Below are positions 1 through 64,000 of a DNA stretch of 64,000 nucleotides, in pieces. Below the pieces are notes generated by a model that was not told where the DNA came from, searched no databases, and was given only the letters and a program-made list of their open reading frames with translations. This DNA is from Candidatus Poribacteria bacterium. Its GTDB lineage: Bacteria > Poribacteria > WGA-4E > PCPOR2b. The stretch covers positions 3,136,001 through 3,200,000 of the forward strand of contig OZ242326.1 of the NCBI GenBank assembly GCA_965208325.1. The letters run 5' to 3'. Positions within the stretch are counted from its first letter, which is position 1; every line of letters starts with the position of its first letter. The translations under genes and the position numbers were made by a program.

Positions 1-467
1 ACAAGAAATTCAAAAGGCAGGACTTTTGCCGCATTGATATAGGCATTTATGCCCGAGGCGTAGCTGCGGAGTATCTCTTTTTGGTCTTCCGGGAGATTGG
101 CGGCGATGGCTTTCGCCGCGCGGGCAAAACCGATGGTGCGTTGACTTCTATCGAAGCCCAACGCCCCTTTGCCGAGGATTTCGCTGAGCCTTCCGGCGGC
201 GCGCCGGCGTAGGATATCAATTTGCCAGAGGCGGTCTCGGGCGGTTATATATCCCAATGCCAGCGTGGCATCCAGACGTGATTGAGCGGCAATTGTTGGT
301 ATGCCGTATCGATCCGAAGTAATCTTGACCGGCGATTCCAATCCCGGCACGCGCGCCTCGCCATCAAGCTTTGGCAGAGACGCACGAATCAAAACTAGGA
401 CAAAGATAGCACCGCCGACGGCGATAACGAGTAACAATAAAACAACCGTAAAAATGATTCGGAGCAT
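1..467 (-). CDS. Penicillin acylase family protein (Ntn-hydrolase), N-terminal part; runs off the left edge
   Basis: Manual minus-strand translation from ATG at 467 gives MLRIIFTVVLLLLVIAVGG...SLPKLDGEARVPGLESPVKITSDRYGIPTIAAQSRLDATLALGYITARDRLWQIDILRRRAAGRLSEILG. This matches the DxxGIPxI / GYxxAxDRLxQ / GRLSExxG signature. Not in the supplied ORF track. Confidence 0.9.
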   Translation of the reverse strand, partial: MLRIIFTVVLLLLVIAVGGAIFVLVLIRASLPKLDGEARVPGLESPVKITSDRYGIPTIAAQSRLDATLALGYITARDRLWQIDILRRRAAGRLSEILGKGALGFDRSQRTIGFARAAKAIAANLPEDQKEILRSYASGINAYINAAKVLPFEFL

Positions 468-834
468 ATCAATTATGGTTCCACAACGCCAGTTTGAAAT
501 TCAGAGTCCGTCCACAAGAGAGACTAATTTGAGATAGCCGATAAATATTATGGCACAATCGAGGGGGTTTTGGTAGTGAGAATTGGGTTGGCAACGCTGG
601 CGACTACGGATTTCATAAATTTTATAACGGGGACGATATATTTGGGTTAGAAAATTACAGTTTTTACAGTCTATAAAAAAAGGGGGAAAAAGCCGCTCAG
701 ATGTAGTGTTTTTGGGGTTCGGGAGGCTATAATTAACATATATTAATTTGATAGGAGTATAGTGTTGTTTTCCGAGTGACACGAATTTGGGATTGCGGCG
801 GAATTTTTCAACGTCATTGCGACGGAATTTGGAC

Positions 835-1114
835 GAAGTTTTTGTAGGTTGGGTTGAGCGGATTATCCCAAATCCGTTCCTATCCCAAAAAACGTTTCGA
901 ACACGAGCCGACGACCTTGGCTCATCACATTAAGCGTAACCCAACGCTTTTCGGATAATTCAAACTATTTCTATAATCGAAACACAGCGAAATAACCAAA
1001 AAGCGTTGGGTTACGCTCTACATTTTTTTCAACGTCATCGTATGGGAATTGGACGATGTTCGGGCGAACTGACGTTTCTGGGACTGGTCGCTCAACCCAA
1101 CCTACAAGAACTTC
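835..1114. repeat. Nested inverted pair of REP-like (GTAG-ended) elements
   Basis: GAAGTTTTTGTAGGTTGGGTTGAGCG (835-860) pairs with 1089-1114 with 1 mismatch. AGCGTAACCCAACGCTTTT (933-951) pairs perfectly with 999-1017. Confidence 0.85.
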
Positions 1115-1222
1115 ATCACAAATGCGGGGCAAGCGGAAAACTATTAGGAAGACTATCGCCATCGCTATTCACTCAGTTGATCCCCGCCTACAGGGAGTGT
1201 AGGGTCTAGCTACAAGTGTCAA
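1001..1222 (+). repeat. Left copy of composite direct repeat flanking the island
   Basis: 1089-1133 matches 20661-20705 at 42/45, and 1182-1211 matches 20709-20738 at 29/30. GTTGGGTTACGCTCT is also shared upstream. Confidence 0.85.
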
Positions 1223-1330
1223 GGAGGAGGATTTCACTCGCCAAGGCTGTTGCACGTGCTATTCACGCGCTTGATTGCTTAAACGAACTTACAGGAACTA
1301 GAGAATTCGGGAATTCAACATGAGAAAGAC

Positions 1331-1360
1331 TTGACAAAGCCACTATACTTAATGTAAAAT
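1331..1360 (+). promoter_or_regulatory. Putative sigma70 promoter for terS-terL
   Basis: TTGACA (1331-1336), 18-nt spacer, TAAAAT (1355-1360). An inverted repeat CCACTATA (1340-1347) / TATAGTGG (1369-1376) brackets the -10 box. Confidence 0.55.
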
Positions 1361-1502
1361 AGGCTGTATATAGTGGATATGCGGGCTTAAGTACACAATA
1401 TATGCAAATAAGTTCAACATTGTGAACTGCAGCCGGTGAAAAAACGGTTTACCTGCGGCGATTCACGACAAAAAACAAATTTCAGATTCGGGAGACACTA
1501 AA

Positions 1503-2063
1503 ATGAAACTGACAAAGGAGCGGATAGACAGTTTGGCTAAGGCTCTTCGGGGCGGCGCGATAATCAGATGGGCGTGCGTTTCGTCGGGGATATGCGAAAA
1601 GACATATTTCAACTGGCAAAACGAGTTTTCGGACGGGAAGTTAGAGCCGTTTGATCCCGACGAAACGCTCGACGAGAACCCTAGCCGCGAGGACCTACTC
1701 AGGTACTTTGTGCGCGAGACCGCAATGGCGTTGAACGATTATTCTTCCGGCTTATTGGAAAAGATTCATCAGGCGGACTCATGGCAGGCGGCGGCATGGA
1801 TTTTGGAGCGGCGATTCCCGGAGGAATTCGGGCGCCGCGCCGCCACCCAGCAATCAGAATCAGCGGATGAAGTGCATACGGAATCCGAAACGACGGAACA
1901 AACCGAGGCGGAGACCGGGGAACCAGAGGATAACCCGAGTCATCCGAACTATAACGGCAGACCCCCGAACGGGACCTTTGAGACGTTAGCCCGTCGTTGG
2001 GACAAACTAAACTCCCCGCGAAAAGCGGGAGGAAGGAGTAATGACAAGATGCCAGAAGTTTAA
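1503..2063 (+). CDS. Terminase small subunit-like HTH protein
   Basis: N-terminal HTH-like segment (ACVSSGICEKTYFNW) and the WQAAAWILERRFPEEFG motif seen in phage TerS-like proteins. GGAG RBS; overlaps the start of terL. Confidence 0.7.
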   Translation: MKLTKERIDSLAKALRGGAIIRWACVSSGICEKTYFNWQNEFSDGKLEPFDPDETLDENPSREDLLRYFVRETAMALNDYSSGLLEKIHQADSWQAAAWILERRFPEEFGRRAATQQSESADEVHTESETTEQTEAETGEPEDNPSHPNYNGRPPNGTFETLARRWDKLNSPRKAGGRSNDKMPEV

Positions 2064-3861
2064 GTGGCTGCAGTCGTGGGTTGAATCGCTCGATTGCAAT
2101 GAACAAATCATAACAATAAACGACATGCGGGAGGAACTTGCGCCCGAAGAACGCGGCGAATTCGACGAGATTGCGGGATTCGCGTCGATCGCCTACTTTG
2201 CGAAACGACATTTTCCCACTTTTACGAAATTGCCTTTCGGCAAACATCACACGACGTTTTTTAACCCCATCCCCCGCGGCGAACGCGGCATGAAAGTGAA
2301 TATTCTCGCCCCCCGCGGCTCCTCGAAGTCGACCTGCCTGGCGGTAATTTATCCACTCCACTGCATTTTCTACAAGTATCTGTACAAAGAGTTCGGGAGG
2401 CCGCACGACGATTACATTCTCATCCTGAGCCGCACCTACGAGAACGCAATTGAGCGCATCCAGGATATCCGTACGGAAATCGAATACAACGAGGCGTTTC
2501 AGCATCTCAAGAGCGACAAGACGTGGGGAGAAAAGCACTCGGTTACATCCAACGGCGTGAAGTTGGTTGCGCAGTCTCGCGGCGGCAAGGTCCGAGGCAA
2601 ACTGTCCAGAGGAACCCGTCCGTCGCTTGTAATTATGGACGACCTCGACGACCTCGACAGCATCAGGAATCCAAAGACGCTTGAAAAGGATACAGATTGG
2701 TGGGAGTCGGACCTGATGCAGTGCGGGGACGAGAATACCAATTTTATCTGCGTTGATACGGTCAAAGCGGTTAAGGCGATAGCGAATCAGCTTCAAGTGA
2801 AGCCGGGTTGGATTTCGCACAATTTTAAAGCAATAGAGTTTCCGACGGAATTGAAGCACCCGAAGCACGAAGCGGAATGGGACGGATATCGGGCGCTTTA
2901 CTGCGACCGCGCATTCGACCCGTTCGAACGTCAGGAAAAGTGCGATGCATTCTACGAGGCAAATAAAGCCGCGATGAACGAAGGCGTCGTGGAACAGTGG
3001 CCGGAAAAGTGGTCGTACCGGAGGATTCGCGAGAAGGAATTCGAAAGCGGCAGAGCGCTCATTTTACGGGAATACCAAAACCTGCCGGTCGACCGCGCGA
3101 TGGCGTGGTTCCCAATGGATGAAGCGATTACGTTTGAGACGACGCTAGAAGGATTGCTGCGTTCGGATGGTCGGCTGGTGCGCTGGGGAGAGCTCAGCGG
3201 CGCGACGATATTCCTGGACTGGGCGGGTGCCCGTGAGAGTCGGGAAGAGAACTGCTACGCCGCAGTGGTCACGGTGGTTTGGGAGCCCGTGGAAGATGGG
3301 AAATACGACGATATAATGACGGTTCCGGCGTACGGGTATGTATATTCAGTGAAGTTGCTTCGGGGGTCGCGAACCGAACAACTCGACGCACATATTCAAG
3401 AATTTATGAAGGTCAAATCGTTTTTGTCCCCGCGAGCAAATCGCCCGGATTTCTATTTGAGGTGCGAGGCTTTTGTGGATACGACCGGTGACATGGAAAT
3501 GAATTTCGATCGGGAGTACGATGCACTCCGGGCTAAACACAGGATTTCGGAACGCGTCAAATATGTCCCCCGAATTAAGCGTAAAGAAGACAGAATCGCC
3601 GCGCTCCAGGTACCCATAGAGAATGGTTGGTTATGTTTTTCGACGGAGTTGGCGGAACTGTATATGGATCAGATGCGGCATTTTCCTCACGAGCAGTTTA
3701 ACGACGGTCCCGACGCCACGGAAGGGGCATTTTCGGAACCCGTTACCATTACGATGGCACAGATTCGTGAAAAGCGGAGAAGGCGGAGGGAAGCGGCGGG
3801 TGACGAGGAGCCGTGGCACGAGACGAGGCGATTACCCGACTTCACGGTGCCCTACAGCTGA
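2041..3861 (+). CDS. terL: Phage terminase large subunit (ATPase + RNase H-like nuclease)
   Basis: Walker A APRGSSKST, Walker B RPSLVIMDDLDD, REYQNxP, nuclease acidic motifs IFLDWA and FPHEQFNDGPDATEGA. Uninterrupted 606 aa. Confidence 0.9.
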   Translation: MTRCQKFKWLQSWVESLDCNEQIITINDMREELAPEERGEFDEIAGFASIAYFAKRHFPTFTKLPFGKHHTTFFNPIPRGERGMKVNILAPRGSSKSTCLAVIYPLHCIFYKYLYKEFGRPHDDYILILSRTYENAIERIQDIRTEIEYNEAFQHLKSDKTWGEKHSVTSNGVKLVAQSRGGKVRGKLSRGTRPSLVIMDDLDDLDSIRNPKTLEKDTDWWESDLMQCGDENTNFICVDTVKAVKAIANQLQVKPGWISHNFKAIEFPTELKHPKHEAEWDGYRALYCDRAFDPFERQEKCDAFYEANKAAMNEGVVEQWPEKWSYRRIREKEFESGRALILREYQNLPVDRAMAWFPMDEAITFETTLEGLLRSDGRLVRWGELSGATIFLDWAGARESREENCYAAVVTVVWEPVEDGKYDDIMTVPAYGYVYSVKLLRGSRTEQLDAHIQEFMKVKSFLSPRANRPDFYLRCEAFVDTTGDMEMNFDREYDALRAKHRISERVKYVPRIKRKEDRIAALQVPIENGWLCFSTELAELYMDQMRHFPHEQFNDGPDATEGAFSEPVTITMAQIREKRRRRREAAGDEEPWHETRRLPDFTVPYS

Positions 3862-4234
3862 TCTCGAAATTTTCATTTTGCATCTTATGATTGGAACGCA
3901 TTGCGAACTAAACAACGGAACGAACGGTGATGGCAATGACTGCTACTTCTGCACGTAGGTTGCGTAGAGCGGTATTGTGAGAATCATGCAATTAAGGCCG
4001 CGTCTCTTGTGTGAGTAGAGGTTGAATCAAAATCGGCATTACTTCGGGAAACCTAACGAGCAAGCGTCCGAGCGGGAAGCGCGATAACATCGGTGCCGGT
4101 GAAAATTTCCGCGTACGAACTCTAATTGTGCACGCGGGCCGATGGCTCAAACTTTTCGGGCGGTGAATCGTTACCCAATCGAAAGGAATTGACCGGCATA
4201 GGGGACGATAGGCGCGCGGTTAGGTAGTCACGCA

Positions 4235-4540
4235 TCAATCTTTCGTATCTTCTGCCCGTGGGGACCGTGCGGTAGCGCCGCGCGCTAAAAGGTCTTCACG
4301 GGCGGTATCCAGTTTTTCGAGCAATATCTCTCCGACGGCCTCTCCGAGAACTTCAGCGGCCCGATGCAGCACGATTGAACGTAGTTCAAGCATTTTATCC
4401 TTGTTTTCATGATACAAGACCGCTTGCTTCGACACGCCGTACGCTTCGGCAATTTTATCGAGCGGAATTCCTATCAACCGGCTGATGATTATGTCGAGCG
4501 TATCCAAATCCGTTATCTTACGTCCGTCTTGTCTTGCCAA
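4235..4540 (-). CDS. Small helix-turn-helix DNA-binding protein
   Basis: HTH-like IPLDKIAEAYGVSKQAVLYH; GGAGG RBS before the TTG start. Confidence 0.7.
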   Translation of the reverse strand: MARQDGRKITDLDTLDIIISRLIGIPLDKIAEAYGVSKQAVLYHENKDKMLELRSIVLHRAAEVLGEAVGEILLEKLDTAREDLLARGATARSPRAEDTKD

Positions 4541-4640
4541 TGAAATCCCTCCAAAATTCGCAATAAGAAACTATCACCCCCTATTCTATAGGATTAGCCG
4601 GCATTCGTCAGTTTGACTTACTTTGTATTAGTTTTTGTTA

Positions 4641-4668
4641 TTGACAAACGAAAATATTTTGCTATCAT
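4641..4668 (+). promoter_or_regulatory. Putative sigma70 promoter for the 4845 gene
   Basis: TTGACA (4641-4646), 16 nt, TATCAT (4663-4668) with an extended TG. Confidence 0.45.
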
Positions 4669-4844
4669 CCTCTCATTCGGGGCTGAGGTGATTTCGTTAA
4701 GCGCAAGGATGGCAGAGCGCACGTTGGAAAATACTGATTTGCCAATTATTGCCACAGTCCCATTCATGGTGCAATTTAACGCATCCGTTAAACGGTTCAG
4801 TATGTCTATCGGAATAAATCCAGCGCTAAGAGAGGATATTTGTA

Positions 4845-5558
4845 GTGGAACAATTCATGCTAGTTAGTATCTACGCTTTGACTTTTTCTCTGTGCATTTC
4901 ACCGGCAACCGCTCAAGAAGCATACCTTGATATAGTCACGCTCAAAGACGGGACAGTTTTAGAAGGAAGAATATTAACAGATCTTCAACCACACCACCTC
5001 GAAAAACGAGTTTTAGTATTACAACGAACCAATCCTAACGGATTTCACGAGACCTTAGAAATCCCGTGGGATAAAATTCAGGATGTTAATCGGAAAACCT
5101 ATTATCGCCCAATACAGACAACAATGAGGAAGAAAGATAAGTATTTTGCAGGGTGTACCTCATTTGTATTGCCCGGCCTCGGACATTTCTACGCAGGAGA
5201 ACCGGAAAAAGGTATGATGTTTAGCGTCTCGGGTATATTGGGCTGGACGCTCCTAATCACGGGGGCAAATGATAACGTAGGTAAAATTGATTTTGACGGC
5301 GACGACGATTTAGTGCTTTTCGGTTTCTTTTTGTTACTCGGCGCTACGGTATTCTCGGTAATAGACTCCATAGATAGCGTTGAAGAATTTAACGCACAAG
5401 TAGCTAAGTCAGTGAGACAGGAAGAATTACCATTCGCGATACTGCCGGGCACGCCGAAGTCCTATCGCGAGGGAGAACCGGGCGACATAAATTACCAGCC
5501 GGAATCAGCGGGAAACGAAGAAGAAAAGGCAGGGGCGACACTCCGGATTCCTTTTTAA
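4845..5558 (+). CDS. Exported/membrane protein with TM2-like hairpin
   Basis: Signal peptide (…SPATAQ), DIVTLKDGTVLEGRI beta domain, SFVLPGLGHFYAG TM2-like motif, further hydrophobic helices. Confidence 0.65.
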   Translation: MEQFMLVSIYALTFSLCISPATAQEAYLDIVTLKDGTVLEGRILTDLQPHHLEKRVLVLQRTNPNGFHETLEIPWDKIQDVNRKTYYRPIQTTMRKKDKYFAGCTSFVLPGLGHFYAGEPEKGMMFSVSGILGWTLLITGANDNVGKIDFDGDDDLVLFGFFLLLGATVFSVIDSIDSVEEFNAQVAKSVRQEELPFAILPGTPKSYREGEPGDINYQPESAGNEEEKAGATLRIPF

Positions 5559-5955
5559 CCCAACGCGCCGAAAGCGATAAGAATTTTAACCAGAATTGAC
5601 CATATACAGGTCACTACTTGTTTCGATTTCAAGCAAAGGGGTTTCCAACGGAGCATAATGCTCCAGGGAGAAGGCGTAAAACGGATAGCAGCAGACGGAT
5701 GACAAGCCAGAGACAGAATTGTTAAATCCGATAAATCGAAACACAGTGATTCGACGGGGATAAACTCAACAAAGGCGGATATCACTTGTGGAAAGCAACA
5801 CTAATGTGAGTTTTTGGGCGGAGAAGCGCAATTTGACGTCTTGCAATGTAGAGCGGTTCCATCAGGCATTCAATTATCGCGCACCACATCAGGTGAATTT
5901 TCAATAATCGGAGCCGTTTAAAACCTGAATAGGTTGCAAAGGGTTTCAGCTACAC

Positions 5956-6753
5956 TTAATCCGAATCGCTCCGCATATGTTCATGTTGCGGTTCAAGCGC
6001 ATGGCAGGCGGTACACAGAACCTTTAGGTTTGCGTCCGAGTTGTCGTATCGTAATCCGTTGATGTGGTGGACGTGTAAAAGAGGCCGGCTTTCGGCGGCG
6101 CTAAAATCTCCTCCGCAGCTCTCACATGTCCAGTCATTTTCCTCGCGGAGGCGGAGTGAGGTTGCTGGCCAGTCGCTTGTATATTCGTTTAATGGGGCCG
6201 TAATCTCAGCGTGTATTGGAGTCGGCGTAATCTGCGAAGGGTATTGCAAAAAAAATTCTTGCAATTCAAATGCGTTCACGGTTTGGCGCTGTTCAGCACG
6301 TCTACAATCATTATAATCTTTATAGTTCAGTGCTTTCAGACAATTTATACAAACGGCTAACCTTTGCTCCGCTCCCTCCTCGATTAAGTTGCGCGCGTCG
6401 TCGTAAGAGTTTACGGTAAACATCCCATCGTTGCGCGTTGCAACGACATATCTGTCGTACCGGTTATCTGCTCTCATCCTAGATAATGTGTCGCAATTTG
6501 CAACGTGAAACTTATACGGTTGATACTCTACGCGTTGGTCGCGAATATACACAACAACTTTTCGGCCTCTGTATTCGAGCGTGCCGTCATCAGGATATTC
6601 GAGAGCATCCGGTGAGATATCAAGTCCCCTTGTGTCCAGCGCAAGGCTTATCGGGTCCCAGTCTCTTTCGGAATTCCATGAAACAAGTTCGGCACGCATT
6701 TGTTCACGCAACCGATTTAATCCTTCATTCTGTAAAAAATCAGGTAGGATCAT
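5956..6753 (-). CDS. zorE: Zorya type II HNH nuclease effector ZorE
   Basis: VVVYIRD...FHVANCDTL...RYV N-terminal region; CESCG...LHVHHING...DNSDANLKVLCTACH HNH motif; overlaps zorB by 4 nt. Confidence 0.85.
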   Translation of the reverse strand: MILPDFLQNEGLNRLREQMRAELVSWNSERDWDPISLALDTRGLDISPDALEYPDDGTLEYRGRKVVVYIRDQRVEYQPYKFHVANCDTLSRMRADNRYDRYVVATRNDGMFTVNSYDDARNLIEEGAEQRLAVCINCLKALNYKDYNDCRRAEQRQTVNAFELQEFFLQYPSQITPTPIHAEITAPLNEYTSDWPATSLRLREENDWTCESCGGDFSAAESRPLLHVHHINGLRYDNSDANLKVLCTACHALEPQHEHMRSDSD

Positions 6754-7556
6754 TCTTGCTCTCCTGACTTTTTCATATGCTCTTCTAGTTTTTCTACCAG
6801 TGCCGCTATTCGTTTTTCAGCGTTTGTGCGCACTCGGAACTCTACTCGTCGTGATTCTTGCCGATTTTGTGTGCCATCTGGATTAAAGATTAGTTTGCTT
6901 GATGATAATCCGTTTGCAGTAAGATGCTTCGTGATCCATAGTTTGTTGCGCTGAATCTGAGGGTGTTTGATGTCAAGCACGTATTCTAGTACGCTTCTTG
7001 TTCTATCCTGCGACAACTTCATGTTGTGAATGTAGGCTTTGTGTGGGCGGTCGTCCCTATACCATTCGCTTGACGTGTGTCCTTCAATCCTAATTTCGGC
7101 GATATCATTCCTGTATTTGTATTCGCCGTCCTTCGTCTTAGTTTCTGTTAGTATCTCAATGTATTCCGGGAAAAATTTATTCAAAATCTCCTTGAAAGGC
7201 GGCCGTACGATAGCCTTACCTTGCGCAAATAACACTTCAGGTTCTCTGAATCGAATAGATAGCGTTTTCCTATTCAAGACAGCATTCCATTCTTTGAGAT
7301 GCGGGGAAAACTTCCTCTCAAGGTCGTTAAACAGATCGCGCTTCAAGTTCTTGTGTGTGTCAACAATTTGCTCAATCTGCGCAATAAGTTCTATCAAAAT
7401 TTGATTATCACCGCTTACATGCAGCATGTAACTGATGGCGATGAAAAGGAATATTACCATCAGCCCTGCCATCATGTCCGAAATAGATATCCAGTGTTCC
7501 TCCGTGTCTTGCTCTTTGCGTCTTAAAATGTCACCGTTGTGCATGGGATTCCTCAA
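6750..7556 (-). CDS. zorB: Zorya ZorB (MotB/OmpA-like peptidoglycan-binding membrane protein)
   Basis: WISISDMMAGLMVIFLFIAI TM with the conserved Asp; IRIEGHTS, NMKLSQDR and SRRVEF OmpA-like motifs. Confidence 0.9.
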   Translation of the reverse strand: MRNPMHNGDILRRKEQDTEEHWISISDMMAGLMVIFLFIAISYMLHVSGDNQILIELIAQIEQIVDTHKNLKRDLFNDLERKFSPHLKEWNAVLNRKTLSIRFREPEVLFAQGKAIVRPPFKEILNKFFPEYIEILTETKTKDGEYKYRNDIAEIRIEGHTSSEWYRDDRPHKAYIHNMKLSQDRTRSVLEYVLDIKHPQIQRNKLWITKHLTANGLSSSKLIFNPDGTQNRQESRRVEFRVRTNAEKRIAALVEKLEEHMKKSGEQE

Positions 7557-7568
7557 CTTTAATTGGCG

Positions 7569-9344
7569 TTAGGTAGTCCTTCCTTGTATATTGCGCGCTA
7601 TGTCGAGCACATCATTTAAGCGGTTCGTTAATGGTGTGTAGTCTTGAACAAATTGATTTGACAAGCTGGTTAACTGGCTTCCTAGTGATTCCAATGACCT
7701 TGTGAGTTCTTCTTGAAGGGCTTCATCCAAGAATCGAATTTGCTGATTCATTCGTTCAGCACTCTCTCGAAAAACACGTTCCGATTCATTACTAATCGTA
7801 CTAAGCTGCTGTGATTGGGTCTGGAGCGTTTCTTCCAATTGACCGTTGGTGTTTTCCAATGTAGTGCGCAAGGTTTCGGAGGTGCTCTGGATGGCGGCTG
7901 CAAGCTGTGTCGTGAATCCCGTTAAAGTTTCTCTTTGCCTTTCCATGTGAATTTGTGAATTGGCGAGCGAGTCTTGTACAACGGTTGAAAATCCATCGGT
8001 TATGGTTTTAATCTGGGCGCTTGTGTTTTCTACCGTCGTCTCAAGCTGATTTGATTGTGTTTGGAGAGTATTTTCTAATCCCCGGTTAGTTTTAACGATT
8101 GTAGCCTCGAGCTGGTTAGCTTGGTTTTCTAATGCGCTTTTGAATCCTTGAAAAGTATCATTGATAATCTGTTCAACGTGCGCAGTGGTGCTCTTGAACA
8201 TGGCTTCGGTTTGCTGTTGGATACGAACCGCTGTATCATCCACCGTTTGTTCAAGTTGTTTAGACTGATTAGCCAGCGCAGCACGTTGTTTATCCATAGA
8301 AGCGTGCGAGTTGTCAATGGCCCCCTGCACCGCTTGAGAAAAGCCGTTCGTTAATTCATCCAGACGCTTTTCGACAATGGGGAATGCATCACGTGCATTT
8401 TCAGCCAGAGCGCTAAATGCCTCAAGATGCGCCTCCAGTTGCCCAATCTGCTGCTGCAGCGCTTTAAGTATGGGATCAAGTTTTTCTGAACTTGATACGA
8501 TTGCGTCGCTTCGGTCAGCAATTACGCCTAATGATTGACTTGATTTTTCTACGCATTCAGCGGCGATTCTAAACTCCTGTGCTAATTCGTCCATCTGTTG
8601 CCGATACTGTTCTTGCCAATCGTTGATTCGTCCTACCGCTTCGTTCAAATGCTTGAAGTTATCTCCAAATTGTTCAGTGATTTTCTGGTTGAAATCTTTT
8701 ATGACTTGCTCAAGCGCCTGGATCAAAGTTTTGACATTATCCGCCGCCATCTTTTCGGCAAATGTGTTAAACGTTTGAACCACTTCGTCTTGCTTATCTG
8801 AAAACGTGCGAATCAAATCGTCCTGTTTGTCAGAAAACGTGGTTCGCAGCTTTTGCATTTGGGTCAACACCGTGCTATCGCCCTCTCCCGTTAACGATTT
8901 TTCAATGGCTTGAAGCGCCTCTTTTGTTTCTAGTCCTTCCTCTTTCTCAACGGTGAGGATGTCGCGCAACAATTCCGCAAGGTCATCAACTGTTGCACCG
9001 GTGTAAGTGGTCGCTGAATCCCGCTGTTTACGCTGTTTGTTTAGGGTTGACCACTTGATGGCAATTGAACCAGCGATGCCCACAATGGACGTGATAAAGG
9101 CAAATCTCAATCCTTCGAGTAACCGCTCCACACTGTCTTTGATTCTATCGGGATCGAAGTGTAATAGGCCCCAAGCGATTCCAATAAATGTACCAAGTAC
9201 GCCGATGATGGTCACGATAGAAGCGATTCCGTTGACCTGGTGGTGCCGAATCTTTCGAAACCAAATTATTGCCAGCAATATGAAGGCCACGAAAACAGTG
9301 ATAAGAGCAATTGAAAAAAAATCTGGGGTGAATTTATCCGTCAT
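7569..9344 (-). CDS. zorA: Zorya ZorA (MotA-like TMs + long helical tail)
   Basis: Three TMs including IGVLGTFIGI and GLRFAFITSIVG, followed by a long Q/T/L-rich coiled-coil with ITEQFGDNFK; first gene of zorABE. Confidence 0.9.
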   Translation of the reverse strand: MTDKFTPDFFSIALITVFVAFILLAIIWFRKIRHHQVNGIASIVTIIGVLGTFIGIAWGLLHFDPDRIKDSVERLLEGLRFAFITSIVGIAGSIAIKWSTLNKQRKQRDSATTYTGATVDDLAELLRDILTVEKEEGLETKEALQAIEKSLTGEGDSTVLTQMQKLRTTFSDKQDDLIRTFSDKQDEVVQTFNTFAEKMAADNVKTLIQALEQVIKDFNQKITEQFGDNFKHLNEAVGRINDWQEQYRQQMDELAQEFRIAAECVEKSSQSLGVIADRSDAIVSSSEKLDPILKALQQQIGQLEAHLEAFSALAENARDAFPIVEKRLDELTNGFSQAVQGAIDNSHASMDKQRAALANQSKQLEQTVDDTAVRIQQQTEAMFKSTTAHVEQIINDTFQGFKSALENQANQLEATIVKTNRGLENTLQTQSNQLETTVENTSAQIKTITDGFSTVVQDSLANSQIHMERQRETLTGFTTQLAAAIQSTSETLRTTLENTNGQLEETLQTQSQQLSTISNESERVFRESAERMNQQIRFLDEALQEELTRSLESLGSQLTSLSNQFVQDYTPLTNRLNDVLDIARNIQGRTT

Positions 9345-9741
9345 TAATTTTCCTCCTTTAAGTCTGTTGGCGAAAATCTGTCAAGTATGACTGGCAACCG
9401 TGGGCTTGCCAGAATTTGGGAAAAAATGTCCCTAAAGTTTATGTATCATCATGGTAAGGTTTGCATGGCCAAACGGGAAATTCGCGAGTACGATTATACT
9501 GTGCAGATGAAGTGTGCCTACAAATTCGTTTCGCGGCGAGCGTTGTTTTAAAATACGCGGAGGCAGGGCAACCCGCAGCCAATCCAGGTTGCAACGTTGA
9601 ATAAAATCTGCCAATCAACGGTTGTGAAGCGAAGCAAGATTGATGCATCTTGTCGTTTTCCCTTGAGGTATTGAACAATTTGCAAAATTTTTGAATAGCG
9701 CCGCCCCTTTATCGCTTGGTCGCAGTTAATAGAAGGAGCAT

Positions 9742-10779
9742 TCACACATATCCTAGCGGGGTCATCAGCTTTCTAAGTTCTTTTGAGACAACTAAGTCGA
9801 ACGTGTTGTTCTTAGGCGTATGGAACTCTATAGACGCTACGAATCTGTACTCCTGCTGCGCTTTATATTCTATCTGCTTTACGAAGGGCAGAAAATCGCC
9901 TTCTCGGAACTGGGGTATACCGGCGATAAATGGCGGGATGTTTTTGGTCTCTAGGTAAAGTACAGGTCCGTGGTCAATAAATATAGAATAGCCGCCCGGC
10001 CGTTCTTTGTGTCGTGCGTGTGCGGCAGCGAGAACACTCTTTTCCGCCATAGATAACCCGTGCGTAGTAGAATAACATGCAAGTGTATTTTCGATGTATT
10101 CCTTTGTGGGAGGGGATACAATCGAGAAAAGTTCAGGCGCGCTGCATTGGAAGTCCTCTTCAATCCTTACTTGTTTTCCGAAGTCGTAACCGAGTTGCTT
10201 AGCGAAATTTGACGGATTATTGATGCGAGTCATAAAATCGTAGTTGGCGGAGAGATTGTCCCGTTGTTTCATTCTCTGGCGGCGAGTGTCAGGTGAAATT
10301 GAAGTACAATACATCCACTCATCGGGCCCCGACAGCGTGAGTGTTATATGCGCGTTGGCGTGCTCAAAATCGACGGGACTCTCTCGCAAGCTCTTTTTCA
10401 AGAATTCTGTTGGGGTGGTTCCTTTTCTTTTCCAATCGAGTTGCTCCACTAAGATGGAATCTAGCTTGTCAGCGATTAGCTCGGAGTGCTTGTCTGGATT
10501 AAGGCCGCGAAAGACGATTGGTGTTGCTAATCGAATGTGCGTCGAGGGTGTAGCCGACACCGGCGAGAATTGTGAAGCTGAATACTTTATCAAGGCGGGC
10601 ACATCGGAAGGCGGAAGCTGAATACCTCGAGCGAAGTCAGCACTGTCCCAATCAATTGAACGAATAACCAACGAATACGATGGGTTGTTTGGGTCGATAG
10701 CCACCTGCTCAATCTTTACTCCATTCAAAAATTCCGGGTGTGATTGAGCGATATCTTCAAGAGGATTGATTACAAACAT
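9742..10779 (-). CDS. Hypothetical protein (C-terminal K..EY..QQEYRF motif)
   Basis: 345-aa open frame, co-oriented with the defence genes; WMYCTS and FVKQIEYKAQQEYRFV segments. Confidence 0.6.
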   Translation of the reverse strand: MFVINPLEDIAQSHPEFLNGVKIEQVAIDPNNPSYSLVIRSIDWDSADFARGIQLPPSDVPALIKYSASQFSPVSATPSTHIRLATPIVFRGLNPDKHSELIADKLDSILVEQLDWKRKGTTPTEFLKKSLRESPVDFEHANAHITLTLSGPDEWMYCTSISPDTRRQRMKQRDNLSANYDFMTRINNPSNFAKQLGYDFGKQVRIEEDFQCSAPELFSIVSPPTKEYIENTLACYSTTHGLSMAEKSVLAAAHARHKERPGGYSIFIDHGPVLYLETKNIPPFIAGIPQFREGDFLPFVKQIEYKAQQEYRFVASIEFHTPKNNTFDLVVSKELRKLMTPLGYV

Positions 10780-10953
10780 CAGGAAAAAATTTTTGCTTTA
10801 CGGACCTAGGTGAAAAATGCCGAGCCGGAAATCGCCGTAGCGCGGCGCACGATCGGTATTATTGTGGTAATGTGATTTAGGATTACCGAGCCAGAATTAT
10901 GTGCACTGTACCCGATTGTGTTTAAAATTCCATTCTGGTTTGCTAGTTCACGA

Positions 10954-11062
10954 AGGTTGGGTTGAGCAGCGTTCGTTTAACGCGGGGATAAAGACGAAGG
11001 GGTTTCGGTCAATTGAAGGTGCTTGTGACTTGCATGGTGTTGCGAAACCCAACCTACAAAAA
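10954..11062. repeat. REP-like doublet of the same family as 835-1114
   Basis: AGGTTGGGTTGAGC ... GCGAAACCCAACCTACAAAA as inverted arms. Confidence 0.75.
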
Positions 11063-11106
11063 CTCTCTTGCCAAGCAATGCAGTATTTCACAAATTTTCC
11101 AATTTT

Positions 11107-11622
11107 CTATATATACGGACGTGGATTGGTTTTCTTTCTCAAATACAATGGATGCTTAGGAGTGCCGTCAGCGTTTACGCCTAACGTTTTAATGACTATA
11201 CCACTGGAACGCAGTATATCAAGGACGAAATTATCGCGCACTAACCCTTTTCTTTTCCTGCCCCAACCGGCAATAAACAAGTCGGCCTCTTCCACATTCT
11301 TTGAAATGTATTTGTCGTTGCTCTCACCTACAGGATCCGAACACCTCAACAAGTCTTTTGGATCAGGGGCACGATGGGCATACAGATTGACCACGACAAG
11401 ACGCGAGTAGCCCCACTCTTTAGCAAAGCCAACGCAACGCCTGATAGTGTGATCATCTTTCACCGCATCCGCTTTCGAGGGATTTAACAGACAGAAAACG
11501 ACTTTTCCCTCCTTAACAGTGTTTTGTGCAAGTTCCGACGGTGACCACTCCCTGATAAGCTCGTATCGGTACGTCCCGCAATCTGAAATTTTGGCGGAAC
11601 TATTCGTGTATTTAAAGTTCAT
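11107..11622 (-). CDS. DUF1643 domain protein
   Basis: SDCGTYRYEL.REW, LNPSKAD...DHTIRRC..FA..WG, VNLYA, AGWG, PKHPLY: the typical DUF1643 motif series. Confidence 0.85.
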   Translation of the reverse strand: MNFKYTNSSAKISDCGTYRYELIREWSPSELAQNTVKEGKVVFCLLNPSKADAVKDDHTIRRCVGFAKEWGYSRLVVVNLYAHRAPDPKDLLRCSDPVGESNDKYISKNVEEADLFIAGWGRKRKGLVRDNFVLDILRSSGIVIKTLGVNADGTPKHPLYLRKKTNPRPYI

Positions 11623-12161
11623 AGGAAATTCTTTTCCTTTTCGGGTTGTAGGGGCGCAATGCGTGCACGTCGAACGATGATGCGCAATCGCAACTTTGAA
11701 ACAGATTCATTATCCAACACCGTAAGTTGACTTACCGCTAGGAGTTAACTGTAATCTGGGATGGCAGGATTTCAATGATGCGTGTTGATTCGACTCTGAC
11801 ATGGACAATACTTATTATTTTGGCGACGGTTATTTCGCCAGCGAATACCATGCGTTTGTACGCTGCGGGAATCCAACCGGTTTGTTAAGTCAACAGCAAA
11901 ATAATCGAAACGGCAAAACACTACAGGGTTGTTTGGAGGCCGGTACGCTACAATGCACGTAATGTTTATTGGAGGTCACTGTTATTGAAGAGTGGCGTAA
12001 CGGAGAAAAATAGTGTGGACCATCCCCGTTCCTAATCGTTTCGTTGCTCACTCCTTCTTGGGTCTGTTAATCTGTCGATCTTATCCCAACCCTCAAGAAC
12101 TATAAGAATGAGGGCGAACGAGCACGTGCTTTAAGGAAAAGGAAGGGCGCGGTATGTACCG

Positions 12162-12668
12162 TCAATGCTCGCGGAAATCGAGACTGAAGGATTCCTCGTA
12201 TAATTCATTCATGGAATCTTGGTAAGACACACTGATTTTAAGCGATGATTGCATGAAATTATTGAAATCATTATGTGATCCATGGCCTACGCTCTGCTCT
12301 CTATTTTCTCCCGGAGGCATATAGTTGATGCCCGTCGAAAGGAATCTCACCTCGCTTAGTGAGCGTCTACCACTAATCGGAAAGGATAATTCAGTATCAA
12401 ACTTTATATGATACGCGGGGCCCACACCAATATTTTTCACACAAAGAAACACAGTAGTATGGTTTGTCGTCTCAGACCGCAGATGGATTGCCATCCGGGG
12501 TTTTTGGGCATTTAAACGCATTTGCTTGTTTTCGTCTAGTATGTCCTTTGTTAATTTGACGTAGTCTCGCGTTAAGCGGACATAACGCCATGTGATGACC
12601 GCCAACACTACGGCGGCGCCCCCAGTAATAAAGCTAATGACTATCGAAAAGACATCCTTGAATTCCAT
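12162..12668 (-). CDS. Hypothetical membrane-anchored protein (TM, short coil, beta domain)
   Basis: N-terminal TM, then a helix, then a beta-rich region with VKNIGVGPA. Confidence 0.65.
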   Translation of the reverse strand: MEFKDVFSIVISFITGGAAVVLAVITWRYVRLTRDYVKLTKDILDENKQMRLNAQKPRMAIHLRSETTNHTTVFLCVKNIGVGPAYHIKFDTELSFPISGRRSLSEVRFLSTGINYMPPGENREQSVGHGSHNDFNNFMQSSLKISVSYQDSMNELYEESFSLDFREH

Positions 12669-12848
12669 AAATTACTCATGATGATTCTGTTTCAATGTAA
12701 TTGTTCTACTGTAATGAGCGGTCGATTATCCATCAGCTAATCTGCAATCTGCACTACATTGTTTCAATAATTCGCGCTGATTTGACGCACGGATGGAAAA
12801 ATTGTAGCCCGCGGATTCAGATTACGAGAGTTCGCCGGGAGATGTGAC

Positions 12849-15632
12849 TCAGACTTTGTACACCTTCATTACTTCATCGCCATATTTGTTAATAATTTTT
12901 ACAGCAATTGAGCCGGTTTTTGGATAGGGGAATGGTCTGCTGACCGTGCGGTAGAGGGAGTTCCATGCCTCCTCGTTAATTTGCGTCTTTAATGTATTTT
13001 CGAGGACTTTATACGGGGGTCGTCCGTTAGAGCCTGAAAAGTATGCGTGACGGACGATAAAGATTTCGCCATTGTAATTTGTATCAATGAACCAGCAAAG
13101 GATTTTGTCTGTCGAATCAGAGCGCATTTGGTCTTTAGTCGGGACATACACATCCACGCCCTTTAGTTCCACGACGATTTGTGAGTCTAGTTCTTCCAAT
13201 TTTATGATGTCTACATCAGGTTCACCGAAAATCATGAAAAGATTCGCAGTGTCCGTCTTTTTCAGAAGATCGTCGTCGTTCATCATGAGGTCGCTGTGAA
13301 TGCGCACGGTTTCCACGTGCAATATTTTTCTGTATTGCGTAAGCTCAGTAGACACGGACGGCTCGTATGCGTAACCACAGACTATTAGTAAATCGTACCC
13401 CAAGCCTTTCCTTGCTTCTTTCACTGCTTCTTTAATTATTTCGGAAGTAACGCTGCCGAACTCAGGCCCTATGCAGATTGCGACTCGCCTTATTTCTTCA
13501 TCCACAGAGTATTCACCCTCGGCTGAAAGTGATAAGCCAGGGTATAAAGCAATCCAATCAAATTTTAGCCGCTCGCTTTTCACTCCGTTTTGGATGCCCG
13601 CCTTTTTAAGGTTCTCAATTACCATTGTCTCGAACTGCTCCGCGTTTGATTGCGGCTGTTGCTCGGTATCGGTCATCGTTGGTAAAACACGATAAGGAGA
13701 TAGGCTTTCAACGGTGAACGGGCCAGTAACGCGGCACCTTTTCTTGTCGATGTGCGGGTCGTCGTAACAAATGACAAATTCAGAATGCCGGTCAATAGCG
13801 GCGTCAATTTCGGCTTGACGTTTGCGTTTCAGCTCCCACCACGCGTCGATTTCACTTCTGAGCGTCGGCTGCGATTCCGTAATGGAAGCCGCGACCGGTA
13901 TTTCCCACTCTTCCCAAGTCGTATCGGCTAGACGATTGATTTCTGCTCGAATCGAATCTAGCTCATTCTGAAATTGCGCGTGAATGTCATCAATTCCAGG
14001 GGTGTTCGCAATTGATAAGAGTGTTTTGTGTTGAATGCACTTGTAGACGAATCCTTTCTTAATGTCCCCGCTAGTGTTCTTAAGGTAGTCAGGAGACGCT
14101 AGTTCCTCATCGCGTTTTTGCTTCGCTTCGGCTTTTAAGCCGTCAGGTGAATCTAGTAGGAGATAGTAGTCATATTTTGCTGACATTAGGCGGACGCGAG
14201 CTAATGCAAGCATGACACGAGAGGTGTCGATGGTTATCCAGCGTCTGCCCCATTGTTCAGCTACGTATGCCGTTGTGCCACTCCCACACGTTGGATCAAG
14301 CACAAGATCACCAGGGTCGGTAGTCATGAGGATGCAACGCTGGACAACTTTTGGTCTTGTCTGTACGACAGCCAACTTCTCATTAAAGTCTACTACATCG
14401 TTCCAGACTTCCGAAAGAGTTTTACGAGGTTTATCATCAATGAAGTCTTTATATCGCAAAGTCTCGCCCGCCTTTATTATCCGGCCGGTTTTTCTTAGAG
14501 CAGACATTCTTTCGGGGTAATTCAATCTCCAATGGCCACCTGCTGATGGTCTGAACACCTTGCCTTCAAATTCAAAAGGAGTATCTTCCGCGGCTTCGCC
14601 TTGGGAGGTCAAACTAATATCCTGGTATATTTTAGCTCCATTTGGTAGAAGCGACCGATCTGCTTTTTCCTCCCTAGTGAGTTTTCTTGTTGAACCGTCT
14701 GGCAACTCAACATTGGTGTAATAATCGTCAATTGTTTTTTCAGATTTATAGATTTTGTTGTACTTCAGATTCTCCTTATTCTGAGCGTACCAGATCAGAT
14801 AATCGCTTGTTCTTCCTAGATGCTTGGTACCCAATGGCGAGGCTATTTTGGCAAACGCTATTTGCCTGACAAAGTTGTCCCTACCAAAAACTTCATCCAT
14901 TAGACAGCGGACGAGGTGGACATTTTCATCGCCTATCTGAACGAATATGCTGCCCGTGTCGTTCAGCAATTGCCGCGCAACACTAAGGCGGTCTCTAAGG
15001 TAGGTTAGGTAAGAATGAATCTGTAGCTTCCATGTATCCCGATATGCCTTGATTACCTCTGGTTCGCGGGTGACATCTTCGGGGTTTTCATTGACGCCTT
15101 TCTTTTGCGTGGTAGGCTGCCAATTACTAGAGAAGGTGATTCCATAGGGCGGATCGATATAAATCATTTGAACCTTACCCTTGAGAGTTTCCTTGTGCGC
15201 CAGGGAGTTCATTACTAGTCGGGAGTCGCCGAGAATGATGCGGTTGCTCCAGTTATGCTCGTGCTGATAAAAGTCGATTAGCTTGGTAAACTCGATGTTT
15301 TCGTACACATCGTCGAACAAATTGCGGTATTGTTCGCTATCGCCGTTTTTTCTTAGGTCTGCTATGATTGCCTTGGAATCAATGTTTTCTTGAATGTAGA
15401 TGGGGAGAAGATCGACTTCGAGGTCGCTGGCATTTTGCTCGTCTTTGCCTTTCCAGACGAGCTGCGGGTCAAGCGATGCGTCGCGCGGGTATGAGATTTT
15501 CATCGGTGACTTCTCCTCGTCTTGCGCAAAACCGCTCAATTCTTCCGTGGGGTTATTCTTTCTTTTGTCTGGGTGTATAGTGTTTTCGATGGCTCGTGGT
15601 GATTGTGTCCCATTTCGTCGTTGTCGTGACAT
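12849..15632 (-). CDS. mod: Site-specific DNA adenine methyltransferase (type III Mod-like)
   Basis: IYIDPPYGI catalytic motif precedes the VLDPTCGSGTT SAM-binding motif (beta class); adjacent to the Res-like gene. Confidence 0.9.
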   Translation of the reverse strand: MSRQRRNGTQSPRAIENTIHPDKRKNNPTEELSGFAQDEEKSPMKISYPRDASLDPQLVWKGKDEQNASDLEVDLLPIYIQENIDSKAIIADLRKNGDSEQYRNLFDDVYENIEFTKLIDFYQHEHNWSNRIILGDSRLVMNSLAHKETLKGKVQMIYIDPPYGITFSSNWQPTTQKKGVNENPEDVTREPEVIKAYRDTWKLQIHSYLTYLRDRLSVARQLLNDTGSIFVQIGDENVHLVRCLMDEVFGRDNFVRQIAFAKIASPLGTKHLGRTSDYLIWYAQNKENLKYNKIYKSEKTIDDYYTNVELPDGSTRKLTREEKADRSLLPNGAKIYQDISLTSQGEAAEDTPFEFEGKVFRPSAGGHWRLNYPERMSALRKTGRIIKAGETLRYKDFIDDKPRKTLSEVWNDVVDFNEKLAVVQTRPKVVQRCILMTTDPGDLVLDPTCGSGTTAYVAEQWGRRWITIDTSRVMLALARVRLMSAKYDYYLLLDSPDGLKAEAKQKRDEELASPDYLKNTSGDIKKGFVYKCIQHKTLLSIANTPGIDDIHAQFQNELDSIRAEINRLADTTWEEWEIPVAASITESQPTLRSEIDAWWELKRKRQAEIDAAIDRHSEFVICYDDPHIDKKRCRVTGPFTVESLSPYRVLPTMTDTEQQPQSNAEQFETMVIENLKKAGIQNGVKSERLKFDWIALYPGLSLSAEGEYSVDEEIRRVAICIGPEFGSVTSEIIKEAVKEARKGLGYDLLIVCGYAYEPSVSTELTQYRKILHVETVRIHSDLMMNDDDLLKKTDTANLFMIFGEPDVDIIKLEELDSQIVVELKGVDVYVPTKDQMRSDSTDKILCWFIDTNYNGEIFIVRHAYFSGSNGRPPYKVLENTLKTQINEEAWNSLYRTVSRPFPYPKTGSIAVKIINKYGDEVMKVYKV

Positions 15633-15676
15633 TTATTCTCCTATGATAAATGGTGGGTTGGGTGAAAGAGGAATTT

Positions 15677-18600
15677 CTAAACAACGTTATCAATGAAACC
15701 GTTTATGGCGGTTCGCGCTGTGGATAGGTTTGATATTTCAAGCATTTGCCATTGTGCTGAATCAAAAGGATTGTTCGTTTTCTTGTCGGCTACGGACGTT
15801 ATGAAGTTGTTGACGGCGGGACACCACAATGAGTTCGCAGTAGCTACTTTCTCCTTTTTTTTTGCCTTTGCTTTTGGATCACTTGGGTTGCCGGATACTT
15901 CGAGTATTAAATTAAGCAGTTTGTTTTCCCGGTTTTCGATGTGGAGAATGAAATCGGGGATGTACTCACTTCGTTTGCTGTCGAAAACGTATGGGATGCT
16001 AAAATCAAGATTATAGTTTTTGACATACGACGACACGTTGTCCATCCCCTCAAAAATCCTTGCGATGTCTTCCTCCCAGCCCGAATGTAATGTAACGTGC
16101 GAGATATGGCATTTTGTTTCGGTCTCGTAAACAGGGAGGGCTGTATCGAATGCTACATACCGGGTTGAGCCACTTTGCCGATAGCGCTCGAAAATAGGCT
16201 GAATCTCGGAACGTTCACGCGCCGTGTTTTTTATTGCGTTATGGATTCTTTCTGCTGCTTCGCGTCTGTATTCATCAAGCAAAAGCAGTTGCGGATATGC
16301 GCCGTAATGGTAAACAACAAATTCCTCCCGCCAACGTCGCACGATTTCGCGCAACTGCGGAAAAAGCCAGATGTTGTCGCTGAAATATCTGGTCAAGATT
16401 TCGCGGGCTATCCCATAATCGACTTCCTGAACACGTTTCCTTTCGAGGTCGGTAAGGGCTATATGTTCGTCGCCTAAGATTGAGGCGGTAGTCGTGCGAT
16501 CGGCTATCGCCTCAACTTCGTAACGCGCCGCCTCGCCAAACGCGACTTTAAGCACATCTTCGTGGTAGGGATACGTATACCCGCTTAAACGAGGAAAAGT
16601 GATTTCCCATTTTATACGCTCTTGCAATGCACGAACATGCGTCGTCGGTTTTGGGTCTGGCCTCTTCATCGTACCCGCTGACGGAATAAAGGAAAAGGGA
16701 ATGCCATAGACCTCTGCAAACTGAGCCGGGTAGGTCAATTGTTCCGGATTGGCATGCAACGGTTCAGTTTCTTCGTAGTCTGTCCGCCTTAATCCGCGAC
16801 CAACAACCTGCTCACACAGTAGCTGAGTGCTGAACGCACGGACGCCGAGGATATGGGTAACTGTTTTTGCATCCCAGCCCTCCGTGAGCATTGACACCGA
16901 GATGACACACTTGATTTGTTCGCCCATTTTGCCGCGTTTTCCGACTGTGTTCATTACCTCACGCAGCAACTCACCGTCTTTTATCTTTTCAGGATCTTTA
17001 CCGGGATTTCTTGCTTGATAATCCTTTTTGAATTGCGCAATTTCTGTCGCGGCGGCTCTTTTGAAAGTGCCGCTCAACTGCTCTCCTGATTCCGTTTCAC
17101 CGCTGTGGATAAGGATTGTGTTAGGTCTAACCAACCAGTTTCCATCTTTTGCATTGCTAAAGAGCGGCAGTTTGCCGTCCTCTATACTTTCGCCTCCACC
17201 AGGAAGTTGCTTTTTATGACCCGACACCCAATCTCGGACTAACCTAGATACCCTAATGTTGTTGCAAACAATAATCATCACTGGGGGAGAAGTGTTTTTT
17301 GAGTCCGATTCCCATCGGTGATGATATGTCTCATAACTGCCGTAGAGACTTCGGAGCGCAGTTTCTAGTTCTTCAGGGAGACTAACATCGCTGGTTATTC
17401 TGCTGTTCGCTTTTGGCAGTTTATCTTTAATGTGAGGCCAGAGCACAAGATTGACTGGTTGAGATGCGGAGGGCAAACTGTCATCAACCGGGACGCGGGG
17501 AACTTTGACAATCCCGCTTTCTATGGCATCAATCAGGGAAAAGTCGCTGACAACCCATGGGAATAAAACACCTTCGGCTATTCTCTTTCCTCCGCGGACT
17601 TCTCTGCTGTATCCGGCCCCTTTTATAAAAAATGGGGTTGCGGATAGGTCGTATACCACCTTGACGCCCAATTTCTGGTTAACAGCTTCAATACCAGAAA
17701 TCCAGATTCTTGCTTCATCGTTCCTGTCGTCCATCTCCTTTTCTTCATCCTTATCAACGCCCGCGATTTCATCACCCGATTGCTTAGCACGGTAGCAGTG
17801 GTGCGCTTCATCGTTAAATACAATGATATTTTTTTTCGCTTTTAGCTGGCGCAAAACACGATTCACCATGCGACCTGGGGTTTCCTGCAGGACTTCGGGA
17901 TCTGCTTTAAGCACTTTTCCTACAACCTCGGATACGTCCTTGCGTGGCTTAAACTTGTGATAATTTTCGATGACGATATTTGCTTGCGCCAGTTCTTCTC
18001 TGTGACCATGCGGTACGATATCGCGCTCTTTATAGTAGTTTTCGCGCGCCTGTGGATAAAGGACCTTTAAGCGCTCTCGAATTGTTACACCAGGGGTTAA
18101 AATCAGGAAAGCATCGGAAAACTTTTTATCCCGCCGGTTGGCTACTTTGTTAAGTGTGTGCCACGCTATCAACATCGCCATGACGACAGTTTTACCGGCA
18201 CCCGTCGCCATCTTGAATGCGATTCGGAACAGCAGGGAATTAGCTTCGGCATTAGCATCGCGAATTTGGTTTTCAATCCAACCAGCACCTTCTTTTTTTG
18301 CCACTTCCGTGATGTAGATAGCAGTTTCGACAGCTTCAATTTGGCAGAAGAATAATTTTTTTTCTCGGTCGGGGTTGTTCCAATGCTCTAGCAGTTGCCG
18401 AGTGATAGGGGTTATGCCGCGATACCCTCCCCTGCGCCAAGTGATAACCTTCTCCCGGACTTCGTTTATGAATTTGTTTGGCTCAATGTCATTTTTAAGC
18501 CAATCGTCGCCAAAGTCAATAACGCCTTGATCGGGATTGGCTCGCAACCCTTTCGGGCGCGGGACGGGAATAAAATACTCGCTTTGCCGCCGAGACTCAA

Positions 18601-18712
18601 TAATCTCGTTCGTAATTCCGTTTTCATCAAATTTGAAATGGCGTTCCGGTTCTGCAAAAGGGGAATTGATGACAGGCTTTTCGATAACGACGGGTTTTGG
18701 GAGGGCACACAT
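15677..18712 (-). CDS. res: Type III restriction endonuclease Res-like subunit (SF2 helicase + PD-(D/E)xK nuclease)
   Basis: FKMATGAGKT, DEAHH, SMLTEGWD, EQVVGRGLRR, and C-terminal YIPDF...LILEVSG. Confidence 0.9.
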   Translation of the reverse strand: MCALPKPVVIEKPVINSPFAEPERHFKFDENGITNEIIESRRQSEYFIPVPRPKGLRANPDQGVIDFGDDWLKNDIEPNKFINEVREKVITWRRGGYRGITPITRQLLEHWNNPDREKKLFFCQIEAVETAIYITEVAKKEGAGWIENQIRDANAEANSLLFRIAFKMATGAGKTVVMAMLIAWHTLNKVANRRDKKFSDAFLILTPGVTIRERLKVLYPQARENYYKERDIVPHGHREELAQANIVIENYHKFKPRKDVSEVVGKVLKADPEVLQETPGRMVNRVLRQLKAKKNIIVFNDEAHHCYRAKQSGDEIAGVDKDEEKEMDDRNDEARIWISGIEAVNQKLGVKVVYDLSATPFFIKGAGYSREVRGGKRIAEGVLFPWVVSDFSLIDAIESGIVKVPRVPVDDSLPSASQPVNLVLWPHIKDKLPKANSRITSDVSLPEELETALRSLYGSYETYHHRWESDSKNTSPPVMIIVCNNIRVSRLVRDWVSGHKKQLPGGGESIEDGKLPLFSNAKDGNWLVRPNTILIHSGETESGEQLSGTFKRAAATEIAQFKKDYQARNPGKDPEKIKDGELLREVMNTVGKRGKMGEQIKCVISVSMLTEGWDAKTVTHILGVRAFSTQLLCEQVVGRGLRRTDYEETEPLHANPEQLTYPAQFAEVYGIPFSFIPSAGTMKRPDPKPTTHVRALQERIKWEITFPRLSGYTYPYHEDVLKVAFGEAARYEVEAIADRTTTASILGDEHIALTDLERKRVQEVDYGIAREILTRYFSDNIWLFPQLREIVRRWREEFVVYHYGAYPQLLLLDEYRREAAERIHNAIKNTARERSEIQPIFERYRQSGSTRYVAFDTALPVYETETKCHISHVTLHSGWEEDIARIFEGMDNVSSYVKNYNLDFSIPYVFDSKRSEYIPDFILHIENRENKLLNLILEVSGNPSDPKAKAKKKEKVATANSLWCPAVNNFITSVADKKTNNPFDSAQWQMLEISNLSTARTAINGFIDNVV

Positions 18713-19117
18713 ACCTCAATCTCCTTTATTCTTATTCACAATTTAGCGGCTAATGGCGTTAGAATACATAAATGGTATCTGGTCGATTTTGTTATAGTAG
18801 TTATGTCTAATGACCGCATGGTTGGGATTCACGGTTTCCGTAGATAGACATTGTTAACCGGCTCATTGTAAACGGGAGCGACACGGAGATTCCTCTTTAT
18901 CAGGCGCTCAAACTCGTTGCCTACAAGGTATGAGTTAGATGCAGTGTCAATCAGAGAATTGATAGGTGCATTAAATCCGGTTTCAGTTTTACTGCTTTCT
19001 GCTTTGAAACCGCGGTAAAGCTGCGGTGTTTCTGCCATATTTTCGCATCCTTGCTCGGCTTCAATTCTGTTGCGCTTGTCAGTGTCTGAAATTCGCTGCT
19101 AACTGTTTATTGCCGTA

Positions 19118-19474
19118 CTATACTCCATGCATAGTGCTAGCAAGTTCCTTCCTCAATCTAGATAGCTTCTTCTTACACTCTTCTAACTCTTTCTCCGCGG
19201 AATCGCATTCCGTGAGTAGCTGTCCAACTCTAGAATGTGGAAGCCAATTTGCCAGCACATCCGTCAGGCCATCTTTATTTCCACCAACAACATTACTAAC
19301 ATCACCAATTAGGATGTTTATTCTATGTTTGCAGTGGCTTCTGTTCTCTCCGGCAGGACACGTACAAAACGCCATTAAACCGGTAGCTCCCTTATAAAAA
19401 GTAACTTCATAAGGTTCTTCAGCAGAACCTTGCACTAGAACAGTTACTTTATCTATAGAATCTCTAGACTGCAA
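19118..19474 (-). CDS. SWIM zinc-finger protein
   Basis: VQGS..EPYEV...CTCPAG...CKHR motif, C-terminal coiled coil; AGGAGG upstream. Confidence 0.8.
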   Translation of the reverse strand: MQSRDSIDKVTVLVQGSAEEPYEVTFYKGATGLMAFCTCPAGENRSHCKHRINILIGDVSNVVGGNKDGLTDVLANWLPHSRVGQLLTECDSAEKELEECKKKLSRLRKELASTMHGV

Positions 19475-19860
19475 TCCCTTAAGCTCCTCCTATGAATTCT
19501 AAAATATGTTTAACCCCGGCTGCAGCGAATTAAGACGTTCCGGATGAATTGGCTATTGACAATTTACGCGGGGAATGTCTTTCATCTATGCATTCCACTA
19601 CTTACTTTGTTTCTGGACAATGGCGTTATACATGTTCAGTCTAGAGTTAAATTGCCATACGAATCGTCGCAGTCAGAAACTGTAAAGGTCGTCTACGTGG
19701 TTAGAAACTTGCCATCCAGGTGGCACGTGCGTAGTAACGCTTAGAATTGAATGAAGATTTGAGGTAGATGCTGTCGATACACTCTGCGCCTATCCTACCT
19801 GTTATTGGCTTGCAAGCGCTAGTGTACGTTATCCGGGTAAGTTCAATTAGTAGGAATGGT

Positions 19861-20220
19861 TTACCAGTGGGTAGTTTCCTGTTCTATTTGATAATTCCTA
19901 ATTCTCTTATAAAGGTCATTTTTCAAATTAGAAATTTCGGTCTTTTTGTCTCGAATGTATGCATCAACTGAATAATCCAATATCTCTTTCAACTCCTCCA
20001 AATTCCTAAGAGGCTGCCGAGTTTTTATAGAGAGCTCGGTAGATGTGTCGACAAGACGATTGGGTTCGCTACCCAATAAAACATTGAGTGCATGTTTATC
20101 GCATTGATCGCTTACAAACGTCTTTAACTCTGCTTCATCCATGTCCGTTAATGGCTTAACACCGAAAGTTTGACTGTATTCATTCTGAATATGTTTGAAT
20201 AATGTTTCTACCGCATTCAT
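19861..20220 (-). CDS. Hypothetical protein
   Basis: 119-aa ORF with AGGAG RBS; helical composition, no recognised motif. Confidence 0.55.
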   Translation of the reverse strand: MNAVETLFKHIQNEYSQTFGVKPLTDMDEAELKTFVSDQCDKHALNVLLGSEPNRLVDTSTELSIKTRQPLRNLEELKEILDYSVDAYIRDKKTEISNLKNDLYKRIRNYQIEQETTHW

Positions 20221-20570
20221 CGAATCTCTCCTGCGTTATCGCTACGTTAATTTCCGTTTTTTCTGCGACGATACCGCCACAGAATCATGGTATGGGTCGT
20301 ATCTTTGCGAAAGCCTATGGGCGACAATTACCACGGCGCCGTCAAATTACTTCTAACAACCTACGCCAATTTTTGAATTACGCATTCTCGCATCGTGCAC
20401 CGTGTCAAAGCGGTTGAGGGCGTTTGCCGGGGTTGGCCACCGTGACACCCTTCAACTAATGCGATGCACCTAGTTTAACAAATCCCAATCCGTACTGTCA
20501 ACGGTTCAGTTCTCATCGGAATTCTTAATAAATAGGACGGGACGGATTTGGCATTTTAGTAAGGTTTTAA

Positions 20571-20751
20571 AAGAGTTGGGTTACGCTCTGCAAATTATTC
20601 CGAGGTCACGGTAATGGAATTGGGACGATGTTCGTTAGCAGTAGCGTTATGGCTATTACCCGCTCAACCCAACCTACAAAATCTTCATTACAAATGCGGG
20701 GCAAGATGCCCCGCCTACAGGTAGTGTAGGGTCTAGCTCCCCCTTGTCAAG
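20571..20751 (+). repeat. Right copy of composite direct repeat flanking the island
   Basis: Same block order as 1001-1222. Contains the palindrome GCGGGGCAAGATGCCCCGC followed by CTAC. Confidence 0.85.
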
Positions 20752-20927
20752 CTTACTATTACCCACATCCTAATAACGGTGCTAGAATTAGCGCTCAACC
20801 CAACCGATAAGAATTATTAAAACTATCGCCTTCCCTAATCGGTCAGTTGATCCTCCTAAGTAAGGAGGGGGATTGTTAGAGAAGACTAACGTGCTCCTTA
20901 TTCAGTCGGTTGAACGCGCCACGCAAC

Positions 20928-21479
20928 CTACAAAAATTTGCGCGAACGGAAGGTGGTTTCGCCGAACAGGGAGAGTTGGCCGCCGGTCAGACGATTGATG
21001 ATTTTAGCTTGGGACTGGGGTGTGTCGTTTTCGTCAATGTGGATCACCGGTATCTCGCCGTCAGTTAGGGTTGCGCCAATCAGCTTGCTGCGGTGGCATT
21101 TCTCCGGTTTTTTCTCGCTGCACATGACGGCAATGCGTTGTTGTTGAGAAAAAGCGGTTTTGAGGCGGTCGATTCCATCGGCGTAAAATTGCGTGGCTTT
21201 TACCATCTCGTAATCCACAACCCCGTTCACGTAACAGCTTTCATCGTCTGGATGTCCACCGAGCGTATCGCCCATGAACATATAGCGTATATTGTGTTGT
21301 TGCAATGCCTCCGCCAGCTCAGCTTTGGAAAACTCCGGTTTGTAGCGCGAATAAGGCGTCGAACGTACATCAACGAGGTATTCAATTTCATACCGCTGTA
21401 ATACCTCGACAAAGTGTTCAATGGAACGGCTTCCGTAACCGATGGTGTAAATCGGAATAGTCATGACTTTCAGGCGCAA
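20928..21479 (-). CDS. DUF488 domain protein
   Basis: IYTIGYG, LVDVRS.PYSR..P.F, LGG, MCSE..P..CHR motifs. Confidence 0.9.
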   Translation of the reverse strand: MRLKVMTIPIYTIGYGSRSIEHFVEVLQRYEIEYLVDVRSTPYSRYKPEFSKAELAEALQQHNIRYMFMGDTLGGHPDDESCYVNGVVDYEMVKATQFYADGIDRLKTAFSQQQRIAVMCSEKKPEKCHRSKLIGATLTDGEIPVIHIDENDTPQSQAKIINRLTGGQLSLFGETTFRSRKFL

Positions 21480-21834
21480 TTAAATGGTTATACGATTAGT
21501 CTAATGCCGCATCGTTAGGGGATGTCGATAATATAGCCATTTTAGCAGAACGCCATAGTTGTATCAACCCATTTCCAGCTTTTCACCTGTATGGATGAAT
21601 TTACATGTTACTTAGCACATAGGCAGTTGAACGCTCAAGGCATAGTAGCAGCCACACGCCGTGTGCCGTAATTTGCAGGGATTGCCCTGATAATAGATGG
21701 CGGCATGGTGAGGAGGGATACGGCTTACGGAGAATACCTACTACCATTGAATCCCGTTGACTGCACTCTGTATACCTGATATAATAATCGGGGTATGTGG
21801 GCGCAGTGTAAACACAACAACACGGAGGGGTTGG

Positions 21835-23640
21835 ATGATGGAAAATACCACAATCAATGAGCGGCTGCAAAATTCGATTAACCAACACGGATCAAAGGCG
21901 GCGCTGTCCAGCAAGGTGGATGGGGCGTATCAGGATATCTCCTACGATGAACTTGGGGATCGGGTGAAGCGTCTTTGTTTGGGTTTAATCGAGCTTGGGG
22001 TGCAAAAGGGCGATCGGGTTGCCCTGCTGTCGGAAAATCGTCCAGAGTGGGCAATCACCGATCTCGCCATTCTTGCCGCAGGCGGAGTCAACGTCCCAAT
22101 GTTCTCAACACTGACGCCTCCTCAAGTTGAGCACATCGTGAGGGATTCCGGGGCAAAGATAATCTGTGTTTCCAGTGAAAAACAGTTGCAAAAAGTGGAG
22201 GCTTTCAGAGCGGACATTGACGGCCTCCAACACGTCATCATCTTCGATGCAATAGACTCGGAAAATAGTGGCGGCGTGCTCACATTTAATCAGGTCTGCG
22301 ATTTAGGCGAGAAGGCGGAGGACGGCGATCTGGTTTACCAAAAAGCACGCGGCGCTGTCACGCCTGACGACCTCGCCACCATTATCTATACCTCCGGCAC
22401 AACGGGGCAGCCCAAAGGCGCAATGTTGACTCACAACAATTTCATGTTTAACGTACAGGCGTGTTTCGAGATTGTCGGTTTTGCCGATGAAGACGTATTC
22501 TTGTCTTTTCTTCCATTGGCGCACGTATTCGAGCGGATGGGCGGGCATTATCTGCCGCTGAGTTGCGGCGCGACTGTTGCGTATGCTGAAAGTCCGTTCA
22601 CGGTTGCGCAGAATATGAAGGAAGTTCGTCCCACCATTATGATGAGTGTGCCTCGCCTCTATGAAATGATGCATGAGAAAATTATCCGCTCGGTTCAAGA
22701 GGGGTCATCTTTAAAACAGAAGATTTTCTATTGGAGCGTGGGGGTCGGTGAAAAAGTAAGCCAAGCAATTCAGCAACAGAAAAATACTTCTCCGATTTTG
22801 GGATTAAAGTATGGTCTCGCAAACAAGCTGGTGTTCAATAAACTTCAGAGTGCAACGGGCGGGCGGTTGCGCTTCTTTGTCTCTGGCGGCGCCCCGCTGT
22901 CCAAAACCATTGCGGAATTCTTCCATGCCGCCGGCATCCTGATTCTTGAAGGCTACGGGCTGACGGAGACTTCGCCCGTGATTAGTGTAAACCGCCCGGA
23001 TCAGTGGCGATTCGGCACTGTGGGGACGCAGATTGAGGGAATTGAAGTCAAAATTGCGGAAGATGGAGAGATTCTGTCGCGCGGGCCGCACATCATGCAG
23101 GGTTATTTCAACAAGCCGGAAGAGACGGCTGAGTCTATCGACACCGATGGGTGGTTTCACACAGGCGACATCGGCGAAATGGATGCGGACGGGTTTCTGA
23201 GTATCACCGATCGGAAGAAAAATATCATCGTGCTTTCTAACGGGAAAAACGTCGCACCGCAGCCGATTGAGAATCAACTCATTCAAAGCCGATACATCAA
23301 TCAGGTGATGCTCCTAGGCGATCAACGGAAAAGCATCTCTGCACTTATCGTGCCGAATTTCGATGCGCTCAAAGCGTTTGCCGAGGAGATAGAACTGGAA
23401 GCCCAGGAAGCGGCGGAATTGATCGAGACAAAAGAAATCCGCCAACTCATCCGTAAGGAAATTGAGCAGCTCTCAACAGCGTTAGCCGACTTTGAACGCG
23501 TAAAGATGTTCACGTTGTTAGATAGAGAGTTTACCCAAGAGGCTGATGAGATGACGCCGACACTGAAACTCAAGCGCAAAGTCATACTTGAAAAATACGG
23601 AGATAAAATTGAGAAAATGTACGGCGGAGAGAGCGTTTGA
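21835..23640 (+). CDS. Long-chain fatty acid-CoA ligase (AMP-forming)
   Basis: IIYTSGTTGQPKG, EGYGLTE, GWFHTGDIG motifs; GGAGG RBS places the start at 21835/21838. Confidence 0.92.
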   Translation: MMENTTINERLQNSINQHGSKAALSSKVDGAYQDISYDELGDRVKRLCLGLIELGVQKGDRVALLSENRPEWAITDLAILAAGGVNVPMFSTLTPPQVEHIVRDSGAKIICVSSEKQLQKVEAFRADIDGLQHVIIFDAIDSENSGGVLTFNQVCDLGEKAEDGDLVYQKARGAVTPDDLATIIYTSGTTGQPKGAMLTHNNFMFNVQACFEIVGFADEDVFLSFLPLAHVFERMGGHYLPLSCGATVAYAESPFTVAQNMKEVRPTIMMSVPRLYEMMHEKIIRSVQEGSSLKQKIFYWSVGVGEKVSQAIQQQKNTSPILGLKYGLANKLVFNKLQSATGGRLRFFVSGGAPLSKTIAEFFHAAGILILEGYGLTETSPVISVNRPDQWRFGTVGTQIEGIEVKIAEDGEILSRGPHIMQGYFNKPEETAESIDTDGWFHTGDIGEMDADGFLSITDRKKNIIVLSNGKNVAPQPIENQLIQSRYINQVMLLGDQRKSISALIVPNFDALKAFAEEIELEAQEAAELIETKEIRQLIRKEIEQLSTALADFERVKMFTLLDREFTQEADEMTPTLKLKRKVILEKYGDKIEKMYGGESV

Positions 23641-23941
23641 AAATTCGCCGAATAAGATTTTTGAAATGAATACACGTAAACATCAATTTTTTAGGGCAAC
23701 TATTTTCAAATGGACTCTCACATGTCGTGCGCTTCTTGCCAGCATCATTAAGCAGAGGCCAGAAAAGTTAATTGCGAGCCTGACTCGATTAATATTGTAC
23801 TGCTGCTCGCGCTGCGCTCTCAATTTCCAGACCGTTTGAATCTATTTCAGGCACTGTAGTAAACTCGTTGCGGCTTAGAAGAAGACCATTCATAATTTAT
23901 CGGCTATAACTAAAATCTCTTGAGTAAGGTTAATAGTTCGA

Positions 23942-24619
23942 ATGGCGGTGAACACGATGCAGTACGACAAAAACAAATTCAAAATATATGCGCTGCCGCA
24001 CCCCGCTGTCTTATTAATCTGGATACTGAACCCATTTGTGATGTTCAACGAACTGATTTTGGGCCTACGACTCCCCAAAGTCACATTGGTTGACAAAGAA
24101 AGCAATAAACCTTTGCCGGAACGTACTTACTATCCCTGCCCGCACTGTGCAGTTCTAAATGACACGCGTTGTTGGGCAAGGAGGAATGCCCTTGGTCATT
24201 GGTTTGGCTATATTTGTCCAAATTGCCATCAAATAATTCCCTGCCTATGGAGCGTTTTTAGCCTTGTCATCTTGGCGATTACTTTCCCACTGTGGTATTT
24301 CCCCGCACGATTGGTCCGCCAAAGATGGATTGAGAAAGAAAAAGAAAGATTGGCCGCTGTCCTTAAACGTCCCTTAGTTCAAGTAAAGACCATACATTGG
24401 CTTCTTATCGGAACGTTCATTTGGGGTGTATTCATGTGGATATTTGTGGAGTTTCTGCCGCAGATGAGGCAGGTTTTGAATGGAAAAGAATGGGATTTGA
24501 CAATAATGCTAGTAACGTTGCCAATTTGGTTGTCGGCTGGCTGCGCTTGGGGCTTGTTTATGGGTTTTTGGATGAATAGAAGGGGCAAAAAAGCAAAAGG
24601 AAATTCACCTGTAAAGTGA
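23942..24619 (+). CDS. Hypothetical membrane protein with two CxxC pairs
   Basis: CPHC and CPNC plus several hydrophobic helices. Confidence 0.65.
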   Translation: MAVNTMQYDKNKFKIYALPHPAVLLIWILNPFVMFNELILGLRLPKVTLVDKESNKPLPERTYYPCPHCAVLNDTRCWARRNALGHWFGYICPNCHQIIPCLWSVFSLVILAITFPLWYFPARLVRQRWIEKEKERLAAVLKRPLVQVKTIHWLLIGTFIWGVFMWIFVEFLPQMRQVLNGKEWDLTIMLVTLPIWLSAGCAWGLFMGFWMNRRGKKAKGNSPVK

Positions 24620-24789
24620 ACCGTATGGCTTAGAGCATGTTTTCAATGTAGATAGGAAAAACCGGTTTTTTGTCATTATGACGGTCGAAATCATTGCATT
24701 TTCAAGACATTTACTTCAAGATAGTTTCTCTCGAAGGCAGATTCGGACTGTTCAAAAGTTCAAGAGATGTTTAAGTATGAGAGGAGACG

Positions 24790-25752
24790 ATGCCAACAGG
24801 CCGCATTAAATATTTCAACCGGGACAAAGGCTTCGGATTTATCGCCCAAGACAACGGCGAAGCTGATGTTTTTTTGCACGTCTCTGCCATTAACTGGGCG
24901 GACGACGAGCTAGGCGCAGGGCAACGGGTCAAATACGAAATTACCGAGGGCAAGCGGGGGCTAGTGGCGCGAAACGTTGAGGTCCTGCTTACACAACTTG
25001 AGCAAAAGTGGCTGCGTCAAGGCAAGGCGATTATTCCGCGAGACTACCCAAGATTCGCTTCACGCGAACAAAGCGAAGCCTCCGATGGAGACAATCCGGT
25101 ATCGTTTCAAGAACCGATTCGACCAGCGTCAGTTGCATCGTCTAGTGCGCAGAAATCTGAACAATCTGGTGAACTACCACCTTCGGGGCCGGACGATGAA
25201 GCAGATGCGCTGAATCAGAATTTAGTCGCATCCGATGCTCGGACCGATTCTAGGTCCGACAAACCTGAACGCGTCTCGTTTGGCACTTTATACATGCAAA
25301 AGCAAATCCGGCTCCAAACATCAATGGTTTTTGGGTTGTACAATCACGAGCAGTGCCCTTTGACAATTAGTGAATTCACGCAATCCACGTTTACGTTGCA
25401 AGGAGAAGAAGAAAGCCGGGAAATCCCGATGACGGACGTTAAATATTGTTATAAAGCTGAAGACGCGGATGCTATGTATGCGCTCATGCATTACGATGAG
25501 GAAATTAAATCGCAAAAGTTAAAGCCGATTGACGCTCAGGCGGAATGCTACCAAATCGACACACGGGAAATTCAGCTTGCGCGCAAGGAGGAATACCCCA
25601 TTGAAGTAATTATGCGCGAGGGAGAAATTTTTCGGGGTTTGGTGGATTGGGTCAGCCCATTCGAAATTAAGATAGTTTTGGAAAACGGATCTAAAGTTGT
25701 TGTTTTCAGGCATGCCGTCTGCAAGTTTCAGGCAATTCCGTCCGAAAAATGA
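24790..25752 (+). CDS. Cold-shock domain protein fused to C-terminal Hfq/Sm-like domain(s)
   Basis: RNP1 KGFGFI and RNP2 VFLHV at the N-terminus, then an acidic S/P linker. The C-terminal LARKEEYPIEVIMREGEIFRGLVDWVSPFEI...VFRHAV resembles Hfq Sm1/Sm2 (YKHAI). GAGGAG RBS. Confidence 0.8.
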   Translation: MPTGRIKYFNRDKGFGFIAQDNGEADVFLHVSAINWADDELGAGQRVKYEITEGKRGLVARNVEVLLTQLEQKWLRQGKAIIPRDYPRFASREQSEASDGDNPVSFQEPIRPASVASSSAQKSEQSGELPPSGPDDEADALNQNLVASDARTDSRSDKPERVSFGTLYMQKQIRLQTSMVFGLYNHEQCPLTISEFTQSTFTLQGEEESREIPMTDVKYCYKAEDADAMYALMHYDEEIKSQKLKPIDAQAECYQIDTREIQLARKEEYPIEVIMREGEIFRGLVDWVSPFEIKIVLENGSKVVVFRHAVCKFQAIPSEK

Positions 25753-25761
25753 ACGAGGGAT

Positions 25762-25966
25762 TAGGGCGTGTTGACATTTGGCATCCCTTAGGTTGAATTG
25801 AACGGTTAATCGGCGGTCCCTATCTAGTACAAAGGAATCTATTGTAACACAATCTGTTAGATTGTGATCCGAGCCCGCAAACTAACAGTTTGCGCTACTT
25901 ATATCAGATTATCCAATGGTGACAACGTTTGCCGAATCAGTAGCCTCAAAATGTCAACAGAACGTA
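25762..25966. mobile_element. MITE-like element with an internal REP-like doublet
   Basis: Ends TAGGGCGTGTTGACATTT ... AAATGTCAACAGAACGTA (TGTTGACATTT inverted, TA flanks). Internal palindromes CACAATCTGTTAGATTGTG and CGCAAACTAACAGTTTGCG followed by CTAC. Confidence 0.55.
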
Positions 25967-25991
25967 GAGTTTCACTGAACATCTAGAGATT

Positions 25992-26633
25992 ATGCGACCG
26001 ATAGAGATTCAGAAGGATAACGAAGACGCCAGCTCAAACTTGGTAGTGAAACAGTATCGGCATCTAATGGAAGAGGTGCATCTTGAGACTCAGCGTTTGT
26101 ACGAAGCGCGAGGCAACTTCCCGTGTCCTTCCACCTGTTATGATTGCTGCCGCAACACGGCGACGATGTTAATCAGTGAAATAGAAGGGCAAGACCTCAA
26201 GGTAGGACTTAAAAAACACCCTCCAGAGATACAGGAGCATATCCGCAAAAAAGCCGAGCGCTCCGTTCGAAAGCTTGAGCAAATCGGATTTTCCCATGAA
26301 CGGATGACGAGGGACGCTGGCATGGAATCGGTCGAAGTGTTGAAAGGGAAACCGGAGGCGGAATGCCCGATGCTTATTGGGGGAGTCTGTTCGGTTTACG
26401 AACATCGTCCATTGATTTGCCGGGTGTGGGGATATCCAATCGACAATGGGCGTGAATTGGCGTGTTGCCGCAAGACATTTATCGGTCAACGCCGACTTTA
26501 TAAACCCATTGATTACGCGCGTTACTGGGACACGTGCCGAGATTTAAGCGAAAAGATTGGAGCGGAAGAGAAAACACCTAATGCTTATCTTGTGGTTCGG
26601 TTGCTCTCTGAAGAAGGGGTGACAGAAGGGTGA
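25992..26633 (+). CDS. YkgJ family cysteine cluster (CxxCxxCC) protein
   Basis: CPSTCYDCC and CPML..VCSVYEHRPLICR motifs. Confidence 0.85.
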   Translation: MRPIEIQKDNEDASSNLVVKQYRHLMEEVHLETQRLYEARGNFPCPSTCYDCCRNTATMLISEIEGQDLKVGLKKHPPEIQEHIRKKAERSVRKLEQIGFSHERMTRDAGMESVEVLKGKPEAECPMLIGGVCSVYEHRPLICRVWGYPIDNGRELACCRKTFIGQRRLYKPIDYARYWDTCRDLSEKIGAEEKTPNAYLVVRLLSEEGVTEG

Positions 26634-26668
26634 GCAGGCGTGTAGCTTTAGGTACCTGCGGATTTGTA

Positions 26669-26989
26669 TTATGACGGTGGATTGGCGGGGGTTGTGTTAA
26701 GAGATCGCAGCAATTCAAAGGGATAAATGCCCGTTTTGTGTCCGTCGTTCCAAGTCAAGCGGATTGCATACCTGCCAACGGGTTGGATATTAACGACTTT
26801 AAGATTCTCAAATAAATCTTCGGAAGGCAACACCCGCAGCGGGTTTTCATTCTCTCGGACTGCTTTACAGCGGGCGCACGGGCACTTTTGCCGCAGCAAC
26901 TTATGGGAATGCTCGCTGAGATGGCCGTCGCTCCATTGTATGGTTATGCCGTCTAAAAAACGCTTTATTTGGGTTGGCTTATATATCAT
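26669..26989 (-). CDS. DUF971 (GBBH-N-like) protein
   Basis: IQWSDGH, LRQKCPCARC, VGRYAI...WNDGH.TGIY...LR motifs. Confidence 0.9.
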   Translation of the reverse strand: MIYKPTQIKRFLDGITIQWSDGHLSEHSHKLLRQKCPCARCKAVRENENPLRVLPSEDLFENLKVVNIQPVGRYAIRLTWNDGHKTGIYPFELLRSLNTTPANPPS

Positions 26990-27100
26990 GGTTTACACCA
27001 TTTTATGATATGCGGCACAATAACTTCAGAAACGGGTGTTATCCCAGTCCTGAAGTCATCAAAAGCTGAAATCCCAACCCGTCTGAAATTTTGTGAGCAA

Positions 27101-27364
27101 CTATTGCGATTGGAAATAATCCGCGTTGATTTGGGTGAAGTGTTCCCATTCTTCCGGAACATCTTCGTCCATGAAGATTGCTTCGACCGGACATTCTGGT
27201 TCACATACACCGCAATCAATACATTCTTCCGGATCGATAAAAAGCTGCTTGGCGTTTTCAAAGTCCTCTGACTGTGATGTAGGATGAATGCAGTCAACAG
27301 GGCATACGTCCACGCAGGCGGTGTCCTTGACATCAATGCACGGTTCGGTGATGACGTATGTCAT
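27101..27364 (-). CDS. 7Fe-type ferredoxin, copy 3 (CIDCGVCEPECP)
   Basis: [26 protein letters not shown]...[17 protein letters not shown], FdxA-like; AAGGAGG RBS. Confidence 0.95.
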   Translation of the reverse strand: MTYVITEPCIDVKDTACVDVCPVDCIHPTSQSEDFENAKQLFIDPEECIDCGVCEPECPVEAIFMDEDVPEEWEHFTQINADYFQSQ

Positions 27365-27503
27365 AGATGATAAATCCTCCTTGTGAACTGGGTTAATTAT
27401 TTTTTTTCAGAACGTGAGCGTAATAGGGTAATCGTGCTTCTAACTCCACCTCTACTTTTGAGCGTAAATCTGTACCCGTCTGAAATTTTGTGAGCAGCTA
27501 TCG

Positions 27504-27761
27504 CTACTGGAAATAATCCGCGTTGATTTTGGTGAAGTGTTCCCATTCTTCCGGAACATCTTCGTCCATGAAGATAGCTTCGACTGGACATTCCGGCTCA
27601 CATACAGCGCAATCAATACACTCTTCGGGATCGATATAAAGCTGCTTAACGTTTTCGAAGTCCTCTTCCTGAGATGTAGGGTGAATGCAGTCAACAGGGC
27701 ATACGTCCACGCAGGCGGTGTCCTTGACATCAATGCACGGTTCGGTGATGACGTAAGTCAT
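27504..27761 (-). CDS. 7Fe-type ferredoxin, copy 2 (CIDCAVCEPECP)
   Basis: Same motifs as the other copies; AAGGAGG RBS. Confidence 0.95.
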   Translation of the reverse strand: MTYVITEPCIDVKDTACVDVCPVDCIHPTSQEEDFENVKQLYIDPEECIDCAVCEPECPVEAIFMDEDVPEEWEHFTKINADYFQ

Positions 27762-27899
27762 AAATGATAATCCTCCTTGTTAACTGAATTGATGATTTTT
27801 CTTCAGACCGTGAGTGCGATAGGATAATTGTGCTTCTAACTCCACCTCTACTTTTGAGCGTAAATCTGTACCCATCTGAATTTTTGCGAGCAGCTATCA

Positions 27900-28163
27900 C
27901 TACTGGAAATAATCCGCGTTGATTTGGGTGAAGTGTGCCCATTTTTCCGGGACATCTTCGTCCATGAAGATTGCTTCGACGGGACATTCCGGTTCACACA
28001 CATTGCAATCAATACATTCTTCGGGATCGATATAAAGCTGCTTGACGTTTTCAAAGTCCTCTGCCTGAGATGTCGGGTGTGGGTAAATGCAGTCAACAGG
28101 GCATACGTCCACGCAAGCGGTGTCCTTGACATCAATGCACGGCTCAGTGATGACGTAAGTCAT
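27900..28163 (-). CDS. 7Fe-type ferredoxin, copy 1 ([12 protein letters not shown], 2-aa insertion)
   Basis: Same motifs, with CIYPHPTS in place of CIHPTS; AAGGAGG RBS. Confidence 0.95.
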
Positions 28164-28591
28164 AAATGATTATCCTCCTTGTTAACTGAATTGATGATTT
28201 TTCTTCAGACCGTTTGGGCGAAGAGATTATCGTCCTTCTGTATCTCCTCTTCATCTTCATCGCAAATCAGTAAGTTTGTTTTCTATCGATCTCACCAAAC
28301 AAAATAAGCATATCACATCAAATTGGCTTTGTCAAATGGATTCACGCTGTTTCGATTCTGCACAAAACTTACTAACATGTTGGTTACGTTGAACATAGTC
28401 GTTTATTAATGCCTTGCCTTACACTATTGGAATCAAGCGCTTTCACGACAGAGACATGTAGGGTTGGTGGCTGTAAATTCAGTTCATATACGTTATCGGG
28501 TAGTTCTGGGTTTTTTGTATTTGGTTTCCCTCGGGAAAAAGATGGCCCCGACCACTTCGGACAATAACCTTCTTAACATTAACACTTAACA

Positions 28592-29371
28592 ATGACCCGT
28601 GAAGAAGCACTTCGCATTTTAGGATTAAAGCCGAATGCCACACTTAAACAGGCGAAACGCGCATGGCGTCGGATGGTAAAAATCACACATCCCGATAAAA
28701 ATTCGTCTCCCGATGCCGCCGAACGGTTTCAGATGGTAGAGACGGCGTACAAAATAATTGTTGAGACCGAACATCGTTCCCAATGGGAACGCGAACAACA
28801 AGTACAGCAGGAAAGCGAGCGGCAGCGTGAGACACAACAACACCATAGCGAACAACGCGCCAATGAGGAACAGGTACGGCAGGAAGGTGTACACGAAGAC
28901 GAGACACAAGACGGGGAGGTAGATGGTTGGATAAACGTTTGGACTGTTTGCGTGTTCGTCGGAGCCATCGCATACATGGTTATGCTCTTCATCGTACAAC
29001 AATATGACTCCATGGAAGCCATCGGCGACTTTATGGGTGATTACATGTATTGGGTGATACTGATCGGCGCATTCATACTGGCCCCCCTCGGTCGTGTTCC
29101 GTGGTTATGGAAAACATCAAAATACAATAGCTCTGGCTTTATCTTGAGGGTAGTAGACACAGTGTTCGGATTTTTTCGATCAGCGCTACCGATAGGTCTT
29201 ACATTTTTAATCTTCTCGTATTTTTCGGGATGTAGTATCGGGATTATCCTCTTTGACGGCTCTTCCAACGCGACTAGTATTGCCGGTGTTCTTATGCGAG
29301 TATTTTTTTTAATCTTCGCGGGTATAGTGATAGCCGGCTTATTCGTGGGTGATGAGAAAAATAGTGGGTGA
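28592..29371 (+). CDS. J-domain (DnaJ-like) membrane protein
   Basis: N-terminal J domain with HPD (THPDKN), Q/E-rich linker, several C-terminal TMs. Confidence 0.85.
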   Translation: MTREEALRILGLKPNATLKQAKRAWRRMVKITHPDKNSSPDAAERFQMVETAYKIIVETEHRSQWEREQQVQQESERQRETQQHHSEQRANEEQVRQEGVHEDETQDGEVDGWINVWTVCVFVGAIAYMVMLFIVQQYDSMEAIGDFMGDYMYWVILIGAFILAPLGRVPWLWKTSKYNSSGFILRVVDTVFGFFRSALPIGLTFLIFSYFSGCSIGIILFDGSSNATSIAGVLMRVFFLIFAGIVIAGLFVGDEKNSG

Positions 29372-29470
29372 TGAGAAAAGATTGAGGCGAAGACTAAATG
29401 AATGTCCGTTCATGTCCCGACGGGGGATATTGAAGATGGACATAGTTAACGTGTACGGGGGAATATCTAT

Positions 29471-29815
29471 ATGAGAGTGAATGACATGGTTCGACAGATA
29501 GTTCGGGTGCCCGTACTCATTTTTAAAAAGCGTGGTTATTTAGCGCTTTTTCTAATCAATGTCGTACTGGTTGTCGCTATAATAGAAAACCGAGATGCGG
29601 GGTCATTAGGTCAAGCAATCTTGAATGGGTTTCTGAATGTGCTTGAGTCCTTTCTTGCCATAATAGTATTTGTGTTGGTTGTCGCATTTCTTTTAGTCGT
29701 GGGAATTGTCGGTAGAGCTGATAAAGGTGGTGACAAACCACAATCCGGCACGCTCAAAAGCGCCAAAGGTAGTGCATTGAAAAAAAAGGTAGGGTCAAGT
29801 ATAACTAGAAAATGA
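29471..29815 (+). CDS. Small hypothetical membrane protein
   Basis: Two hydrophobic helices and a basic tail. Confidence 0.55.
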   Translation: MRVNDMVRQIVRVPVLIFKKRGYLALFLINVVLVVAIIENRDAGSLGQAILNGFLNVLESFLAIIVFVLVVAFLLVVGIVGRADKGGDKPQSGTLKSAKGSALKKKVGSSITRK

Positions 29816-30047
29816 GCATTGCCTCCTCGCTGCCGAACAGCGCAGCCAGCATAAAAATAAAATTAATACCGTTCACGCCCAAAGAGTACAGAATACCGGG
29901 AGGCGAGAAATATAGCCCGGAGTCATATAATCAGCCGTTGCCGCGGAACCGGACTCGCTCGCCATCGCTGCCGCATTTAACACATCCGATTGTTCGTGGT
30001 AAACTATCGTGCATTGTTACCGAAAATTGACTTTTGTGGGACAGTCG

Positions 30048-31349
30048 TCAATTTCTCGATTCTCCCATCAAGCGTTCAATTTCATCAATCGTTTTCGGGA
30101 CTTTAGCAGTCAGAACTTCACATCCGGACGGGGTGACGAGGATATCATCCTCGATACGTACACCGATTCCTAAGTATTTCGGATTGACATTTTCGGTGTC
30201 GGCAGCGATATAGAACCCCGGTTCAACAGTAAATACCATCCCCGGTTGAAACGTCTTATGTGTGCCCCCTTCCCGCGTTTTCGTTAAATCGTGAACATCA
30301 AGCCCCAACATATGCCCAACCCCGTGCCTGCAAAACTGCTTATGTTTCTCTTCCGCAATCAACTCTTCTTTCTCGCCGGCTAACAAGCCAATCTTCAACA
30401 TACCCTCGGTCATCAATGCTACCGACTTCTTATTGGGTTCATCAAGTGGTACACCCGGACGGATGGCCTCAATGGCGGCGAGTTGACATTCAAGTACGAG
30501 CTGGTAAATCTCGCGCTGCACTGCGGTAAATCTGCCGTTTGCCGGGTACGTCCGCGTAATATCGCCGCTATAATATTTGTACTCACACCCGGCATCTATC
30601 AAAACCAAGTCGCCGTCCTGAATTTGGCGGTTATTCGCCGTATAGTGCAGCGTCGCCGCATTTGCGGCGCTTGCCACGATTGTAGGAAACCCGGGCTGAC
30701 TTCCTTCGCTCCTACGGAAGATCGAATCTATCATCGCCTGAATTTCATATTCGTACTGACCGGGATGTAGGGTTTTCATCGCCATGATATGCGCATCCGC
30801 CGTGATTTCCGTAGCCCGCCGAATGCGTTTGAGTTCTTCTCCACTTTTGATGAGGCGCATTTCGCCGAGAATCTCACCCGGATCAATTAAGGTATTAGGT
30901 CCTGTTCCTTGGAGTGCGCGACGGCGTCCGTACTGCTTGCAGAATTCGACTATCTTTCGATTAAAGACTTCATCGGATCCGAAACGGTAGTAAATTTGAT
31001 TCGCATCTTTAAGGTATTCGTGGATTTTTTGGTCAAATTCTGTGATTGGATAGGCTTCATCGGCACCAATGACGGTTTTCCCGCCCTCAACTCCCACACG
31101 CTTTCCTGTCCATGCTTCCTGTTCCGGATCATGAGGATTCACGAACAAAACAAATTGGTGTTCGGGGTGACCTGGTGCAAGGACGCAGATTGAACCCGGT
31201 TCCTCAAAACCCGTTAAATAGTAAAAATTACTGTCTTGGCGGTATTCATATTCGACATCATGGGTACGCAAAGCCGGCAATGCGCTCGGGAAAATTGCAA
31301 CCCCTCCCTTCATTTTACGCATGAATTCCTTGCGTATATTTTCATGCAT
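30048..31349 (-). CDS. pepP: Xaa-Pro aminopeptidase (M24B)
   Basis: YRQDSNFYYLTG, LIDAG, DITRT, HGVGHMLGLDVHD, TVEPG, GVRIEDD. Confidence 0.93.
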   Translation of the reverse strand: MHENIRKEFMRKMKGGVAIFPSALPALRTHDVEYEYRQDSNFYYLTGFEEPGSICVLAPGHPEHQFVLFVNPHDPEQEAWTGKRVGVEGGKTVIGADEAYPITEFDQKIHEYLKDANQIYYRFGSDEVFNRKIVEFCKQYGRRRALQGTGPNTLIDPGEILGEMRLIKSGEELKRIRRATEITADAHIMAMKTLHPGQYEYEIQAMIDSIFRRSEGSQPGFPTIVASAANAATLHYTANNRQIQDGDLVLIDAGCEYKYYSGDITRTYPANGRFTAVQREIYQLVLECQLAAIEAIRPGVPLDEPNKKSVALMTEGMLKIGLLAGEKEELIAEEKHKQFCRHGVGHMLGLDVHDLTKTREGGTHKTFQPGMVFTVEPGFYIAADTENVNPKYLGIGVRIEDDILVTPSGCEVLTAKVPKTIDEIERLMGESRN

Positions 31350-31364
31350 TCGTTGTTTCTCCTT

Positions 31365-32150
31365 TTATTCCTCCTGCACCGCGCTAATCTCATCTTGAGA
31401 AATCTTGTGGACACTCTTTGGGTTAAATGTCTGTTGTGTTCCAAATCTCAGCGCAACTTCGATTCTTCCGCCGGTCAGCACGAAGAACTGAATCAGAAAC
31501 CCTCCACCCTCCATGGATTCGACCTGATACTGATGCGGTTCTAATCCTTCAACCCACGCCGGCAGCGCGTGTGCAAAATCAGCATGATTGATTGCCGCTT
31601 GGGGTAAAGCGATGATCAGTGTTCCCGGTTCGTCTCCGATTGCTTCAGTGATGACCGCCCGCGTCTTAACCATGAAAGGCACCACTTGGCTTGAATATTC
31701 AAACTCGTCATTGCTCGTGCGCTCTGGAGGAACAATGCCCCAAGTCAGGTGGTGGATGAACGGATTCCCGTAGCCTTGGCTCAACATGTGCTCTAGACCG
31801 GATTCATCGACCGGATGCACAACCGCAACGTAGTCAAACCAACCTCTGGATCGCGCTGCGCTATCGTGGCGCAATCTTGCAGACACATTGATATAGTCAT
31901 AACCGTCCACTGGCGACGGATAGCAGCGGGCGTCCCATCCCGAAATGTAACCGAGCTGTTTCAGAGGACCGGCGACCAGATGCGGCGGGTCGGTGAAAAT
32001 TGCGGCGTGATCGAGATTAGGCAACAGTCTCACACCTGCTTTCGTCATCTTTTCAGCGGCTTCCAACGCCTCTTTCAAACGTCCTTCAGCATTTTCAATG
32101 CTAAGATAATCTGCGAAGTCTTCCGGTAAAATGGCTAAACTTCCCACCAT
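31365..32150 (-). CDS. Hypothetical protein, possibly VOC-fold metalloenzyme
   Basis: LDHAA ... FIHHLTW ... GFLIQFF...RIEVALR...F pattern; GGAGG RBS; co-oriented with pepP. Confidence 0.6.
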   Translation of the reverse strand: MVGSLAILPEDFADYLSIENAEGRLKEALEAAEKMTKAGVRLLPNLDHAAIFTDPPHLVAGPLKQLGYISGWDARCYPSPVDGYDYINVSARLRHDSAARSRGWFDYVAVVHPVDESGLEHMLSQGYGNPFIHHLTWGIVPPERTSNDEFEYSSQVVPFMVKTRAVITEAIGDEPGTLIIALPQAAINHADFAHALPAWVEGLEPHQYQVESMEGGGFLIQFFVLTGGRIEVALRFGTQQTFNPKSVHKISQDEISAVQEE

Positions 32151-32454
32151 AAACCTCCAGTCCTTAAAACCCTAAAATCCAAGTTGTGGGCGGAATGATT
32201 TGTGTACACTGAATGATAAGTTGCGTCTCGAAAATAAGCATGAGTTTCGGCGCTAAATGATAATCCAAATGCAGTTTAAAATCAAGTGATATCCGTACCC
32301 AAGAGGATTTAACTGTACCCGCTGAACGGCTTGGAAACGTTGCAATCAATGGATAAATGTGATAAAATCGAGCGAATGTATAGTATCTCAAACCCGTTAA
32401 TAATCACAGCACAGAGATGAGAGTAGCGAACACGACTCTTAACCGCAGGAAAAG

Positions 32455-33435
32455 ATGAAGGCAATTATCAGAACGGGTGATGGCGGCCCGGAGGTGTTGA
32501 GATTATCGGAAGTTCCGGCGCCAATACCTGGCCCTAATCAGTTGTTGGTCAACGTGAAAGCGACCGCCCTTAATCGATTGGATACGCTTCAACGTAAGGG
32601 GTTATACAATTCGCCGCCGGGCGAATCTGAAATACTCGGGTTGGAGATTGCAGGAATTGTCGAAGCCATTGGGGGAGAAGTCCCAGGTTTTAGCCGCGGC
32701 GATCGGGTGTTTGGCCTTATAGGAGGGGGAGGATATGCCGAGAAGGCTGTGATCGACCACCGTTTGGCAATTCCGCTTCCCGACGGGTGGAGTTTTGAAC
32801 AAGCTGCGGCGATTCCAGAAGTGTTCTTTACGGCTAACGAAACTCTATTTACGTTGGGCAGGTTAAGCCAGAACGAAACCGTGCTTATCCATGCGGGCGG
32901 CAGCGGTGTCGGAACGGCGGGAACACAAATGGCGCACCATATTGGCGCTCGTGTGTTTATTACTGCCGGATCTGAGGACAAAATAAGAAAAAGTAAAGCG
33001 CTCGGTTGTACAGACGGTATCAACTATAAAGCATGCAATTTCGCCGCGGAAATTTTACAATTGACAGATGGGGAGGGCGTAAACGTTATTCAAGATTTTA
33101 TTGGTGCGCCTTATCTCGAACCGAATCTATCCATCCTGAAGCCGCGCGGGCGCTTACTTATAGTGGGACTGATGGGAGGCACCTCGTCCGAAACCAATCT
33201 AGGATATATACTGAGAAAACGTTTACAAATTTTTGGATCAGTGATGCGTTCTCTCCCGATTGAGGAGAAGATTCAGATTACCGGGCGATTCGTGAATCGC
33301 TGGCTTCCTCTGCTCAAGCAAGGCAGGATTAAACCGGTTATTGATACAATCATGGAGTTATCTCAAGCGTGCGACGCGCATCAATACATGGAGGCCAATG
33401 AGAACTTCGGCAAAATTATTCTCAAAATTGAGTAA
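32455..33435 (+). CDS. NAD(P)H-quinone oxidoreductase, PIG3-like (MDR family)
   Basis: ALNR.D..QR.G.Y, ILGLE.AG, GGGYAE, LIHAGGSGVG, GKIIL. Confidence 0.92.
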   Translation: MKAIIRTGDGGPEVLRLSEVPAPIPGPNQLLVNVKATALNRLDTLQRKGLYNSPPGESEILGLEIAGIVEAIGGEVPGFSRGDRVFGLIGGGGYAEKAVIDHRLAIPLPDGWSFEQAAAIPEVFFTANETLFTLGRLSQNETVLIHAGGSGVGTAGTQMAHHIGARVFITAGSEDKIRKSKALGCTDGINYKACNFAAEILQLTDGEGVNVIQDFIGAPYLEPNLSILKPRGRLLIVGLMGGTSSETNLGYILRKRLQIFGSVMRSLPIEEKIQITGRFVNRWLPLLKQGRIKPVIDTIMELSQACDAHQYMEANENFGKIILKIE

Positions 33436-33451
33436 CGCGTATTAATCGGGA

Positions 33452-35890
33452 TTGATGATAATCGTGAGTATGAATGGGATAAGGTCAATTTTACGGAATA
33501 TACTGAGCATTTTACTGGTTGTATTTATCGCCGTTTTGATGATGATTTTCATCGGTATCGGATTCGCAGGCGGGCTGACGCTCGCTTCATGGGACGCTAT
33601 CAAAGGTAAAGATTTAGGAGAGTTGGATTACCGAAAGACGGATACGTGGAAACAACATCTTAAAATCTACTCTTCTTTGTGTACCGTCCATCCCGAAAAT
33701 TCAGTTGAATTTCTTGTGGATAAACTGAAGCGTTTGGATTACGAGGAGACGCCGCCAGAATTAACGAAGCCCATTGCTGTCGGAGAATATTCGATAACCC
33801 TTGATAAAACCGGAAAAACGGGGACAATGCGGGTCTATCTTCAGGGCTTTCACCACCCGAGTGCGTCTCATACCCCTTATCGGGTGGAAATTTCGGTTCT
33901 CAATGGAAAGATTGCTTCTATTCGCAATGCCGATAACGAAATAATATCTCACTTCAATCTTGAGCCAGAGTTAATTAGCGAGAAATACGACGAGGGCGGC
34001 GACGCGCGGGAAATTATTCCTATCGGTAAAATGCCCGACAAGTTGCTGACAGCGTTTCTTGCGATTGAGGACAGGCGATTTTATGACCATTGGGGTTTGG
34101 ATGTCAAACGCATTGCCGGCGCATTAGTGCATTATGTCCAAACAGGAAATTTACACGGAGCAAGCACAATCACGCAACAACTCACTCGGAACATCTATCT
34201 GAGTCCACAACGGAGGATTTTACGGAAAGTTAAAGAAGCCTTGCTAGCGATTCGAGTGGAGAAAAACTTTTCGAAAGACGAAATCCTTGAACGGTATCTC
34301 AATTTCATCAATTTGGGGAGATATGGTTCGCATGAAGTGCTTGGCGTTCAGAACGCGGCGAAGAGCTACTTCGGCAAATCAGTTAGGGAGTTGGAAGTTC
34401 ATGAATGCGCCACACTAGCGGCTATCCCAAAGTCTCCAAGCTACTACTCACCTGTACGTCATCCGGAGCGTGCAAAAGCCCGACGAAATCTCGTTCTCAA
34501 ACAGATGCTGCGAGCCGGTTTCATCACGCAAGAAGCATATGAAGAGGCTGAGAATCAGCCGCTTGGCATCGAAGTACGTGAGACCGCGCAACTCAAGGAA
34601 GCCGCCCACTTTTTGCAGTATGTCCATGAACAACTGACCAAAATTCCTGAGCTTGAAGATTTATTATACAGTCAAGGTTTAAAGGTCTACACGACGATAG
34701 ATATGTCTATGCAGAAGACAGCGGAAAGTGTGGTCGCCGAACAGTTGCGGGTGCTCGACAAAGCGGATTTCAAAAAATTGCCGGACTACGATTTCAACAA
34801 GAACAGACACGGCGGAATTGACCCTATCAAAAACTATTTACAAGCGGGGTTAATCGCTATTGAACCCAAGACGGGTCACATCAAAGCCATGGTTGGCGGG
34901 CGGGATTTCTATATTACCGGCCAGAAATTCAACTATTTTAACCGTGCTGTTCAATCTCAGCGCCAACCTGGTTCAGCATTTAAGCCGATTGTATTTGCAG
35001 CAATGCTTAATACGCCGCCGTTAGTTACACCCGCAACGATTGTCCGTGATGAAGCGTGGTCTACGGAGGGGGAAGTGGGGGTAAGATGGGCACCCAAAAA
35101 CTACAAAAGGAGGTTCTATGGCGATGTAACCCTGCGTACCATGTTGGAGAAGTCGATTAACATCGCAACAGCCAAAATGATGTGGCAAACTCCCAAGGAC
35201 GAACACGACAAGCCGGAAGGGCTTAAGCGTACACTCGCACTAGCAAATCGATTGGGTATACAAAGCCGCATCCCCCCTTATCCCGCGATTGCGTTGGGGT
35301 CGGAGGGTTTGTCTCTTCTTGAACTCTGTTCTGCCTACGGGGTTTTCGCCAATGGCGGCGAACGTGCGATACCGATAAGTATTCAATATGTCGAAGATCA
35401 GCACGGAGAGATTCTCATCGAAAACCGAGCTGAGCGCGAGAAGGTACTTGACGAAAGCGTCGCCTATCTTATTACATACCTTATGGAAGGCGTAATCAAA
35501 AATGGTACCGGCAGAACCGCTGTTTCAAAGTGGGGATTAAAGCACCGCGCCGCCGGCAAAACCGGTACAACGAACGACTTCTCAGATGCGTGGTTCATTG
35601 GATATACGCCTAGCCTCGTTGCCGGCGTTTGGGTCGGATTTGATGATTACCGGAAAAGCACAAAGAATTCAGGCGCAATTGGGGCGTTACCGATATGGGC
35701 GCGATTCATTAATGAGGCATCGCGAGGACGTATGGACGAGGAATTTCGCGCCCCTCCAGGTGTCCTCTTCAAACAGATAGATAAAGAGACGGGATTACTG
35801 AAATCCGAAAAATGTCCGGAAGAAAAAATTATACGTGAAGCATTTCTCGTGGGCTCTGAACCTAGAATTATCTGTAATGTACATGAGTAG
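33452..35890 (+). CDS. Class A penicillin-binding protein (transglycosylase/transpeptidase)
   Basis: EDRRFYDHWG, GASTITQQL, RKVKE; transpeptidase motifs SAFK, SIN, KTG. Confidence 0.93.
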   Translation: MMIIVSMNGIRSILRNILSILLVVFIAVLMMIFIGIGFAGGLTLASWDAIKGKDLGELDYRKTDTWKQHLKIYSSLCTVHPENSVEFLVDKLKRLDYEETPPELTKPIAVGEYSITLDKTGKTGTMRVYLQGFHHPSASHTPYRVEISVLNGKIASIRNADNEIISHFNLEPELISEKYDEGGDAREIIPIGKMPDKLLTAFLAIEDRRFYDHWGLDVKRIAGALVHYVQTGNLHGASTITQQLTRNIYLSPQRRILRKVKEALLAIRVEKNFSKDEILERYLNFINLGRYGSHEVLGVQNAAKSYFGKSVRELEVHECATLAAIPKSPSYYSPVRHPERAKARRNLVLKQMLRAGFITQEAYEEAENQPLGIEVRETAQLKEAAHFLQYVHEQLTKIPELEDLLYSQGLKVYTTIDMSMQKTAESVVAEQLRVLDKADFKKLPDYDFNKNRHGGIDPIKNYLQAGLIAIEPKTGHIKAMVGGRDFYITGQKFNYFNRAVQSQRQPGSAFKPIVFAAMLNTPPLVTPATIVRDEAWSTEGEVGVRWAPKNYKRRFYGDVTLRTMLEKSINIATAKMMWQTPKDEHDKPEGLKRTLALANRLGIQSRIPPYPAIALGSEGLSLLELCSAYGVFANGGERAIPISIQYVEDQHGEILIENRAEREKVLDESVAYLITYLMEGVIKNGTGRTAVSKWGLKHRAAGKTGTTNDFSDAWFIGYTPSLVAGVWVGFDDYRKSTKNSGAIGALPIWARFINEASRGRMDEEFRAPPGVLFKQIDKETGLLKSEKCPEEKIIREAFLVGSEPRIICNVHE

Positions 35891-35951
35891 GTATTTGAGG
35901 CTTAGCGGCCAATAGAAGGTGGCTAACCTAGAATTTCAGGGGTTAAAACTG

Positions 35952-37940
35952 ATGAATAAGTTCGAGTTAATCTCAGATTACGCGCCGCAAGGCGATCAAC
36001 CTCAAGCAATTGATAAACTTACTGAGGGCCTATTGAAGGGGGATGGGTTTCAGACATTGTTGGGCGTAACGGGGTCCGGCAAAACTTTTACAATGGCTCA
36101 CGTCGTTGCGAACCTGCAGCGACCAACACTTGTTATATCGCCGAACAAAACCCTCGCCGGACAATTGTACACCGAATTCCGGGAGTTCTTTCCCAACAAC
36201 GCCGTTCACTACTTTGTTAGTTACTATGACTACTACCAACCGGAGGCGTACATTCCCAGCACAGACACTTATATTGAGAAGGATATACAAATCAATGAGG
36301 AGATTGATCGGCTCCGCCTTGCTTCTACGGCATCGCTGTTATCACGCCCAGACGTCATCATTATTGCTAGTGTATCTTGTATTTATGGTATTGGGTCGCC
36401 GAAGGAGTACGATGTACAACGGGTCGAGCTGAAAACTGGTGACATCATTAAACGTAATAAGCTGCTGCGTTCACTTGTGGATATTCGGTATGGGCGGAAC
36501 GACGTCGATTTCTCGCGCGGGTGTTTTCGTGTGCGCGGGGATGTGATTGAGGTTTTTCCCGCATACTCAGACACCGCTTATCGGATTGAACTCTTCGGCG
36601 ACGAAGTAGATCGCATCACCGAGATTGACACACTCACCGGAGAAATCATGGAAGACCATGCCGAGGTGGCGATTTATCCAGCAAAACATTTCATGACGGA
36701 TGCTGAGCGATTTGAACAAGCACTGTTGGACATTGAAACCGAACTTCAGGATCGGATTGATTACTTCATTTCGAACAACAAGCTGCTGGAGGCGCAGCGG
36801 ATTGAGGGTCGGACGCGGTTTGATCTTGAGATGATGCGCGAGGTCGGTTACTGTTCGGGTATAGAAAACTATTCACGCCATATCTCCGGTTTGCAGCCCG
36901 GTGAACCGCCGTACTGTCTAATTAACTACTTCCCCGACGATTATTTGATGTTCGTTGACGAATCTCATGTGACGCTGCCGCAACTGCGCGGGATGTATCG
37001 GGGCGACCGCTCACGAAAACAGTCGTTGGTGGATTACGGTTTCCGCCTCCCCTCTGCCCTAGATAACCGTCCGCTCCGGTTCGACGAGTTTCAATCGTAC
37101 GTCAAACAAGCTGTGTTTGTCTCAGCAACCCCCGGGGAGTTTGAATTAGATAACAGCACCCAAGTCGTGGAACAACTAATTCGCCCAACAGGATTGATTG
37201 ATCCCAAGATAATCGTCCATCCGGTCGAAGGGCAGATCGACCACCTAATGGGTGTCATTCAGGAGCGAGTTGCCCGGAACCAGCGTGTGTTGGTTACGAC
37301 ACTCACCAAACGGATGGCAGAAGGACTGACCGACTACCTGACCGAAGGAGGCATTAAAGCTGAATACCTCCATTCCGACGTCGATACCTTGGATCGCGCC
37401 CGTATCTTGAAGGAACTACGCCAAGGTGTTTTCGACGTGCTTGTCGGGATAAACCTCCTCCGTGAAGGATTAGATCTCCCCGAAGTCTCGCTCGTGGCGA
37501 TACTTGATGCGGATCGCGCAGGTTTCCTCCGATCCCAAACTTCGCTAATCCAGATCGCCGGGCGCGCCGCCCGCAATGTCGATGGCGAGGTCATATTGTA
37601 CGCAGATGAAGCGACGCCTGCCATCCGCAACGCCATTGATGAGGGCGAACGCCGGCGAAAAATCCAGATGGTGTATAATGAACAACACGATATTACGCCG
37701 GCGACAATTAACAAAGCCATACACAACTTGATTGATGAACTTGCTACAGATTACGAGGAAAAACCGTCTGAAACAACCGTGCCCGCCATTCCAGTGGAGG
37801 CTAATCTGGAAGAGATTCAGCCGTTAATTGCCAAATTGACGAAAGAGATGCAGGTTGCGGCAGTGGATTTGGAGTTCGAACGGGCAGCAGCTTTGCGGGA
37901 CCAGATTGCGGAGATTAAGCGCGAGTTTGCAGACCACTAA
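35952..37940 (+). CDS. uvrB: Excinuclease ABC subunit B
   Basis: [40 protein letters not shown]-terminal [11 protein letters not shown]. Confidence 0.98.
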
Positions 37941-38320
37941 AACGGCGTTTTTTGAACCGGCAACCCGCATCTTGGAACGTGTTTGAAAATTCATTTTATT
38001 CAGCCCCAGAGGGGCGCCAGGTGTATAGTACCCCGCTTCCCTCCGTAAGCGGGGCATCTTTCCCCGCCCAATGCTGGAGGAAGGTATTTGGCGGAATCAA
38101 ACGACCGAATAGCGAAGGCGATAGTAAATCCCGCGCGATAGAATTTACACCAGTCATACCAACTCAAAAGCCCAAGTATGGTGGTGTCACCTATTATTCA
38201 AACAGGCTCTTAATGAGGACAGTACAACACAATTTATTTCTTGCATTTCTAAATGAGGTGTGCTAAAATCAGCCTAGGTTGGGACGTAAATTGTTGCCAT
38301 ACAGAAAGTGAGGACAACCA

Positions 38321-38593
38321 ATGTATGTTTGTACGGCTTGTGGGTTTTTATGGACAGCGCAAGAGAGTCCACCCGAGGAGTGTCCCGCGTGCACAGCGCC
38401 AAAAGAGAAATTCATCCCTTATGATGACCGGGCCGAACGGTGGGTAAAGCGAGCCGCCGCTCAGCACGTAATGTATCCTGATGAGGAGGGCGCAGATTTA
38501 CGGGCTGAGAATTCAGCCTTGTCTTCGCATATCCGGTTTGCAATTGTTGGTTTTGGTGAAGATCTCAAGAAGGCTGGCAACCTTAAAGGGTGA
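38321..38593 (+). CDS. Rubredoxin-like domain protein
   Basis: YVCTACG...PEECPACTAPKEKF; GAGG RBS. Confidence 0.75.
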   Translation: MYVCTACGFLWTAQESPPEECPACTAPKEKFIPYDDRAERWVKRAAAQHVMYPDEEGADLRAENSALSSHIRFAIVGFGEDLKKAGNLKG

Positions 38594-38688
38594 CTATTTA
38601 ACATTAGTGTTTGCCCCCGCTCAGAAACAATAGTTTCTGGGCTTTTTTTTGGAAGTCAACTAGTTGCCAGTATCAAAGGGGAGTTGTA

Positions 38689-40239
38689 ATGCAACTATTC
38701 AGAGCTGTCGTTCCTCAGACCATAAAGAGAATCAGCTTACTCGTTTGGGTATTTATCATTCTTTGTCCGGTAGCCTTAAATGCTGCCGGGTTTGAAGGTA
38801 TCGAACATCAAATCCGGGAGCATGTTCTGTCTAACGGCATGAAGTTCATCATCTTTGAACGGCATGACGCCCCAGTTTTTTCCGGACACATCTATGTCAA
38901 TGTCGGCAGCAGTGATGAGATTGTCGGGAATACAGGGATTGCCCACGTCTTTGAACACATGGCGTTCAAAGGAACAACCACCCTTGGAACAGAGGATTAC
39001 AAAAAAGAAAAATCCATTATGGACAAAATGGACAGCGCGTTCGATGCACTCAGAGCTGAATGGGCAAAAGGCAATCGCGCGAATGCGGAGAGATTAAAGG
39101 AGTTAGAAACCGACTTTGATGCGCTAGAATCGGAAGTTGCCCAATATTCGAACGGCGAGGAATATTCAAAGATTCTAGAGCAGGAGGGCGCCGTTGGAGT
39201 GAATGCGGGTACATCTGCTGATTACACAGTGTATTTTTATAGCCTCCCCTCGAATAAGCTGGAGTTGTGGATGGCGTTTGAATCTGAGAGATTTTTTGAA
39301 CCGGTGCTCAGAGATTTCTTCAAAGAGAAAGAAGTTATCAAGGAGGAGCGGCGCCTTAGGACTGAAAGCAGCCCTGTTGGGAGGTTGATTGAGGAACTCA
39401 CAGGACTTGCTTATCTTGCACATCCGTATGGTCAGCCGACCATCGGCCATATGTCAGATATTCACACAACCACGCGAGCCGAAGCGCTGAAATTTTTTGA
39501 AGAACACTACACGCCAAGAAATATGGTTGCGGCAATTGTTGGTGACGTAAACACCGATACCGTGATTGAATTGGCGGAGAGATATTTTGGCAGGCTTCCA
39601 TCTCGGCCGGATGTGCCGCTTGTTGAGACTGCCGAGCCTAAACAATTAGGTGAACGGCGTGTCAAAATTGTGGAGCAAACACAACCCGTTATTGTTATTG
39701 CGTATCATAAGCCCGAAATCAGACATCCGGATAACGCCGTGTTTAATGCAATCACCGATATCTTGGCATCAGGGCGGACATCACGCTTGTATAAACGATT
39801 AGTCCGAGACGAGAAAATTTCGATTTCTGCAGGCGCCTTTCCAGGGTTTCCGGGCGAAAAATACCCAAATCTGTTTGTTTTCTATTCATTTCCTGCTCAA
39901 GGGCATACGAACGTAGAAAATGAAGAAATGATTCTGACTGAGATTGAGACACTCAAAACGGAGTTGGTTTCGGAAACGGAGTTAAAGAAGGTCAAACGGC
40001 GTGCAAAAGCCGGGTTAATTCATTCGCTGCGTTCTAGCAGCGGGTTAGCTAGTATGTTGTGTAGTTCTGAATTCCTCTTGGGAGATTGGCGGGAGCTCTT
40101 CAAGTCCATTGAACGAATAGAAATGGTGACGCCTGAAGATATTCAGCGGGTTGCGAATGAATATTTTGTAAGCTCCAATCGATCGGTTGCAGAACTTGTG
40201 ACAGAGGCAATTAAGGAAGAAACGGAGGCGGGCGAATGA
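38689..40239 (+). CDS. M16 family zinc peptidase, catalytic subunit
   Basis: Signal peptide, inverted zinc motif HVFEH, NAGTS, EERR. Confidence 0.92.
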   Translation: MQLFRAVVPQTIKRISLLVWVFIILCPVALNAAGFEGIEHQIREHVLSNGMKFIIFERHDAPVFSGHIYVNVGSSDEIVGNTGIAHVFEHMAFKGTTTLGTEDYKKEKSIMDKMDSAFDALRAEWAKGNRANAERLKELETDFDALESEVAQYSNGEEYSKILEQEGAVGVNAGTSADYTVYFYSLPSNKLELWMAFESERFFEPVLRDFFKEKEVIKEERRLRTESSPVGRLIEELTGLAYLAHPYGQPTIGHMSDIHTTTRAEALKFFEEHYTPRNMVAAIVGDVNTDTVIELAERYFGRLPSRPDVPLVETAEPKQLGERRVKIVEQTQPVIVIAYHKPEIRHPDNAVFNAITDILASGRTSRLYKRLVRDEKISISAGAFPGFPGEKYPNLFVFYSFPAQGHTNVENEEMILTEIETLKTELVSETELKKVKRRAKAGLIHSLRSSSGLASMLCSSEFLLGDWRELFKSIERIEMVTPEDIQRVANEYFVSSNRSVAELVTEAIKEETEAGE

Positions 40240-42461
40240 GAAAAATCGCATTTCATGTATTTCTATGCGCCTTAACATCTATGCTGTCCGCATGTGCAAG
40301 CAATCAGGTGACGCCGCATCAACAATCCGCGGGGGTTTTGGCTGATGCGCGCAATCTGCCGAACGGAGAAATAAGCGTATCTGAGGAGGCCGCACCCAGA
40401 AAAAAACCGCACGAAGGGCTCGTCTACCCACCATTGAATCAGCCGCAGCCGCCGGTTCCCCAAAGGATTGAATTGGACAATGGGATAGTGGTCTATCTGT
40501 TAGAAGAGCACGAGTTTCCGATTATTGAAATTTCGGTTTGGATTCGCACCGGTTCAATTTACGAACCGGCGGACAAGGTCGGGCTGGCGGAGATTACCGG
40601 GGCAGTCATGCGTACGGGTGGAACGACAAGTAAAACCGGAGATGAACTCGATGAAATTCTTGAGAGTTTAGCCGCATCGGTTGAAACAGGTATCGGCGGC
40701 GATTCAGGCTCGGCGTCAATGTCGGTTTTAAAAGAAGATCTCGATACGGGCTTATCTATCCTTGCTGATATTCTCATGAATCCTGCGTTCCGTGAGGATA
40801 AAATCGAGTTGGAAAAGGTGCAGCATCGCAGCGCCATTTCGCGGCGAAATGACAACCCAACAGGTATTACAGCGCGAGAATTCCGGAAGCTCATCTATGG
40901 AGCGGACAGCCCTTATGCACGTACGACCGAGTATGATACAATAAACAACATTACTCGTGATGACCTCGAGGCTTTTTATCAGAAGTATTTCCACCCGAAT
41001 AACGTCATTATAGGTGTGCTTGGTGACTTTAGTTCCGAAGTTATGCTGGCGAAAATCCAGGATACTTTCAAGGAATGGGAACCTGCGGAGATGGGAATCC
41101 CTGCAATACCCGAAATTCCCGAAACTTCTGTGAAGAGAGTTGCGCTAGTGAACAAGGACGACGTGAACCAGACAAATATCCGAATGGGACATATTGGCTG
41201 GTTGCGTAAGAATGAGGACTATCCTGCCTTGGTAGTGATGTCCCAAATTCTCGGCATTGGATTTTCCAGCCGGTTGATGAACACCATCCGAGTCGAAAAA
41301 GGGCTCGCATATTCAGTAGGAAACAACTATGGCGCCGGTTATGATGTGCCCGGTGTCTTCTACATTGTATGCGGCACCAAGTCTGAATCTACTGTGACAG
41401 CCATCGAGGCGATTCTGGCTGAAGTCGAAAAGATGCGAATTGAGGAGGTTACCGGCGAAGAGTTAAAACAGGCAATTGACGGCTTCATGAATTCTTCTGT
41501 GTTTGATTATGATTCCAAGGCAGAGATACTGTCTCGCGCGCTCCGGTATGAATACTATGAATATCCACAGGATTTCGTTGAGCAGCTGATGGCGGGGATT
41601 CGGGCGGTAACGAAGGCAGATGTCAAGCGCGTTGCCAGTGAATATCTACATCCAGACAAATTTGCGCTCATCGCTGTTGGCAAGTCTATTGATTTTGATA
41701 AACCGTTGAATTCGCTTGGAGATGTAACAGAAGTCGATATTGCTATTCCACCTCCCTCGCCCGAACCTGTCCCCGAAGCGGGTGAAGAAGAAATTTCCAT
41801 GGCGAAGGCAATTCTTAACGAGGTCTTTGAGGCGTACGGCGGTCATGAGAAATTAAACTCGGTGAGGAATCTTGTGGCTAACGGTCGATTCTCTATGAAA
41901 ACGCCTGGGGGTATGATGCAAGCAGAAATAAAACGGTATCATGTTTTACCAGACAAAATCCGACTCGATATGTCGTTTCCATCAATGGGTATGCAGGCAA
42001 GCCAGATATTTGATGGTAAATCTGCTTGGATGGTAACCCCTCACGGCGTTCAATCCCTTCCCGAATCACAAGCCGAAGAAATCAAAAAAGTTGCCCTTCG
42101 AGACACCATCTACCTTCTAACCCGCCTTTCTTCAAGCGATGACGTATCTGTTCAATATCTCGGCACAGAAGATGTAAATGGCAAATTGGCCGACACTCTC
42201 CAGATTACTTCATCGGATGTGGATGCATTGAAACTTTTTATTGACCAAGAAACAAAGTATATCATTAAGAAATCGTATCAAGGGATGGGACAAGCGGGTC
42301 CAGTGGAGACGGAGGAGTTTATTGATGATTATCGAGATGTCTCTGGCGTGAAATTTGGATTTCACTCGGTCGTTTACCAAAATGGAGAGGAATTTGCCGA
42401 AGGCACCTTGGACGAGATTATAATCAATGCGGAGGTGGATGAATCGCTGTTTGAGAAGTAG
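40236..42461 (+). CDS. M16 family non-catalytic subunit, lipoprotein, with an extra C-terminal beta domain
   Basis: Lipobox LSAC, no HxxEH, IRVEKGLAY motif, Pro linker then about 230 aa beta-rich domain; 4-nt overlap with its partner. Confidence 0.85.
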   Translation: MRKIAFHVFLCALTSMLSACASNQVTPHQQSAGVLADARNLPNGEISVSEEAAPRKKPHEGLVYPPLNQPQPPVPQRIELDNGIVVYLLEEHEFPIIEISVWIRTGSIYEPADKVGLAEITGAVMRTGGTTSKTGDELDEILESLAASVETGIGGDSGSASMSVLKEDLDTGLSILADILMNPAFREDKIELEKVQHRSAISRRNDNPTGITAREFRKLIYGADSPYARTTEYDTINNITRDDLEAFYQKYFHPNNVIIGVLGDFSSEVMLAKIQDTFKEWEPAEMGIPAIPEIPETSVKRVALVNKDDVNQTNIRMGHIGWLRKNEDYPALVVMSQILGIGFSSRLMNTIRVEKGLAYSVGNNYGAGYDVPGVFYIVCGTKSESTVTAIEAILAEVEKMRIEEVTGEELKQAIDGFMNSSVFDYDSKAEILSRALRYEYYEYPQDFVEQLMAGIRAVTKADVKRVASEYLHPDKFALIAVGKSIDFDKPLNSLGDVTEVDIAIPPPSPEPVPEAGEEEISMAKAILNEVFEAYGGHEKLNSVRNLVANGRFSMKTPGGMMQAEIKRYHVLPDKIRLDMSFPSMGMQASQIFDGKSAWMVTPHGVQSLPESQAEEIKKVALRDTIYLLTRLSSSDDVSVQYLGTEDVNGKLADTLQITSSDVDALKLFIDQETKYIIKKSYQGMGQAGPVETEEFIDDYRDVSGVKFGFHSVVYQNGEEFAEGTLDEIIINAEVDESLFEK

Positions 42462-42512
42462 TCCCGTTACAATTCTTCATATTATGCGTTTCGGCTTTGT
42501 ACATTCCCTAAC

Positions 42513-43289
42513 ATGAAGCAAATCTTTTTTGAGATTAACAACCGATTGAAGTTGATTGTTCTTGAATTGCAAGAACTCACACTTTTCATCGGTCGTGTGA
42601 TTCGCAGCTTGTTCCGAAGGCCTCGATATTGGAAAGACTTGTTTGACCACATGGATATTCTGGGCGTGGGGTCGATTGTAATTGTGCTCATCGCGGGGTG
42701 TTGCGTCGGGGCTATTATTTCAATGGAAACCCTGTTCCAACTTCGGTCATACGGTGCACAGTCTTTCCTCGGCCGTGTAACAGGCGATTCGATCGTCCGA
42801 GGCGCAGGCCCTGTCTTCACAGCGATGATTGTTTCCAGCCGCATCTGCCCAGCGACTGCTGCTGAACTGGGATCGATGCAAGTGAGTCAACAGATTGATG
42901 CGCTCGTGACGATGGGTATTGACCCTATTCGCAAACTGATTACGCCGCGCATCATCGCTAGCCTTTTTATATACCCAGCCCTTACATGCGCCCATACTGT
43001 AGCAGCCCTGCTATCGGGCGGTTTAGTTGCCGAGTTATCGGGCGAGTTAACACTAATGCGATTTCTAAGAGAGTCTTTGGCTGAAGTTTCGTCCGGCGAT
43101 TTACTTTGGGGATTGATGAAGGCAGTCGTATTCGGCCTAGTGGTGGTAACGCTTGCCTGCTACTCCGGTATTCGAGTGTCCGGTGGAGCAATTGGTGTAC
43201 GTAAAGGTGCTACGCGTGCTGCGGTTAATGCCATTTTGCTCATACTATTTTTTGACTTTCTGGTAACTAGCATAGGCAGATCGTTCTAG
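42513..43289 (+). CDS. mlaE: MlaE family ABC permease
   Basis: GPVFTA, AAELGSMQVSQQIDAL..MGIDP, TPRIIA. Confidence 0.9.
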   Translation: MKQIFFEINNRLKLIVLELQELTLFIGRVIRSLFRRPRYWKDLFDHMDILGVGSIVIVLIAGCCVGAIISMETLFQLRSYGAQSFLGRVTGDSIVRGAGPVFTAMIVSSRICPATAAELGSMQVSQQIDALVTMGIDPIRKLITPRIIASLFIYPALTCAHTVAALLSGGLVAELSGELTLMRFLRESLAEVSSGDLLWGLMKAVVFGLVVVTLACYSGIRVSGGAIGVRKGATRAAVNAILLILFFDFLVTSIGRSF

Positions 43290-43439
43290 GATGAAATAAC
43301 CGCGATTGCCGGTTTAAGTGTTTGAAGTTGGTTGGATTTGTCACTGCCCGAAGAAGAAAATCGTGCTTGAAAGTATTTGCTCGTTCAACTAAAAAACATT
43401 CCACGATGAAACTGACTTCGCGGCAGCCGTTAAATCAAC

Positions 43440-44198
43440 ATGATTATACTGAAAAATATTGATTTTTTTTATGGGGATACACAAATCCTCAAAAATATCA
43501 CATTTGATATCCCCGCTGGGGAAGTGACCACGATTCTTGGGCCAAGCGGATCGGGGAAGACTACGCTACTTCGTATCTTAACCGGATTGCTTGAACCTGC
43601 AGGCGGCGAAATCTGGATGCGTGAAAAGAGTATGATGACGTTGTCTAAAACAGAACAGGAACACATGCGAAATAAAATGGCGATTGTCTTTCAGAACGGT
43701 GCGCTTTTCGATTCTCTCACTGTTTGGGAAAACGTCGCTTTCCCGCTTCACGAACGCTTTTCAATGCCGCTGGCAATCATTCGCCAAGAAGTTGACAAAC
43801 TCCTTGACTTAGTTGGATTGCAGAACGCCGCCGACTTGACAATTAATCAATGCAGCGGCGGAATGCAGATGCGAGTTGCTATTGCCCGCGCTTTTGCTTG
43901 TCACCCGGAAATTATTCTTTACGATGAACCGACTTCAGGACTCGATCCGATTGCACGCGACCGTATCTGTGATTGTATACAAAATCAACAGTTCCAGCAC
44001 AATGTGACGTCGGTACTCGTGACCCATCAGTTGGCCACGGCGTTTCGTGTTTCCAAGCGCTTCATTTGCCTCTACGCCGGTGAAATCCTTTTTGACGGTA
44101 CTGCTGATGAATTAACAGCATCAAAAAATCCCTATGTTCAAAGATTCATTCAACCTTCGAAGCGGGTTTATCGGGCACTCGATTCCAGTTTGACCTAA
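43440..44198 (+). CDS. mlaF: MlaF family ABC ATPase
   Basis: GPSGSGKT, FQNGALFDSLTV.ENV, SGGM, ILYDEPTSGLDP. Confidence 0.9.
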   Translation: MIILKNIDFFYGDTQILKNITFDIPAGEVTTILGPSGSGKTTLLRILTGLLEPAGGEIWMREKSMMTLSKTEQEHMRNKMAIVFQNGALFDSLTVWENVAFPLHERFSMPLAIIRQEVDKLLDLVGLQNAADLTINQCSGGMQMRVAIARAFACHPEIILYDEPTSGLDPIARDRICDCIQNQQFQHNVTSVLVTHQLATAFRVSKRFICLYAGEILFDGTADELTASKNPYVQRFIQPSKRVYRALDSSLT

Positions 44199-44251
44199 TT
44201 CCCAATGTTTATCGCCGAGCGAATTTGAAACAATTCACGGAGAAATAATTC

Positions 44252-45580
44252 ATGCGATTACAAAGAGCACAAGTCACTTGGTCGCAATTGCGTGTGGGTA
44301 TATTTGCAGCTATTTGCCTGGCGATCATACTTTGGTTTTTGTTTTACAGCGAAAATGGGCTGAGAGCCATTAGAAATCAATTTACCGTTGAGACGTTTAT
44401 CGATTCTGCAGCGGGTGTCAAACCGGGGACTCCCGTCCGCTTGGCTGGAATTGAAGTTGGAGAAGCCAAGAAAGTTGAATTCATTCATCATATGGGGATG
44501 AATAAAGTCCGTATCCAGTTAGCGCTGAACAAAAATGCAGCCGAACACCTGAGAAGCGATTCGATTGTCCAAGTTAAGTCTGCAGGGCTAACTGACAACA
44601 AAGTTATTGAGATTTCATTAGGCACCTCGGCGGGCGCACTAGTTGCAGCCGGTGACACATTGTCAAGCATTCCGCCGATGGAGGCAACTGTCGTATTAAA
44701 TCAGATAGCGGCAGTCAGCAACAGCATGAATAGCTTCTTAAACAGATTCGAGAGCCTCGTGAGTCAACTTCAAGTAGGTGACGGTACATTTGCACAATTG
44801 TTGAAAGATGGTAAAATCTACCAAAACCTTAACCAAGCAACGCAAGGCGTTTCGCATTTGATGTCAAATTTAAATCGGGGCGAAGGTCTTCTTCCCCAAT
44901 TGCTTTCCGATGGAGAACTTGCCGAGAGTGTTACTCAGAGTGCTGCTTCCACGGCAGTATGGGGAAAAAATGTTGCTAACGGAGAGGGCACGTTGGGAAA
45001 ACTGAGCACGGATGCTGCGCTCTTCAATCAGGCGTTAGCCTTTACGACAAAAGGCGATCAAGTATTGGAAAACCTTGAAGCCCGCTTAGAGAGGGCGATC
45101 GCCTTGACGGAGGTACTGGTCGAAAAAATATCCCATGGTGAAGGAACGGCCGCAAAGTTTGTCAACACGCCGGAACTGTACAATCAAATTCACACCACGG
45201 CGGAAAAAATGGAACAGTTTGTAGAACTCGCACAGTCGGGTGAGGGAGCAGTCGGACAGCTCTTGTCGAATGAAGTGTTTGCCGAGCAGATTTCCGCAAC
45301 TACGGCTTCCATTGCAACGTTGACCCAGAAACTCAATACCCCCGGAAATACGATTGACACGCTTGCAACAGGATCGGATTTGGTGGATAGCCTGCTTGCA
45401 ACGACGGTTCATTTGGAATCCATCTTGACACGGGTCGACAACGGGGAAGGCTCCTTGGGTCAGTTAACGGCCGATCCGCAGACCGCCGAAAGCCTTTTAC
45501 GGCTAGTCGACAATCTCAGGACACTCATTGCAGACATTCATGCAAATCCGAAAAAATATGTTAAGCTCAGCCTTTTTTAG
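44252..45580 (+). CDS. mlaD: MlaD/MCE family protein with a long helical repeat region
   Basis: TM, then MCE domain (GVKPGTPVRLAGIEVG), repeated G(E/D)GxxxxL units and the NPKKYVKLSLF end. Confidence 0.88.
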   Translation: MRLQRAQVTWSQLRVGIFAAICLAIILWFLFYSENGLRAIRNQFTVETFIDSAAGVKPGTPVRLAGIEVGEAKKVEFIHHMGMNKVRIQLALNKNAAEHLRSDSIVQVKSAGLTDNKVIEISLGTSAGALVAAGDTLSSIPPMEATVVLNQIAAVSNSMNSFLNRFESLVSQLQVGDGTFAQLLKDGKIYQNLNQATQGVSHLMSNLNRGEGLLPQLLSDGELAESVTQSAASTAVWGKNVANGEGTLGKLSTDAALFNQALAFTTKGDQVLENLEARLERAIALTEVLVEKISHGEGTAAKFVNTPELYNQIHTTAEKMEQFVELAQSGEGAVGQLLSNEVFAEQISATTASIATLTQKLNTPGNTIDTLATGSDLVDSLLATTVHLESILTRVDNGEGSLGQLTADPQTAESLLRLVDNLRTLIADIHANPKKYVKLSLF

Positions 45581-45660
45581 ATATATAAATAATTCTGTCA
45601 CTGAATCATTCAAATCATACTGCCAAGCTTCTCACTGTTAAGTAATGATTGGAACGCGCA

Positions 45661-46872
45661 ATGGATTTATTTGAAAAATGTTTGGATTTTACCAGTGGTA
45701 AGAGTGTCCTCGGGAAAGGTACCAAACAAGCACGAGAAGCGGGGCTTTATCCTTACTTCATTCCAATCCAAGAATCCAGAGATACTGAAGTCCTTATTGA
45801 CGGCGAAAAAAAGGTGATGATTGGCTCCAATAATTACCTCGGTTTGACGCATCACCCGAAGGTTCTTGAGGCGGCGGCTGCCGCCGCCCAGAAATTTGGT
45901 TCTGGCTGCACGGGAAGCCGTTTTCTGAACGGGACGCTCGATATTCACATCGCGCTCGAAGAAGCGCTTGCCGAATTCGTACATAAGGAGGCTGCGTTAG
46001 TTTTTAGTACCGGCTTTCTTGTGAACCTTGGTGTGATAGGCGCGCTTGTAAAGCGCAAGGACATCGCATTCATTGATGCTTTGAGTCACGCGAGTATCGT
46101 CGATGCATGTCTGTTCTCTCGTGGAGAAATGGTAAGATTTGCGCATAACGACTTAGACGATCTCAGCCGCAGATTGGAATTAGCGGCTTCCCGAGCAGGT
46201 AAGCTTATAGTTGTGGAAGGTGTTTACAGTATGGAGGGCGACATAGCGAATCTTCCCGGTATCGTGGAAGCAGCCCAAAAACACGAATGCCGATTGATGG
46301 TTGACGATGCGCACGCAGTTGGTGTACTTGGACCAACAGGCGCAGGGAGTGCCGAACACTTCGATGTTGAAAACGATGTCGACCTCATTATGGGAACTTT
46401 CAGCAAGTCTTTCGCATGCATTGGAGGTTTTATCGCTGGTGAAGCGGCCGTACTAGACTACCTGAAACACCATGGGCGCAGTTTAATCTTTAGTGCAAGC
46501 ATGCCCCCATCCGCAGTTGCGACCGTACATGCGGCGTTAGAAATCATCAAGTCCGAACCGGAACGGCGGGAACGGCTTTGGCGGAATACCCGAAAAATGC
46601 AGGAAGGGTTCCGGTCGCTCGGATATGACATCGGCCAGTCTGAGTCGCCTGTTGTTCCAATTCTCACCGAAGATGATACCACAGCCTTGGTACTTTGGAG
46701 ACGCTTGCTTGACGAGGGAATATTCACAAATCCAGTTCCCGGCGCCAGTGCTGCCGTGCCGCCGGGAGGTGCGCGCCTTCGTACAAGCTATATGGCGACA
46801 CACACTGACGATCACCTCGACTTTGTACTTGACAAGTTTGCGAAACTCGGTAAAGAACTAGGGATTGTTTAA
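45661..46872 (+). CDS. spt: Alpha-oxoamine synthase, most likely serine palmitoyltransferase
   Basis: GLYPYF N-terminus, GSNNYLGL, GSRFLNGT, VDDAH, PLP lysine motif GTFSKS; adjacent to a ceramide synthase-like GNAT. Confidence 0.75.
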   Translation: MDLFEKCLDFTSGKSVLGKGTKQAREAGLYPYFIPIQESRDTEVLIDGEKKVMIGSNNYLGLTHHPKVLEAAAAAAQKFGSGCTGSRFLNGTLDIHIALEEALAEFVHKEAALVFSTGFLVNLGVIGALVKRKDIAFIDALSHASIVDACLFSRGEMVRFAHNDLDDLSRRLELAASRAGKLIVVEGVYSMEGDIANLPGIVEAAQKHECRLMVDDAHAVGVLGPTGAGSAEHFDVENDVDLIMGTFSKSFACIGGFIAGEAAVLDYLKHHGRSLIFSASMPPSAVATVHAALEIIKSEPERRERLWRNTRKMQEGFRSLGYDIGQSESPVVPILTEDDTTALVLWRRLLDEGIFTNPVPGASAAVPPGGARLRTSYMATHTDDHLDFVLDKFAKLGKELGIV

Positions 46873-46917
46873 GAATTGAACATAGAACGCAATTTTTGCT
46901 AGATACCAATATTCAAC

Positions 46918-48078
46918 ATGGAAGTTGTTGTCACTCGGGTTCATACGAAATCGGATCTCAAGGCATTCATTAGCTTGCCATGGCAGATATACCGCGGCGA
47001 TACAAATTGGGTACCGCCGCTGCGCGGACATCTCAAAAACCGGTTAAATTTGTCTAAGCACCCGTTTATTGATTCCGCTGATGCGGCACTTTTTATTGCG
47101 CGTTGTGATGGACGAACCGTTGGCAGTATCGCTGCAATCAACAACCATAACCATATTGATTTTCATAAGGAGGCTGTGGGTTTCTTTGGATTTTTCGAGT
47201 GCATCCAAGACCGCAAAGTAGCCGAAGCCCTGTTTTCTCATGCCGCTGATTGGTTGCGAACTCATAACTTGGAAATAATGCGCGGGCCCACGAGTTACTC
47301 AACGAATGAAGAATGTGGTTTGCTAATTGATGGATTTGATCGCCCGCCCGTCATCATGATGCCGTATAACCCGCTCTATTATGTCGACCTCATTGAAGGC
47401 TTCGGCTTCAAGAAAACAATGGATTTGCTCGCGTACGAAATCACCGATGAAGTACCCTTGCCTGACCGCCTGAAGAAAACCGTTAAATTAATCGAAAAGA
47501 GAAAAAAAGTCACAACGCGCCGCCTCAATGTAAAACAGATTGACCAAGAAGTTCGACGCGTGAAGGAAATCTATAACTCTGCATGGGAGAGAAACTGGGG
47601 ATTTGTCCCAATGACAGATAAAGAAATCGATCGCCTGGCGGCGGAACTCAAACCGATTGTCGATCCTGATATTGTGCGATTTGCCGAAATTGAAGGTGAG
47701 GCAGTTGCATTTGTCCTGTCCTTACCCGACTTCAATCAAGTGCTGAAGTATACCAACGGGCGGCTATTTCCGTTTGGGTTGCTCAAATTGCTCTGGCATA
47801 GCGGCAAAATCTGGCCTGCTCGAAATAAAATTGACAAGATTCGCGTACTCACGCTGGGTATAAAAAAAGAATTTCGGCGGCAAGGAATTGATGCACTGCT
47901 GTATTACTATTCCTACGTTGAGGGCAAGAAAAAAGGGTATCGGCGGGCAGAATTGTCGTGGATTTTAGAGGATAACACCCTCATGAATCGAGCGCTGGAA
48001 AACATGGGGGCGAGAGTCTATAAGCGCTATCGGATTTATGACTACCCGCTGGTTGACACCGCTCGCGAAGCGGCATGA
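46918..48078 (+). CDS. GNAT acyltransferase, bacterial ceramide synthase-like
   Basis: FI.LPW.IY..D.NWVPPL, GFFGFFE, MRGP, GLLIDGF, MPYN..YY, NWGFVP, ELSWILEDN; directly downstream of spt. Confidence 0.75.
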   Translation: MEVVVTRVHTKSDLKAFISLPWQIYRGDTNWVPPLRGHLKNRLNLSKHPFIDSADAALFIARCDGRTVGSIAAINNHNHIDFHKEAVGFFGFFECIQDRKVAEALFSHAADWLRTHNLEIMRGPTSYSTNEECGLLIDGFDRPPVIMMPYNPLYYVDLIEGFGFKKTMDLLAYEITDEVPLPDRLKKTVKLIEKRKKVTTRRLNVKQIDQEVRRVKEIYNSAWERNWGFVPMTDKEIDRLAAELKPIVDPDIVRFAEIEGEAVAFVLSLPDFNQVLKYTNGRLFPFGLLKLLWHSGKIWPARNKIDKIRVLTLGIKKEFRRQGIDALLYYYSYVEGKKKGYRRAELSWILEDNTLMNRALENMGARVYKRYRIYDYPLVDTAREAA

Positions 48079-48124
48079 AAATTGTAGCGTAACGCCGGCC
48101 TTCAGGCAAATATCCAATTCGTTG

Positions 48125-51100
48125 TCACAATACTTTTACCACGACGACCGTCATATCATCAGCGAGTTCGGTAGGCGCGGTAAATGTCCGCACATCGTTC
48201 AGGATTGTATCCACCCACCCCTGCGAGGGCTTCCGCTGATAAACGAGTGCTTTTAGCAAATTCCACATCCGAATTTTCTCGTACTCGTCCTCGTCAGCAT
48301 TTCTAGCTTCCGTCAGCCCATCACTGAAAAACAGTAGCACATCACCCTTGTACAACTTAATGGGTGCCCCGATATGTTCCGCGCGAAATGAACACCCGAG
48401 CGGCACGGTGCTTTTGATTTGCCACTCCACGGGTTTGCCTTTCCTCAACAAAATCGGTTCGGGAAGACCTGCGTTGAAATGTGTCAGCGTATTATCTCGA
48501 AGATTGATTTGCGCGAACGATGTCGCGACAAATGCTCTTTTGGGGAGGATTTCTTGAAGCGATTGGTGCATCTTCGCCAGTATTTCAGACGGAAAACTTC
48601 CCCTGCGGCTTTCCAATTGCAGCATGCCGTTGGCGAGAAATGCATTCGTTGCCGCTGCCATGCCATGGCCCGTTACATCCATCAACACGATGCCAAACTG
48701 TGTTTTATCCTCGTCTAGCCAAAGGTATGTAAAGTAATCCCCACCGACTTCTGTAGCAGGTTCACAGACAGCAGCAATATCAAAACCTTCTATTTGAGGT
48801 GCAGTTTCGGGCATCAGAGACAATTGCATATCCCGTGCTGCCTTGATTTCCTCCACTGCAATACGTTGGTAGGCGATTACCTGCCTGCGGCGCTTGAATA
48901 ATAGTATCGTCTGCATCACAAGTATCCCGACCAAAATCGCACTGCCGCCAACCGCCGGCACGAGGAAAAGAGCTGTTTTGTGAAATGGCGTCGGTACCGT
49001 GAAATTTAGAGTTGTAGGGGTGGAATAATTCAAATCGCGGTCAACCGCTTGCACCTCAAATGCATAGTCGCCTGGCAAAAGATTAAAATATTGGATTTCT
49101 TCAGAATTTAATGGGGGTTGCCAATCCGATTCTTTCCCGATAAGTCTGTGATAATACAGCATCCCGGTAGATCGAGTTTTGAAGCTGACGGCATTGAAAC
49201 TCAGAACTACGCGTTTGACTCCGGCGGGTAACGTGAGATAATCTGCCGGCGGTTCGTAGATTTGGTCGTCGGCGGTAACTTTGGTTATTGCCAGCGGCAA
49301 TTCAACTTTCTTCGGTCGGCTAAATCGGATTGCGCCGCCGCCGTGCGTCCCGACCCAAACCGACCCGCTACGGTCCATATACACAGACGTCACGCTGTCG
49401 TTCGGCAAGCCGTCTCGCGAATCAACTGTTTGAAACGTCCTGCCGTCAAAGCGGCTGATTCCACCGTCGAGCGTTCCAAACCACATCACACCGTCGGTGT
49501 CCTGAAGAATTGCACCGATATAGTGGCTTCCAAGCCCGTCTGCAATGGTATATGATTTCCAGTTCGTCCCATCAAAACGGCTGACACCGCCGCCGTGCGT
49601 TCCGAACCACATATCCCCTTTTTGGTCTTGGAAAATAGATAAAACCGTGTTATTTGCCAGTCCGTCCGCTGTAGTGTAAGTAATCCAATTTTCGCCGTCA
49701 AATCGACCTACGCCTGCCCCGGGATTAACTTGTCCGCCGGTGCCGAACCATAATGCCCCTTGTCTATCTTGAAATATTGATGAAACGGTGTTATTCGGCA
49801 ACCCGTCAGACTCTGTGATGGTCGTCCAGTATTTCCCATCGAACCGAATAATGCCCTTACCGGGTTGATTTTGGCTTCCGGTAGCGAACCAGATGTGACC
49901 ATCGATGTCTTCTAACATTGCGTTTACACTTCTCGCCATGAATCCATTTCGTAGGGTATAGTGTGTCCAACGGTTTCCATCGAAGCTGCTAACACCTCTA
50001 CGTTGCTTTCCAACCCAAATTGTCCCTTCTTTGTCTTGGAGGATCGCGCTTACACGACCGAATGTCAAATCGTCCATTCTTGTATAGGATATCCAATTTT
50101 CCCCGTCAAATCGGCTGACACCGCCAAACGACCCGATCCAAATGCCGCCGCTTTCGTCCTGTCGGATGGCCTGCACTTTATCGCTCGGCAAACCGTCTTT
50201 CTGCGTATACACGGTCCAACTTCTCGTATCCAACCGACTGACGCCGCCGCCGAGTGTACCAATCCATATGGCGCCCTCCCTGTCTTGCATGAGCGCAAAA
50301 ACAGAATTGCTAGCTAATCCATCTTCGGCTGTATATGTTTCCCAATTCTTGCCGTCGTACCGAGAAACGCCGCCAGTTTCTGTTCCGAACCACAACACTC
50401 CCGTGTCGTCCTCCATCATGGTGTGGACGACATCGCCAGCCAATCCATCGCTTTTGGTGATGTCCGTCCACCGTTCCCCGTCAAATCGCTTGACACCTCC
50501 GCCGATTGTCCCCGCCAAAATGGCGCCAGATTGCGTTTCAAGCAACGCGGTTACACGGGAGATTTTGCCATCTTGGTTCTCATGCAGGGGAATGGCAGAC
50601 GGGGAAGTTCGATTAATTCTGCTCCAGTTTTCTCCATCAAACCGATTGAGTCCATTTCTCGTCCCGACCCAGACGTTTCCTTCTCTGTCTTGAAGAAGGG
50701 CTGATACCCTACGACCCCGGCTCGCCTCATAAATTGATCGCCACTCTCGCCCGGCGTATCGAATTAGACCGCGCCGCGTTCCTACCCAGATAACACCTTC
50801 CCGATCAATGAGAAGCGCCGATACTGCTCCTGATATATCGTTTGGGGGATTTTCAAACGCAACACGGTGCCACTGTTTCCCGTCATAGCGGCTAAGTCCG
50901 GCATTCGTTGCTGCCCAGATAGCGCCAGTTCGATCTTCAAATAGTGTGCGAACCGTGGTGCCGGCCAGTCCATCTTTTTGCGAGTAGCTGACCCAATTCC
51001 TCCCATCAAACCGGCTTATGCCGTCTTGCGTTCCAAGCCAGATTGCGCCGTCAGTGGTTTGCAAGACAGAAAATACAGTGTTGTTCACCAGCCCATCTAC

Positions 51101-51298
51101 ATGCCGGTAGGTTCTCCATATTCCCACGGTTCGATTCTCTTGCGTGGTGTTTTGCTGGCAAATCGCGTCCTGATACTGGACGCAAAACAAGAGGATTGCC
51201 AACACACCGATGAACGTACCGTAATGAGCCTGAGTGATTTGGCATCTTAAATGGGATTTAACGGATATCGGTTTCATGTACGCATTCAGCGCCGGCAT
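48125..51298 (-). CDS. Sensor: Reg_prop beta-propellers + Y_Y_Y domain + TM + SpoIIE/PP2C phosphatase
   Basis: Many DGL..N.V...QD..G..W.GT..GG.SRFDG repeats; GDYAFEVQAVD; PP2C motifs GGDYF, DVTGHG, FSDGL.EA, DDMT. Start uncertain. Confidence 0.9.
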   Translation of the reverse strand: MPALNAYMKPISVKSHLRCQITQAHYGTFIGVLAILLFCVQYQDAICQQNTTQENRTVGIWRTYRHVDGLVNNTVFSVLQTTDGAIWLGTQDGISRFDGRNWVSYSQKDGLAGTTVRTLFEDRTGAIWAATNAGLSRYDGKQWHRVAFENPPNDISGAVSALLIDREGVIWVGTRRGLIRYAGREWRSIYEASRGRRVSALLQDREGNVWVGTRNGLNRFDGENWSRINRTSPSAIPLHENQDGKISRVTALLETQSGAILAGTIGGGVKRFDGERWTDITKSDGLAGDVVHTMMEDDTGVLWFGTETGGVSRYDGKNWETYTAEDGLASNSVFALMQDREGAIWIGTLGGGVSRLDTRSWTVYTQKDGLPSDKVQAIRQDESGGIWIGSFGGVSRFDGENWISYTRMDDLTFGRVSAILQDKEGTIWVGKQRRGVSSFDGNRWTHYTLRNGFMARSVNAMLEDIDGHIWFATGSQNQPGKGIIRFDGKYWTTITESDGLPNNTVSSIFQDRQGALWFGTGGQVNPGAGVGRFDGENWITYTTADGLANNTVLSIFQDQKGDMWFGTHGGGVSRFDGTNWKSYTIADGLGSHYIGAILQDTDGVMWFGTLDGGISRFDGRTFQTVDSRDGLPNDSVTSVYMDRSGSVWVGTHGGGAIRFSRPKKVELPLAITKVTADDQIYEPPADYLTLPAGVKRVVLSFNAVSFKTRSTGMLYYHRLIGKESDWQPPLNSEEIQYFNLLPGDYAFEVQAVDRDLNYSTPTTLNFTVPTPFHKTALFLVPAVGGSAILVGILVMQTILLFKRRRQVIAYQRIAVEEIKAARDMQLSLMPETAPQIEGFDIAAVCEPATEVGGDYFTYLWLDEDKTQFGIVLMDVTGHGMAAATNAFLANGMLQLESRRGSFPSEILAKMHQSLQEILPKRAFVATSFAQINLRDNTLTHFNAGLPEPILLRKGKPVEWQIKSTVPLGCSFRAEHIGAPIKLYKGDVLLFFSDGLTEARNADEDEYEKIRMWNLLKALVYQRKPSQGWVDTILNDVRTFTAPTELADDMTVVVVKVL

Positions 51299-51531
51299 CT
51301 TAAGGATTGGCTGCGGGCGAGCCCGGACCCCATTTCACGTTAACATCCAACAAACAGATAGGAGAGGCATCTGTTCCGGAGGAAATCCGCGAAGGCGGAA
51401 AGATTTCATCACATTTTTTCAATGGTCACGGCCGTTAAGTGTGTTCTATAATAGTGTAGATGAATCGGTATTTCAAGAGTAATTTATTCAGTACATTCCA
51501 AAGTATGGGTCAATCGCGGAGATTTCAAAAA

Positions 51532-54333
51532 ATGGATTGGAATGCAATATCATTTGTCGCAATCGTGGCTATCGCATTTGGCGTACTTGCTTCTTCGAGC
51601 TTGTGGGCGTCATTTGCAATTAGCGGCTCAGACAACGAGGTGGTAAAGACCACAATAACTGTCGATAATACGGGCGAGTTCGTCGTTGTTATGTGGACGA
51701 CTCGGGATTGTTTTCCGCCGCAACAGCGCTGGGGCCTTCACCTGCGGTTCAATTCGTCCACCGATGGGGGCGCAAACTGGAAGGGCCGCCCAGTGAACTT
51801 CATACACAATTCCCCCGCTGACGCTAGCGATGTCCTGCCTGAACTGGCTTTTGACAACCAAGGGAAACTTCATCTGCTCTGGTCCCGCGGTGATGATAGA
51901 GCCTCGCCCTACTACACCTCTTCGCTTGATCTCGGGCTTTCATGGAACGATCCGATTGCAATTGGATTGGAGGGCTATGGATGGGTGCAGCACAACGGCC
52001 TTGGGCTGGCGGTTAGCGAGGACGGAAAGAATCTCTGGGCATTCCATAACGACGCCGACTGGACTGCAAACGATTGCGGCTCTAGCGACGGCGGTTTGAC
52101 CTGGACGCAGCTCGGAAGGCACTTGGCCGCGGGCAGCCGCATGGATGGCGGCAACCCGACCCAAAGTTATTGCTCCGACGCTATAGTCGTGGGTGATTAC
52201 CGGTACGTATTGCGAAAGCGAAACGATCGGCTCAACGTTTTGACTTACGATGGCAACACATGGTCGTCCTCGACTCCGACTCAGGTCAAGAACCCGCTTT
52301 CTCTGGCAGACGATCACACTATAGCCGCTGACAGCGACGGCGGCATATATATTGTCTTTAGCGACGCGGGCGGGATTTTCTGCATGCGTTCAGCCGATAG
52401 CGGTGTCACTTGGGGAGATAAAGTGCGAGTGGACGATAGTCCGGAAGGCAAACACCTCCTGCCGGTCATAGGGACAATGGGGGATGGGATTTTGGCTATT
52501 GCCTGGCAGGACGGCCGCGAATCAGTCTCCGCGATTCGGTACTCAATTTCGAAAGATGCCGGCAAAACCTGGGGCGCCAGCGAAATTCTCTCGCCATCGG
52601 CAATGAGCCAGACGGCACCTGATATGTATATCGCCAACGAAACCTTGTATTTTAGCTACACGGAAGATGGCAGAGCCTTTTTCGCACGGATTCCGCCCGT
52701 GCCGCTGCTGGATACGTCCAACCTATTTCCGAATTCCGGATTTGACGTCTTTGGTACGCAATTTGACGGAAGGCTGCCGGCCGGCTGGAGTTTTGATTCT
52801 TGGAACCGGGAATTCGCGGGTGAAACATTCGGCAAGGCATCTCCCGGCAGGAATGGGGAGGGATTCTGTTTAGCGCTGCGGCAGGGATTGCCTGCGAATT
52901 CCTTTACGATGCGCAGTCAGTCAGTGCCCGTGACAGCCGATACTGCGTATGTTTTCAAGGGGTACTATGCCGCAGAGTGCCGTGGAAAGGTATCGGTAGC
53001 GGGACAGTGGATCGACACAGACGGAAAGACATCCGAAAGTTTTGAGGTCAAACTTCCCGATACGCAGGACGACTGGATTGCATTCTTCGAAGAGCTCTAT
53101 AGCCCGGCTAACGCAACACAATTGCGGATAGTGATTACGAAAGAGTGGCGGGATGGCTCAGTGCGATTTGATGATTTTTCCCTGCGCAAAGGCGTTCTAC
53201 GGGACTATGCATCGGAATTTTCTCTGCCTCCGCTGAAACCCGGCGAGTTGCGTTTCCCAATCTACGGACTTTTCACCAGCGGCCCCGGCCTCGGTGCAGA
53301 ATGGGAGGCTGAATGCGCTATGGCAAACTTCAGCGTCGGTTCCTGGCGTGCAAAATACGGGTTGCGAAGGCGTATTTCTTCGACTTGGGCGTCTACTTGG
53401 GATGACTCAGAACTCGTAAAAGCCAATGAGGATTCTGAGGTTTTTGATATCTCGGGACACGACGAGCCGGGGAAGTGGCAGTATTTAGACCTCGCGGAGC
53501 AAAACCGCCGATTTAGCCGGCTCACACCTTCCAAACCCTTTGTAGTGAATCTACTCCCGTGCTATGGACCGTATTCTCCCTATCCGGTCTACCGAGACTA
53601 CGTCCGATCATTTATTGAAACCGTTGAACCGTCTCTGTTTACGTATGACAACTATGCGTTGGGCGGCGAATCTCCGTCCTACGGCGGGCATTTCTTCCCC
53701 AATTTTGAAATCGTGCGTCAAGAAGCCTTGAGGGCAGATGTCCACTTTGGCTTCATCGGTTCAGTGGTCGCGTTTTTCCACATACGCAGCCCGAGTGAAG
53801 CGGAACTTCGCTGGCAGGCTTATAGCGCATTGGCTTATGGCGCACGAACCTTGGGTTGGTTCACTTACAATACGGAGGTCGAATATGGCGGCCATAATTG
53901 GCGTGATGCTGTTATAGAAAACGACGGCAGCCGGTCCTTGCACTATTCTATGCTGCGCCGAGTGAACGGTGAGATTCTCAATATTGGCGATACCTTGCTG
54001 CGGCTGAAATCCACGAACGTCTATCATACAGAGCCTTTGCCGGAACTGACTCGAGATGTGTCAGAATCCAAGTTAATAGATTCAATTAGGGAAGGGAAGT
54101 GGGTTGTAGGCGAGTTCGTGGATAGTTCGGGCGTAAACTACTTCATGCTGGTCAACCGCGACTTCACGACGGAGCAGAAAGCGGTTTTAACATTCAACGG
54201 CAAGCCCAAAGCTCTATTCGAGATCGATAAATCCGATGGTACACAGACGCCGGTCGTGGGTTTCAGTGCGCAAAACCGATCGGTATCTTTGACGGTGACT
54301 GCCGGGGATGGCCGCCTATTTTTCCTCAAGTAG
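51532..54333 (+). CDS. Secreted multidomain protein: BNR/Asp-box propeller, carbohydrate-binding-like jelly roll, glycoside hydrolase-like domain
   Basis: Signal peptide; five Asp boxes (STDGGANW, SLDLGLSW, SSDGGLTW, SADSGVTW, SKDAGKTW); NLFPNSGF...FDDFSL module; DEP / YDNY / LRWQAYSALAYGA region. Confidence 0.7.
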   Translation: MDWNAISFVAIVAIAFGVLASSSLWASFAISGSDNEVVKTTITVDNTGEFVVVMWTTRDCFPPQQRWGLHLRFNSSTDGGANWKGRPVNFIHNSPADASDVLPELAFDNQGKLHLLWSRGDDRASPYYTSSLDLGLSWNDPIAIGLEGYGWVQHNGLGLAVSEDGKNLWAFHNDADWTANDCGSSDGGLTWTQLGRHLAAGSRMDGGNPTQSYCSDAIVVGDYRYVLRKRNDRLNVLTYDGNTWSSSTPTQVKNPLSLADDHTIAADSDGGIYIVFSDAGGIFCMRSADSGVTWGDKVRVDDSPEGKHLLPVIGTMGDGILAIAWQDGRESVSAIRYSISKDAGKTWGASEILSPSAMSQTAPDMYIANETLYFSYTEDGRAFFARIPPVPLLDTSNLFPNSGFDVFGTQFDGRLPAGWSFDSWNREFAGETFGKASPGRNGEGFCLALRQGLPANSFTMRSQSVPVTADTAYVFKGYYAAECRGKVSVAGQWIDTDGKTSESFEVKLPDTQDDWIAFFEELYSPANATQLRIVITKEWRDGSVRFDDFSLRKGVLRDYASEFSLPPLKPGELRFPIYGLFTSGPGLGAEWEAECAMANFSVGSWRAKYGLRRRISSTWASTWDDSELVKANEDSEVFDISGHDEPGKWQYLDLAEQNRRFSRLTPSKPFVVNLLPCYGPYSPYPVYRDYVRSFIETVEPSLFTYDNYALGGESPSYGGHFFPNFEIVRQEALRADVHFGFIGSVVAFFHIRSPSEAELRWQAYSALAYGARTLGWFTYNTEVEYGGHNWRDAVIENDGSRSLHYSMLRRVNGEILNIGDTLLRLKSTNVYHTEPLPELTRDVSESKLIDSIREGKWVVGEFVDSSGVNYFMLVNRDFTTEQKAVLTFNGKPKALFEIDKSDGTQTPVVGFSAQNRSVSLTVTAGDGRLFFLK

Positions 54334-54480
54334 TTGCCAAAGGCAGAAGTAAAGCATTAGCGGGCAAAAACGTGGAACCCCTAATAGCGCCGGACGGATT
54401 TTTCATTTATCCCGTCCAGCAGAACCTGGGCGCTTATGCACATCCTTCGTCCTTGTCAAGGAGGGGAATAAAACATTAAA

Positions 54481-54519
54481 ATCCTCCCCCTTACCAAGGG
54501 GGAGCTAGAGGGGATTGTT
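54481..54519. repeat. Second dispersed palindromic repeat family (TCCCCCTT-N3-AAGGGGGA)
   Basis: ATCCTCCCCCTTACCAAGGGGGAGCTAGA; the reverse complement resembles 20732-20751 and 1205-1232. Confidence 0.6.
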
Positions 54520-54582
54520 GACATACACGCAAAACGGTGTTATTCTTTTTGCGAACTTATCCGGCAAATCCCGAGGTGAGAA

Positions 54583-56193
54583 ATGCAAGCGGAAGATGGG
54601 AAACAATCACAACGAAATAGCGAAATACGGCGGTTGCGCCAGCGCGTGGCGAGGTTAGAGCGCGATAGAGATAAATTCAAGCGGATGTCGGAGGCAGATC
54701 CATATTACAACGGCCCGGACATGTTTGCTTCTGCTGATGCCGTCTCGGAAAGGGTTCTCCACTGCAATGAAGCGTTATGCGCGGCGTTGGGTTACGCAGA
54801 AGCGGAGATTGTCGGCCGCCCTATTTCGAAGATATATCATCCGGACAGTGTTGAAAGTGCAAAGAAAGCCTTCGCTAGCCTTGTAAGCGACGGTACAATA
54901 CGTGATATGGAGCTAATACTGCGGAAGAGTGATGGAAGTGCGTTGGCGGTAAACTTAAATGCCGTAACCTACCGTAATACAAGAGGAAAGGCGCTTTACT
55001 GCCGGTTCATCTGGCGGGACATCACGCGGCAGAAGGAGACGGAACGGGAGCTTCGAGCGAGTGAAGAACGCTTTCACCAGTTGGCGAACAGCATCCGCGA
55101 GGTATTCTGGCTAATGTCGCTCGAAGGGGACGAGTTTTTCTACCTCAGCCCCGGATACGATGAGATATGGGGACGGTCCCGAACGGACTTAATGGCGGCG
55201 CCGATGTCGTGGGCGGACAGCATCTATCCGGATGACTTGCCGCAGGTTTTTGCGAATTTTGAGCGTCAGAAACGCGGCGATTTAGTGGAGTATGAGTTCC
55301 GTATGGTGCGTCCGGATGGTGAAATCCGTTGGATTCATGCGCGCGCCTTTCCAGTCAACGATGACAACGGCGTACCCTACCGCGTGGCGGGCTTTGCGCT
55401 GGACATCACGGAACGCAAGCGCGCCGAGGAGCAGTTAATTCAAGCGAGTAATATGGCCTTATTAGGGCAGCTCACCGCCGGCGTTGCGCACGAGATTAGC
55501 AACCCGACCAATTTTGTCTTGCTAAACGGAGAATCCCTTCAGACATCTTGGTCAAGCGTAATACCGTTTCTGGATGAATATTGCGGCGAGCACGGGGATT
55601 TCATGTGCGCCGGCATGCCCTATTCGAAATTGCGGGGTCGTATCAGCAAACTAGCTACCGGCATCATTGACGGTGCGAATCGAATCAAAAAAATCGTGGA
55701 TGCGCTCGGTGATTTCTCGCAAAGCGGCGGCGAAGATTTAAGCCAACCGGTCAATTGTAATGCGGTGATTGACTCCGCAGCCGTAATTATGCAGAATCTG
55801 ATTAAAACATCTACGAACCACTTCTCGACTCAATTTGAGGACAATCTGCCTGATGTTCTCGGCAACTCGCAACATCTCGAACAGGTATTTATTAACTTAA
55901 TCACGAACGCTTGCCATGCGCTGCCCGATCCGAGCAAAAAAATCGTGGTATCGACCCGAACGAATTCAAAGGGTGTATTGATTGAGGTTTGCGACGAGGG
56001 AGAGGGAATTCCGCCTGAAAATTTAGGACGCATTATGGACGCCTTCTTCACGACCAAGCGAGGTACCAGCGGCGTCGGACTAGGGCTTTCCATCTCTTAC
56101 AATATTGTCAAGAATCATGGCGGGGAATTAACCTTCTCCTCCGAACTTGGAAAGGGCACGACAGCGGCAGTCAAGCTGCCTGCCGCCCCTTAA
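54583..56193 (+). CDS. PAS-domain sensor histidine kinase (cytoplasmic)
   Basis: Two PAS/PAC regions; H-box GVAHEISNP, N-box NLITNA, DEGEGI, FFTTK, GVGLGLS. Confidence 0.93.
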   Translation: MQAEDGKQSQRNSEIRRLRQRVARLERDRDKFKRMSEADPYYNGPDMFASADAVSERVLHCNEALCAALGYAEAEIVGRPISKIYHPDSVESAKKAFASLVSDGTIRDMELILRKSDGSALAVNLNAVTYRNTRGKALYCRFIWRDITRQKETERELRASEERFHQLANSIREVFWLMSLEGDEFFYLSPGYDEIWGRSRTDLMAAPMSWADSIYPDDLPQVFANFERQKRGDLVEYEFRMVRPDGEIRWIHARAFPVNDDNGVPYRVAGFALDITERKRAEEQLIQASNMALLGQLTAGVAHEISNPTNFVLLNGESLQTSWSSVIPFLDEYCGEHGDFMCAGMPYSKLRGRISKLATGIIDGANRIKKIVDALGDFSQSGGEDLSQPVNCNAVIDSAAVIMQNLIKTSTNHFSTQFEDNLPDVLGNSQHLEQVFINLITNACHALPDPSKKIVVSTRTNSKGVLIEVCDEGEGIPPENLGRIMDAFFTTKRGTSGVGLGLSISYNIVKNHGGELTFSSELGKGTTAAVKLPAAP

Positions 56194-56203
56194 CGGTGAC
56201 TAT

Positions 56204-57649
56204 ATGAATCCAGTTCCGTTTCCTACGCATCCCATTCTACTGGTTGACGACGAAGAACATTTCCTATTCAGTGCGGATCACACGTTGAATTTAGCGGGCA
56301 TGAATAATATCGTCCAATGCGGTGACAGCCGACAGGTTATGTCCACGCTGTCAAAGAGAGACTTCTCGGTTGTGGTGCTGGACTTGCTGATGCCAGGCTT
56401 ATCCGGACTGGACATACTACCGTTGATTGTTTCGGACTTTCCGGAACTTCCCGTAATGGTCTTCACCGCAGTCAACAATGTGGAAACGGCGGTAGAGTGT
56501 CTGAAACTTGGGGCGTACGACTACATCCTGAAACCGATCGATAGCGTCAGGTTTGTGTCCACGGTTCGACGCGGTGTAGAAATGAGCGAACTGCGCCGCC
56601 AAAACCGGCAACTCAAAGACCGCCTCCTGTCCGACGCGTTGGAGCATCCTGAAGCGTTTTCGAACATCGTCACACAGGATCGTGCGATGTATGCCGTATT
56701 CCAATATACCGAGACAGTTGCTCCAACGCCGATGCCGGTTTTGATTACGGGCGCAACCGGCGTTGGCAAGGAACTGATTGCAGCGGCAATCCACAAGCTG
56801 AGCGGGCGGGAGGGTGAATTTGTTTCAGTCAATGTCTCGGGACTCGACGACCACCTATTCTCGGACGCGCTTTTCGGCCACAAAAAGGGAGCGTTTACGG
56901 GCGCGGATTCAGAGCGAAAGGGGTTAATTGAACGCGCGTCAAACGGCACGCTCTTCCTTGATGAAATCGGCGACCTGCACCTGGAATCGCAGGTCAAACT
57001 GCTGCGTTTTTTGCAGGAAAAAACTTACTACCCGCTTGGCGACGATTTCCCGCGAACAAATAACGCAAGAATAGTTGTTGCTACGAATCGAGATATACAA
57101 TTCCTGAGAGAGTCCGAAACTTTTCGCAACGACCTCTACTTCCGCTTGAAAACTCATCATATTCACCTGCCGCCGCTTCGCGAGCGGGCGGGCGATATCC
57201 CGTTATTGGTATCGCATTTTCTGGAAATCGCCGCTAAGAAACTAGAAAAGGAAACACCCACGGTTCCACCCGAACTTTATACCTTGCTTGGAACCCACCA
57301 CTTCCAGGGCAATATCCGAGAACTTGAAGGCATGGTACTAGACGCTGTCAGCCGGCACAAAGGGGGTGTACTTTCCACAGCATCTTTCGAGCGGGAAATT
57401 GGCGAGCAATCTATAGTTTCCCACGAGGATACGACAATTAAAGGAAGCAATTTTGCGGAAGGATTGTCGGCGCTCCCGGTACTTCCGGCATTGAAAGAAG
57501 CTTTGAAAGAAGCGGAACAACAGATAATTTCCGAAGCCCTTAAGCGCGCCGATGGCAACCAGACACTTGCAGCTAAACTCTTGGGGTTAACAAGACAGGC
57601 ACTGCACAACCGTTTGAGCCGCCTCCAAAAATCGTCGGACGACGCGTGA
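56204..57649 (+). CDS. Sigma54-dependent response regulator (NtrC-like)
   Basis: Receiver (LLVDDE, LDLLMP), GATGVGKE, GAFTGA, LFLDEIG, GNIRELE, Fis-type HTH. Confidence 0.95.
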   Translation: MNPVPFPTHPILLVDDEEHFLFSADHTLNLAGMNNIVQCGDSRQVMSTLSKRDFSVVVLDLLMPGLSGLDILPLIVSDFPELPVMVFTAVNNVETAVECLKLGAYDYILKPIDSVRFVSTVRRGVEMSELRRQNRQLKDRLLSDALEHPEAFSNIVTQDRAMYAVFQYTETVAPTPMPVLITGATGVGKELIAAAIHKLSGREGEFVSVNVSGLDDHLFSDALFGHKKGAFTGADSERKGLIERASNGTLFLDEIGDLHLESQVKLLRFLQEKTYYPLGDDFPRTNNARIVVATNRDIQFLRESETFRNDLYFRLKTHHIHLPPLRERAGDIPLLVSHFLEIAAKKLEKETPTVPPELYTLLGTHHFQGNIRELEGMVLDAVSRHKGGVLSTASFEREIGEQSIVSHEDTTIKGSNFAEGLSALPVLPALKEALKEAEQQIISEALKRADGNQTLAAKLLGLTRQALHNRLSRLQKSSDDA

Positions 57650-57747
57650 AGCGTCTTTCGGCATTTCCAACCTGCCCTTTCAATCTGTTCAATACTCTTC
57701 TCTCTCCTACAACTCCCTTTTCAAAGGGGTGACACATTACGTTTCTT

Positions 57748-57846
57748 TGTACATATTTTGTTTGCAACCCCTGAACACTAGTTTTGGTAAGGGTTCACGG
57801 GGTTTTCAATCGTCAATTCCCGAATGTTGTAAACAAAATGTTTCAC
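57748..57846. promoter_or_regulatory. Two candidate upstream activator sites
   Basis: TGTACATATTTTGTTTGCA (57748-57766) and TGTAAACAAAATGTTTCAC (57828-57846) are imperfect palindromes sharing TG(C/T)AAACAAAAT in opposite orientations. Confidence 0.5.
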
Positions 57847-57972
57847 CCCTTTCCAAATCTCGCCAGGGCGCTGCCGCTCCAGTCTGAAAAATAATTTAAA
57901 ATGCCCGTATCCCTTGATACGTAAGGTTTTCCGAGTCCAAACCGAGTCTAAATTTGGGTATAATTTTAGCTT

Positions 57973-57988
57973 TGGCATAGAAATTGCT
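57973..57988 (+). promoter_or_regulatory. Sigma54 (-24/-12) promoter
   Basis: TGGCATAGAAATTGCT has GG-N10-GC spacing and matches TGGCA-N6-TTGCW; it lies just downstream of a sigma54 activator gene. Confidence 0.85.
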
Positions 57989-58051
57989 CATACAATGCCC
58001 AAAGTATCTTGATTTGGAACGCGGAGATTCACTATCAAGGGGGCGGCGTCA

Positions 58052-60088
58052 ATGAATTTTGGGGTCACGCGCATTTCACTTGCCATTGGGTTTTCCGTTG
58101 TACTCGTTTGCTTGGTTCCTTACACGCCAAGCATTGCGGATGCCCCCGATGCCTTTACGCTCATATATGCCGGTGAGGAAGGTGGGCAGCTTGGACTGCA
58201 CGGATGCGGAACCGAGCAAGTCGGCGGGCTTTCCCGACGCCAGACCGTCATTCACTCCTTGCGTGAAGTACACGCCGCCGCTCTGAACCTTCACGCCGGA
58301 AACATCCTCGACCCAGCCGACCCAAACAGTGAACTCATCTGCCAAATCGCCCTCGAAGCCTTGAGCGTAATGAATTACGATGCGCTCTGCCTCGGACCGG
58401 GCGACTTGTGTCTTCCCCTTGATTCACTTTCTGCCCTCTACGCCAACCATCCAGATTTGCCCGTTATTTGCACGAATATCGTAGTAGGGGCGCGGTTCCC
58501 GCGCCCGTTTGAAGTTGTCGAAGCGGCGAAGAGAAAAGTCGCCGTGGTTGGGTTGATATCAAATTCGTATGAAACTGAGATTTCCGCATACAATCCGGGT
58601 GTCGCCATCACCCGTCCAATGGAAGCGCTAGAGACGTTGGGGGAAGTAATTACGCGTCAAAGCGATATTGTCGTGGGCGTGTTTCACGGATCAGAGGCGG
58701 AGGCGCGTGAACTTGCAGAGCGATTCTCATGGCTATCCGTTCTCGTCCTCGCCAAGAATGAAACTTCTGAATCAGCCTCGGCGACACCGATTGTCGTAGG
58801 AAACACAACCATTGTCTCCAACCCCGCGAAAGGAGAAGCGGTTGGTGTTCTGGAGATTGGACTCGACGCGGTTCGGCAACAAGTAGTGTCGAGGAAGAAT
58901 CAGCGTGTTACGGTCTCGGAAGGAGTTGTACCCGACGCTGACCTTGAAACCTTATTAGCGCTCTACGATTCCCTATACGAAGAAGACGAATTTGACGGTC
59001 AAGAGCTTGTACTTGATGACCGTGCCGTTCATATCACCTACTTCCATAAACGGGGCTGCCAGAAGTGTGCCAGAGCCAATGAGATTTTGAAACGCCTTAA
59101 AACCGAATACCCGCAGATTGTGGTTGAAAAACGCGACGCCAAAACCGACCAACAACTGCTTGAGGCGATGGGGGCGCTTTTCAACGTTCCGGAGGTGAAA
59201 CGGCTCACCTCACCTGCAGTATTTATTGGCGATGCGTACCTGCTGGATGAACTTGATGAGTCGCAACTGGAAGAGATTATCGGAACATACCTCGCAACGG
59301 GAGTCGCGTCTCGGATATCCGAGGCAAAAGCTAAAACCGGGGAAGCGGAATCCGAAATTGTCAAACGCTTTAGCGCGTTCGGGACATTGGCTGTTGCGGG
59401 TGCGGGATTGCTTGATGGGATTAACCCGTGTGCATTTGCCACCATTGTGTTCTTCATCTCCTATCTTTCACTCGTTGGACGGTCGCGTAGAGAGATGCTC
59501 GTCGCCGGCGGTGCATTCGCTGCCGCGGTGTTTGTAACCTACCTGCTGTTGGGGATGGGCTTGCTCAAGTTTCTCTCGTTTCTCAACGAGTTCTCCGTCG
59601 TTGCCAAGTGCGTTTACCTAGTGGCCGCGATTGGGACGTTCACGCTGGCGTTCTTGAGCATTTATGACGCTATCAAAGCCAAACAGGGCAAGGTGAAGGA
59701 GATTACATTGCAGTTGCCCAAGTCGCTGAAACAGCGTATCCACAAAGTCATCCGCGAACAGACGCGGACATCAAGCGTCATTATCGGCGCGTTAGTCATC
59801 GGGTTCGCAATATCTGCCCTAGAGTTAGTCTGTACGGGTCAAGTGTATTTGCCGACGATTACGTTTGTGATGGGTGTTGAGGGGATGCGAGTAAATGCGC
59901 TAGCGTATCTGATTCTGTACAATATGATGTTTATCACGCCACTGCTGATAGTGTTCTGCTTTGTGTATTGGGGCACGACTTCGATGCAGTTGGGCGGTGT
60001 GCTGCAACGGCATCTGATGCCCGTTAAGGTTGGAACCGGGGTGTTGTTGCTTGGTTTAGGATTTTGGCTATTGCTGCGCACTGTATAA
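58052..60088 (+). CDS. Fusion: degenerate 5'-nucleotidase-like domain, thioredoxin/glutaredoxin domain (CQKC), CcdA/DsbD-like membrane domain
   Basis: Signal peptide; HGCG...GGLSRR; YFHKRGCQKC...SPAVFIGD; AGLLDGINPCAF and LELVCTGQVYLP transmembrane cysteines. Confidence 0.85.
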   Translation: MNFGVTRISLAIGFSVVLVCLVPYTPSIADAPDAFTLIYAGEEGGQLGLHGCGTEQVGGLSRRQTVIHSLREVHAAALNLHAGNILDPADPNSELICQIALEALSVMNYDALCLGPGDLCLPLDSLSALYANHPDLPVICTNIVVGARFPRPFEVVEAAKRKVAVVGLISNSYETEISAYNPGVAITRPMEALETLGEVITRQSDIVVGVFHGSEAEARELAERFSWLSVLVLAKNETSESASATPIVVGNTTIVSNPAKGEAVGVLEIGLDAVRQQVVSRKNQRVTVSEGVVPDADLETLLALYDSLYEEDEFDGQELVLDDRAVHITYFHKRGCQKCARANEILKRLKTEYPQIVVEKRDAKTDQQLLEAMGALFNVPEVKRLTSPAVFIGDAYLLDELDESQLEEIIGTYLATGVASRISEAKAKTGEAESEIVKRFSAFGTLAVAGAGLLDGINPCAFATIVFFISYLSLVGRSRREMLVAGGAFAAAVFVTYLLLGMGLLKFLSFLNEFSVVAKCVYLVAAIGTFTLAFLSIYDAIKAKQGKVKEITLQLPKSLKQRIHKVIREQTRTSSVIIGALVIGFAISALELVCTGQVYLPTITFVMGVEGMRVNALAYLILYNMMFITPLLIVFCFVYWGTTSMQLGGVLQRHLMPVKVGTGVLLLGLGFWLLLRTV

Positions 60089-60108
60089 CATGAGGAGGCT
60101 CGGCGATA

Positions 60109-61992
60109 ATGACGATAAGGAAATGCCACCAACCCGCAATAACGTATGATGCAAATCGTTATCTGTCAACAAGAATCGAGGCCGTCACACATTTAGTTAT
60201 TTTGTCGATTCTGATGAACTTCAGCATTTTTCCCGCAGATGCCCAAAATCAACAGGAACAGATCGTTTTTGTGTCTGAAGGGGACGACCGTGACGAAATA
60301 CATCTCAGCAAGCCCGGAGGCGGTCAAATTCAAAAACTTACTTTACAACAAAAACGCTATGCCACACCATCGTTATCGTTTGATGGAAAACGGGTCGCAT
60401 TTGCCTCGGCAGACGGTCGAAGTCGAGACTACGACATTTTTGTTATGGATATACAATCTCGAGAACAGCGTCAAGTGACATTTATAGCAAGTCGAGACCT
60501 TTATCCGTCTTGGTCGCCCGATGGAAGTCGGATTGTGTTCGCTTCGGACAGAGAAGGTGTTTTCAATCTCTACACCGTGGATGAGAATGGGGAAAACCGT
60601 ACCCGCCTGACGAATAGTTCGGGTGACGATATCCATCCTGACTGGTCTCCGGACGGGAGCAAAATCGCGTTCGCTTCCGATCAGGCAAGCGCAGTTCATC
60701 AGGTTTACTGGATGGATCCACGAACAGGGCACCAACAAAAACTGACTCAAAGCAATATAGGAATGGATTACCCGCGATGGTCGCCTGATGGGACTAAAAT
60801 AGCATTCTATTCGGCAGTTGTTGTGAAGGCATCGGGGGTCCTCAGACAAATTTGGCAAGTCAGCGCTGATGGAACCGGCTTAAAAAGTCTAATTAGAGAC
60901 GGCGAATTCAATGATGAACCCGTCCTTTCTCCCACTTTAAAGCACATCGCCTTTACATCTACTAGGGACGATAACACGGACATTTATATCTTCGATCGGG
61001 ATTCCCGGCAAATTCTGCGTCTAACTCACCACCCATCTTCAGATTCGCAGCCGAGTTGGTCGCCGGACGGTAAACACCTTGCGTTCATCTCACACAGATC
61101 GGGCAACGTTGACATTTACAGGATTAACGCCGATGGAGGCGGGCTTGTGAATCTGACTCGCAGCGATGCCGATGAATCTATGCCGGTTTGGTCTCCGAAG
61201 AAGGACATGATCTGTTTCCTGGGAAATGTAGATGGAAGGTGGGAACTTCGTGTGATGGACGGCAACGGAAAGCGTCAAAATCGGCTGGATAATAGCGTGT
61301 TTTACAGCTCACCGCCGACATGGTTGCCGCGGGGCGATAAGATTGCCTTTGTGAGTATGCCCGATCCGCTTGGTAGGGATTACCGTATCTATACGATGGA
61401 TACGGACGGGCAGAACAAGCGATTGTTGTTTAGGACAGTAGCCGGCGAAATTCGAAAAATCAGTTGGTCGGCAGATGGCGACCAATTGCTGTTTGTCCAT
61501 TACGCCAACGGGGTTCACGAAATCCGTATGCTTGATGTGATTACACGAGAGATCGACTCAATTGATTTGAAGTTGAAGGTGGTTGCGCCTGACAACGCGG
61601 CTTGGGCGCCTTTAGGCCGGACGATTGTGTTTTCAGCCTTACCAATAATAAGCCAACGGTCCACAGTACGCTATGGCATTTTCTTGATTGACGCCGACAG
61701 CGATAAACGTCAAGAAGCAGAACCTCTATTGAATACCTTCAGTCCCCAGCCGATTCGGTTCACCGACAGCAGAGCGCGTTTTTCATGGTCACCGGATGGG
61801 CAAAACTTGCTGTTTCGCCGGGGAAATTCTGAGAACCTTTACGTGACTGGATTGCGAGGGGGAGGCGTCACACGTTTTCGCAGAAATGCGCATTCACCGG
61901 ATTGGAAGACGCCTCGTGTCTGGCGGAGCGTAACTCCCAAGAACAAGCTGCAAACGACCTGGGGAGAAGTCAAAGAAATAAACCGTGAGTAA
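60109..61992 (+). CDS. TolB-like double beta-propeller (PD40 repeats) with C-terminal KLxTTWGxxK motif
   Basis: Repeated P.WSPDG.KIAF.S; ends SVTPKNKLQTTWGEVK; GAGGAGG RBS. Confidence 0.9.
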   Translation: MTIRKCHQPAITYDANRYLSTRIEAVTHLVILSILMNFSIFPADAQNQQEQIVFVSEGDDRDEIHLSKPGGGQIQKLTLQQKRYATPSLSFDGKRVAFASADGRSRDYDIFVMDIQSREQRQVTFIASRDLYPSWSPDGSRIVFASDREGVFNLYTVDENGENRTRLTNSSGDDIHPDWSPDGSKIAFASDQASAVHQVYWMDPRTGHQQKLTQSNIGMDYPRWSPDGTKIAFYSAVVVKASGVLRQIWQVSADGTGLKSLIRDGEFNDEPVLSPTLKHIAFTSTRDDNTDIYIFDRDSRQILRLTHHPSSDSQPSWSPDGKHLAFISHRSGNVDIYRINADGGGLVNLTRSDADESMPVWSPKKDMICFLGNVDGRWELRVMDGNGKRQNRLDNSVFYSSPPTWLPRGDKIAFVSMPDPLGRDYRIYTMDTDGQNKRLLFRTVAGEIRKISWSADGDQLLFVHYANGVHEIRMLDVITREIDSIDLKLKVVAPDNAAWAPLGRTIVFSALPIISQRSTVRYGIFLIDADSDKRQEAEPLLNTFSPQPIRFTDSRARFSWSPDGQNLLFRRGNSENLYVTGLRGGGVTRFRRNAHSPDWKTPRVWRSVTPKNKLQTTWGEVKEINRE

Positions 61993-62060
61993 CCTCATTA
62001 TTTTAGGCTTCATTTGCCAAATACTGCCATCACCTGTCTCGTTCGGATGAGGTAACGATT

Positions 62061-62735
62061 ATGCGAAAAAAACGCCTTCCTTTGGTGATACTACTAAGCA
62101 TAGCAGTTTCATGTATACTCTACGTTTTCATATCCAATTGGTTGGAAGAACCAGAAATCCAGATAGTATACGTGCTGCCGGATGAACCCATCAAGCCTGT
62201 CACTAAACGGCGGTCTCGGTATTATGCTGCTCATGCTCAAACCACAGGGCTAGGCGAACAACATGAGTCGATGGAAGTACAGCATGAACTACCTGATGAA
62301 ATGGAACGCGATACACGAGATTTCAACACATCGCTAGCAGAAGCAGAAAGTCACAGTCTAAATGAAGAAGGGCTTAATGAATCCGTGCAGGAAGTAGTGT
62401 CCCTTGAGGAGAGCATTGCAAAACTTAAGGAAGATAGGAAATCTGCATTGGCAACATACCAAGAAGCAGTAGATGCAATCATAAAATACGGACGCCGGGA
62501 GAACGAACTCTTGGGCGAAGACAAGTATCTAGAATTATCGGGGTACAAAGCGGATAGCCCTCAAAGAGCGGCGGTTTTGCAAGAACTTTCCGAAATTGCG
62601 TTAAAATCTGAAGAACTGGGCATGCAAAAAGAAGGAGTTAAACTAACACTCGCAGAGATTAATCAAGAACTCCCGATGCTTGAAAGCCGGCTTAAAGCGT
62701 TGCTAGCATCGGGCGTAGACAATACAGAATTCTGA
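62061..62735 (+). CDS. Membrane-anchored acidic coiled-coil hypothetical protein
   Basis: N-terminal basic residues plus TM, E-rich heptad pattern; GAGGT RBS. Confidence 0.7.
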   Translation: MRKKRLPLVILLSIAVSCILYVFISNWLEEPEIQIVYVLPDEPIKPVTKRRSRYYAAHAQTTGLGEQHESMEVQHELPDEMERDTRDFNTSLAEAESHSLNEEGLNESVQEVVSLEESIAKLKEDRKSALATYQEAVDAIIKYGRRENELLGEDKYLELSGYKADSPQRAAVLQELSEIALKSEELGMQKEGVKLTLAEINQELPMLESRLKALLASGVDNTEF

Positions 62736-62926
62736 TTCGATAGCTAATTGGTAAAAACAACACTTGGTTAAGGAGGTGATGTATTGCACTCAACAACTTG
62801 CAATGTATGCAACTGCCGATGGGATTTCCCCGCGCATTTGCATACACCTTTCCTAACGGTTGGGAAAGGAAAAACGCCCAAGCTTGTTGGGCGTGATTTC
62901 ACCTAAATTTTGGGAGGTATAGAATC

Positions 62927-63424
62927 ATGTTTGCCAAACGAATTTTGACGCAGAGTGTTGTATATTGGACGTTTCTTTTGGCTGTTTTGACAACCCTAAC
63001 CGCCTTTTCGTTAACACAGGACGCGCCGGAAAGTTCAAGCCTGATTGCTTTAGACCCGAGTGAGATGGCAACCATAGTCGGCGGCGCCGGAATCTGTAAG
63101 GAATGCGTGCGAGACGACACTATATTCCGATGTGAGGGCGGGCCGATATGGTGTGCGCCCGGCGAAGAATGCGCAAATTTCGGTCACTGCGCGGAGGCAG
63201 GTGCTAGTCCCCAAAGTGAACACGTCTACTGCTATTATCCAGAATGGACGTGCAGTGGAAATACCATCCCCGGAGCCGCTCCAATGTGTCACGAAACGAA
63301 TGATGGCGTGAGTGTGAGGATTTACAATTGTGACTGCATTAACGGCAAATGTACTACGCGTACCTCTGTCATTGCAGGCCGTACGTGCACCCAGAACGGT
63401 CCTGGTCACTGCCCGTATCTCTAA
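62927..63424 (+). CDS. Secreted cysteine-rich protein with double-glycine leader-like motif
   Basis: Hydrophobic signal, LDPSEMATIVGG, then a 112-aa core with 14 Cys; GGAGGT RBS. Confidence 0.8.
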   Translation: MFAKRILTQSVVYWTFLLAVLTTLTAFSLTQDAPESSSLIALDPSEMATIVGGAGICKECVRDDTIFRCEGGPIWCAPGEECANFGHCAEAGASPQSEHVYCYYPEWTCSGNTIPGAAPMCHETNDGVSVRIYNCDCINGKCTTRTSVIAGRTCTQNGPGHCPYL

Positions 63425-63441
63425 TGATTAACAATTTAAAT

Positions 63442-63477
63442 TGGCTACAGCCCTTAATTCATCAAGGGTTGTAGCCA
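63442..63477 (+). terminator. Stem-loop after the Cys-rich gene
   Basis: TGGCTACAGCCCTT-N8-AAGGGTTGTAGCCA (14-bp stem, one G-U pair); no strong U-tract. Confidence 0.5.
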
Positions 63478-63527
63478 CGCCAATTCCTTTATTGGACAGC
63501 GCATTTATATTAACGGACAATTTACTT

Positions 63528-63681
63528 TACCTCATTACTATTAGTGTTCGGGTTTGTGTATTGGGGCACGACTTCGATGCAGTTGGGCGGTGTGCTGCAG
63601 CGCCACCTGATGCCGGTGAAGCTAGGAACCGGGGTGTTGTTGCTTGGTTTAGGATTTTGGCTATTGCTGCGCACTGTATAA
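63528..63681 (+). pseudogene. Duplicated 3' fragment of the CcdA-fusion gene
   Basis: Encodes ...LVFGFVYWGTTSMQLGGVLQRHLMPVKLGTGVLLLGLGFWLLLRTV*, near-identical to the end of 58052-60088, with no start of its own. Confidence 0.85.
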
Positions 63682-63701
63682 CATGAGGAGGCTCGGCGAT
63701 A

Positions 63702-64000
63702 ATGACGATAAGGAAATGCCACCAACCCGCAATAACGTATGATTCGAATTGTTTTCTGTCAACAAGAATCGAGGCCGTCACGCTTTTTGTCATTTTGTCG
63801 ATTCTGATGAACTTCAGCATTTTTCCCGCAGATGCCCAAAATCTACAAGAGCAGATCGTTTTTGTGTCTGAAGGGGACGACCGTGACGAAATACATCTCA
63901 GCAAGCCCGGAGGCGGTCAAATTCAAAAACTTACTTTACAACAAAAACGTTATGCCACACCATCGTTGTCGTACGATGGAAAACGGGTCGCATTTGCATC
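63702..64000 (+). CDS. Second TolB-like propeller paralog, truncated by the window edge
   Basis: MTIRKCHQPAITYDSNCFLSTRIEAVTLFVILSILMNFSIFPADAQNLQEQIVFVSEGDD..., near-identical to 60109 onward at an offset of 3593 bp. Confidence 0.9.
   Translation, partial: MTIRKCHQPAITYDSNCFLSTRIEAVTLFVILSILMNFSIFPADAQNLQEQIVFVSEGDDRDEIHLSKPGGGQIQKLTLQQKRYATPSLSYDGKRVAFA

Follow-up and report, generated by a model that had tools for sequence, protein, structure and literature searches.

The window analyzed here is a 64,000-nt stretch of a Candidatus Poribacteria genome (G000, genus g1; a single contig of 4.71 Mb, 95.6% complete). Near its left end lie two forward-strand genes, terS (1503..2063) and terL (2041..3861), encoding proteins of 186 and 606 aa, respectively. 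Both frames are open, they overlap by 23 nt, and a GGAG-type ribosome-binding site precedes each of them. In PHROGs searches, the TerS protein matched phrog_4102, terminase small subunit (E = 3.6e-20), the family to which the TerS of genus-g5 prophage-like clusters also belongs, and the TerL protein matched phrog_38, terminase large subunit (E = 1.2e-44). For TerL, the Pfam search gave no match at E ≤ 1e-3 and the PDB sequence search gave none. The AlphaFold model of TerL has a mean pLDDT of 88, and its best Foldseek matches are the large terminases of PhiV-1, T4 (gp17), D6E and HK97. The intact, overlapping TerS-TerL pair described in the initial annotation is thus borne out by the frames, the overlap, and the agreement between PHROGs and AlphaFold/Foldseek.

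The Walker and acidic nuclease motifs that had been noted as retained are indeed present in TerL. Walker A reads APRGSSKS; Walker B reads VIMDD, with D at the canonical E position, as in all 10 portal-linked relatives; and the nuclease residues D393, E476, D480, D555 and D558 are in place. Among 27 stand-alone (orphan) and 10 portal-linked TerL, the residues R92, K96, R185, D200, D201, T240, E344, D393, E476, D480, D555 and D558 are invariant. The pair therefore looks like a phage holoterminase in its essentials, with a small-subunit gene upstream of and coupled to terL, and an ATPase plus RNase H-like nuclease fold with its catalytic residues.

The pair stands at the head of a variable island (613..20905) located between a penicillin amidase gene and DUF488/AMP-binding genes. 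On the 3' side of terL follow a gene for a small HTH protein (4235..4540, reverse strand), a membrane protein gene, a type II Zorya system (zorA2, zorB2 and zorE2; 5956..9344, reverse strand, convergent with terL; PADLOC) and a type III restriction-modification (RM) pair (res and mod; 12849..18712, reverse strand; Pfam and PADLOC). The Zorya and RM genes are the defence genes of the island, confirming that the pair heads a defence island, and both systems are island cargo. The HTH gene is also cargo and not part of the terminase unit; it was not found in the other three g1 genomes, and homologues occur in seven of ten genus-g11 genomes. A misassembly after terL, a concern raised with the initial annotation, is ruled out because an independently assembled 19.7-kb contig from run X1 (possibly the source sample of the genome) covers positions 1163-9500 with 0 differences. 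Contig depth is flat across the island, a measure that cannot rank regions.

Synteny with the congeners G002 and G001 stops at positions 604 and 611, respectively, and with G003 at 482, and it restarts at 20906-21749. At the same site, G002, G001 and G003 carry different DNA (17.7, 18.4 and 3.6 kb, respectively) that includes RM or helicase genes and lacks terL; Zorya in the congeners occupies a different site, where terL is also lacking. The site is a hotspot. As for att sites or an empty site, the repeat bracketing the island is only a multicopy REP-like one and the congeners carry other islands there; no precise empty site with a target duplication was found that would explain arrival at new sites. 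There is no integrase gene in the window, the nearest of four PF00589 matches being about 166 kb away, and no primase or replication module among the island ORFs by Pfam and PHROGs. Integration at a tRNA or tmRNA gene was considered and rejected, none being adjacent.

Comparison among the g1 genomes shows that the unit is a terminase cassette derived from phage, about 3 kb long and consisting of an end motif, a promoter, terS and terL. Clade A has six members: the copy in the window and five from G001 and G003, which are 73-75% identical to it. All six start at the same 30-bp motif (position 651 in the window), and in all six the similarity stops at or just past the terL stop codon; the five non-window copies share about 3 kb at 82-92% nucleotide identity, with mostly different flanks. 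In the window, the left-end motif with its TTACAGT direct repeat spans 651..685 (forward strand), about 40 bp inside the synteny breakpoint. Of the traits of an IS or transposon, no transposase was found, the motif is present at one end only, and the right flanks are unrelated. The promoter, TTGACA-18-TAAAAT at 1331..1360 (forward strand), is of the sigma-70 type, matches the consensus and is kept in all six copies as TTGACA-18-TAAAAT/TAATAT. The leader of the window copy contains a REP-like composite repeat (835..1211) that is absent from the five other clade-A leaders; part of it (999-1211) recurs in direct orientation at 20569-20738, and REP-like repeats amount to about 470 cores in the genome. 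The clade-A leader yielded no terminator; its whole fold showed nothing beyond a weak 12-bp stem with two compensatory pairs.

The end motif also occurs at many other island edges. It is present 8-14 times per g1 genome, 0 times in the reversed control, and 0 times in the remaining genomes of the 176 from the phylum. G002 has 12 copies and no clade-A terminase; clade-B remnants are faced by the motif from their downstream side; and the motif adjoins the Zorya system of G001, a site without terL, as well as standing at the G003 site where G001 carries a cassette. Because at 24 of 29 sites (29 examined of the 34 outside G000, the sites not being independent) G000 shares more of the DNA preceding the motif than of the DNA following it, the motif is a mark of island edges and is not private to the terminase. 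In the window, 651-685 is a candidate pac or recombination site. The motif has a single viral match, a 23%-GC contig, which was regarded as chance.

The clade-A copies are products of patchwork recombination: their leaders are 95-99% alike across species, and their coding blocks are 68-99% alike in patches. They also share a polarity. In all five non-window copies the upstream DNA is core (0.67-1.0 covered by G000) and the downstream DNA is non-core (0-0.37 covered by G000), and the window copy is arranged likewise. Two copies have a common upstream core and different cargo, and two have common cargo and a different upstream side. Clade-D cassettes are mostly reversed, pointing out of islands into core DNA.

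Neither TerS nor TerL matches any PADLOC family. A clear defence gene lies within 4 kb at four of the 15 other cassette sites, compared with four of 16 control windows (PADLOC, E ≤ 1e-25; controls were 16 evenly picked 8-kb windows of G000, and 103 of 106 ORFs were scanned at the cassette sites, leaving out three core genes common to L041 and L043). Weak mad3 and RtcR-like matches at cassette sites were not counted, nor were RecQ-like and HEAT matches in controls. Defence genes are no commoner near the cassettes, in a genome that is rich in them. Of the five distinct clade-A sites scanned, a clear defence system lies within 4 kb of three, namely the window, L039 and L043, and of neither L040 nor L041.

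In addition to the window copy, G000 has four full-length terL genes that are 38-51% identical to it, together with three terL fragments, about ten terS fragments and remnants of clade-B trailers; at two sites where congeners have intact copies, it has fragments only. The four g1 genomes contain 24 intact terL in total (five in G000, and eight, six and five in the others), and a small partner gene lies upstream of all 24. Solo terS-like genes and decayed pairs are common. A 310-aa protein at an island head (L070:1386-2318) looked TerS-like by eye; searches left this likeness unconfirmed and the assignment was rejected. A DUF2280 search of five genomes gave no match.

We then asked what else of a virion is encoded. 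Pfam searches of 49 window ORFs and PHROGs searches of 16 turned up no further virion gene, in agreement with the initial annotation; the only other "head and packaging" match (12162-12668, phrog_687, E = 1.2e-3) is weak and partial, covering 69 of 469 profile positions. Among the 176 genomes of the phylum, 35 match the TerL profile (three of them by fragments only) and 19 match the cognate portal profile. The four genomes of genus g1 and nine terL-bearing genomes of genus g8, some of which are fragmented, have terL and no portal match; in genus g11, eight of ten genomes combine a single intact portal with 2-7 terL matches. In the four g1 genomes, phrog_156, our own portal profile and PF05133 all failed to detect a portal. 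G000 also gave no match to PF04860, PF05065 or PF11651. These three models, PF05133 and phrog_156 each gave matches in controls elsewhere; the Mu portal model was silent even in controls and is uninformative. At the sequence level, where a very divergent capsid could escape, four models thus revealed no portal and two revealed no capsid in G000. Searches by tblastn and iterated HMMs with the genes of related prophage-like clusters found no portal, capsid candidate, scaffold or tail gene in G000, with the sole exception of a 73-aa head-tail adaptor fragment located 2 kb from another cassette.

Selection on terL was estimated by the Nei-Gojobori method with bootstrap intervals. The window copy and three clade mates gave dN/dS of 0.16-0.20 (intervals 0.12-0.26), five pairs at orthologous chromosomal sites gave 0.19-0.40, and four portal-linked pairs gave 0.07-0.09; all intervals were below 0.6, and those of the orphans mostly did not overlap those of the prophages. 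Two flanking host genes gave 0.08-0.21. Same-site pairs with dS of 0.08-0.15 (host gene, 0.125) had dN/dS of 0.32-0.40, and in neutral simulations at dS-level divergence the frame remained open in 0-2 of 400 runs. The ATPase half is constrained at least as much as the nuclease half in seven of nine orphan pairs. Orphan terL is therefore under purifying selection, though of a relaxed kind, with 2-4 times less strength than portal-linked TerL experiences; together with the invariant residues, this shows that the enzyme is maintained, if less tightly than its phage counterparts. A plain dead remnant does not describe the pair, because it belongs to a multicopy family under purifying selection in genomes in which no portal was found. 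Neither pseudogenisation nor neutral drift, as expected of a cryptic remnant, was seen, the frames being open and dN/dS 0.16-0.20; descent from a portal-bearing phage and a constraint weaker than in phages are both evident.

Portal-bearing phages of a related type exist: they are represented by a Poribacteria contig (L212), prophage-like loci (L044-L053, L058 and L198) and an IMG/VR phage (L089). The nearest TerL outside the orphans are 53% identical and come from the prophage-like clusters L044-L053 of genus g5; that of L089 is 34% identical. Besides terL, the g5 clusters encode a P22-type portal, an adaptor and an internal virion protein; their terS, of the phrog_4102 family, lies about 16 kb downstream of terL. 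A 403-aa protein of these relatives was called a capsid candidate from its position and its 31% identity to the matching L089 gene; its single-sequence fold (pLDDT 31) is unusable. Among described phages, identity is about 25%, with Mu-like and Bacillus/Paenibacillus terminases. Single-protein searches found no close viral or metagenome relative, and alignment-based searches reached distant ones at most (best, 34-35%). The search for a helper phage of genus g1 was negative, the best TerL in IMG/VR being 34% identical, and none of 41 CRISPR spacers matches any locus compared.

In quick maximum-likelihood trees, which are unrooted and do not give the direction of change, clade A is sister to the portal-linked TerL of genus g5 (SH-aLRT 84 with 63 rows and 92 with 22 rows), and clade D is sister to genus-g11 TerL, part of which are portal-linked. 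The orphans thus appear to have originated repeatedly from portal-bearing podophage lineages. Since monophyly of the ten g1 orphans was rejected (p-AU 3e-36), either the stand-alone state arose repeatedly or terminases pass between orphans and phages; monophyly of clades A and C together was not rejected (p-AU 0.35). The suggestion of a simple prophage remnant fares unevenly on this evidence: the nearest sister clade does belong to prophage-like clusters with portals, and the orphans are constrained 2-4 times less, yet every one of the five nearest homologues of known context (73-75% identical) is itself an orphan.

The C-terminal tail of TerL deserves separate consideration. The large terminases of T3, lambda, SPP1 and P22 contact the portal via a charged, hydrophobic C-terminus (PMC13595956). 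In the window TerL, the tail from D555 (3703..3861, forward strand) has 52 aa and consists of a charged helix and a hydrophobic end, and by analogy it is likely the portal-docking segment. From the DGPD motif on, all ten portal-linked TerL have 37-40 residues, the last of which form a hydrophobic, strand-like word. This phage-type tail is retained by most orphans of clades D, g8 and g11, which supports docking for part of the orphan family; the tails of clades A, B and C have 43-52 residues. The tail is hypervariable in clade A, whose members are 32% alike in the last 30 positions versus 68-90% elsewhere in the protein, and the tails of g5 prophage TerL are 77% alike. Portal docking may accordingly have been lost in clade A, or the tail may be diversifying. 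Co-folding of the portal with TerL(385-606) scored 0.00 and is evidence neither way.

Among known systems, the holoterminase of P22-portal podophages (phrog_38/phrog_4102) resembles the cassette in fold, catalytic residues, TerS family and sister position. The cassette differs in having no portal, capsid or tail gene beside terL or found in the genome, and in its sigma-70 promoter, multicopy state, altered C-terminal tail and 2-4 times higher dN/dS. In SaPI/PICI and PLE satellites, as in the cassette, packaging genes unaccompanied by a capsid lie at the border of a variable island, and dependence on a helper is predicted for the cassette as well. However, SaPIs and PICIs bring their own TerS and use the helper's TerL, whereas the cassette brings TerL itself, and no integrase, primase or clear att sites of the kind known from such satellites were found for it. 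The packaging genes of cf-PICIs include both terminase subunits. Most satellites are described as missing a motor of their own (10.1101/2024.04.22.590561, PMC4936722), and cf-PICIs as encoding their own packaging genes (10.1101/2022.09.08.507074). The cassette is like cf-PICIs in the latter respect, but they add capsid proteins and an integrase, none of which was found for the cassette. We know of no described satellite that does other than borrow the helper's TerL or bring the whole head module. In gene transfer agents such as RcGTA and its kin, as in the cassette, packaging genes of phage descent are maintained by purifying selection in the chromosome of a bacterium; unlike these agents, the cassette has no structural cluster and no fixed locus, and occurs in several unrelated copies. 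Lateral transduction transfers defence islands that lie downstream of pac sites, with an induced prophage or PICI as the driver (PMC12829572). Headful packaging in situ, starting at a pac site in the chromosome, would similarly carry the islands downstream of a cassette, followed by homologous recombination, but the driver here would be a terminase-only unit. In the literature searched, mainly outside subscription journals, we found no account of terminase-only chromosomal cassettes. The cassette thus appears to be a real, well-bounded, selected and undescribed arrangement of known parts, with a predicted function.

Our preferred reading, held tentatively at a probability of about 0.4, is that the cassette works as a minimal parasitic packaging module that fills the procapsids of an infecting podophage. 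In this reading, terS and terL would be expressed from the host-type promoter. When a related podophage with a P22-type portal infects, host-made TerS-TerL would bind a site in or before the cassette, cut the chromosome near it and dock on an empty procapsid of the podophage. Headful packaging would then pump the cassette and downstream DNA into procapsids, and, as in lateral transduction, a recipient could acquire this DNA by homologous recombination at core genes, at REP-like repeats or at a cassette that it already carries. Any downstream DNA would ride along, so that the defence island would be a passenger and not the purpose; several divergent pairs per genome might cover several helper lineages; and competition for procapsids might lower the phage yield. 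The initial annotation had proposed a packaging hijacker that loads the defence island into helper heads. The hijacker itself is the best fit of the three readings offered there, but its tie to the defence island did not hold: the site carries other defence cargo without the terminase in all three congeners, Zorya lies elsewhere in them, and no enrichment was seen.

The parasitic-module reading fits the intact catalysis in both domains, as packaging needs, as well as the retained tails in several clades, the divergent pairs and the swapping of cargo. Several observations run against it. No g1 helper phage was found in IMG/VR or by CRISPR spacers; docking may be lost in exactly clade A, with its 32%-alike tails; the orphans are 2-4 times less constrained than portal-linked TerL, and G000 has decayed copies at two sites. 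Moreover, the motif stands without a clade-A terminase, clade-D cassettes mostly point into core DNA, defence neighbours are not enriched, and arrival at new sites without an integrase is unexplained.

Four other explanations were weighed against the same evidence. A domesticated anti-phage factor, in which a host-made terminase poisons the phage motor or portal, or phage-triggered cutting of concatemers or host DNA leads to abortive infection, need not be packaged itself. It would account for the host-type promoter of its own, the kept nuclease residues and the several divergent copies, expected for breadth against several phages; the hypervariable tail could mirror an arms race, and defence systems lie nearby at three of five clade-A sites. 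However, the PADLOC result is negative for both proteins, defence neighbours are as frequent in controls (4/16) as at cassette sites (4/15), a pure decoy would need no intact catalysis, and multicopy spread with sharp common ends is not explained by defence alone; we consider it unlikely. Similarly improbable are slowly decaying relics of podophages that lost their structural genes at hotspots, with terS-terL intact for now, the copies being refreshed by recombination with circulating phage alleles and the signal of selection having been earned in phages. The portal-linked sister clade, the raised dN/dS (2-4 times that of prophages), the diverged tail, the mosaic copies and the debris in G000 (terL and terS fragments, clade-B trailer remnants and the 73-aa adaptor fragment) all suit such relics. 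Yet 24 intact terL stand against no portal found in four genomes, same-site pairs with host-like dS keep dN/dS at 0.32-0.40 where neutral frames stay open in at most 2 of 400 simulations, and the terL stop marks the right end of every one of the six clade-A copies. In addition, simple deletion would not give the terS-terL order of the cassette, because the g5 terS lies about 16 kb downstream of terL.

TerS of T4 dampens the nuclease of TerL. If TerL were toxic without TerS, the pair might persist in the manner of RM or toxin-antitoxin systems and hitch-hike on islands. The 23-nt overlap (translational coupling), the partner gene upstream of every full-length g1 copy, and catalysis kept while the clade-A tail drifts would agree with such addiction, but solo terS-like genes and decayed pairs are common, the ATPase half is no less constrained than the nuclease half in seven of nine orphan pairs, and other orphan clades keep the phage-type tail, which leaves it quite improbable. 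Least probable is the packaging module of a dispersed gene transfer agent with head and tail genes elsewhere in the genome, as was also suggested at the outset. A resident structural cluster could serve in genus g11, with its single intact portal and 2-7 terL in eight of ten genomes; for genus g1 the search for unlinked head genes found none, and G000, one contig and 95.6% complete, has no portal, capsid, scaffold or tail gene of the cognate phages. Besides, the window copy has no fixed locus, being missing from the site in all three congeners. On these sequence data the dispersed-agent explanation is largely refuted for G000.

Returning to the minimal packaging parasite, a broader and rather doubtful proposal is that Poribacteria repeatedly evolved a new class of minimal phage parasite, with two genes and neither integrase nor capsid, that makes each cassette site, and perhaps every 30-bp motif, an origin of lateral transduction for incoming podophages and so drives island turnover genome-wide. 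The counts of terL overstate the prophage content of such genomes. Even if the pair served defence or addiction, this would be a new use of a viral motor. If the parasitic reading is true, a complete motor alone, evolved several times and present in 5-8 selected copies per genome, would be the smallest packaging parasite yet, and would provide a route of horizontal transfer in an uncultured sponge symbiont without an intact prophage.

The 30-bp motif found at 651-685 of the window and at loci L266-L315 is genus-specific and almost without variation. Each genome of genus g1 carries 8-14 copies, which lie mostly at core/island junctions; at L298 and L299 the copies are in tandem, and at L296 they form an inverted pair flanking 6.3 kb of RM cargo. 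In addition, a REP-like composite repeat occurs in direct orientation close to both ends of the window island (999-1211 and 20569-20738). This pair could provide a recombination route, though the repeat is multicopy.

Island edges also carry solo TerS-like genes without terL (G000:C1:1583992-1585140, 3599377-3600252 and 1350885-1351319 in the genome of the window; L069:16876-17415; L308:5800-6705), and some of them adjoin the 30-bp motif or the clade-B trailer. At the site orthologous to the window, the congener G002 has one weak TerS-like gene (E 3e-4) and a fragment of a second. A recent duplicate of the clade-C cassette (L006, G000:C1:3240920-3242381; 95%) retains an intact terS and a truncated terL, and lies ~3 kb from a primase gene. 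Several islands, including that at the window-equivalent site in the congener G001, open with a 310-330-aa protein (L070:1386-2318; G000:C1:2334899-2335849 and 1709217-1710134), a family for which no match was found in Pfam or PHROG.

Within the window island, the ORFs at 9742-10779, 12162-12668, 19118-19474 and 19861-20220 have no confident family and are candidate defence genes; that at 19118-19474 shows a weak PDC-S62 match. The small HTH family gene at 4235-4540 is the only copy found in g1, and 1-3 copies are present in seven of the ten genomes of another poribacterial genus, g11.

L212, a 38-kb contig binned to Poribacteria, contains terS-terL-portal and further structural genes, and may represent the type of phage that would serve as helper. 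The podophage-like clusters of genus g5 (L044-L053) adjoin a GHMP kinase gene. In these clusters, which may represent a prophage or a domesticated element, terS lies ~16 kb downstream of terL and many repeated host-like genes are interspersed. Eight of the ten g11 genomes have one intact portal gene together with 2-7 terL matches (L057, L058, L063-L065); in this genus, it is possible that a resident structural cluster serves several cassettes in a GTA-like manner.

Follow-up and report, generated by a model that had tools for sequence, protein, structure and literature searches.

How might a protein that joins a cold-shock domain (CSD) to two copies of the predicted Hfq fold engage RNA, and does it build a ring? 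Sm/Hfq proteins are understood as rings, with their RNA sites lying between subunits. The question is raised by a gene in the window, the 64,000-nucleotide stretch of Candidatus Poribacteria DNA analyzed here, for which the earlier note had proposed a composite RNA chaperone whose trimer could form a pseudo-hexameric ring. The gene itself, a 320-residue reading frame at 24790-25752 (+) carrying a CSD and two Hfq/Sm-fold domains, is borne out by Pfam, HHalign and AlphaFold. Contigs of four public sequencing runs from three studies cover it without insertions or deletions (one run, X1, possibly derives from the same DNA). The architecture of CSD, linker and two Hfq-fold repeats is real; its parts and immediate surroundings are:

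24790..25752, + strand: whole gene, 320 residues, CSD, linker and tandem Hfq-fold module; PF00313 present in 119 of 120 listed homologues.
24790..24987, + strand: CSD, residues 1-66, with intact RNP1 and RNP2 (Pfam E 8.7e-21; five-strand model; conservation).
24988..25047, + strand: post-CSD motif, residues 67-86, LLTxxEQKxLRQGKxxIPR, with a predicted helix at 69-76 (mean conservation 0.78).
25048..25272, + strand: linker, residues 87-161, predicted disordered and variable, here acidic and S/P-rich (sequence composition, model).
25273..25455, + strand: Hfq-fold repeat 1, residues 162-222 (profile match, fold model, conservation).
25456..25551, + strand: structured connector, residues 223-254, with a helix at 223-232, a short helix and an extended stretch.
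25552..25737, + strand: Hfq-fold repeat 2, residues 255-316, with an FRHA motif that is YKHA in Hfq (Pfam, HHalign, Foldseek).
25759..25967, no strand assigned: MITE-like insertion of 209 bp that separates the gene from ykgJ and is bounded by terminal inverted repeats.
25992..26633, + strand: YkgJ-like CxxCxxCC gene, a conserved downstream neighbor (PF03692 E 1.7e-4, just below the cut-off).

The N-terminal CSD matches PF00313 over residues 3-64 with 74 bits against a cut-off of 27, and is modeled as a five-strand OB fold. RNP1 and RNP2, reported earlier, read KGFGFI and VFLH in the sequence, and 118-120 of 121 family rows retain K7, Y8, K13, F17, F28 and H30. A complete CSD with both motifs is shared with the CspA family (PF00313). 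Unlike CspA-type proteins, which stand alone at about 70 residues, this CSD carries a 250-residue extension, and it scores 69 bits against a CspE cut-off of 120. In the full-length model, the CSD is followed by a short helix (69-76), a low-confidence linker (pLDDT below 50 across 85-159) and then the module. The post-CSD motif is restricted to the main Poribacteria clade. The linker is the least conserved region (mean top-residue frequency 0.43 versus 0.82). Its description as long, acidic and S/P-rich fits the window copy, where residues 91-160 contain 15 D/E, 6 K/R and 21 S/P, but does not carry over to many relatives, whose linkers are not acidic.

Repeat 2 is recognizable by sequence at sub-threshold scores. 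It matches the Pfam families Hfq_1 (E 3.5e-4) and Hfq (E 4e-3) over residues 258-313, both below cut-off, and the gene stays below all Hfq family thresholds (17-21 bits against PF17209/PF21979, cut-off 27; 15 bits against TIGR02383, cut-off 61.7). An alignment by eye had placed this segment on E. coli Hfq without gaps across Sm1, and profile comparison agrees: E. coli Hfq matches the repeat-2 profile at an HHalign value of 96.6%, ungapped over Hfq 7-45 and then with a 2-residue insertion. Repeat 1 (162-222) has no Pfam match and therefore needed separate testing. Its profile matches that of repeat 2 at 96.7% (E 3.7e-10, 141-row alignment), as compared to 5.1% for the best of 30 column-shuffled controls and 2.9% for a reversed control; with Poribacteria-only profiles, at an Neff of about 2, the value is 0.2%. 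Against E. coli Hfq, the repeat-1 profile reaches 76.8%.

The structural predictions point the same way for both repeats. AlphaFold2 models residues 160-320 (pLDDT 96.5, pTM 0.91) as two α-β1-5 repeats joined by the structured connector, with the Sm fold (α1 plus β1-β5) in each. All 25 rows listed by Foldseek for this model are Hfq chains, the best with an rmsd of 1.1 Å over 59 columns. VIA-align places repeat 1 on Caulobacter Hfq with a Z of 7.7 (caution level 8) and an rmsd of 1.1 Å over 63 residues, and repeat 2 on Sm, Lsm and RimP chains with Z values of 5-7.2, below the same caution level. Because the top seven rows for repeat 1 are all Hfq and span the whole domain, this repeat is degenerate in sequence only. 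The proposal of a second, more degenerate Hfq copy thus stands for the fold (rmsd 1.1 Å, HHalign 96.7%), and the degeneracy does not extend beyond the sequence. The fold searches run gave no solved chain whose alignment spans both repeats; the closest sequence matches of the module are MJ1435 (E 1.5e-5) and Caulobacter Hfq. The fold of both repeats is common to Hfq and to the mobile-clade Hfq-like proteins (PF17209, TIGR02383, PF21979), exemplified by cyanobacterial Synechocystis Ssr3341 (3hfo) and archaeal M. jannaschii MJ1435 (2qtx/5dy9). Unlike Hfq, a single Sm domain of about 70 residues, the window protein contains two repeats, a 33-residue structured connector and a CSD.

Sm rings assemble via contacts between β4 of one subunit and β5 of the next, and a ring requires both β4-β5 interfaces of each subunit (PMC3710371). 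In a tandem protein, one such interface would therefore have to form within the chain and its reverse between separate chains. Mean-field DCA was applied to 442 rows (Neff 248; rows with more than 25% gaps and duplicates dropped), a shallow and kin-biased alignment, with interface faces picked by hand and p values derived from random blocks. With these hand-picked faces, the inner block (repeat1-β5/repeat2-β4) contains 5 pairs with z>3 (p=0.002), and the ring-closing block contains 2 and is not enriched (p=0.19). The ring-closing-block pair H308-M214 adjoins the T215-H308/Y219-V304 ladder and for this reason probably belongs to the inner interface. The strongest pairs are K218-E279 (z 9.0), K218-E277 (8.9) and S199-C253 (7.8), followed by M214-C253 (4.2), M214-H308 (4.1), Y219-F281 (4.1), C253-F291 (3.8) and F181-V303 (3.8). 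In Hfq numbering, K218-E279 corresponds to S60-I30', K218-E277 to S60-N28', Y219-F281 to T61-L32', F181-V303 to I24-Q52' and M179-F306 to V22-Y55'. As a ring needs both interfaces and only the inner one covaries, a trimeric pseudo-hexamer is unsupported.

The chemistry of the exposed edges bears on the same point. At Hfq positions 52/53/55, the hydrophobic fraction is 0.18/0.25/0.06 in repeat 1 and 0.99/0.66/0.99 in repeat 2; at positions 61/63 it is 1.00/0.95 in repeat 1 and 0.10/0.07 in repeat 2. The β5 face of repeat 1 and the β4 strand of repeat 2, which form the inner interface, are hydrophobic. The outer β4 edge of repeat 1 instead presents E211 and P213 (Hfq M53/Y55), and the outer β5 edge of repeat 2 is polar (K312, Q314). 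Taken one by one, four subfamilies (CSD-fused proteins, CSD-less paralogues, distant representatives and Desulfobacterota-type proteins) each show this asymmetry. A hydrophobic residue occupies position 213 in 2/120, 0/20, 9/124 and 7/119 of the subfamily rows, and position 306 in 120/120, 19/19, 124/126 and 119/119. In all four, the outer edges are polar, with Hfq Y55 replaced by Pro or Glu (Pro in 111 of 120 Poribacteria rows) and T61/V63 by Asp, Lys or Arg. The sole exception is position 211 (and 304) in the Desulfobacterota-type proteins, with 211 hydrophobic in 55 of 119 rows. Deeper outer-face positions are still hydrophobic (V22/I24 in repeat 2, L26/L32 in repeat 1), and the V43 position is acidic in both repeats and does not discriminate between the interfaces. 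In Hfq, Y55 sits in the inter-subunit surface, the Y55A substitution destabilizes the hexamer, and the triple interface mutant D9A/V43R/Y55W folds as a monomer (PMC9228748). As the outer edges lack the residues with which Hfq builds its ring, the module likely binds RNA as a single chain, and the pseudo-hexamer put forward in the earlier note is probably wrong.

In the same vein, we consider it unlikely that the protein trimerizes into a pseudo-hexameric, Hfq-like ring bearing three tethered CSDs and, in this form, takes over from Hfq the phylum-wide role of general sRNA-mRNA chaperone. Such a ring would draw on the Hfq fold of both repeats, and a single cross pair, I271-H186 (z 4.1), is consistent with the ring-closing face. 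Set against it are the lack of covariation enrichment at that face as a whole and the Glu/Pro and Asp/Lys residues of the outer β4 and β5 edges in every subfamily.

Where, then, would RNA bind? In the Hfq uridine pocket, F42 and H57 come from one subunit and Q8, Q41 and K56 from its neighbor; the distal site uses Y25, Q52, S60 and T61, and the rim R16, R17 and R19 (PMC4152361). The most conserved residues of the family (Y199, K214, R253, Y/F291, R307 and H308) map to the uridine pocket at the inner interface. After two glycines, the order of conservation is K214, H308, R253 and Y199, then L261, R307 and Y/F291. Like Hfq, the module family keeps equivalents of F42 and K56 in both repeats and of H57 in repeat 2: the F42 position is Tyr or Phe in both repeats family-wide, the K56 position is Lys (96%) in repeat 1 and Arg (85%) in repeat 2, and H57 is retained in repeat 2 only (94%). 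The repeat-1 Q8 position is Gly or small (Gly in the window copy), and a connector Arg at position 253 is 92% conserved across the family. By mean-field DCA, position 253 covaries with 199, 214 and 291, and position 214 with 308.

Conservation of the pore residues F42 and K56 in both repeats, R307 included, also favors the pseudo-hexameric ring; R307 (Hfq K56) would belong to the ring-closing pocket by the definition in PMC4152361. The other RNA surfaces of Hfq argue the opposite. Distal Y25, I30, K31 and Q33 and the annealing rim R16/R17/R19 patch are unconserved family-wide. The Y25 position is G/A/E in repeat 1 and mostly Thr in repeat 2, and S60/T61 are replaced by K218/Y219, which covary with E279/F281; the resulting K218-E279 and Y219-F281 contacts would fill the distal pocket. 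Unlike Hfq, the family thus combines scores below all cut-offs with polar ring-closing edges and unconserved Q8, distal Y25/K31 and rim arginines.

The reading that best fits these data, to which we give roughly an even chance, is a ring-less, monomeric RNA binder with two heads and a single pocket. A linker predicted to be flexible would connect an intact CSD to a pair of predicted Hfq-fold domains, which likely pack like neighboring Hfq subunits and are likely unable to close a ring. The module would then be closed into a wedge equivalent to two subunits, and its single composite pocket would comprise Y199 and K214 of repeat 1, Y/F291, H308 and perhaps R307 of repeat 2, and connector R253, which would take the place of Hfq Q8 (Gly here). 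This pocket and the basic surface would grip short single-stranded RNA, probably U-rich or 3'-terminal, and the CSD on its tether would engage adjacent structured parts of that transcript and melt them. The protein might thereby regulate or chaperone particular RNAs post-transcriptionally, in a manner more like that of FljA than that of a general sRNA matchmaker. That the packing is intramolecular and the pocket single is suggested by covariation, Hfq numbering and the single-chain pTM.

The window copy departs from this pattern. It has S199, M214 and C253 in place of Y199, K214 and R253, and its module has a net charge of -8, as compared to a family median of +3. In the two-headed binder, the pocket would be eroded in this copy and the CSD would carry most of the RNA binding; with these pocket residues lost and the module acidic, the window protein may rely on its CSD. 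The CSD-less paralogue in the same genome (G000:C1:810106-810894) would, by contrast, keep the full pocket. At position 25430, T, a Met codon, is read in X1 (possibly the source) and X4, which come from two samples in a single study, and A, a Lys codon, in X8 and X13; M214 versus K214 therefore looks like a strain variant. Assembly error as the origin of M214 is disfavored, as Met was read in two samples of one study and Lys in two other studies.

Loss of Y199 and R253 is coupled. In a quick tree covering 63 of 125 rows, both are lost jointly in the window sub-clade and in at least one separate clade, and the starred branches force at least four changes of the loss label. Among 120 CSD-fused rows, R253 is lost alone in one and Y199 alone in none. 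One alternative to an RNA-binding role for this pair is a cation-π plug, which could fill the pocket in place of RNA. Extended to the whole module, this becomes a structural or protein-binding adaptor whose pocket is plugged by the connector Arg, leaving nucleic acid to the CSD and, in this lineage, with a link that might exist to the neighboring Fe-S-type genes; we judge it rather unlikely. The strongest covariation of Y199 being with R253, and their joint loss, would fit a direct stacking pair, and the window copy and a second clade have lost both with the gene intact. Net charge across modules spans -11 to +18, and Sm folds outside RNA metabolism are known (PMC3710371), those of MscS or RimP being precedents. 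The residues that are conserved, however, are those that Hfq uses on RNA, median net charges are +3 to +9, and CSD-less paralogues bear Arg-rich tails.

A search with the module returned 132 proteins, with a CSD in 119 of the 120 listed; the two that carry an organism in their name are Ca. Poribacteria. The module is present in 146 of 151 genomes of the phylum and in 130 of the 131 of high quality. CSD fusion was confirmed in 41 inspected loci, two of them broken by frameshifts or stops, and four genomes of the same class have the CSD-less form as best match. Gene copies in G001 (L037) and G128 (L051) are broken by stops or a frameshift, for which assembly error is possible. Judged by sequence, the CSD-tandem-Hfq protein is phylum-wide and uncharacterized. 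It is typical of Poribacteria that live in sponges. The earlier statement that no characterized example is known agrees with the literature, in which titles and abstract openings yielded no tandem-Hfq or CSD-Hfq protein and no description of FljA as an Sm fold. The window genome holds two module genes, the CSD-fused window gene and the CSD-less paralogue, which has an Arg-rich N-terminal tail, all six pocket residues and polar outer edges. It also encodes a separate stand-alone Csp (C1:4193980).

No Hfq above the TIGR02383 cut-off was found in any of the 151 phylum genomes; controls passed in 4 of 14. The window genome, where a separate hfq had been suggested as a check, likewise has none above the cut-off, and the phylum appears to lack ordinary Hfq. 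Five genomes that carry a stand-alone module were checked, and none has canonical hfq. Both absences would suit a pseudo-hexameric ring that replaces Hfq, but absence of hfq is common in bacteria, as the controls illustrate. Two of the three out-of-class genomes that lack the module (G002, G004) have Hfq-like frames of 92-104 residues below the cut-off, possibly single-domain Hfq-like proteins.

Beyond the phylum, a profile search gave 507 clusters at 50% identity, with a CSD in 16 of the 150 listed. Among 75 proteins scanned, other fusion partners include a double CSD, XRE HTH, S1, HU, ParB, DnaJ_C, HEAT and GmrSD. That these partners are mostly nucleic-acid-binding domains weighs against the adaptor. 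Stand-alone modules occur in Desulfobacterota, Ca. Entotheonella, SAR324 and Chloroflexi records (80 of 96 loci kept); Atlas clusters add Myxococcota, Nitrospirota and Deferribacterota as leads, and tblastn of a family member against plasmids gave no match. A patchy further subfamily of stand-alone modules within the phylum (L057-L066, frames of 170-280 residues) has closer TIGR02383 scores than the window gene. Some Poribacteria-type proteins have about four tandem modules per chain (L060:1468-3150 (-), P0184, P0191, P0248, P0267, P0272, P0278), and some of these are fused to GmrSD restriction-nuclease domains, S1 or a C-terminal CSD.

The module might also bind RNA or single-stranded DNA as a non-canonical oligomer, such as a domain-swapped or helix-mediated dimer, or close a ring only with a partner or RNA ligand, which we regard as distinctly improbable. 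Covariation is blind to whether an interface lies within a chain or is swapped between chains, atypical Sm-Sm interfaces are known (PMC3710371), and the HTH, HU, ParB and GmrSD fusions point to DNA contexts. Chains with about four modules and the coexistence of two paralogues in the window genome also lean this way. The single-chain model is nonetheless confident and compact (pTM 0.91). Moreover, since the outer edges of the paralogue are also polar, a hetero-ring of the two paralogues is unlikely.

The Sm fold is known as a fused module in SmAP3, in a Zn-finger-Hfq on Thermococcus plasmids and in the Sm domain of MscS (PMC3710371). Each of these has a single Sm domain, and the portion of PMC3710371 covered here names neither a tandem Sm protein nor a CSD fusion. 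A closer analogue may be FljA (PF03614), the repressor of phase-1 flagellin, which is reported to prevent translation of fliC mRNA (PMC2652032). The top Atlas matches of the module are PF03614 clusters (scores 0.93 and 0.92), whose recognition value is low and which serve as a lead only; a plasmid gene downstream of flagellin matches PF03614 at E 7e-64. Both halves of all five FljA-family sequences score against the repeat-2 HMM, and the FljA alignment matches repeat 2 at an HHalign value of 84.8%. Because both halves match, FljA would seem to be a regulator of mRNA that is similar in length and likewise made of two Hfq-like units in tandem. Unlike the module, FljA has two halves that both resemble repeat 2, with no collinear two-repeat alignment, and unlike the window protein it lacks the YE..FRH signature and a CSD. 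Its tandem is probably an independent duplication, making FljA an analogue rather than a member of the family. PF03614 has no match in the window genome and none in 141 family rows at E<=0.01; one of 18 rows matches it at E 0.044. No flagellin gene was seen by eye among the ORFs flanking the window gene at 16-34 kb, the five nearest of which were Pfam-scanned. FljA (PF03614) sequences lie at L068:5093-5617 and in L069-L072. FljA homologues (about 33% identity) occur on some 800 plasmid records, many of about 110 kb and non-mobilizable, and are annotated only as "transcriptional regulator".

A wider reading, which we advance tentatively and rate somewhat short of an even chance, is that these proteins are an undescribed, widespread class of ring-less Hfq derivatives. 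Each would be a monomeric two-Sm wedge with one pocket completed by a connector arginine. Attached to CSD, S1, HTH, HU and nuclease domains, the wedge would act as an interchangeable unit for recognizing RNA, and in a phylum that lacks Hfq it would be the principal riboregulator of the Sm type. FljA would then represent an independently evolved, characterized example of this design. If so, one subunit interface has been kept within a single chain and the other discarded, so that the Sm fold works without a ring, and the module would be a natural minimal model of one Hfq pocket. Poribacteria and other lineages with no detected hfq would also have a candidate riboregulator, and FljA, a genetically defined mRNA repressor, would gain a probable structural family. 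What is new here is that the most conserved residues map to the Hfq pocket at one interface, that the outer edges are polar and that a trimeric pseudo-hexamer is not supported.

The classic context of hfq is miaA/hflX (PMC11607428), and unlike hfq the window gene is not beside either; in section 7 and the supplement text of PMC11607428, Poribacteria are mentioned only for FlgV. Of 41 CSD-fused loci in other genomes, 23 have a YkgJ-like CxxCxxCC gene immediately downstream, and 36 have ykgJ, DUF971 or a ferredoxin beside the gene. In G028 (L054:2357-3997 (-)), the CSD-module gene and ykgJ share one 547-residue frame, through fusion, a lost stop or assembly error. The 36 of 41 loci and the single frame with ykgJ would suit an adaptor for Fe-S-type proteins, but the stand-alone members elsewhere (Desulfobacterota) have different neighbors. 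Since kin share synteny and the neighbors of stand-alone members differ, the neighborhood shows no function.

The 209-bp MITE-like insertion between the gene and ykgJ is not part of the CSD-Hfq system. Its ends, TGTTGACATT ... AATGTCAACA, are terminal inverted repeats, a second copy lies at G000:C1:912864-913072 (95% identical), and contigs from sponge metagenomes contain many copies of its left end. In the same-genus genomes G038 and G007, the spacer between the gene and ykgJ is short. Rfam gave one chance-level match only on 23600-27200 (E 0.17), and promoter and terminator scans gave no signal above shuffle level.

Three near-identical tandem genes of 87, 85 and 87 residues (window 27101-28163, minus strand), which we take from their Cys motifs to be ferredoxin-like, adjoin a DUF971/GBBH-like_N gene (26669-26989). 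Upstream, a 225-residue Cys-cluster membrane protein (window 23942-24619, plus strand) is found only here and in G003, and in G038 and G007 an AMP-binding ligase lies directly upstream of the gene. Near stand-alone modules (L073-L152), a gene that by eye resembles a receiver domain lies on the same strand in 41 of 80 loci, mostly of Desulfobacterota.

Follow-up and report, generated by a model that had tools for sequence, protein, structure and literature searches.

Genes and signals at the locus

The window analysed here is a 64,000-nucleotide stretch of a Candidatus Poribacteria genome (G000). Its 3' part and the adjoining downstream sequence hold the following features, in window positions:

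54583..56193, + strand: soluble two-PAS histidine kinase (PAS-PAS-HisKA-HATPase; Pfam PAS_3, PAS_9, HATPase_c)
56204..57649, + strand: NtrC-type sigma54 activator (receiver-AAA-HTH; Response_reg, Sigma54_activat, HTH_8)
57718-57744 / 57831-57857: inverted-repeat pair with 27-nt arms, 81% complementary; candidate activator binding sites
57973..57987, + strand: sigma54 -24/-12 element (consensus match)
58052..60088, + strand: UshA-like / glutaredoxin CxxC / CcdA-like membrane fusion, the head gene of the family (domain matches and invariant cysteines)
60109..61992, + strand: TolB-like double propeller (PD40) that ends in a TWG..K tail; three tandem paralogues follow
62061..62735, + strand: N-terminally anchored transmembrane (TM) acidic helical protein matching no known family; candidate cognate partner
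62927..63424, + strand: precursor with a hydrophobic signal region, a GG leader ending at 63085 and a 112-aa core with 14 cysteines
63442..63477: hairpin after the precursor, without a T tail
63542..64000, + strand: start of a duplicated segment (91% identity), a 3' redox-gene remnant followed by propeller 2 (from 63702, past the window end)
63702-65579, 65670-67559 and 67650-69548: further propeller genes, read downstream in sequence beyond the window
69617-69949: truncated copy of the TM gene, downstream of the fourth propeller

An initial annotation made from the letters of the window had listed the genes and signals up to the restart of the repeat as a sigma54-controlled, tandemly repeated cassette. 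All those it listed are real, and the kinase, activator, inverted-repeat pair and -24/-12 match were each confirmed. As judged from sequence, the region appears to carry every mark of a sigma54-dependent two-component promoter: an activator with an intact GAFTGA motif, a -24/-12 element and upstream sites. The kinase has paralogues elsewhere in the genome (82% and 59% identical), as does the activator (three, 62-69%). Among six paralogous promoters, the distance to the -24 element is -245 to -247 for the first inverted-repeat box in five, and -148 to -159 for the second in four. The hairpin was not on the list of terminator-like structures.

The head gene had been described as a thioredoxin-CcdA fusion. 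Its CxxC domain (a Pfam Glutaredoxin match over cut-off) and two membrane cysteines are in keeping with this. The description had missed a domain at the N-terminus that resembles UshA/5'-nucleotidase (NF041198 at E 2e-29, under the cut-off), and the membrane part has neither a Pfam model labelling it CcdA/DsbD nor a PDB match. An ArsG-family model matched residues 450-674 at E 0.005, and the CcdA-like label is given because of the two invariant membrane cysteines. C52, C336/C339, C460 and C594 were invariant in 7/7 sequences, and a paralogue (84%) lies at G000:C1:2662586.

Propeller duplication downstream

The PD40 propeller is likewise real; it scored 298 bits against TIGR02800 (TolB), below the cut-off of 343, and no Tol-Pal genes were seen among its neighbours. 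A restart of the whole unit had been proposed at +3593. The repeat exists (59949-61974 versus 63542-65573, 91% identical), but it is a 2.03-kb piece that holds a propeller and no more of the redox gene than its 3' end (residues 626-659). Beyond the window, where more units had been expected, we found three propellers and the truncated TM gene, with no second Cys-rich gene. The gene that follows the truncated copy is, we presume from its sequence, triosephosphate-isomerase-like. Assembly artefact was ruled out: the four propeller copies are 62-87% identical to one another, and the TM gene, the Cys-rich gene and the junction all lie on one contig of an independent study, with 4 differences in 1456 bases. 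Propellers of 620 aa 3' of the redox gene occur only in the window's genus (G000, G001, G003), and the TWG..K-type C-terminal motif was present in 51 of the genome's 3767 ORFs, 23 of them propeller-like. We read the four propellers as products of local duplication, passengers that are specific to the genus.

The precursor and its candidate partner

The 14-Cys ORF with a GG leader, as initially annotated, ranked first among 7961 ORFs by a leader matrix built without the window gene (score 23.8 versus 16.1). HHalign aligned its leader with those of relatives at 93.9% (E 1.6e-7), and its residues L, M, I and GG fit a GG-type leader that is hydrophobic at -4, -7 and -12. A hydrophobic stretch lies 5' of the leader in this precursor and its relatives, so the leader is not at the very N-terminus. 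Among 28 precursors, an AxA-like site (under a loose rule) was present in 26, the core cysteine count was even in 27, and 23 had a hydrophobic residue at -4 (the -12 and -7 positions being fixed by the search pattern). Four homologues of the window precursor, 67-79% identical, share 13 of its 14 cysteines invariantly. The gene has a single match in its genome and, among 29 family genomes searched, was present only there; the ESM Atlas gave no usable match and two metagenome scans for the locus found none. A single-sequence fold of the core was unusable (pLDDT 44).

For the partner we found eight homologues; of 61 genomes searched it was in two, the second copy being truncated. It had no detectable homology to the partners of other loci (HHalign 19%) and did not rise above shuffles against a profile of helical partners. 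Core families assort together with partner families across 27 loci (adjusted Rand 0.87, 0/5000 shuffles), in keeping with the earlier suggestion of cognate partners, and this could also stem from linkage in one cassette type. A predicted complex of a relative's core with its own partner scored 0.11 against a mark of 0.32, which is no evidence either way.

A family of C39-DUF1573 loci

Recurrence in other genomes is supported: 43 family loci were examined, 25 of them with a C39 peptidase. Their shared set comprises a sigma54 promoter (a like -24/-12 match lies upstream of the head gene in 25/43), the UshA-like/thioredoxin/CcdA-like fusion, a precursor, a membrane-anchored partner, a LolA-like protein, a C39 peptidase-DUF1573 protein, an FGE-fold protein and often a glycosyltransferase (a PMT-type gene in 11/43). 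The precursors have a putative signal peptide, a double-glycine leader and a hypervariable core of 6-14 cysteines; the cores of 38 candidates fell into 13 clusters. The initial annotation is supported in foreseeing that leaders are conserved while cores diverge, and in tying the redox module to disulfide-rich exported proteins. By its sequence, the window locus is a stripped, rearranged and incomplete member of this Poribacteria family, with no protease, LolA-like, FGE or glycosyltransferase genes. As the locus lacks the C39-DUF1573 gene, this key component was beyond the sight of the initial annotation.

The C39 catalytic Cys and His were present in 27/27 proteins and the Asp in 26/27. A hydrophobic N-terminus was seen on the C39 protein; no ABC transporter accompanies the family C39, and the C39-DUF1573 fusion was seen in 4/4 relatives' proteins scanned. 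DUF1573 is listed as a selenoprotein family in PMC13188914; selenocysteine at its CxC motif was rejected here, with 27 Cys forms and a single stop that proved to be an off-strand match. C39 matches occurred in 88 of the phylum's 159 genomes, and C39-DUF1573 clusters are commonest in Planctomycetota. Tandem precursors were seen in L034, L036 and L048. In fold searches with a model from L045, Foldseek matched nothing and VIA reached Z 4.6 at best. The decayed window is a poorer example than intact loci, among them L036, L041 and L045.

Across these loci the leader appears to track the protease. A precursor was found in 24 of the 25 C39 loci (L040 has none), with a GG leader in 23; of the ten precursor-bearing loci that lack C39, the window was the sole one to have such a leader. 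Nine loci without an accepted precursor were set aside (L032, L033, L040, L052, L069, L098, L101, L105, L113); the C39 gene of L052 lies just outside its own 12.5-kb window, and the Cys-rich ORF of L098 failed the filter. The leader matrix was drawn from 19 of the 23 GG loci. In the head-gene tree the four GG loci outside this training set were placed among nine GG-less loci, with supported discordant sisters L108/L110 and L103/L107. GG-less precursors may all derive from a single cassette type, in which case one event could account for the correlation. A frozen rule passed 11 of 20 newly drawn C39 loci, a twelfth falling just under the hydrophobicity filter and eight yielding no precursor; in the window's genome it passed 1 of 82 candidate ORFs, the window gene.

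Lacking the genes named above, the window locus would depend on a paralogous locus (G000:C1:2660748-2672193), and we regard service in trans by that locus as about evenly balanced. The sole C39 of the genome is a DUF1573 fusion without an ABC transporter part. It lies 0.53 Mb from the window locus, and its promoter is nearly identical to the one there, with the same -24/-12 region. The precursor adjoining this C39 has a poor leader (score -11), so the enzyme may not prefer the window's leader.

Proposed route and alternatives

We think it rather probable that the family matures exported disulfide-rich mini-proteins by the five-step route that follows, the window being a rearranged, incomplete copy. 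The PAS kinase would phosphorylate the activator, which would open the sigma54 promoter. The precursor would be exported by Sec and its signal peptide removed. By analogy with DsbD/CcdA biology, the CcdA-like/thioredoxin fusion, together with the DUF1573 domains and their CxC motif, would shuffle disulfides to seven core bonds. The membrane-anchored C39-DUF1573, without an ABC transporter, would then cut off the short GG propeptide in the periplasm, a step for which genomic support is strong. In the weakest step, to which we give slightly less than an even chance, the mature protein would be a polymorphic competition or recognition effector and the adjacent anchored protein its cognate immunity or receptor partner.

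The same maturation could instead supply a surface fibre or coat with its subunits or tips (Fap amyloid- or Fil pilus-like), with DUF1573 and LolA-like proteins as assembly chaperones and the glycosyltransferase decorating the product. In NCBIfam, the C39 domains of relatives weakly match FapD (E 1.9e-6; far below that model's cut-off) and FilB (E 3.7e-4). These matches point this way, as do Ig-like repeats and a LolA-like domain in relatives' proteins, the PMT-type genes and a relative's core modelled as a long four-stranded sheet (pLDDT 70-84). We nevertheless consider this unlikely: the Cys-rich cores are hypervariable, unlike conserved fibre subunits, and no outer-membrane pore was recognised among the scanned proteins, which cover part of the locus genes.

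Equally improbable in our estimate is that the family is real and the window copy a non-functional relic, of which the propeller genes alone are still maintained behind the promoter. Gene remnants flank the locus, four of the family's genes are absent, and at the orthologous locus of G002 the same flanks enclose ~17 kb of different cargo. In G001 and G003, where no C39 was found, the propellers persist along with the head gene, which is broken in G001, so decay is frequent at such loci and the window gene could itself be a relic. Yet the precursor and partner ORFs are intact, homologues 52-93% identical keep the leader and cysteines, and an intact C39 is present in trans. The initially proposed array, with propeller, coiled-coil and Cys-rich cassettes in tandem around one folding module, is refuted for this genome and has very little probability left. 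Propeller-TM linkage does occur twice (60109-62336 versus 67656-69892, 88%) and L042 carries a duplicated precursor-partner block, but the Cys-rich gene is single, the second TM gene truncated, and the propeller family accompanies a precursor in none of the other loci (43 examined). There is no tandem array here because the downstream copy has no Cys-rich gene, an absence named beforehand as decisive.

Returning to the maturation route, its broadest form is tentative, a little short of evenly poised: Poribacteria and Planctomycetes would share a periplasmic route not yet described. Hypervariable disulfide mini-proteins with a GG tag would be exported by Sec, folded and cut by a C39-DUF1573 protease that has no ABC transporter; they might also be glycosylated or oxidised, and would act as polymorphic effectors with cognate membrane partners, the window being a satellite precursor-partner pair served in trans. 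If so, the classic GG-leader/C39 pair would no longer be bound to the cytoplasm and to ABC exporters, an uncharacterised periplasmic C39 class would gain a canonical substrate set and DUF1573 a role, and a dominant uncultured sponge symbiont would offer a pool of natural multi-disulfide mini-proteins.

Comparison with known systems

In literature searches outside whose reach lay subscription journals and supplements, we found no paper on a C39-DUF1573/GG-precursor system and none treating DUF1573 and C39 together; titles and abstract openings on DUF1573 gave none on this system, and periplasmic or standalone C39 enzymes returned only the Fap paper. PCAT/AMS exporters of class II bacteriocins, microcins and glycocins share with the family a GG-type leader and a C39 predicted to be active, and the sections of PMC10885120 available describe C39 substrates with GG/GA leaders hydrophobic at -4, -7 and -12. 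The family C39, in contrast, has Ig-like DUF1573 and LolA-like domains as its fusion partners in place of an ABC transporter, and its precursors have an extra hydrophobic signal region and cores of 79-112 aa. Glycocin clusters also hold thiol-disulfide helpers and a glycosyltransferase (PMC12457901, in part), whereas the family glycosyltransferase is of PMT type.

FapD of the Pseudomonas Fap system, a C39 peptidase with an export signal that acts in the periplasm on Sec substrates (PMC5557850), offers by analogy a precedent for the periplasmic activity proposed here. Fap proteins, as far as the accessible part of that source goes, have no canonical C39 sites and an unclear target, and the substrates carry Asn/Gln amyloid repeats; the family substrates have canonical leaders and Cys-rich, variable, unrepeated cores without such repeats. 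The redox fusion compares with the electron transporters DsbD, CcdA and ScsB (PMC3322552, in part), in which, as here, a CxxC domain of thioredoxin fold is linked to a membrane domain that carries two conserved cysteines. It differs in its order (UshA-like, thioredoxin, membrane), in lacking a DsbD model match and in being dedicated to one cassette family.

Organization of the locus

The Cys-rich precursor of the window is a real member of a predicted periplasmic family that combines double-glycine (GG) leaders with C39 proteases, and the window copy is decayed; the family is apparently undescribed so far. The genome comprises 4.7 Mb on one contig. Sequencing runs containing this stretch are for the most part sponge metagenomes, and Poribacteria is named in the record titles of 36 of 37 loci having redox-fusion relatives. 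Elements of the locus include:

58052-60088: redox fusion (head gene; UshA-like, thioredoxin-fold and CcdA-like membrane parts)
62061-62735: TM gene (anchored acidic partner)
62874-62894, minus strand: terminator-like hairpin between partner and precursor genes
62927-63424: precursor gene (14 Cys, GG leader)

The initial annotation had proposed sigma54-controlled tandem cassettes restarting at +3593. Every element it listed was found, the precursor among them; the tandem array was refuted at this locus, where a 2.03-kb segment, the 3' end of the redox gene plus the propeller, has been duplicated to give the restart, and the Cys-rich gene is single-copy in the genome. Past the window edge lie three further propellers and then a truncated TM gene. 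The order TM gene, Cys gene, junction also occurs in a contig of a separate study. In a related genome (G002), the orthologous locus opens with kinase, activator and redox gene as in the window, followed by ~17 kb in which FGE, PMT and sugar genes lie; 3' of this cargo come two propellers, the truncated form of the TM gene and the downstream genes shared with the window's locus; a genome of the same genus (G003) has the redox gene and two propellers, without a precursor. This distribution makes the propellers a genus-level feature; they are members of a large secreted class. Another array of three propeller genes is located at contig positions 1054049-1059973 of the window's genome. A TWG..K-type C-terminal motif, found in 51 of 3767 ORFs of this genome vs 1 in internal control windows, is likely a sorting signal.

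Regulation and gene content of the family

The sigma54 activator retains GAFTGA, and 5 of the 6 paralogous promoters have the upstream boxes at a constant spacing from their -24 element. The same promoter and boxes were observed on the window's contig at 3023860-3024931, 3057029-3058213, 3385705-3387589 and about 862850-863300, two of these sites preceding a TM acidic protein and a small exported protein; the recurring sites are predicted to form a small regulon for partner pairs. Elsewhere in this genome, a paralogous locus combines an activator, a similar promoter and a redox fusion 84% identical to the window's with DUF1573, a LolA-like gene (label transferred from relatives' fusions), an exported protein with 11 Cys, C39-DUF1573, FGE and PMT_2. 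The family was surveyed across 43 loci headed by the redox fusion or a related UshA-haem gene.

Gene content of the surveyed loci
DUF1573: 36/43
FGE: 34/43
C39: 25/43
PMT-like: 11/43
sigma54 motif: 25/43

Among cassette loci from relatives, a UshA-like/multihaem cytochrome c554 fusion replaces the CcdA-like fusion as head gene in L046, L068-L071 and L151-L164, and may be an alternative redox module; leaders in these cassettes often terminate in GT, GA or AT. Cassettes were broken, rearranged or without a precursor at L156, L157, L166, L167, L169, L055-L057 and L060, and so many defective cassettes suggest rapid turnover.

Leader, core and protease

Precursors of the family begin with a hydrophobic stretch and carry a GG-type leader; their cores are 79-112 aa long, with an even Cys number in 27 of 28. 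Clustering of 38 candidate cores gave 13 clusters, one with 8 Cys invariant in 12/12 members (mean identity 35%), to which the window precursor is similar in the leader only. Where a precursor accompanied C39, 23 of 24 loci had the leader; where a precursor occurred without C39, 9 of 10 loci lacked it, and only the window had it. This count leaves out nine loci without an accepted precursor, uses a leader matrix trained on 19 of the 23, and draws on loci related by descent, hence not independent. The association could go back to a single ancestral divergence of two cassette types; the remaining four leader-bearing loci, outside training, are interspersed among GG-less loci in a tree of 35 head genes. 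When 20 new C39 loci were scored with a frozen rule, 11 passed, and no precursor was seen in 8 of the 20; by comparison, 1 of 82 candidates in the window's genome passed.

Catalytic Cys and His are conserved in 27/27 C39 domains, and the sole C39 of the window's genome is without an ABC part. C39 matches, inspected in part, fell in 88 of 159 genomes of the phylum; the nearest Atlas clusters are most frequent in Planctomycetota. L050, L096, L099, L102-L104, L106, L109 and L110 represent a second type of cassette, whose Cys-rich exported proteins have no leader and which contains DUF1573 but not C39; in several, the partner bears a Cys-containing C-terminal motif.

Proposed mechanism and product

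The directly observed layer of the model consists of gene content, motifs and co-occurrence. Sec would export the precursor, the CcdA-like relay would drive disulfide shuffling, as expected from DsbD/CcdA biology (excerpts of PMC3322552), and the leader would be cut at GG in the periplasm. The protease for the window copy may be provided in trans, but the weak leader on the precursor adjoining this genome's C39 argues against such supply. For the product, we favour a putative polymorphic effector with a cognate partner, because the cores are hypervariable and the anchored partners co-assort with them; linkage by itself could generate this co-assortment, and the main rival is a Fap-like role at a surface fibre.

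Comparison with known systems

A literature search, with subscription journals and supplements outside its scope, returned no description of a periplasmic GG/C39 system and no periplasmic C39 besides FapD, which is described in the consulted portion of PMC5557850 as belonging to an uncharacterised class, the Fap proteins being without canonical C39 sites. Compared with GG-leader bacteriocin/glycocin clusters, as presented in excerpts of PMC10885120 and PMC12457901, the window's family would work alike but falls outside them, being without the ABC fusion and having an additional signal region.
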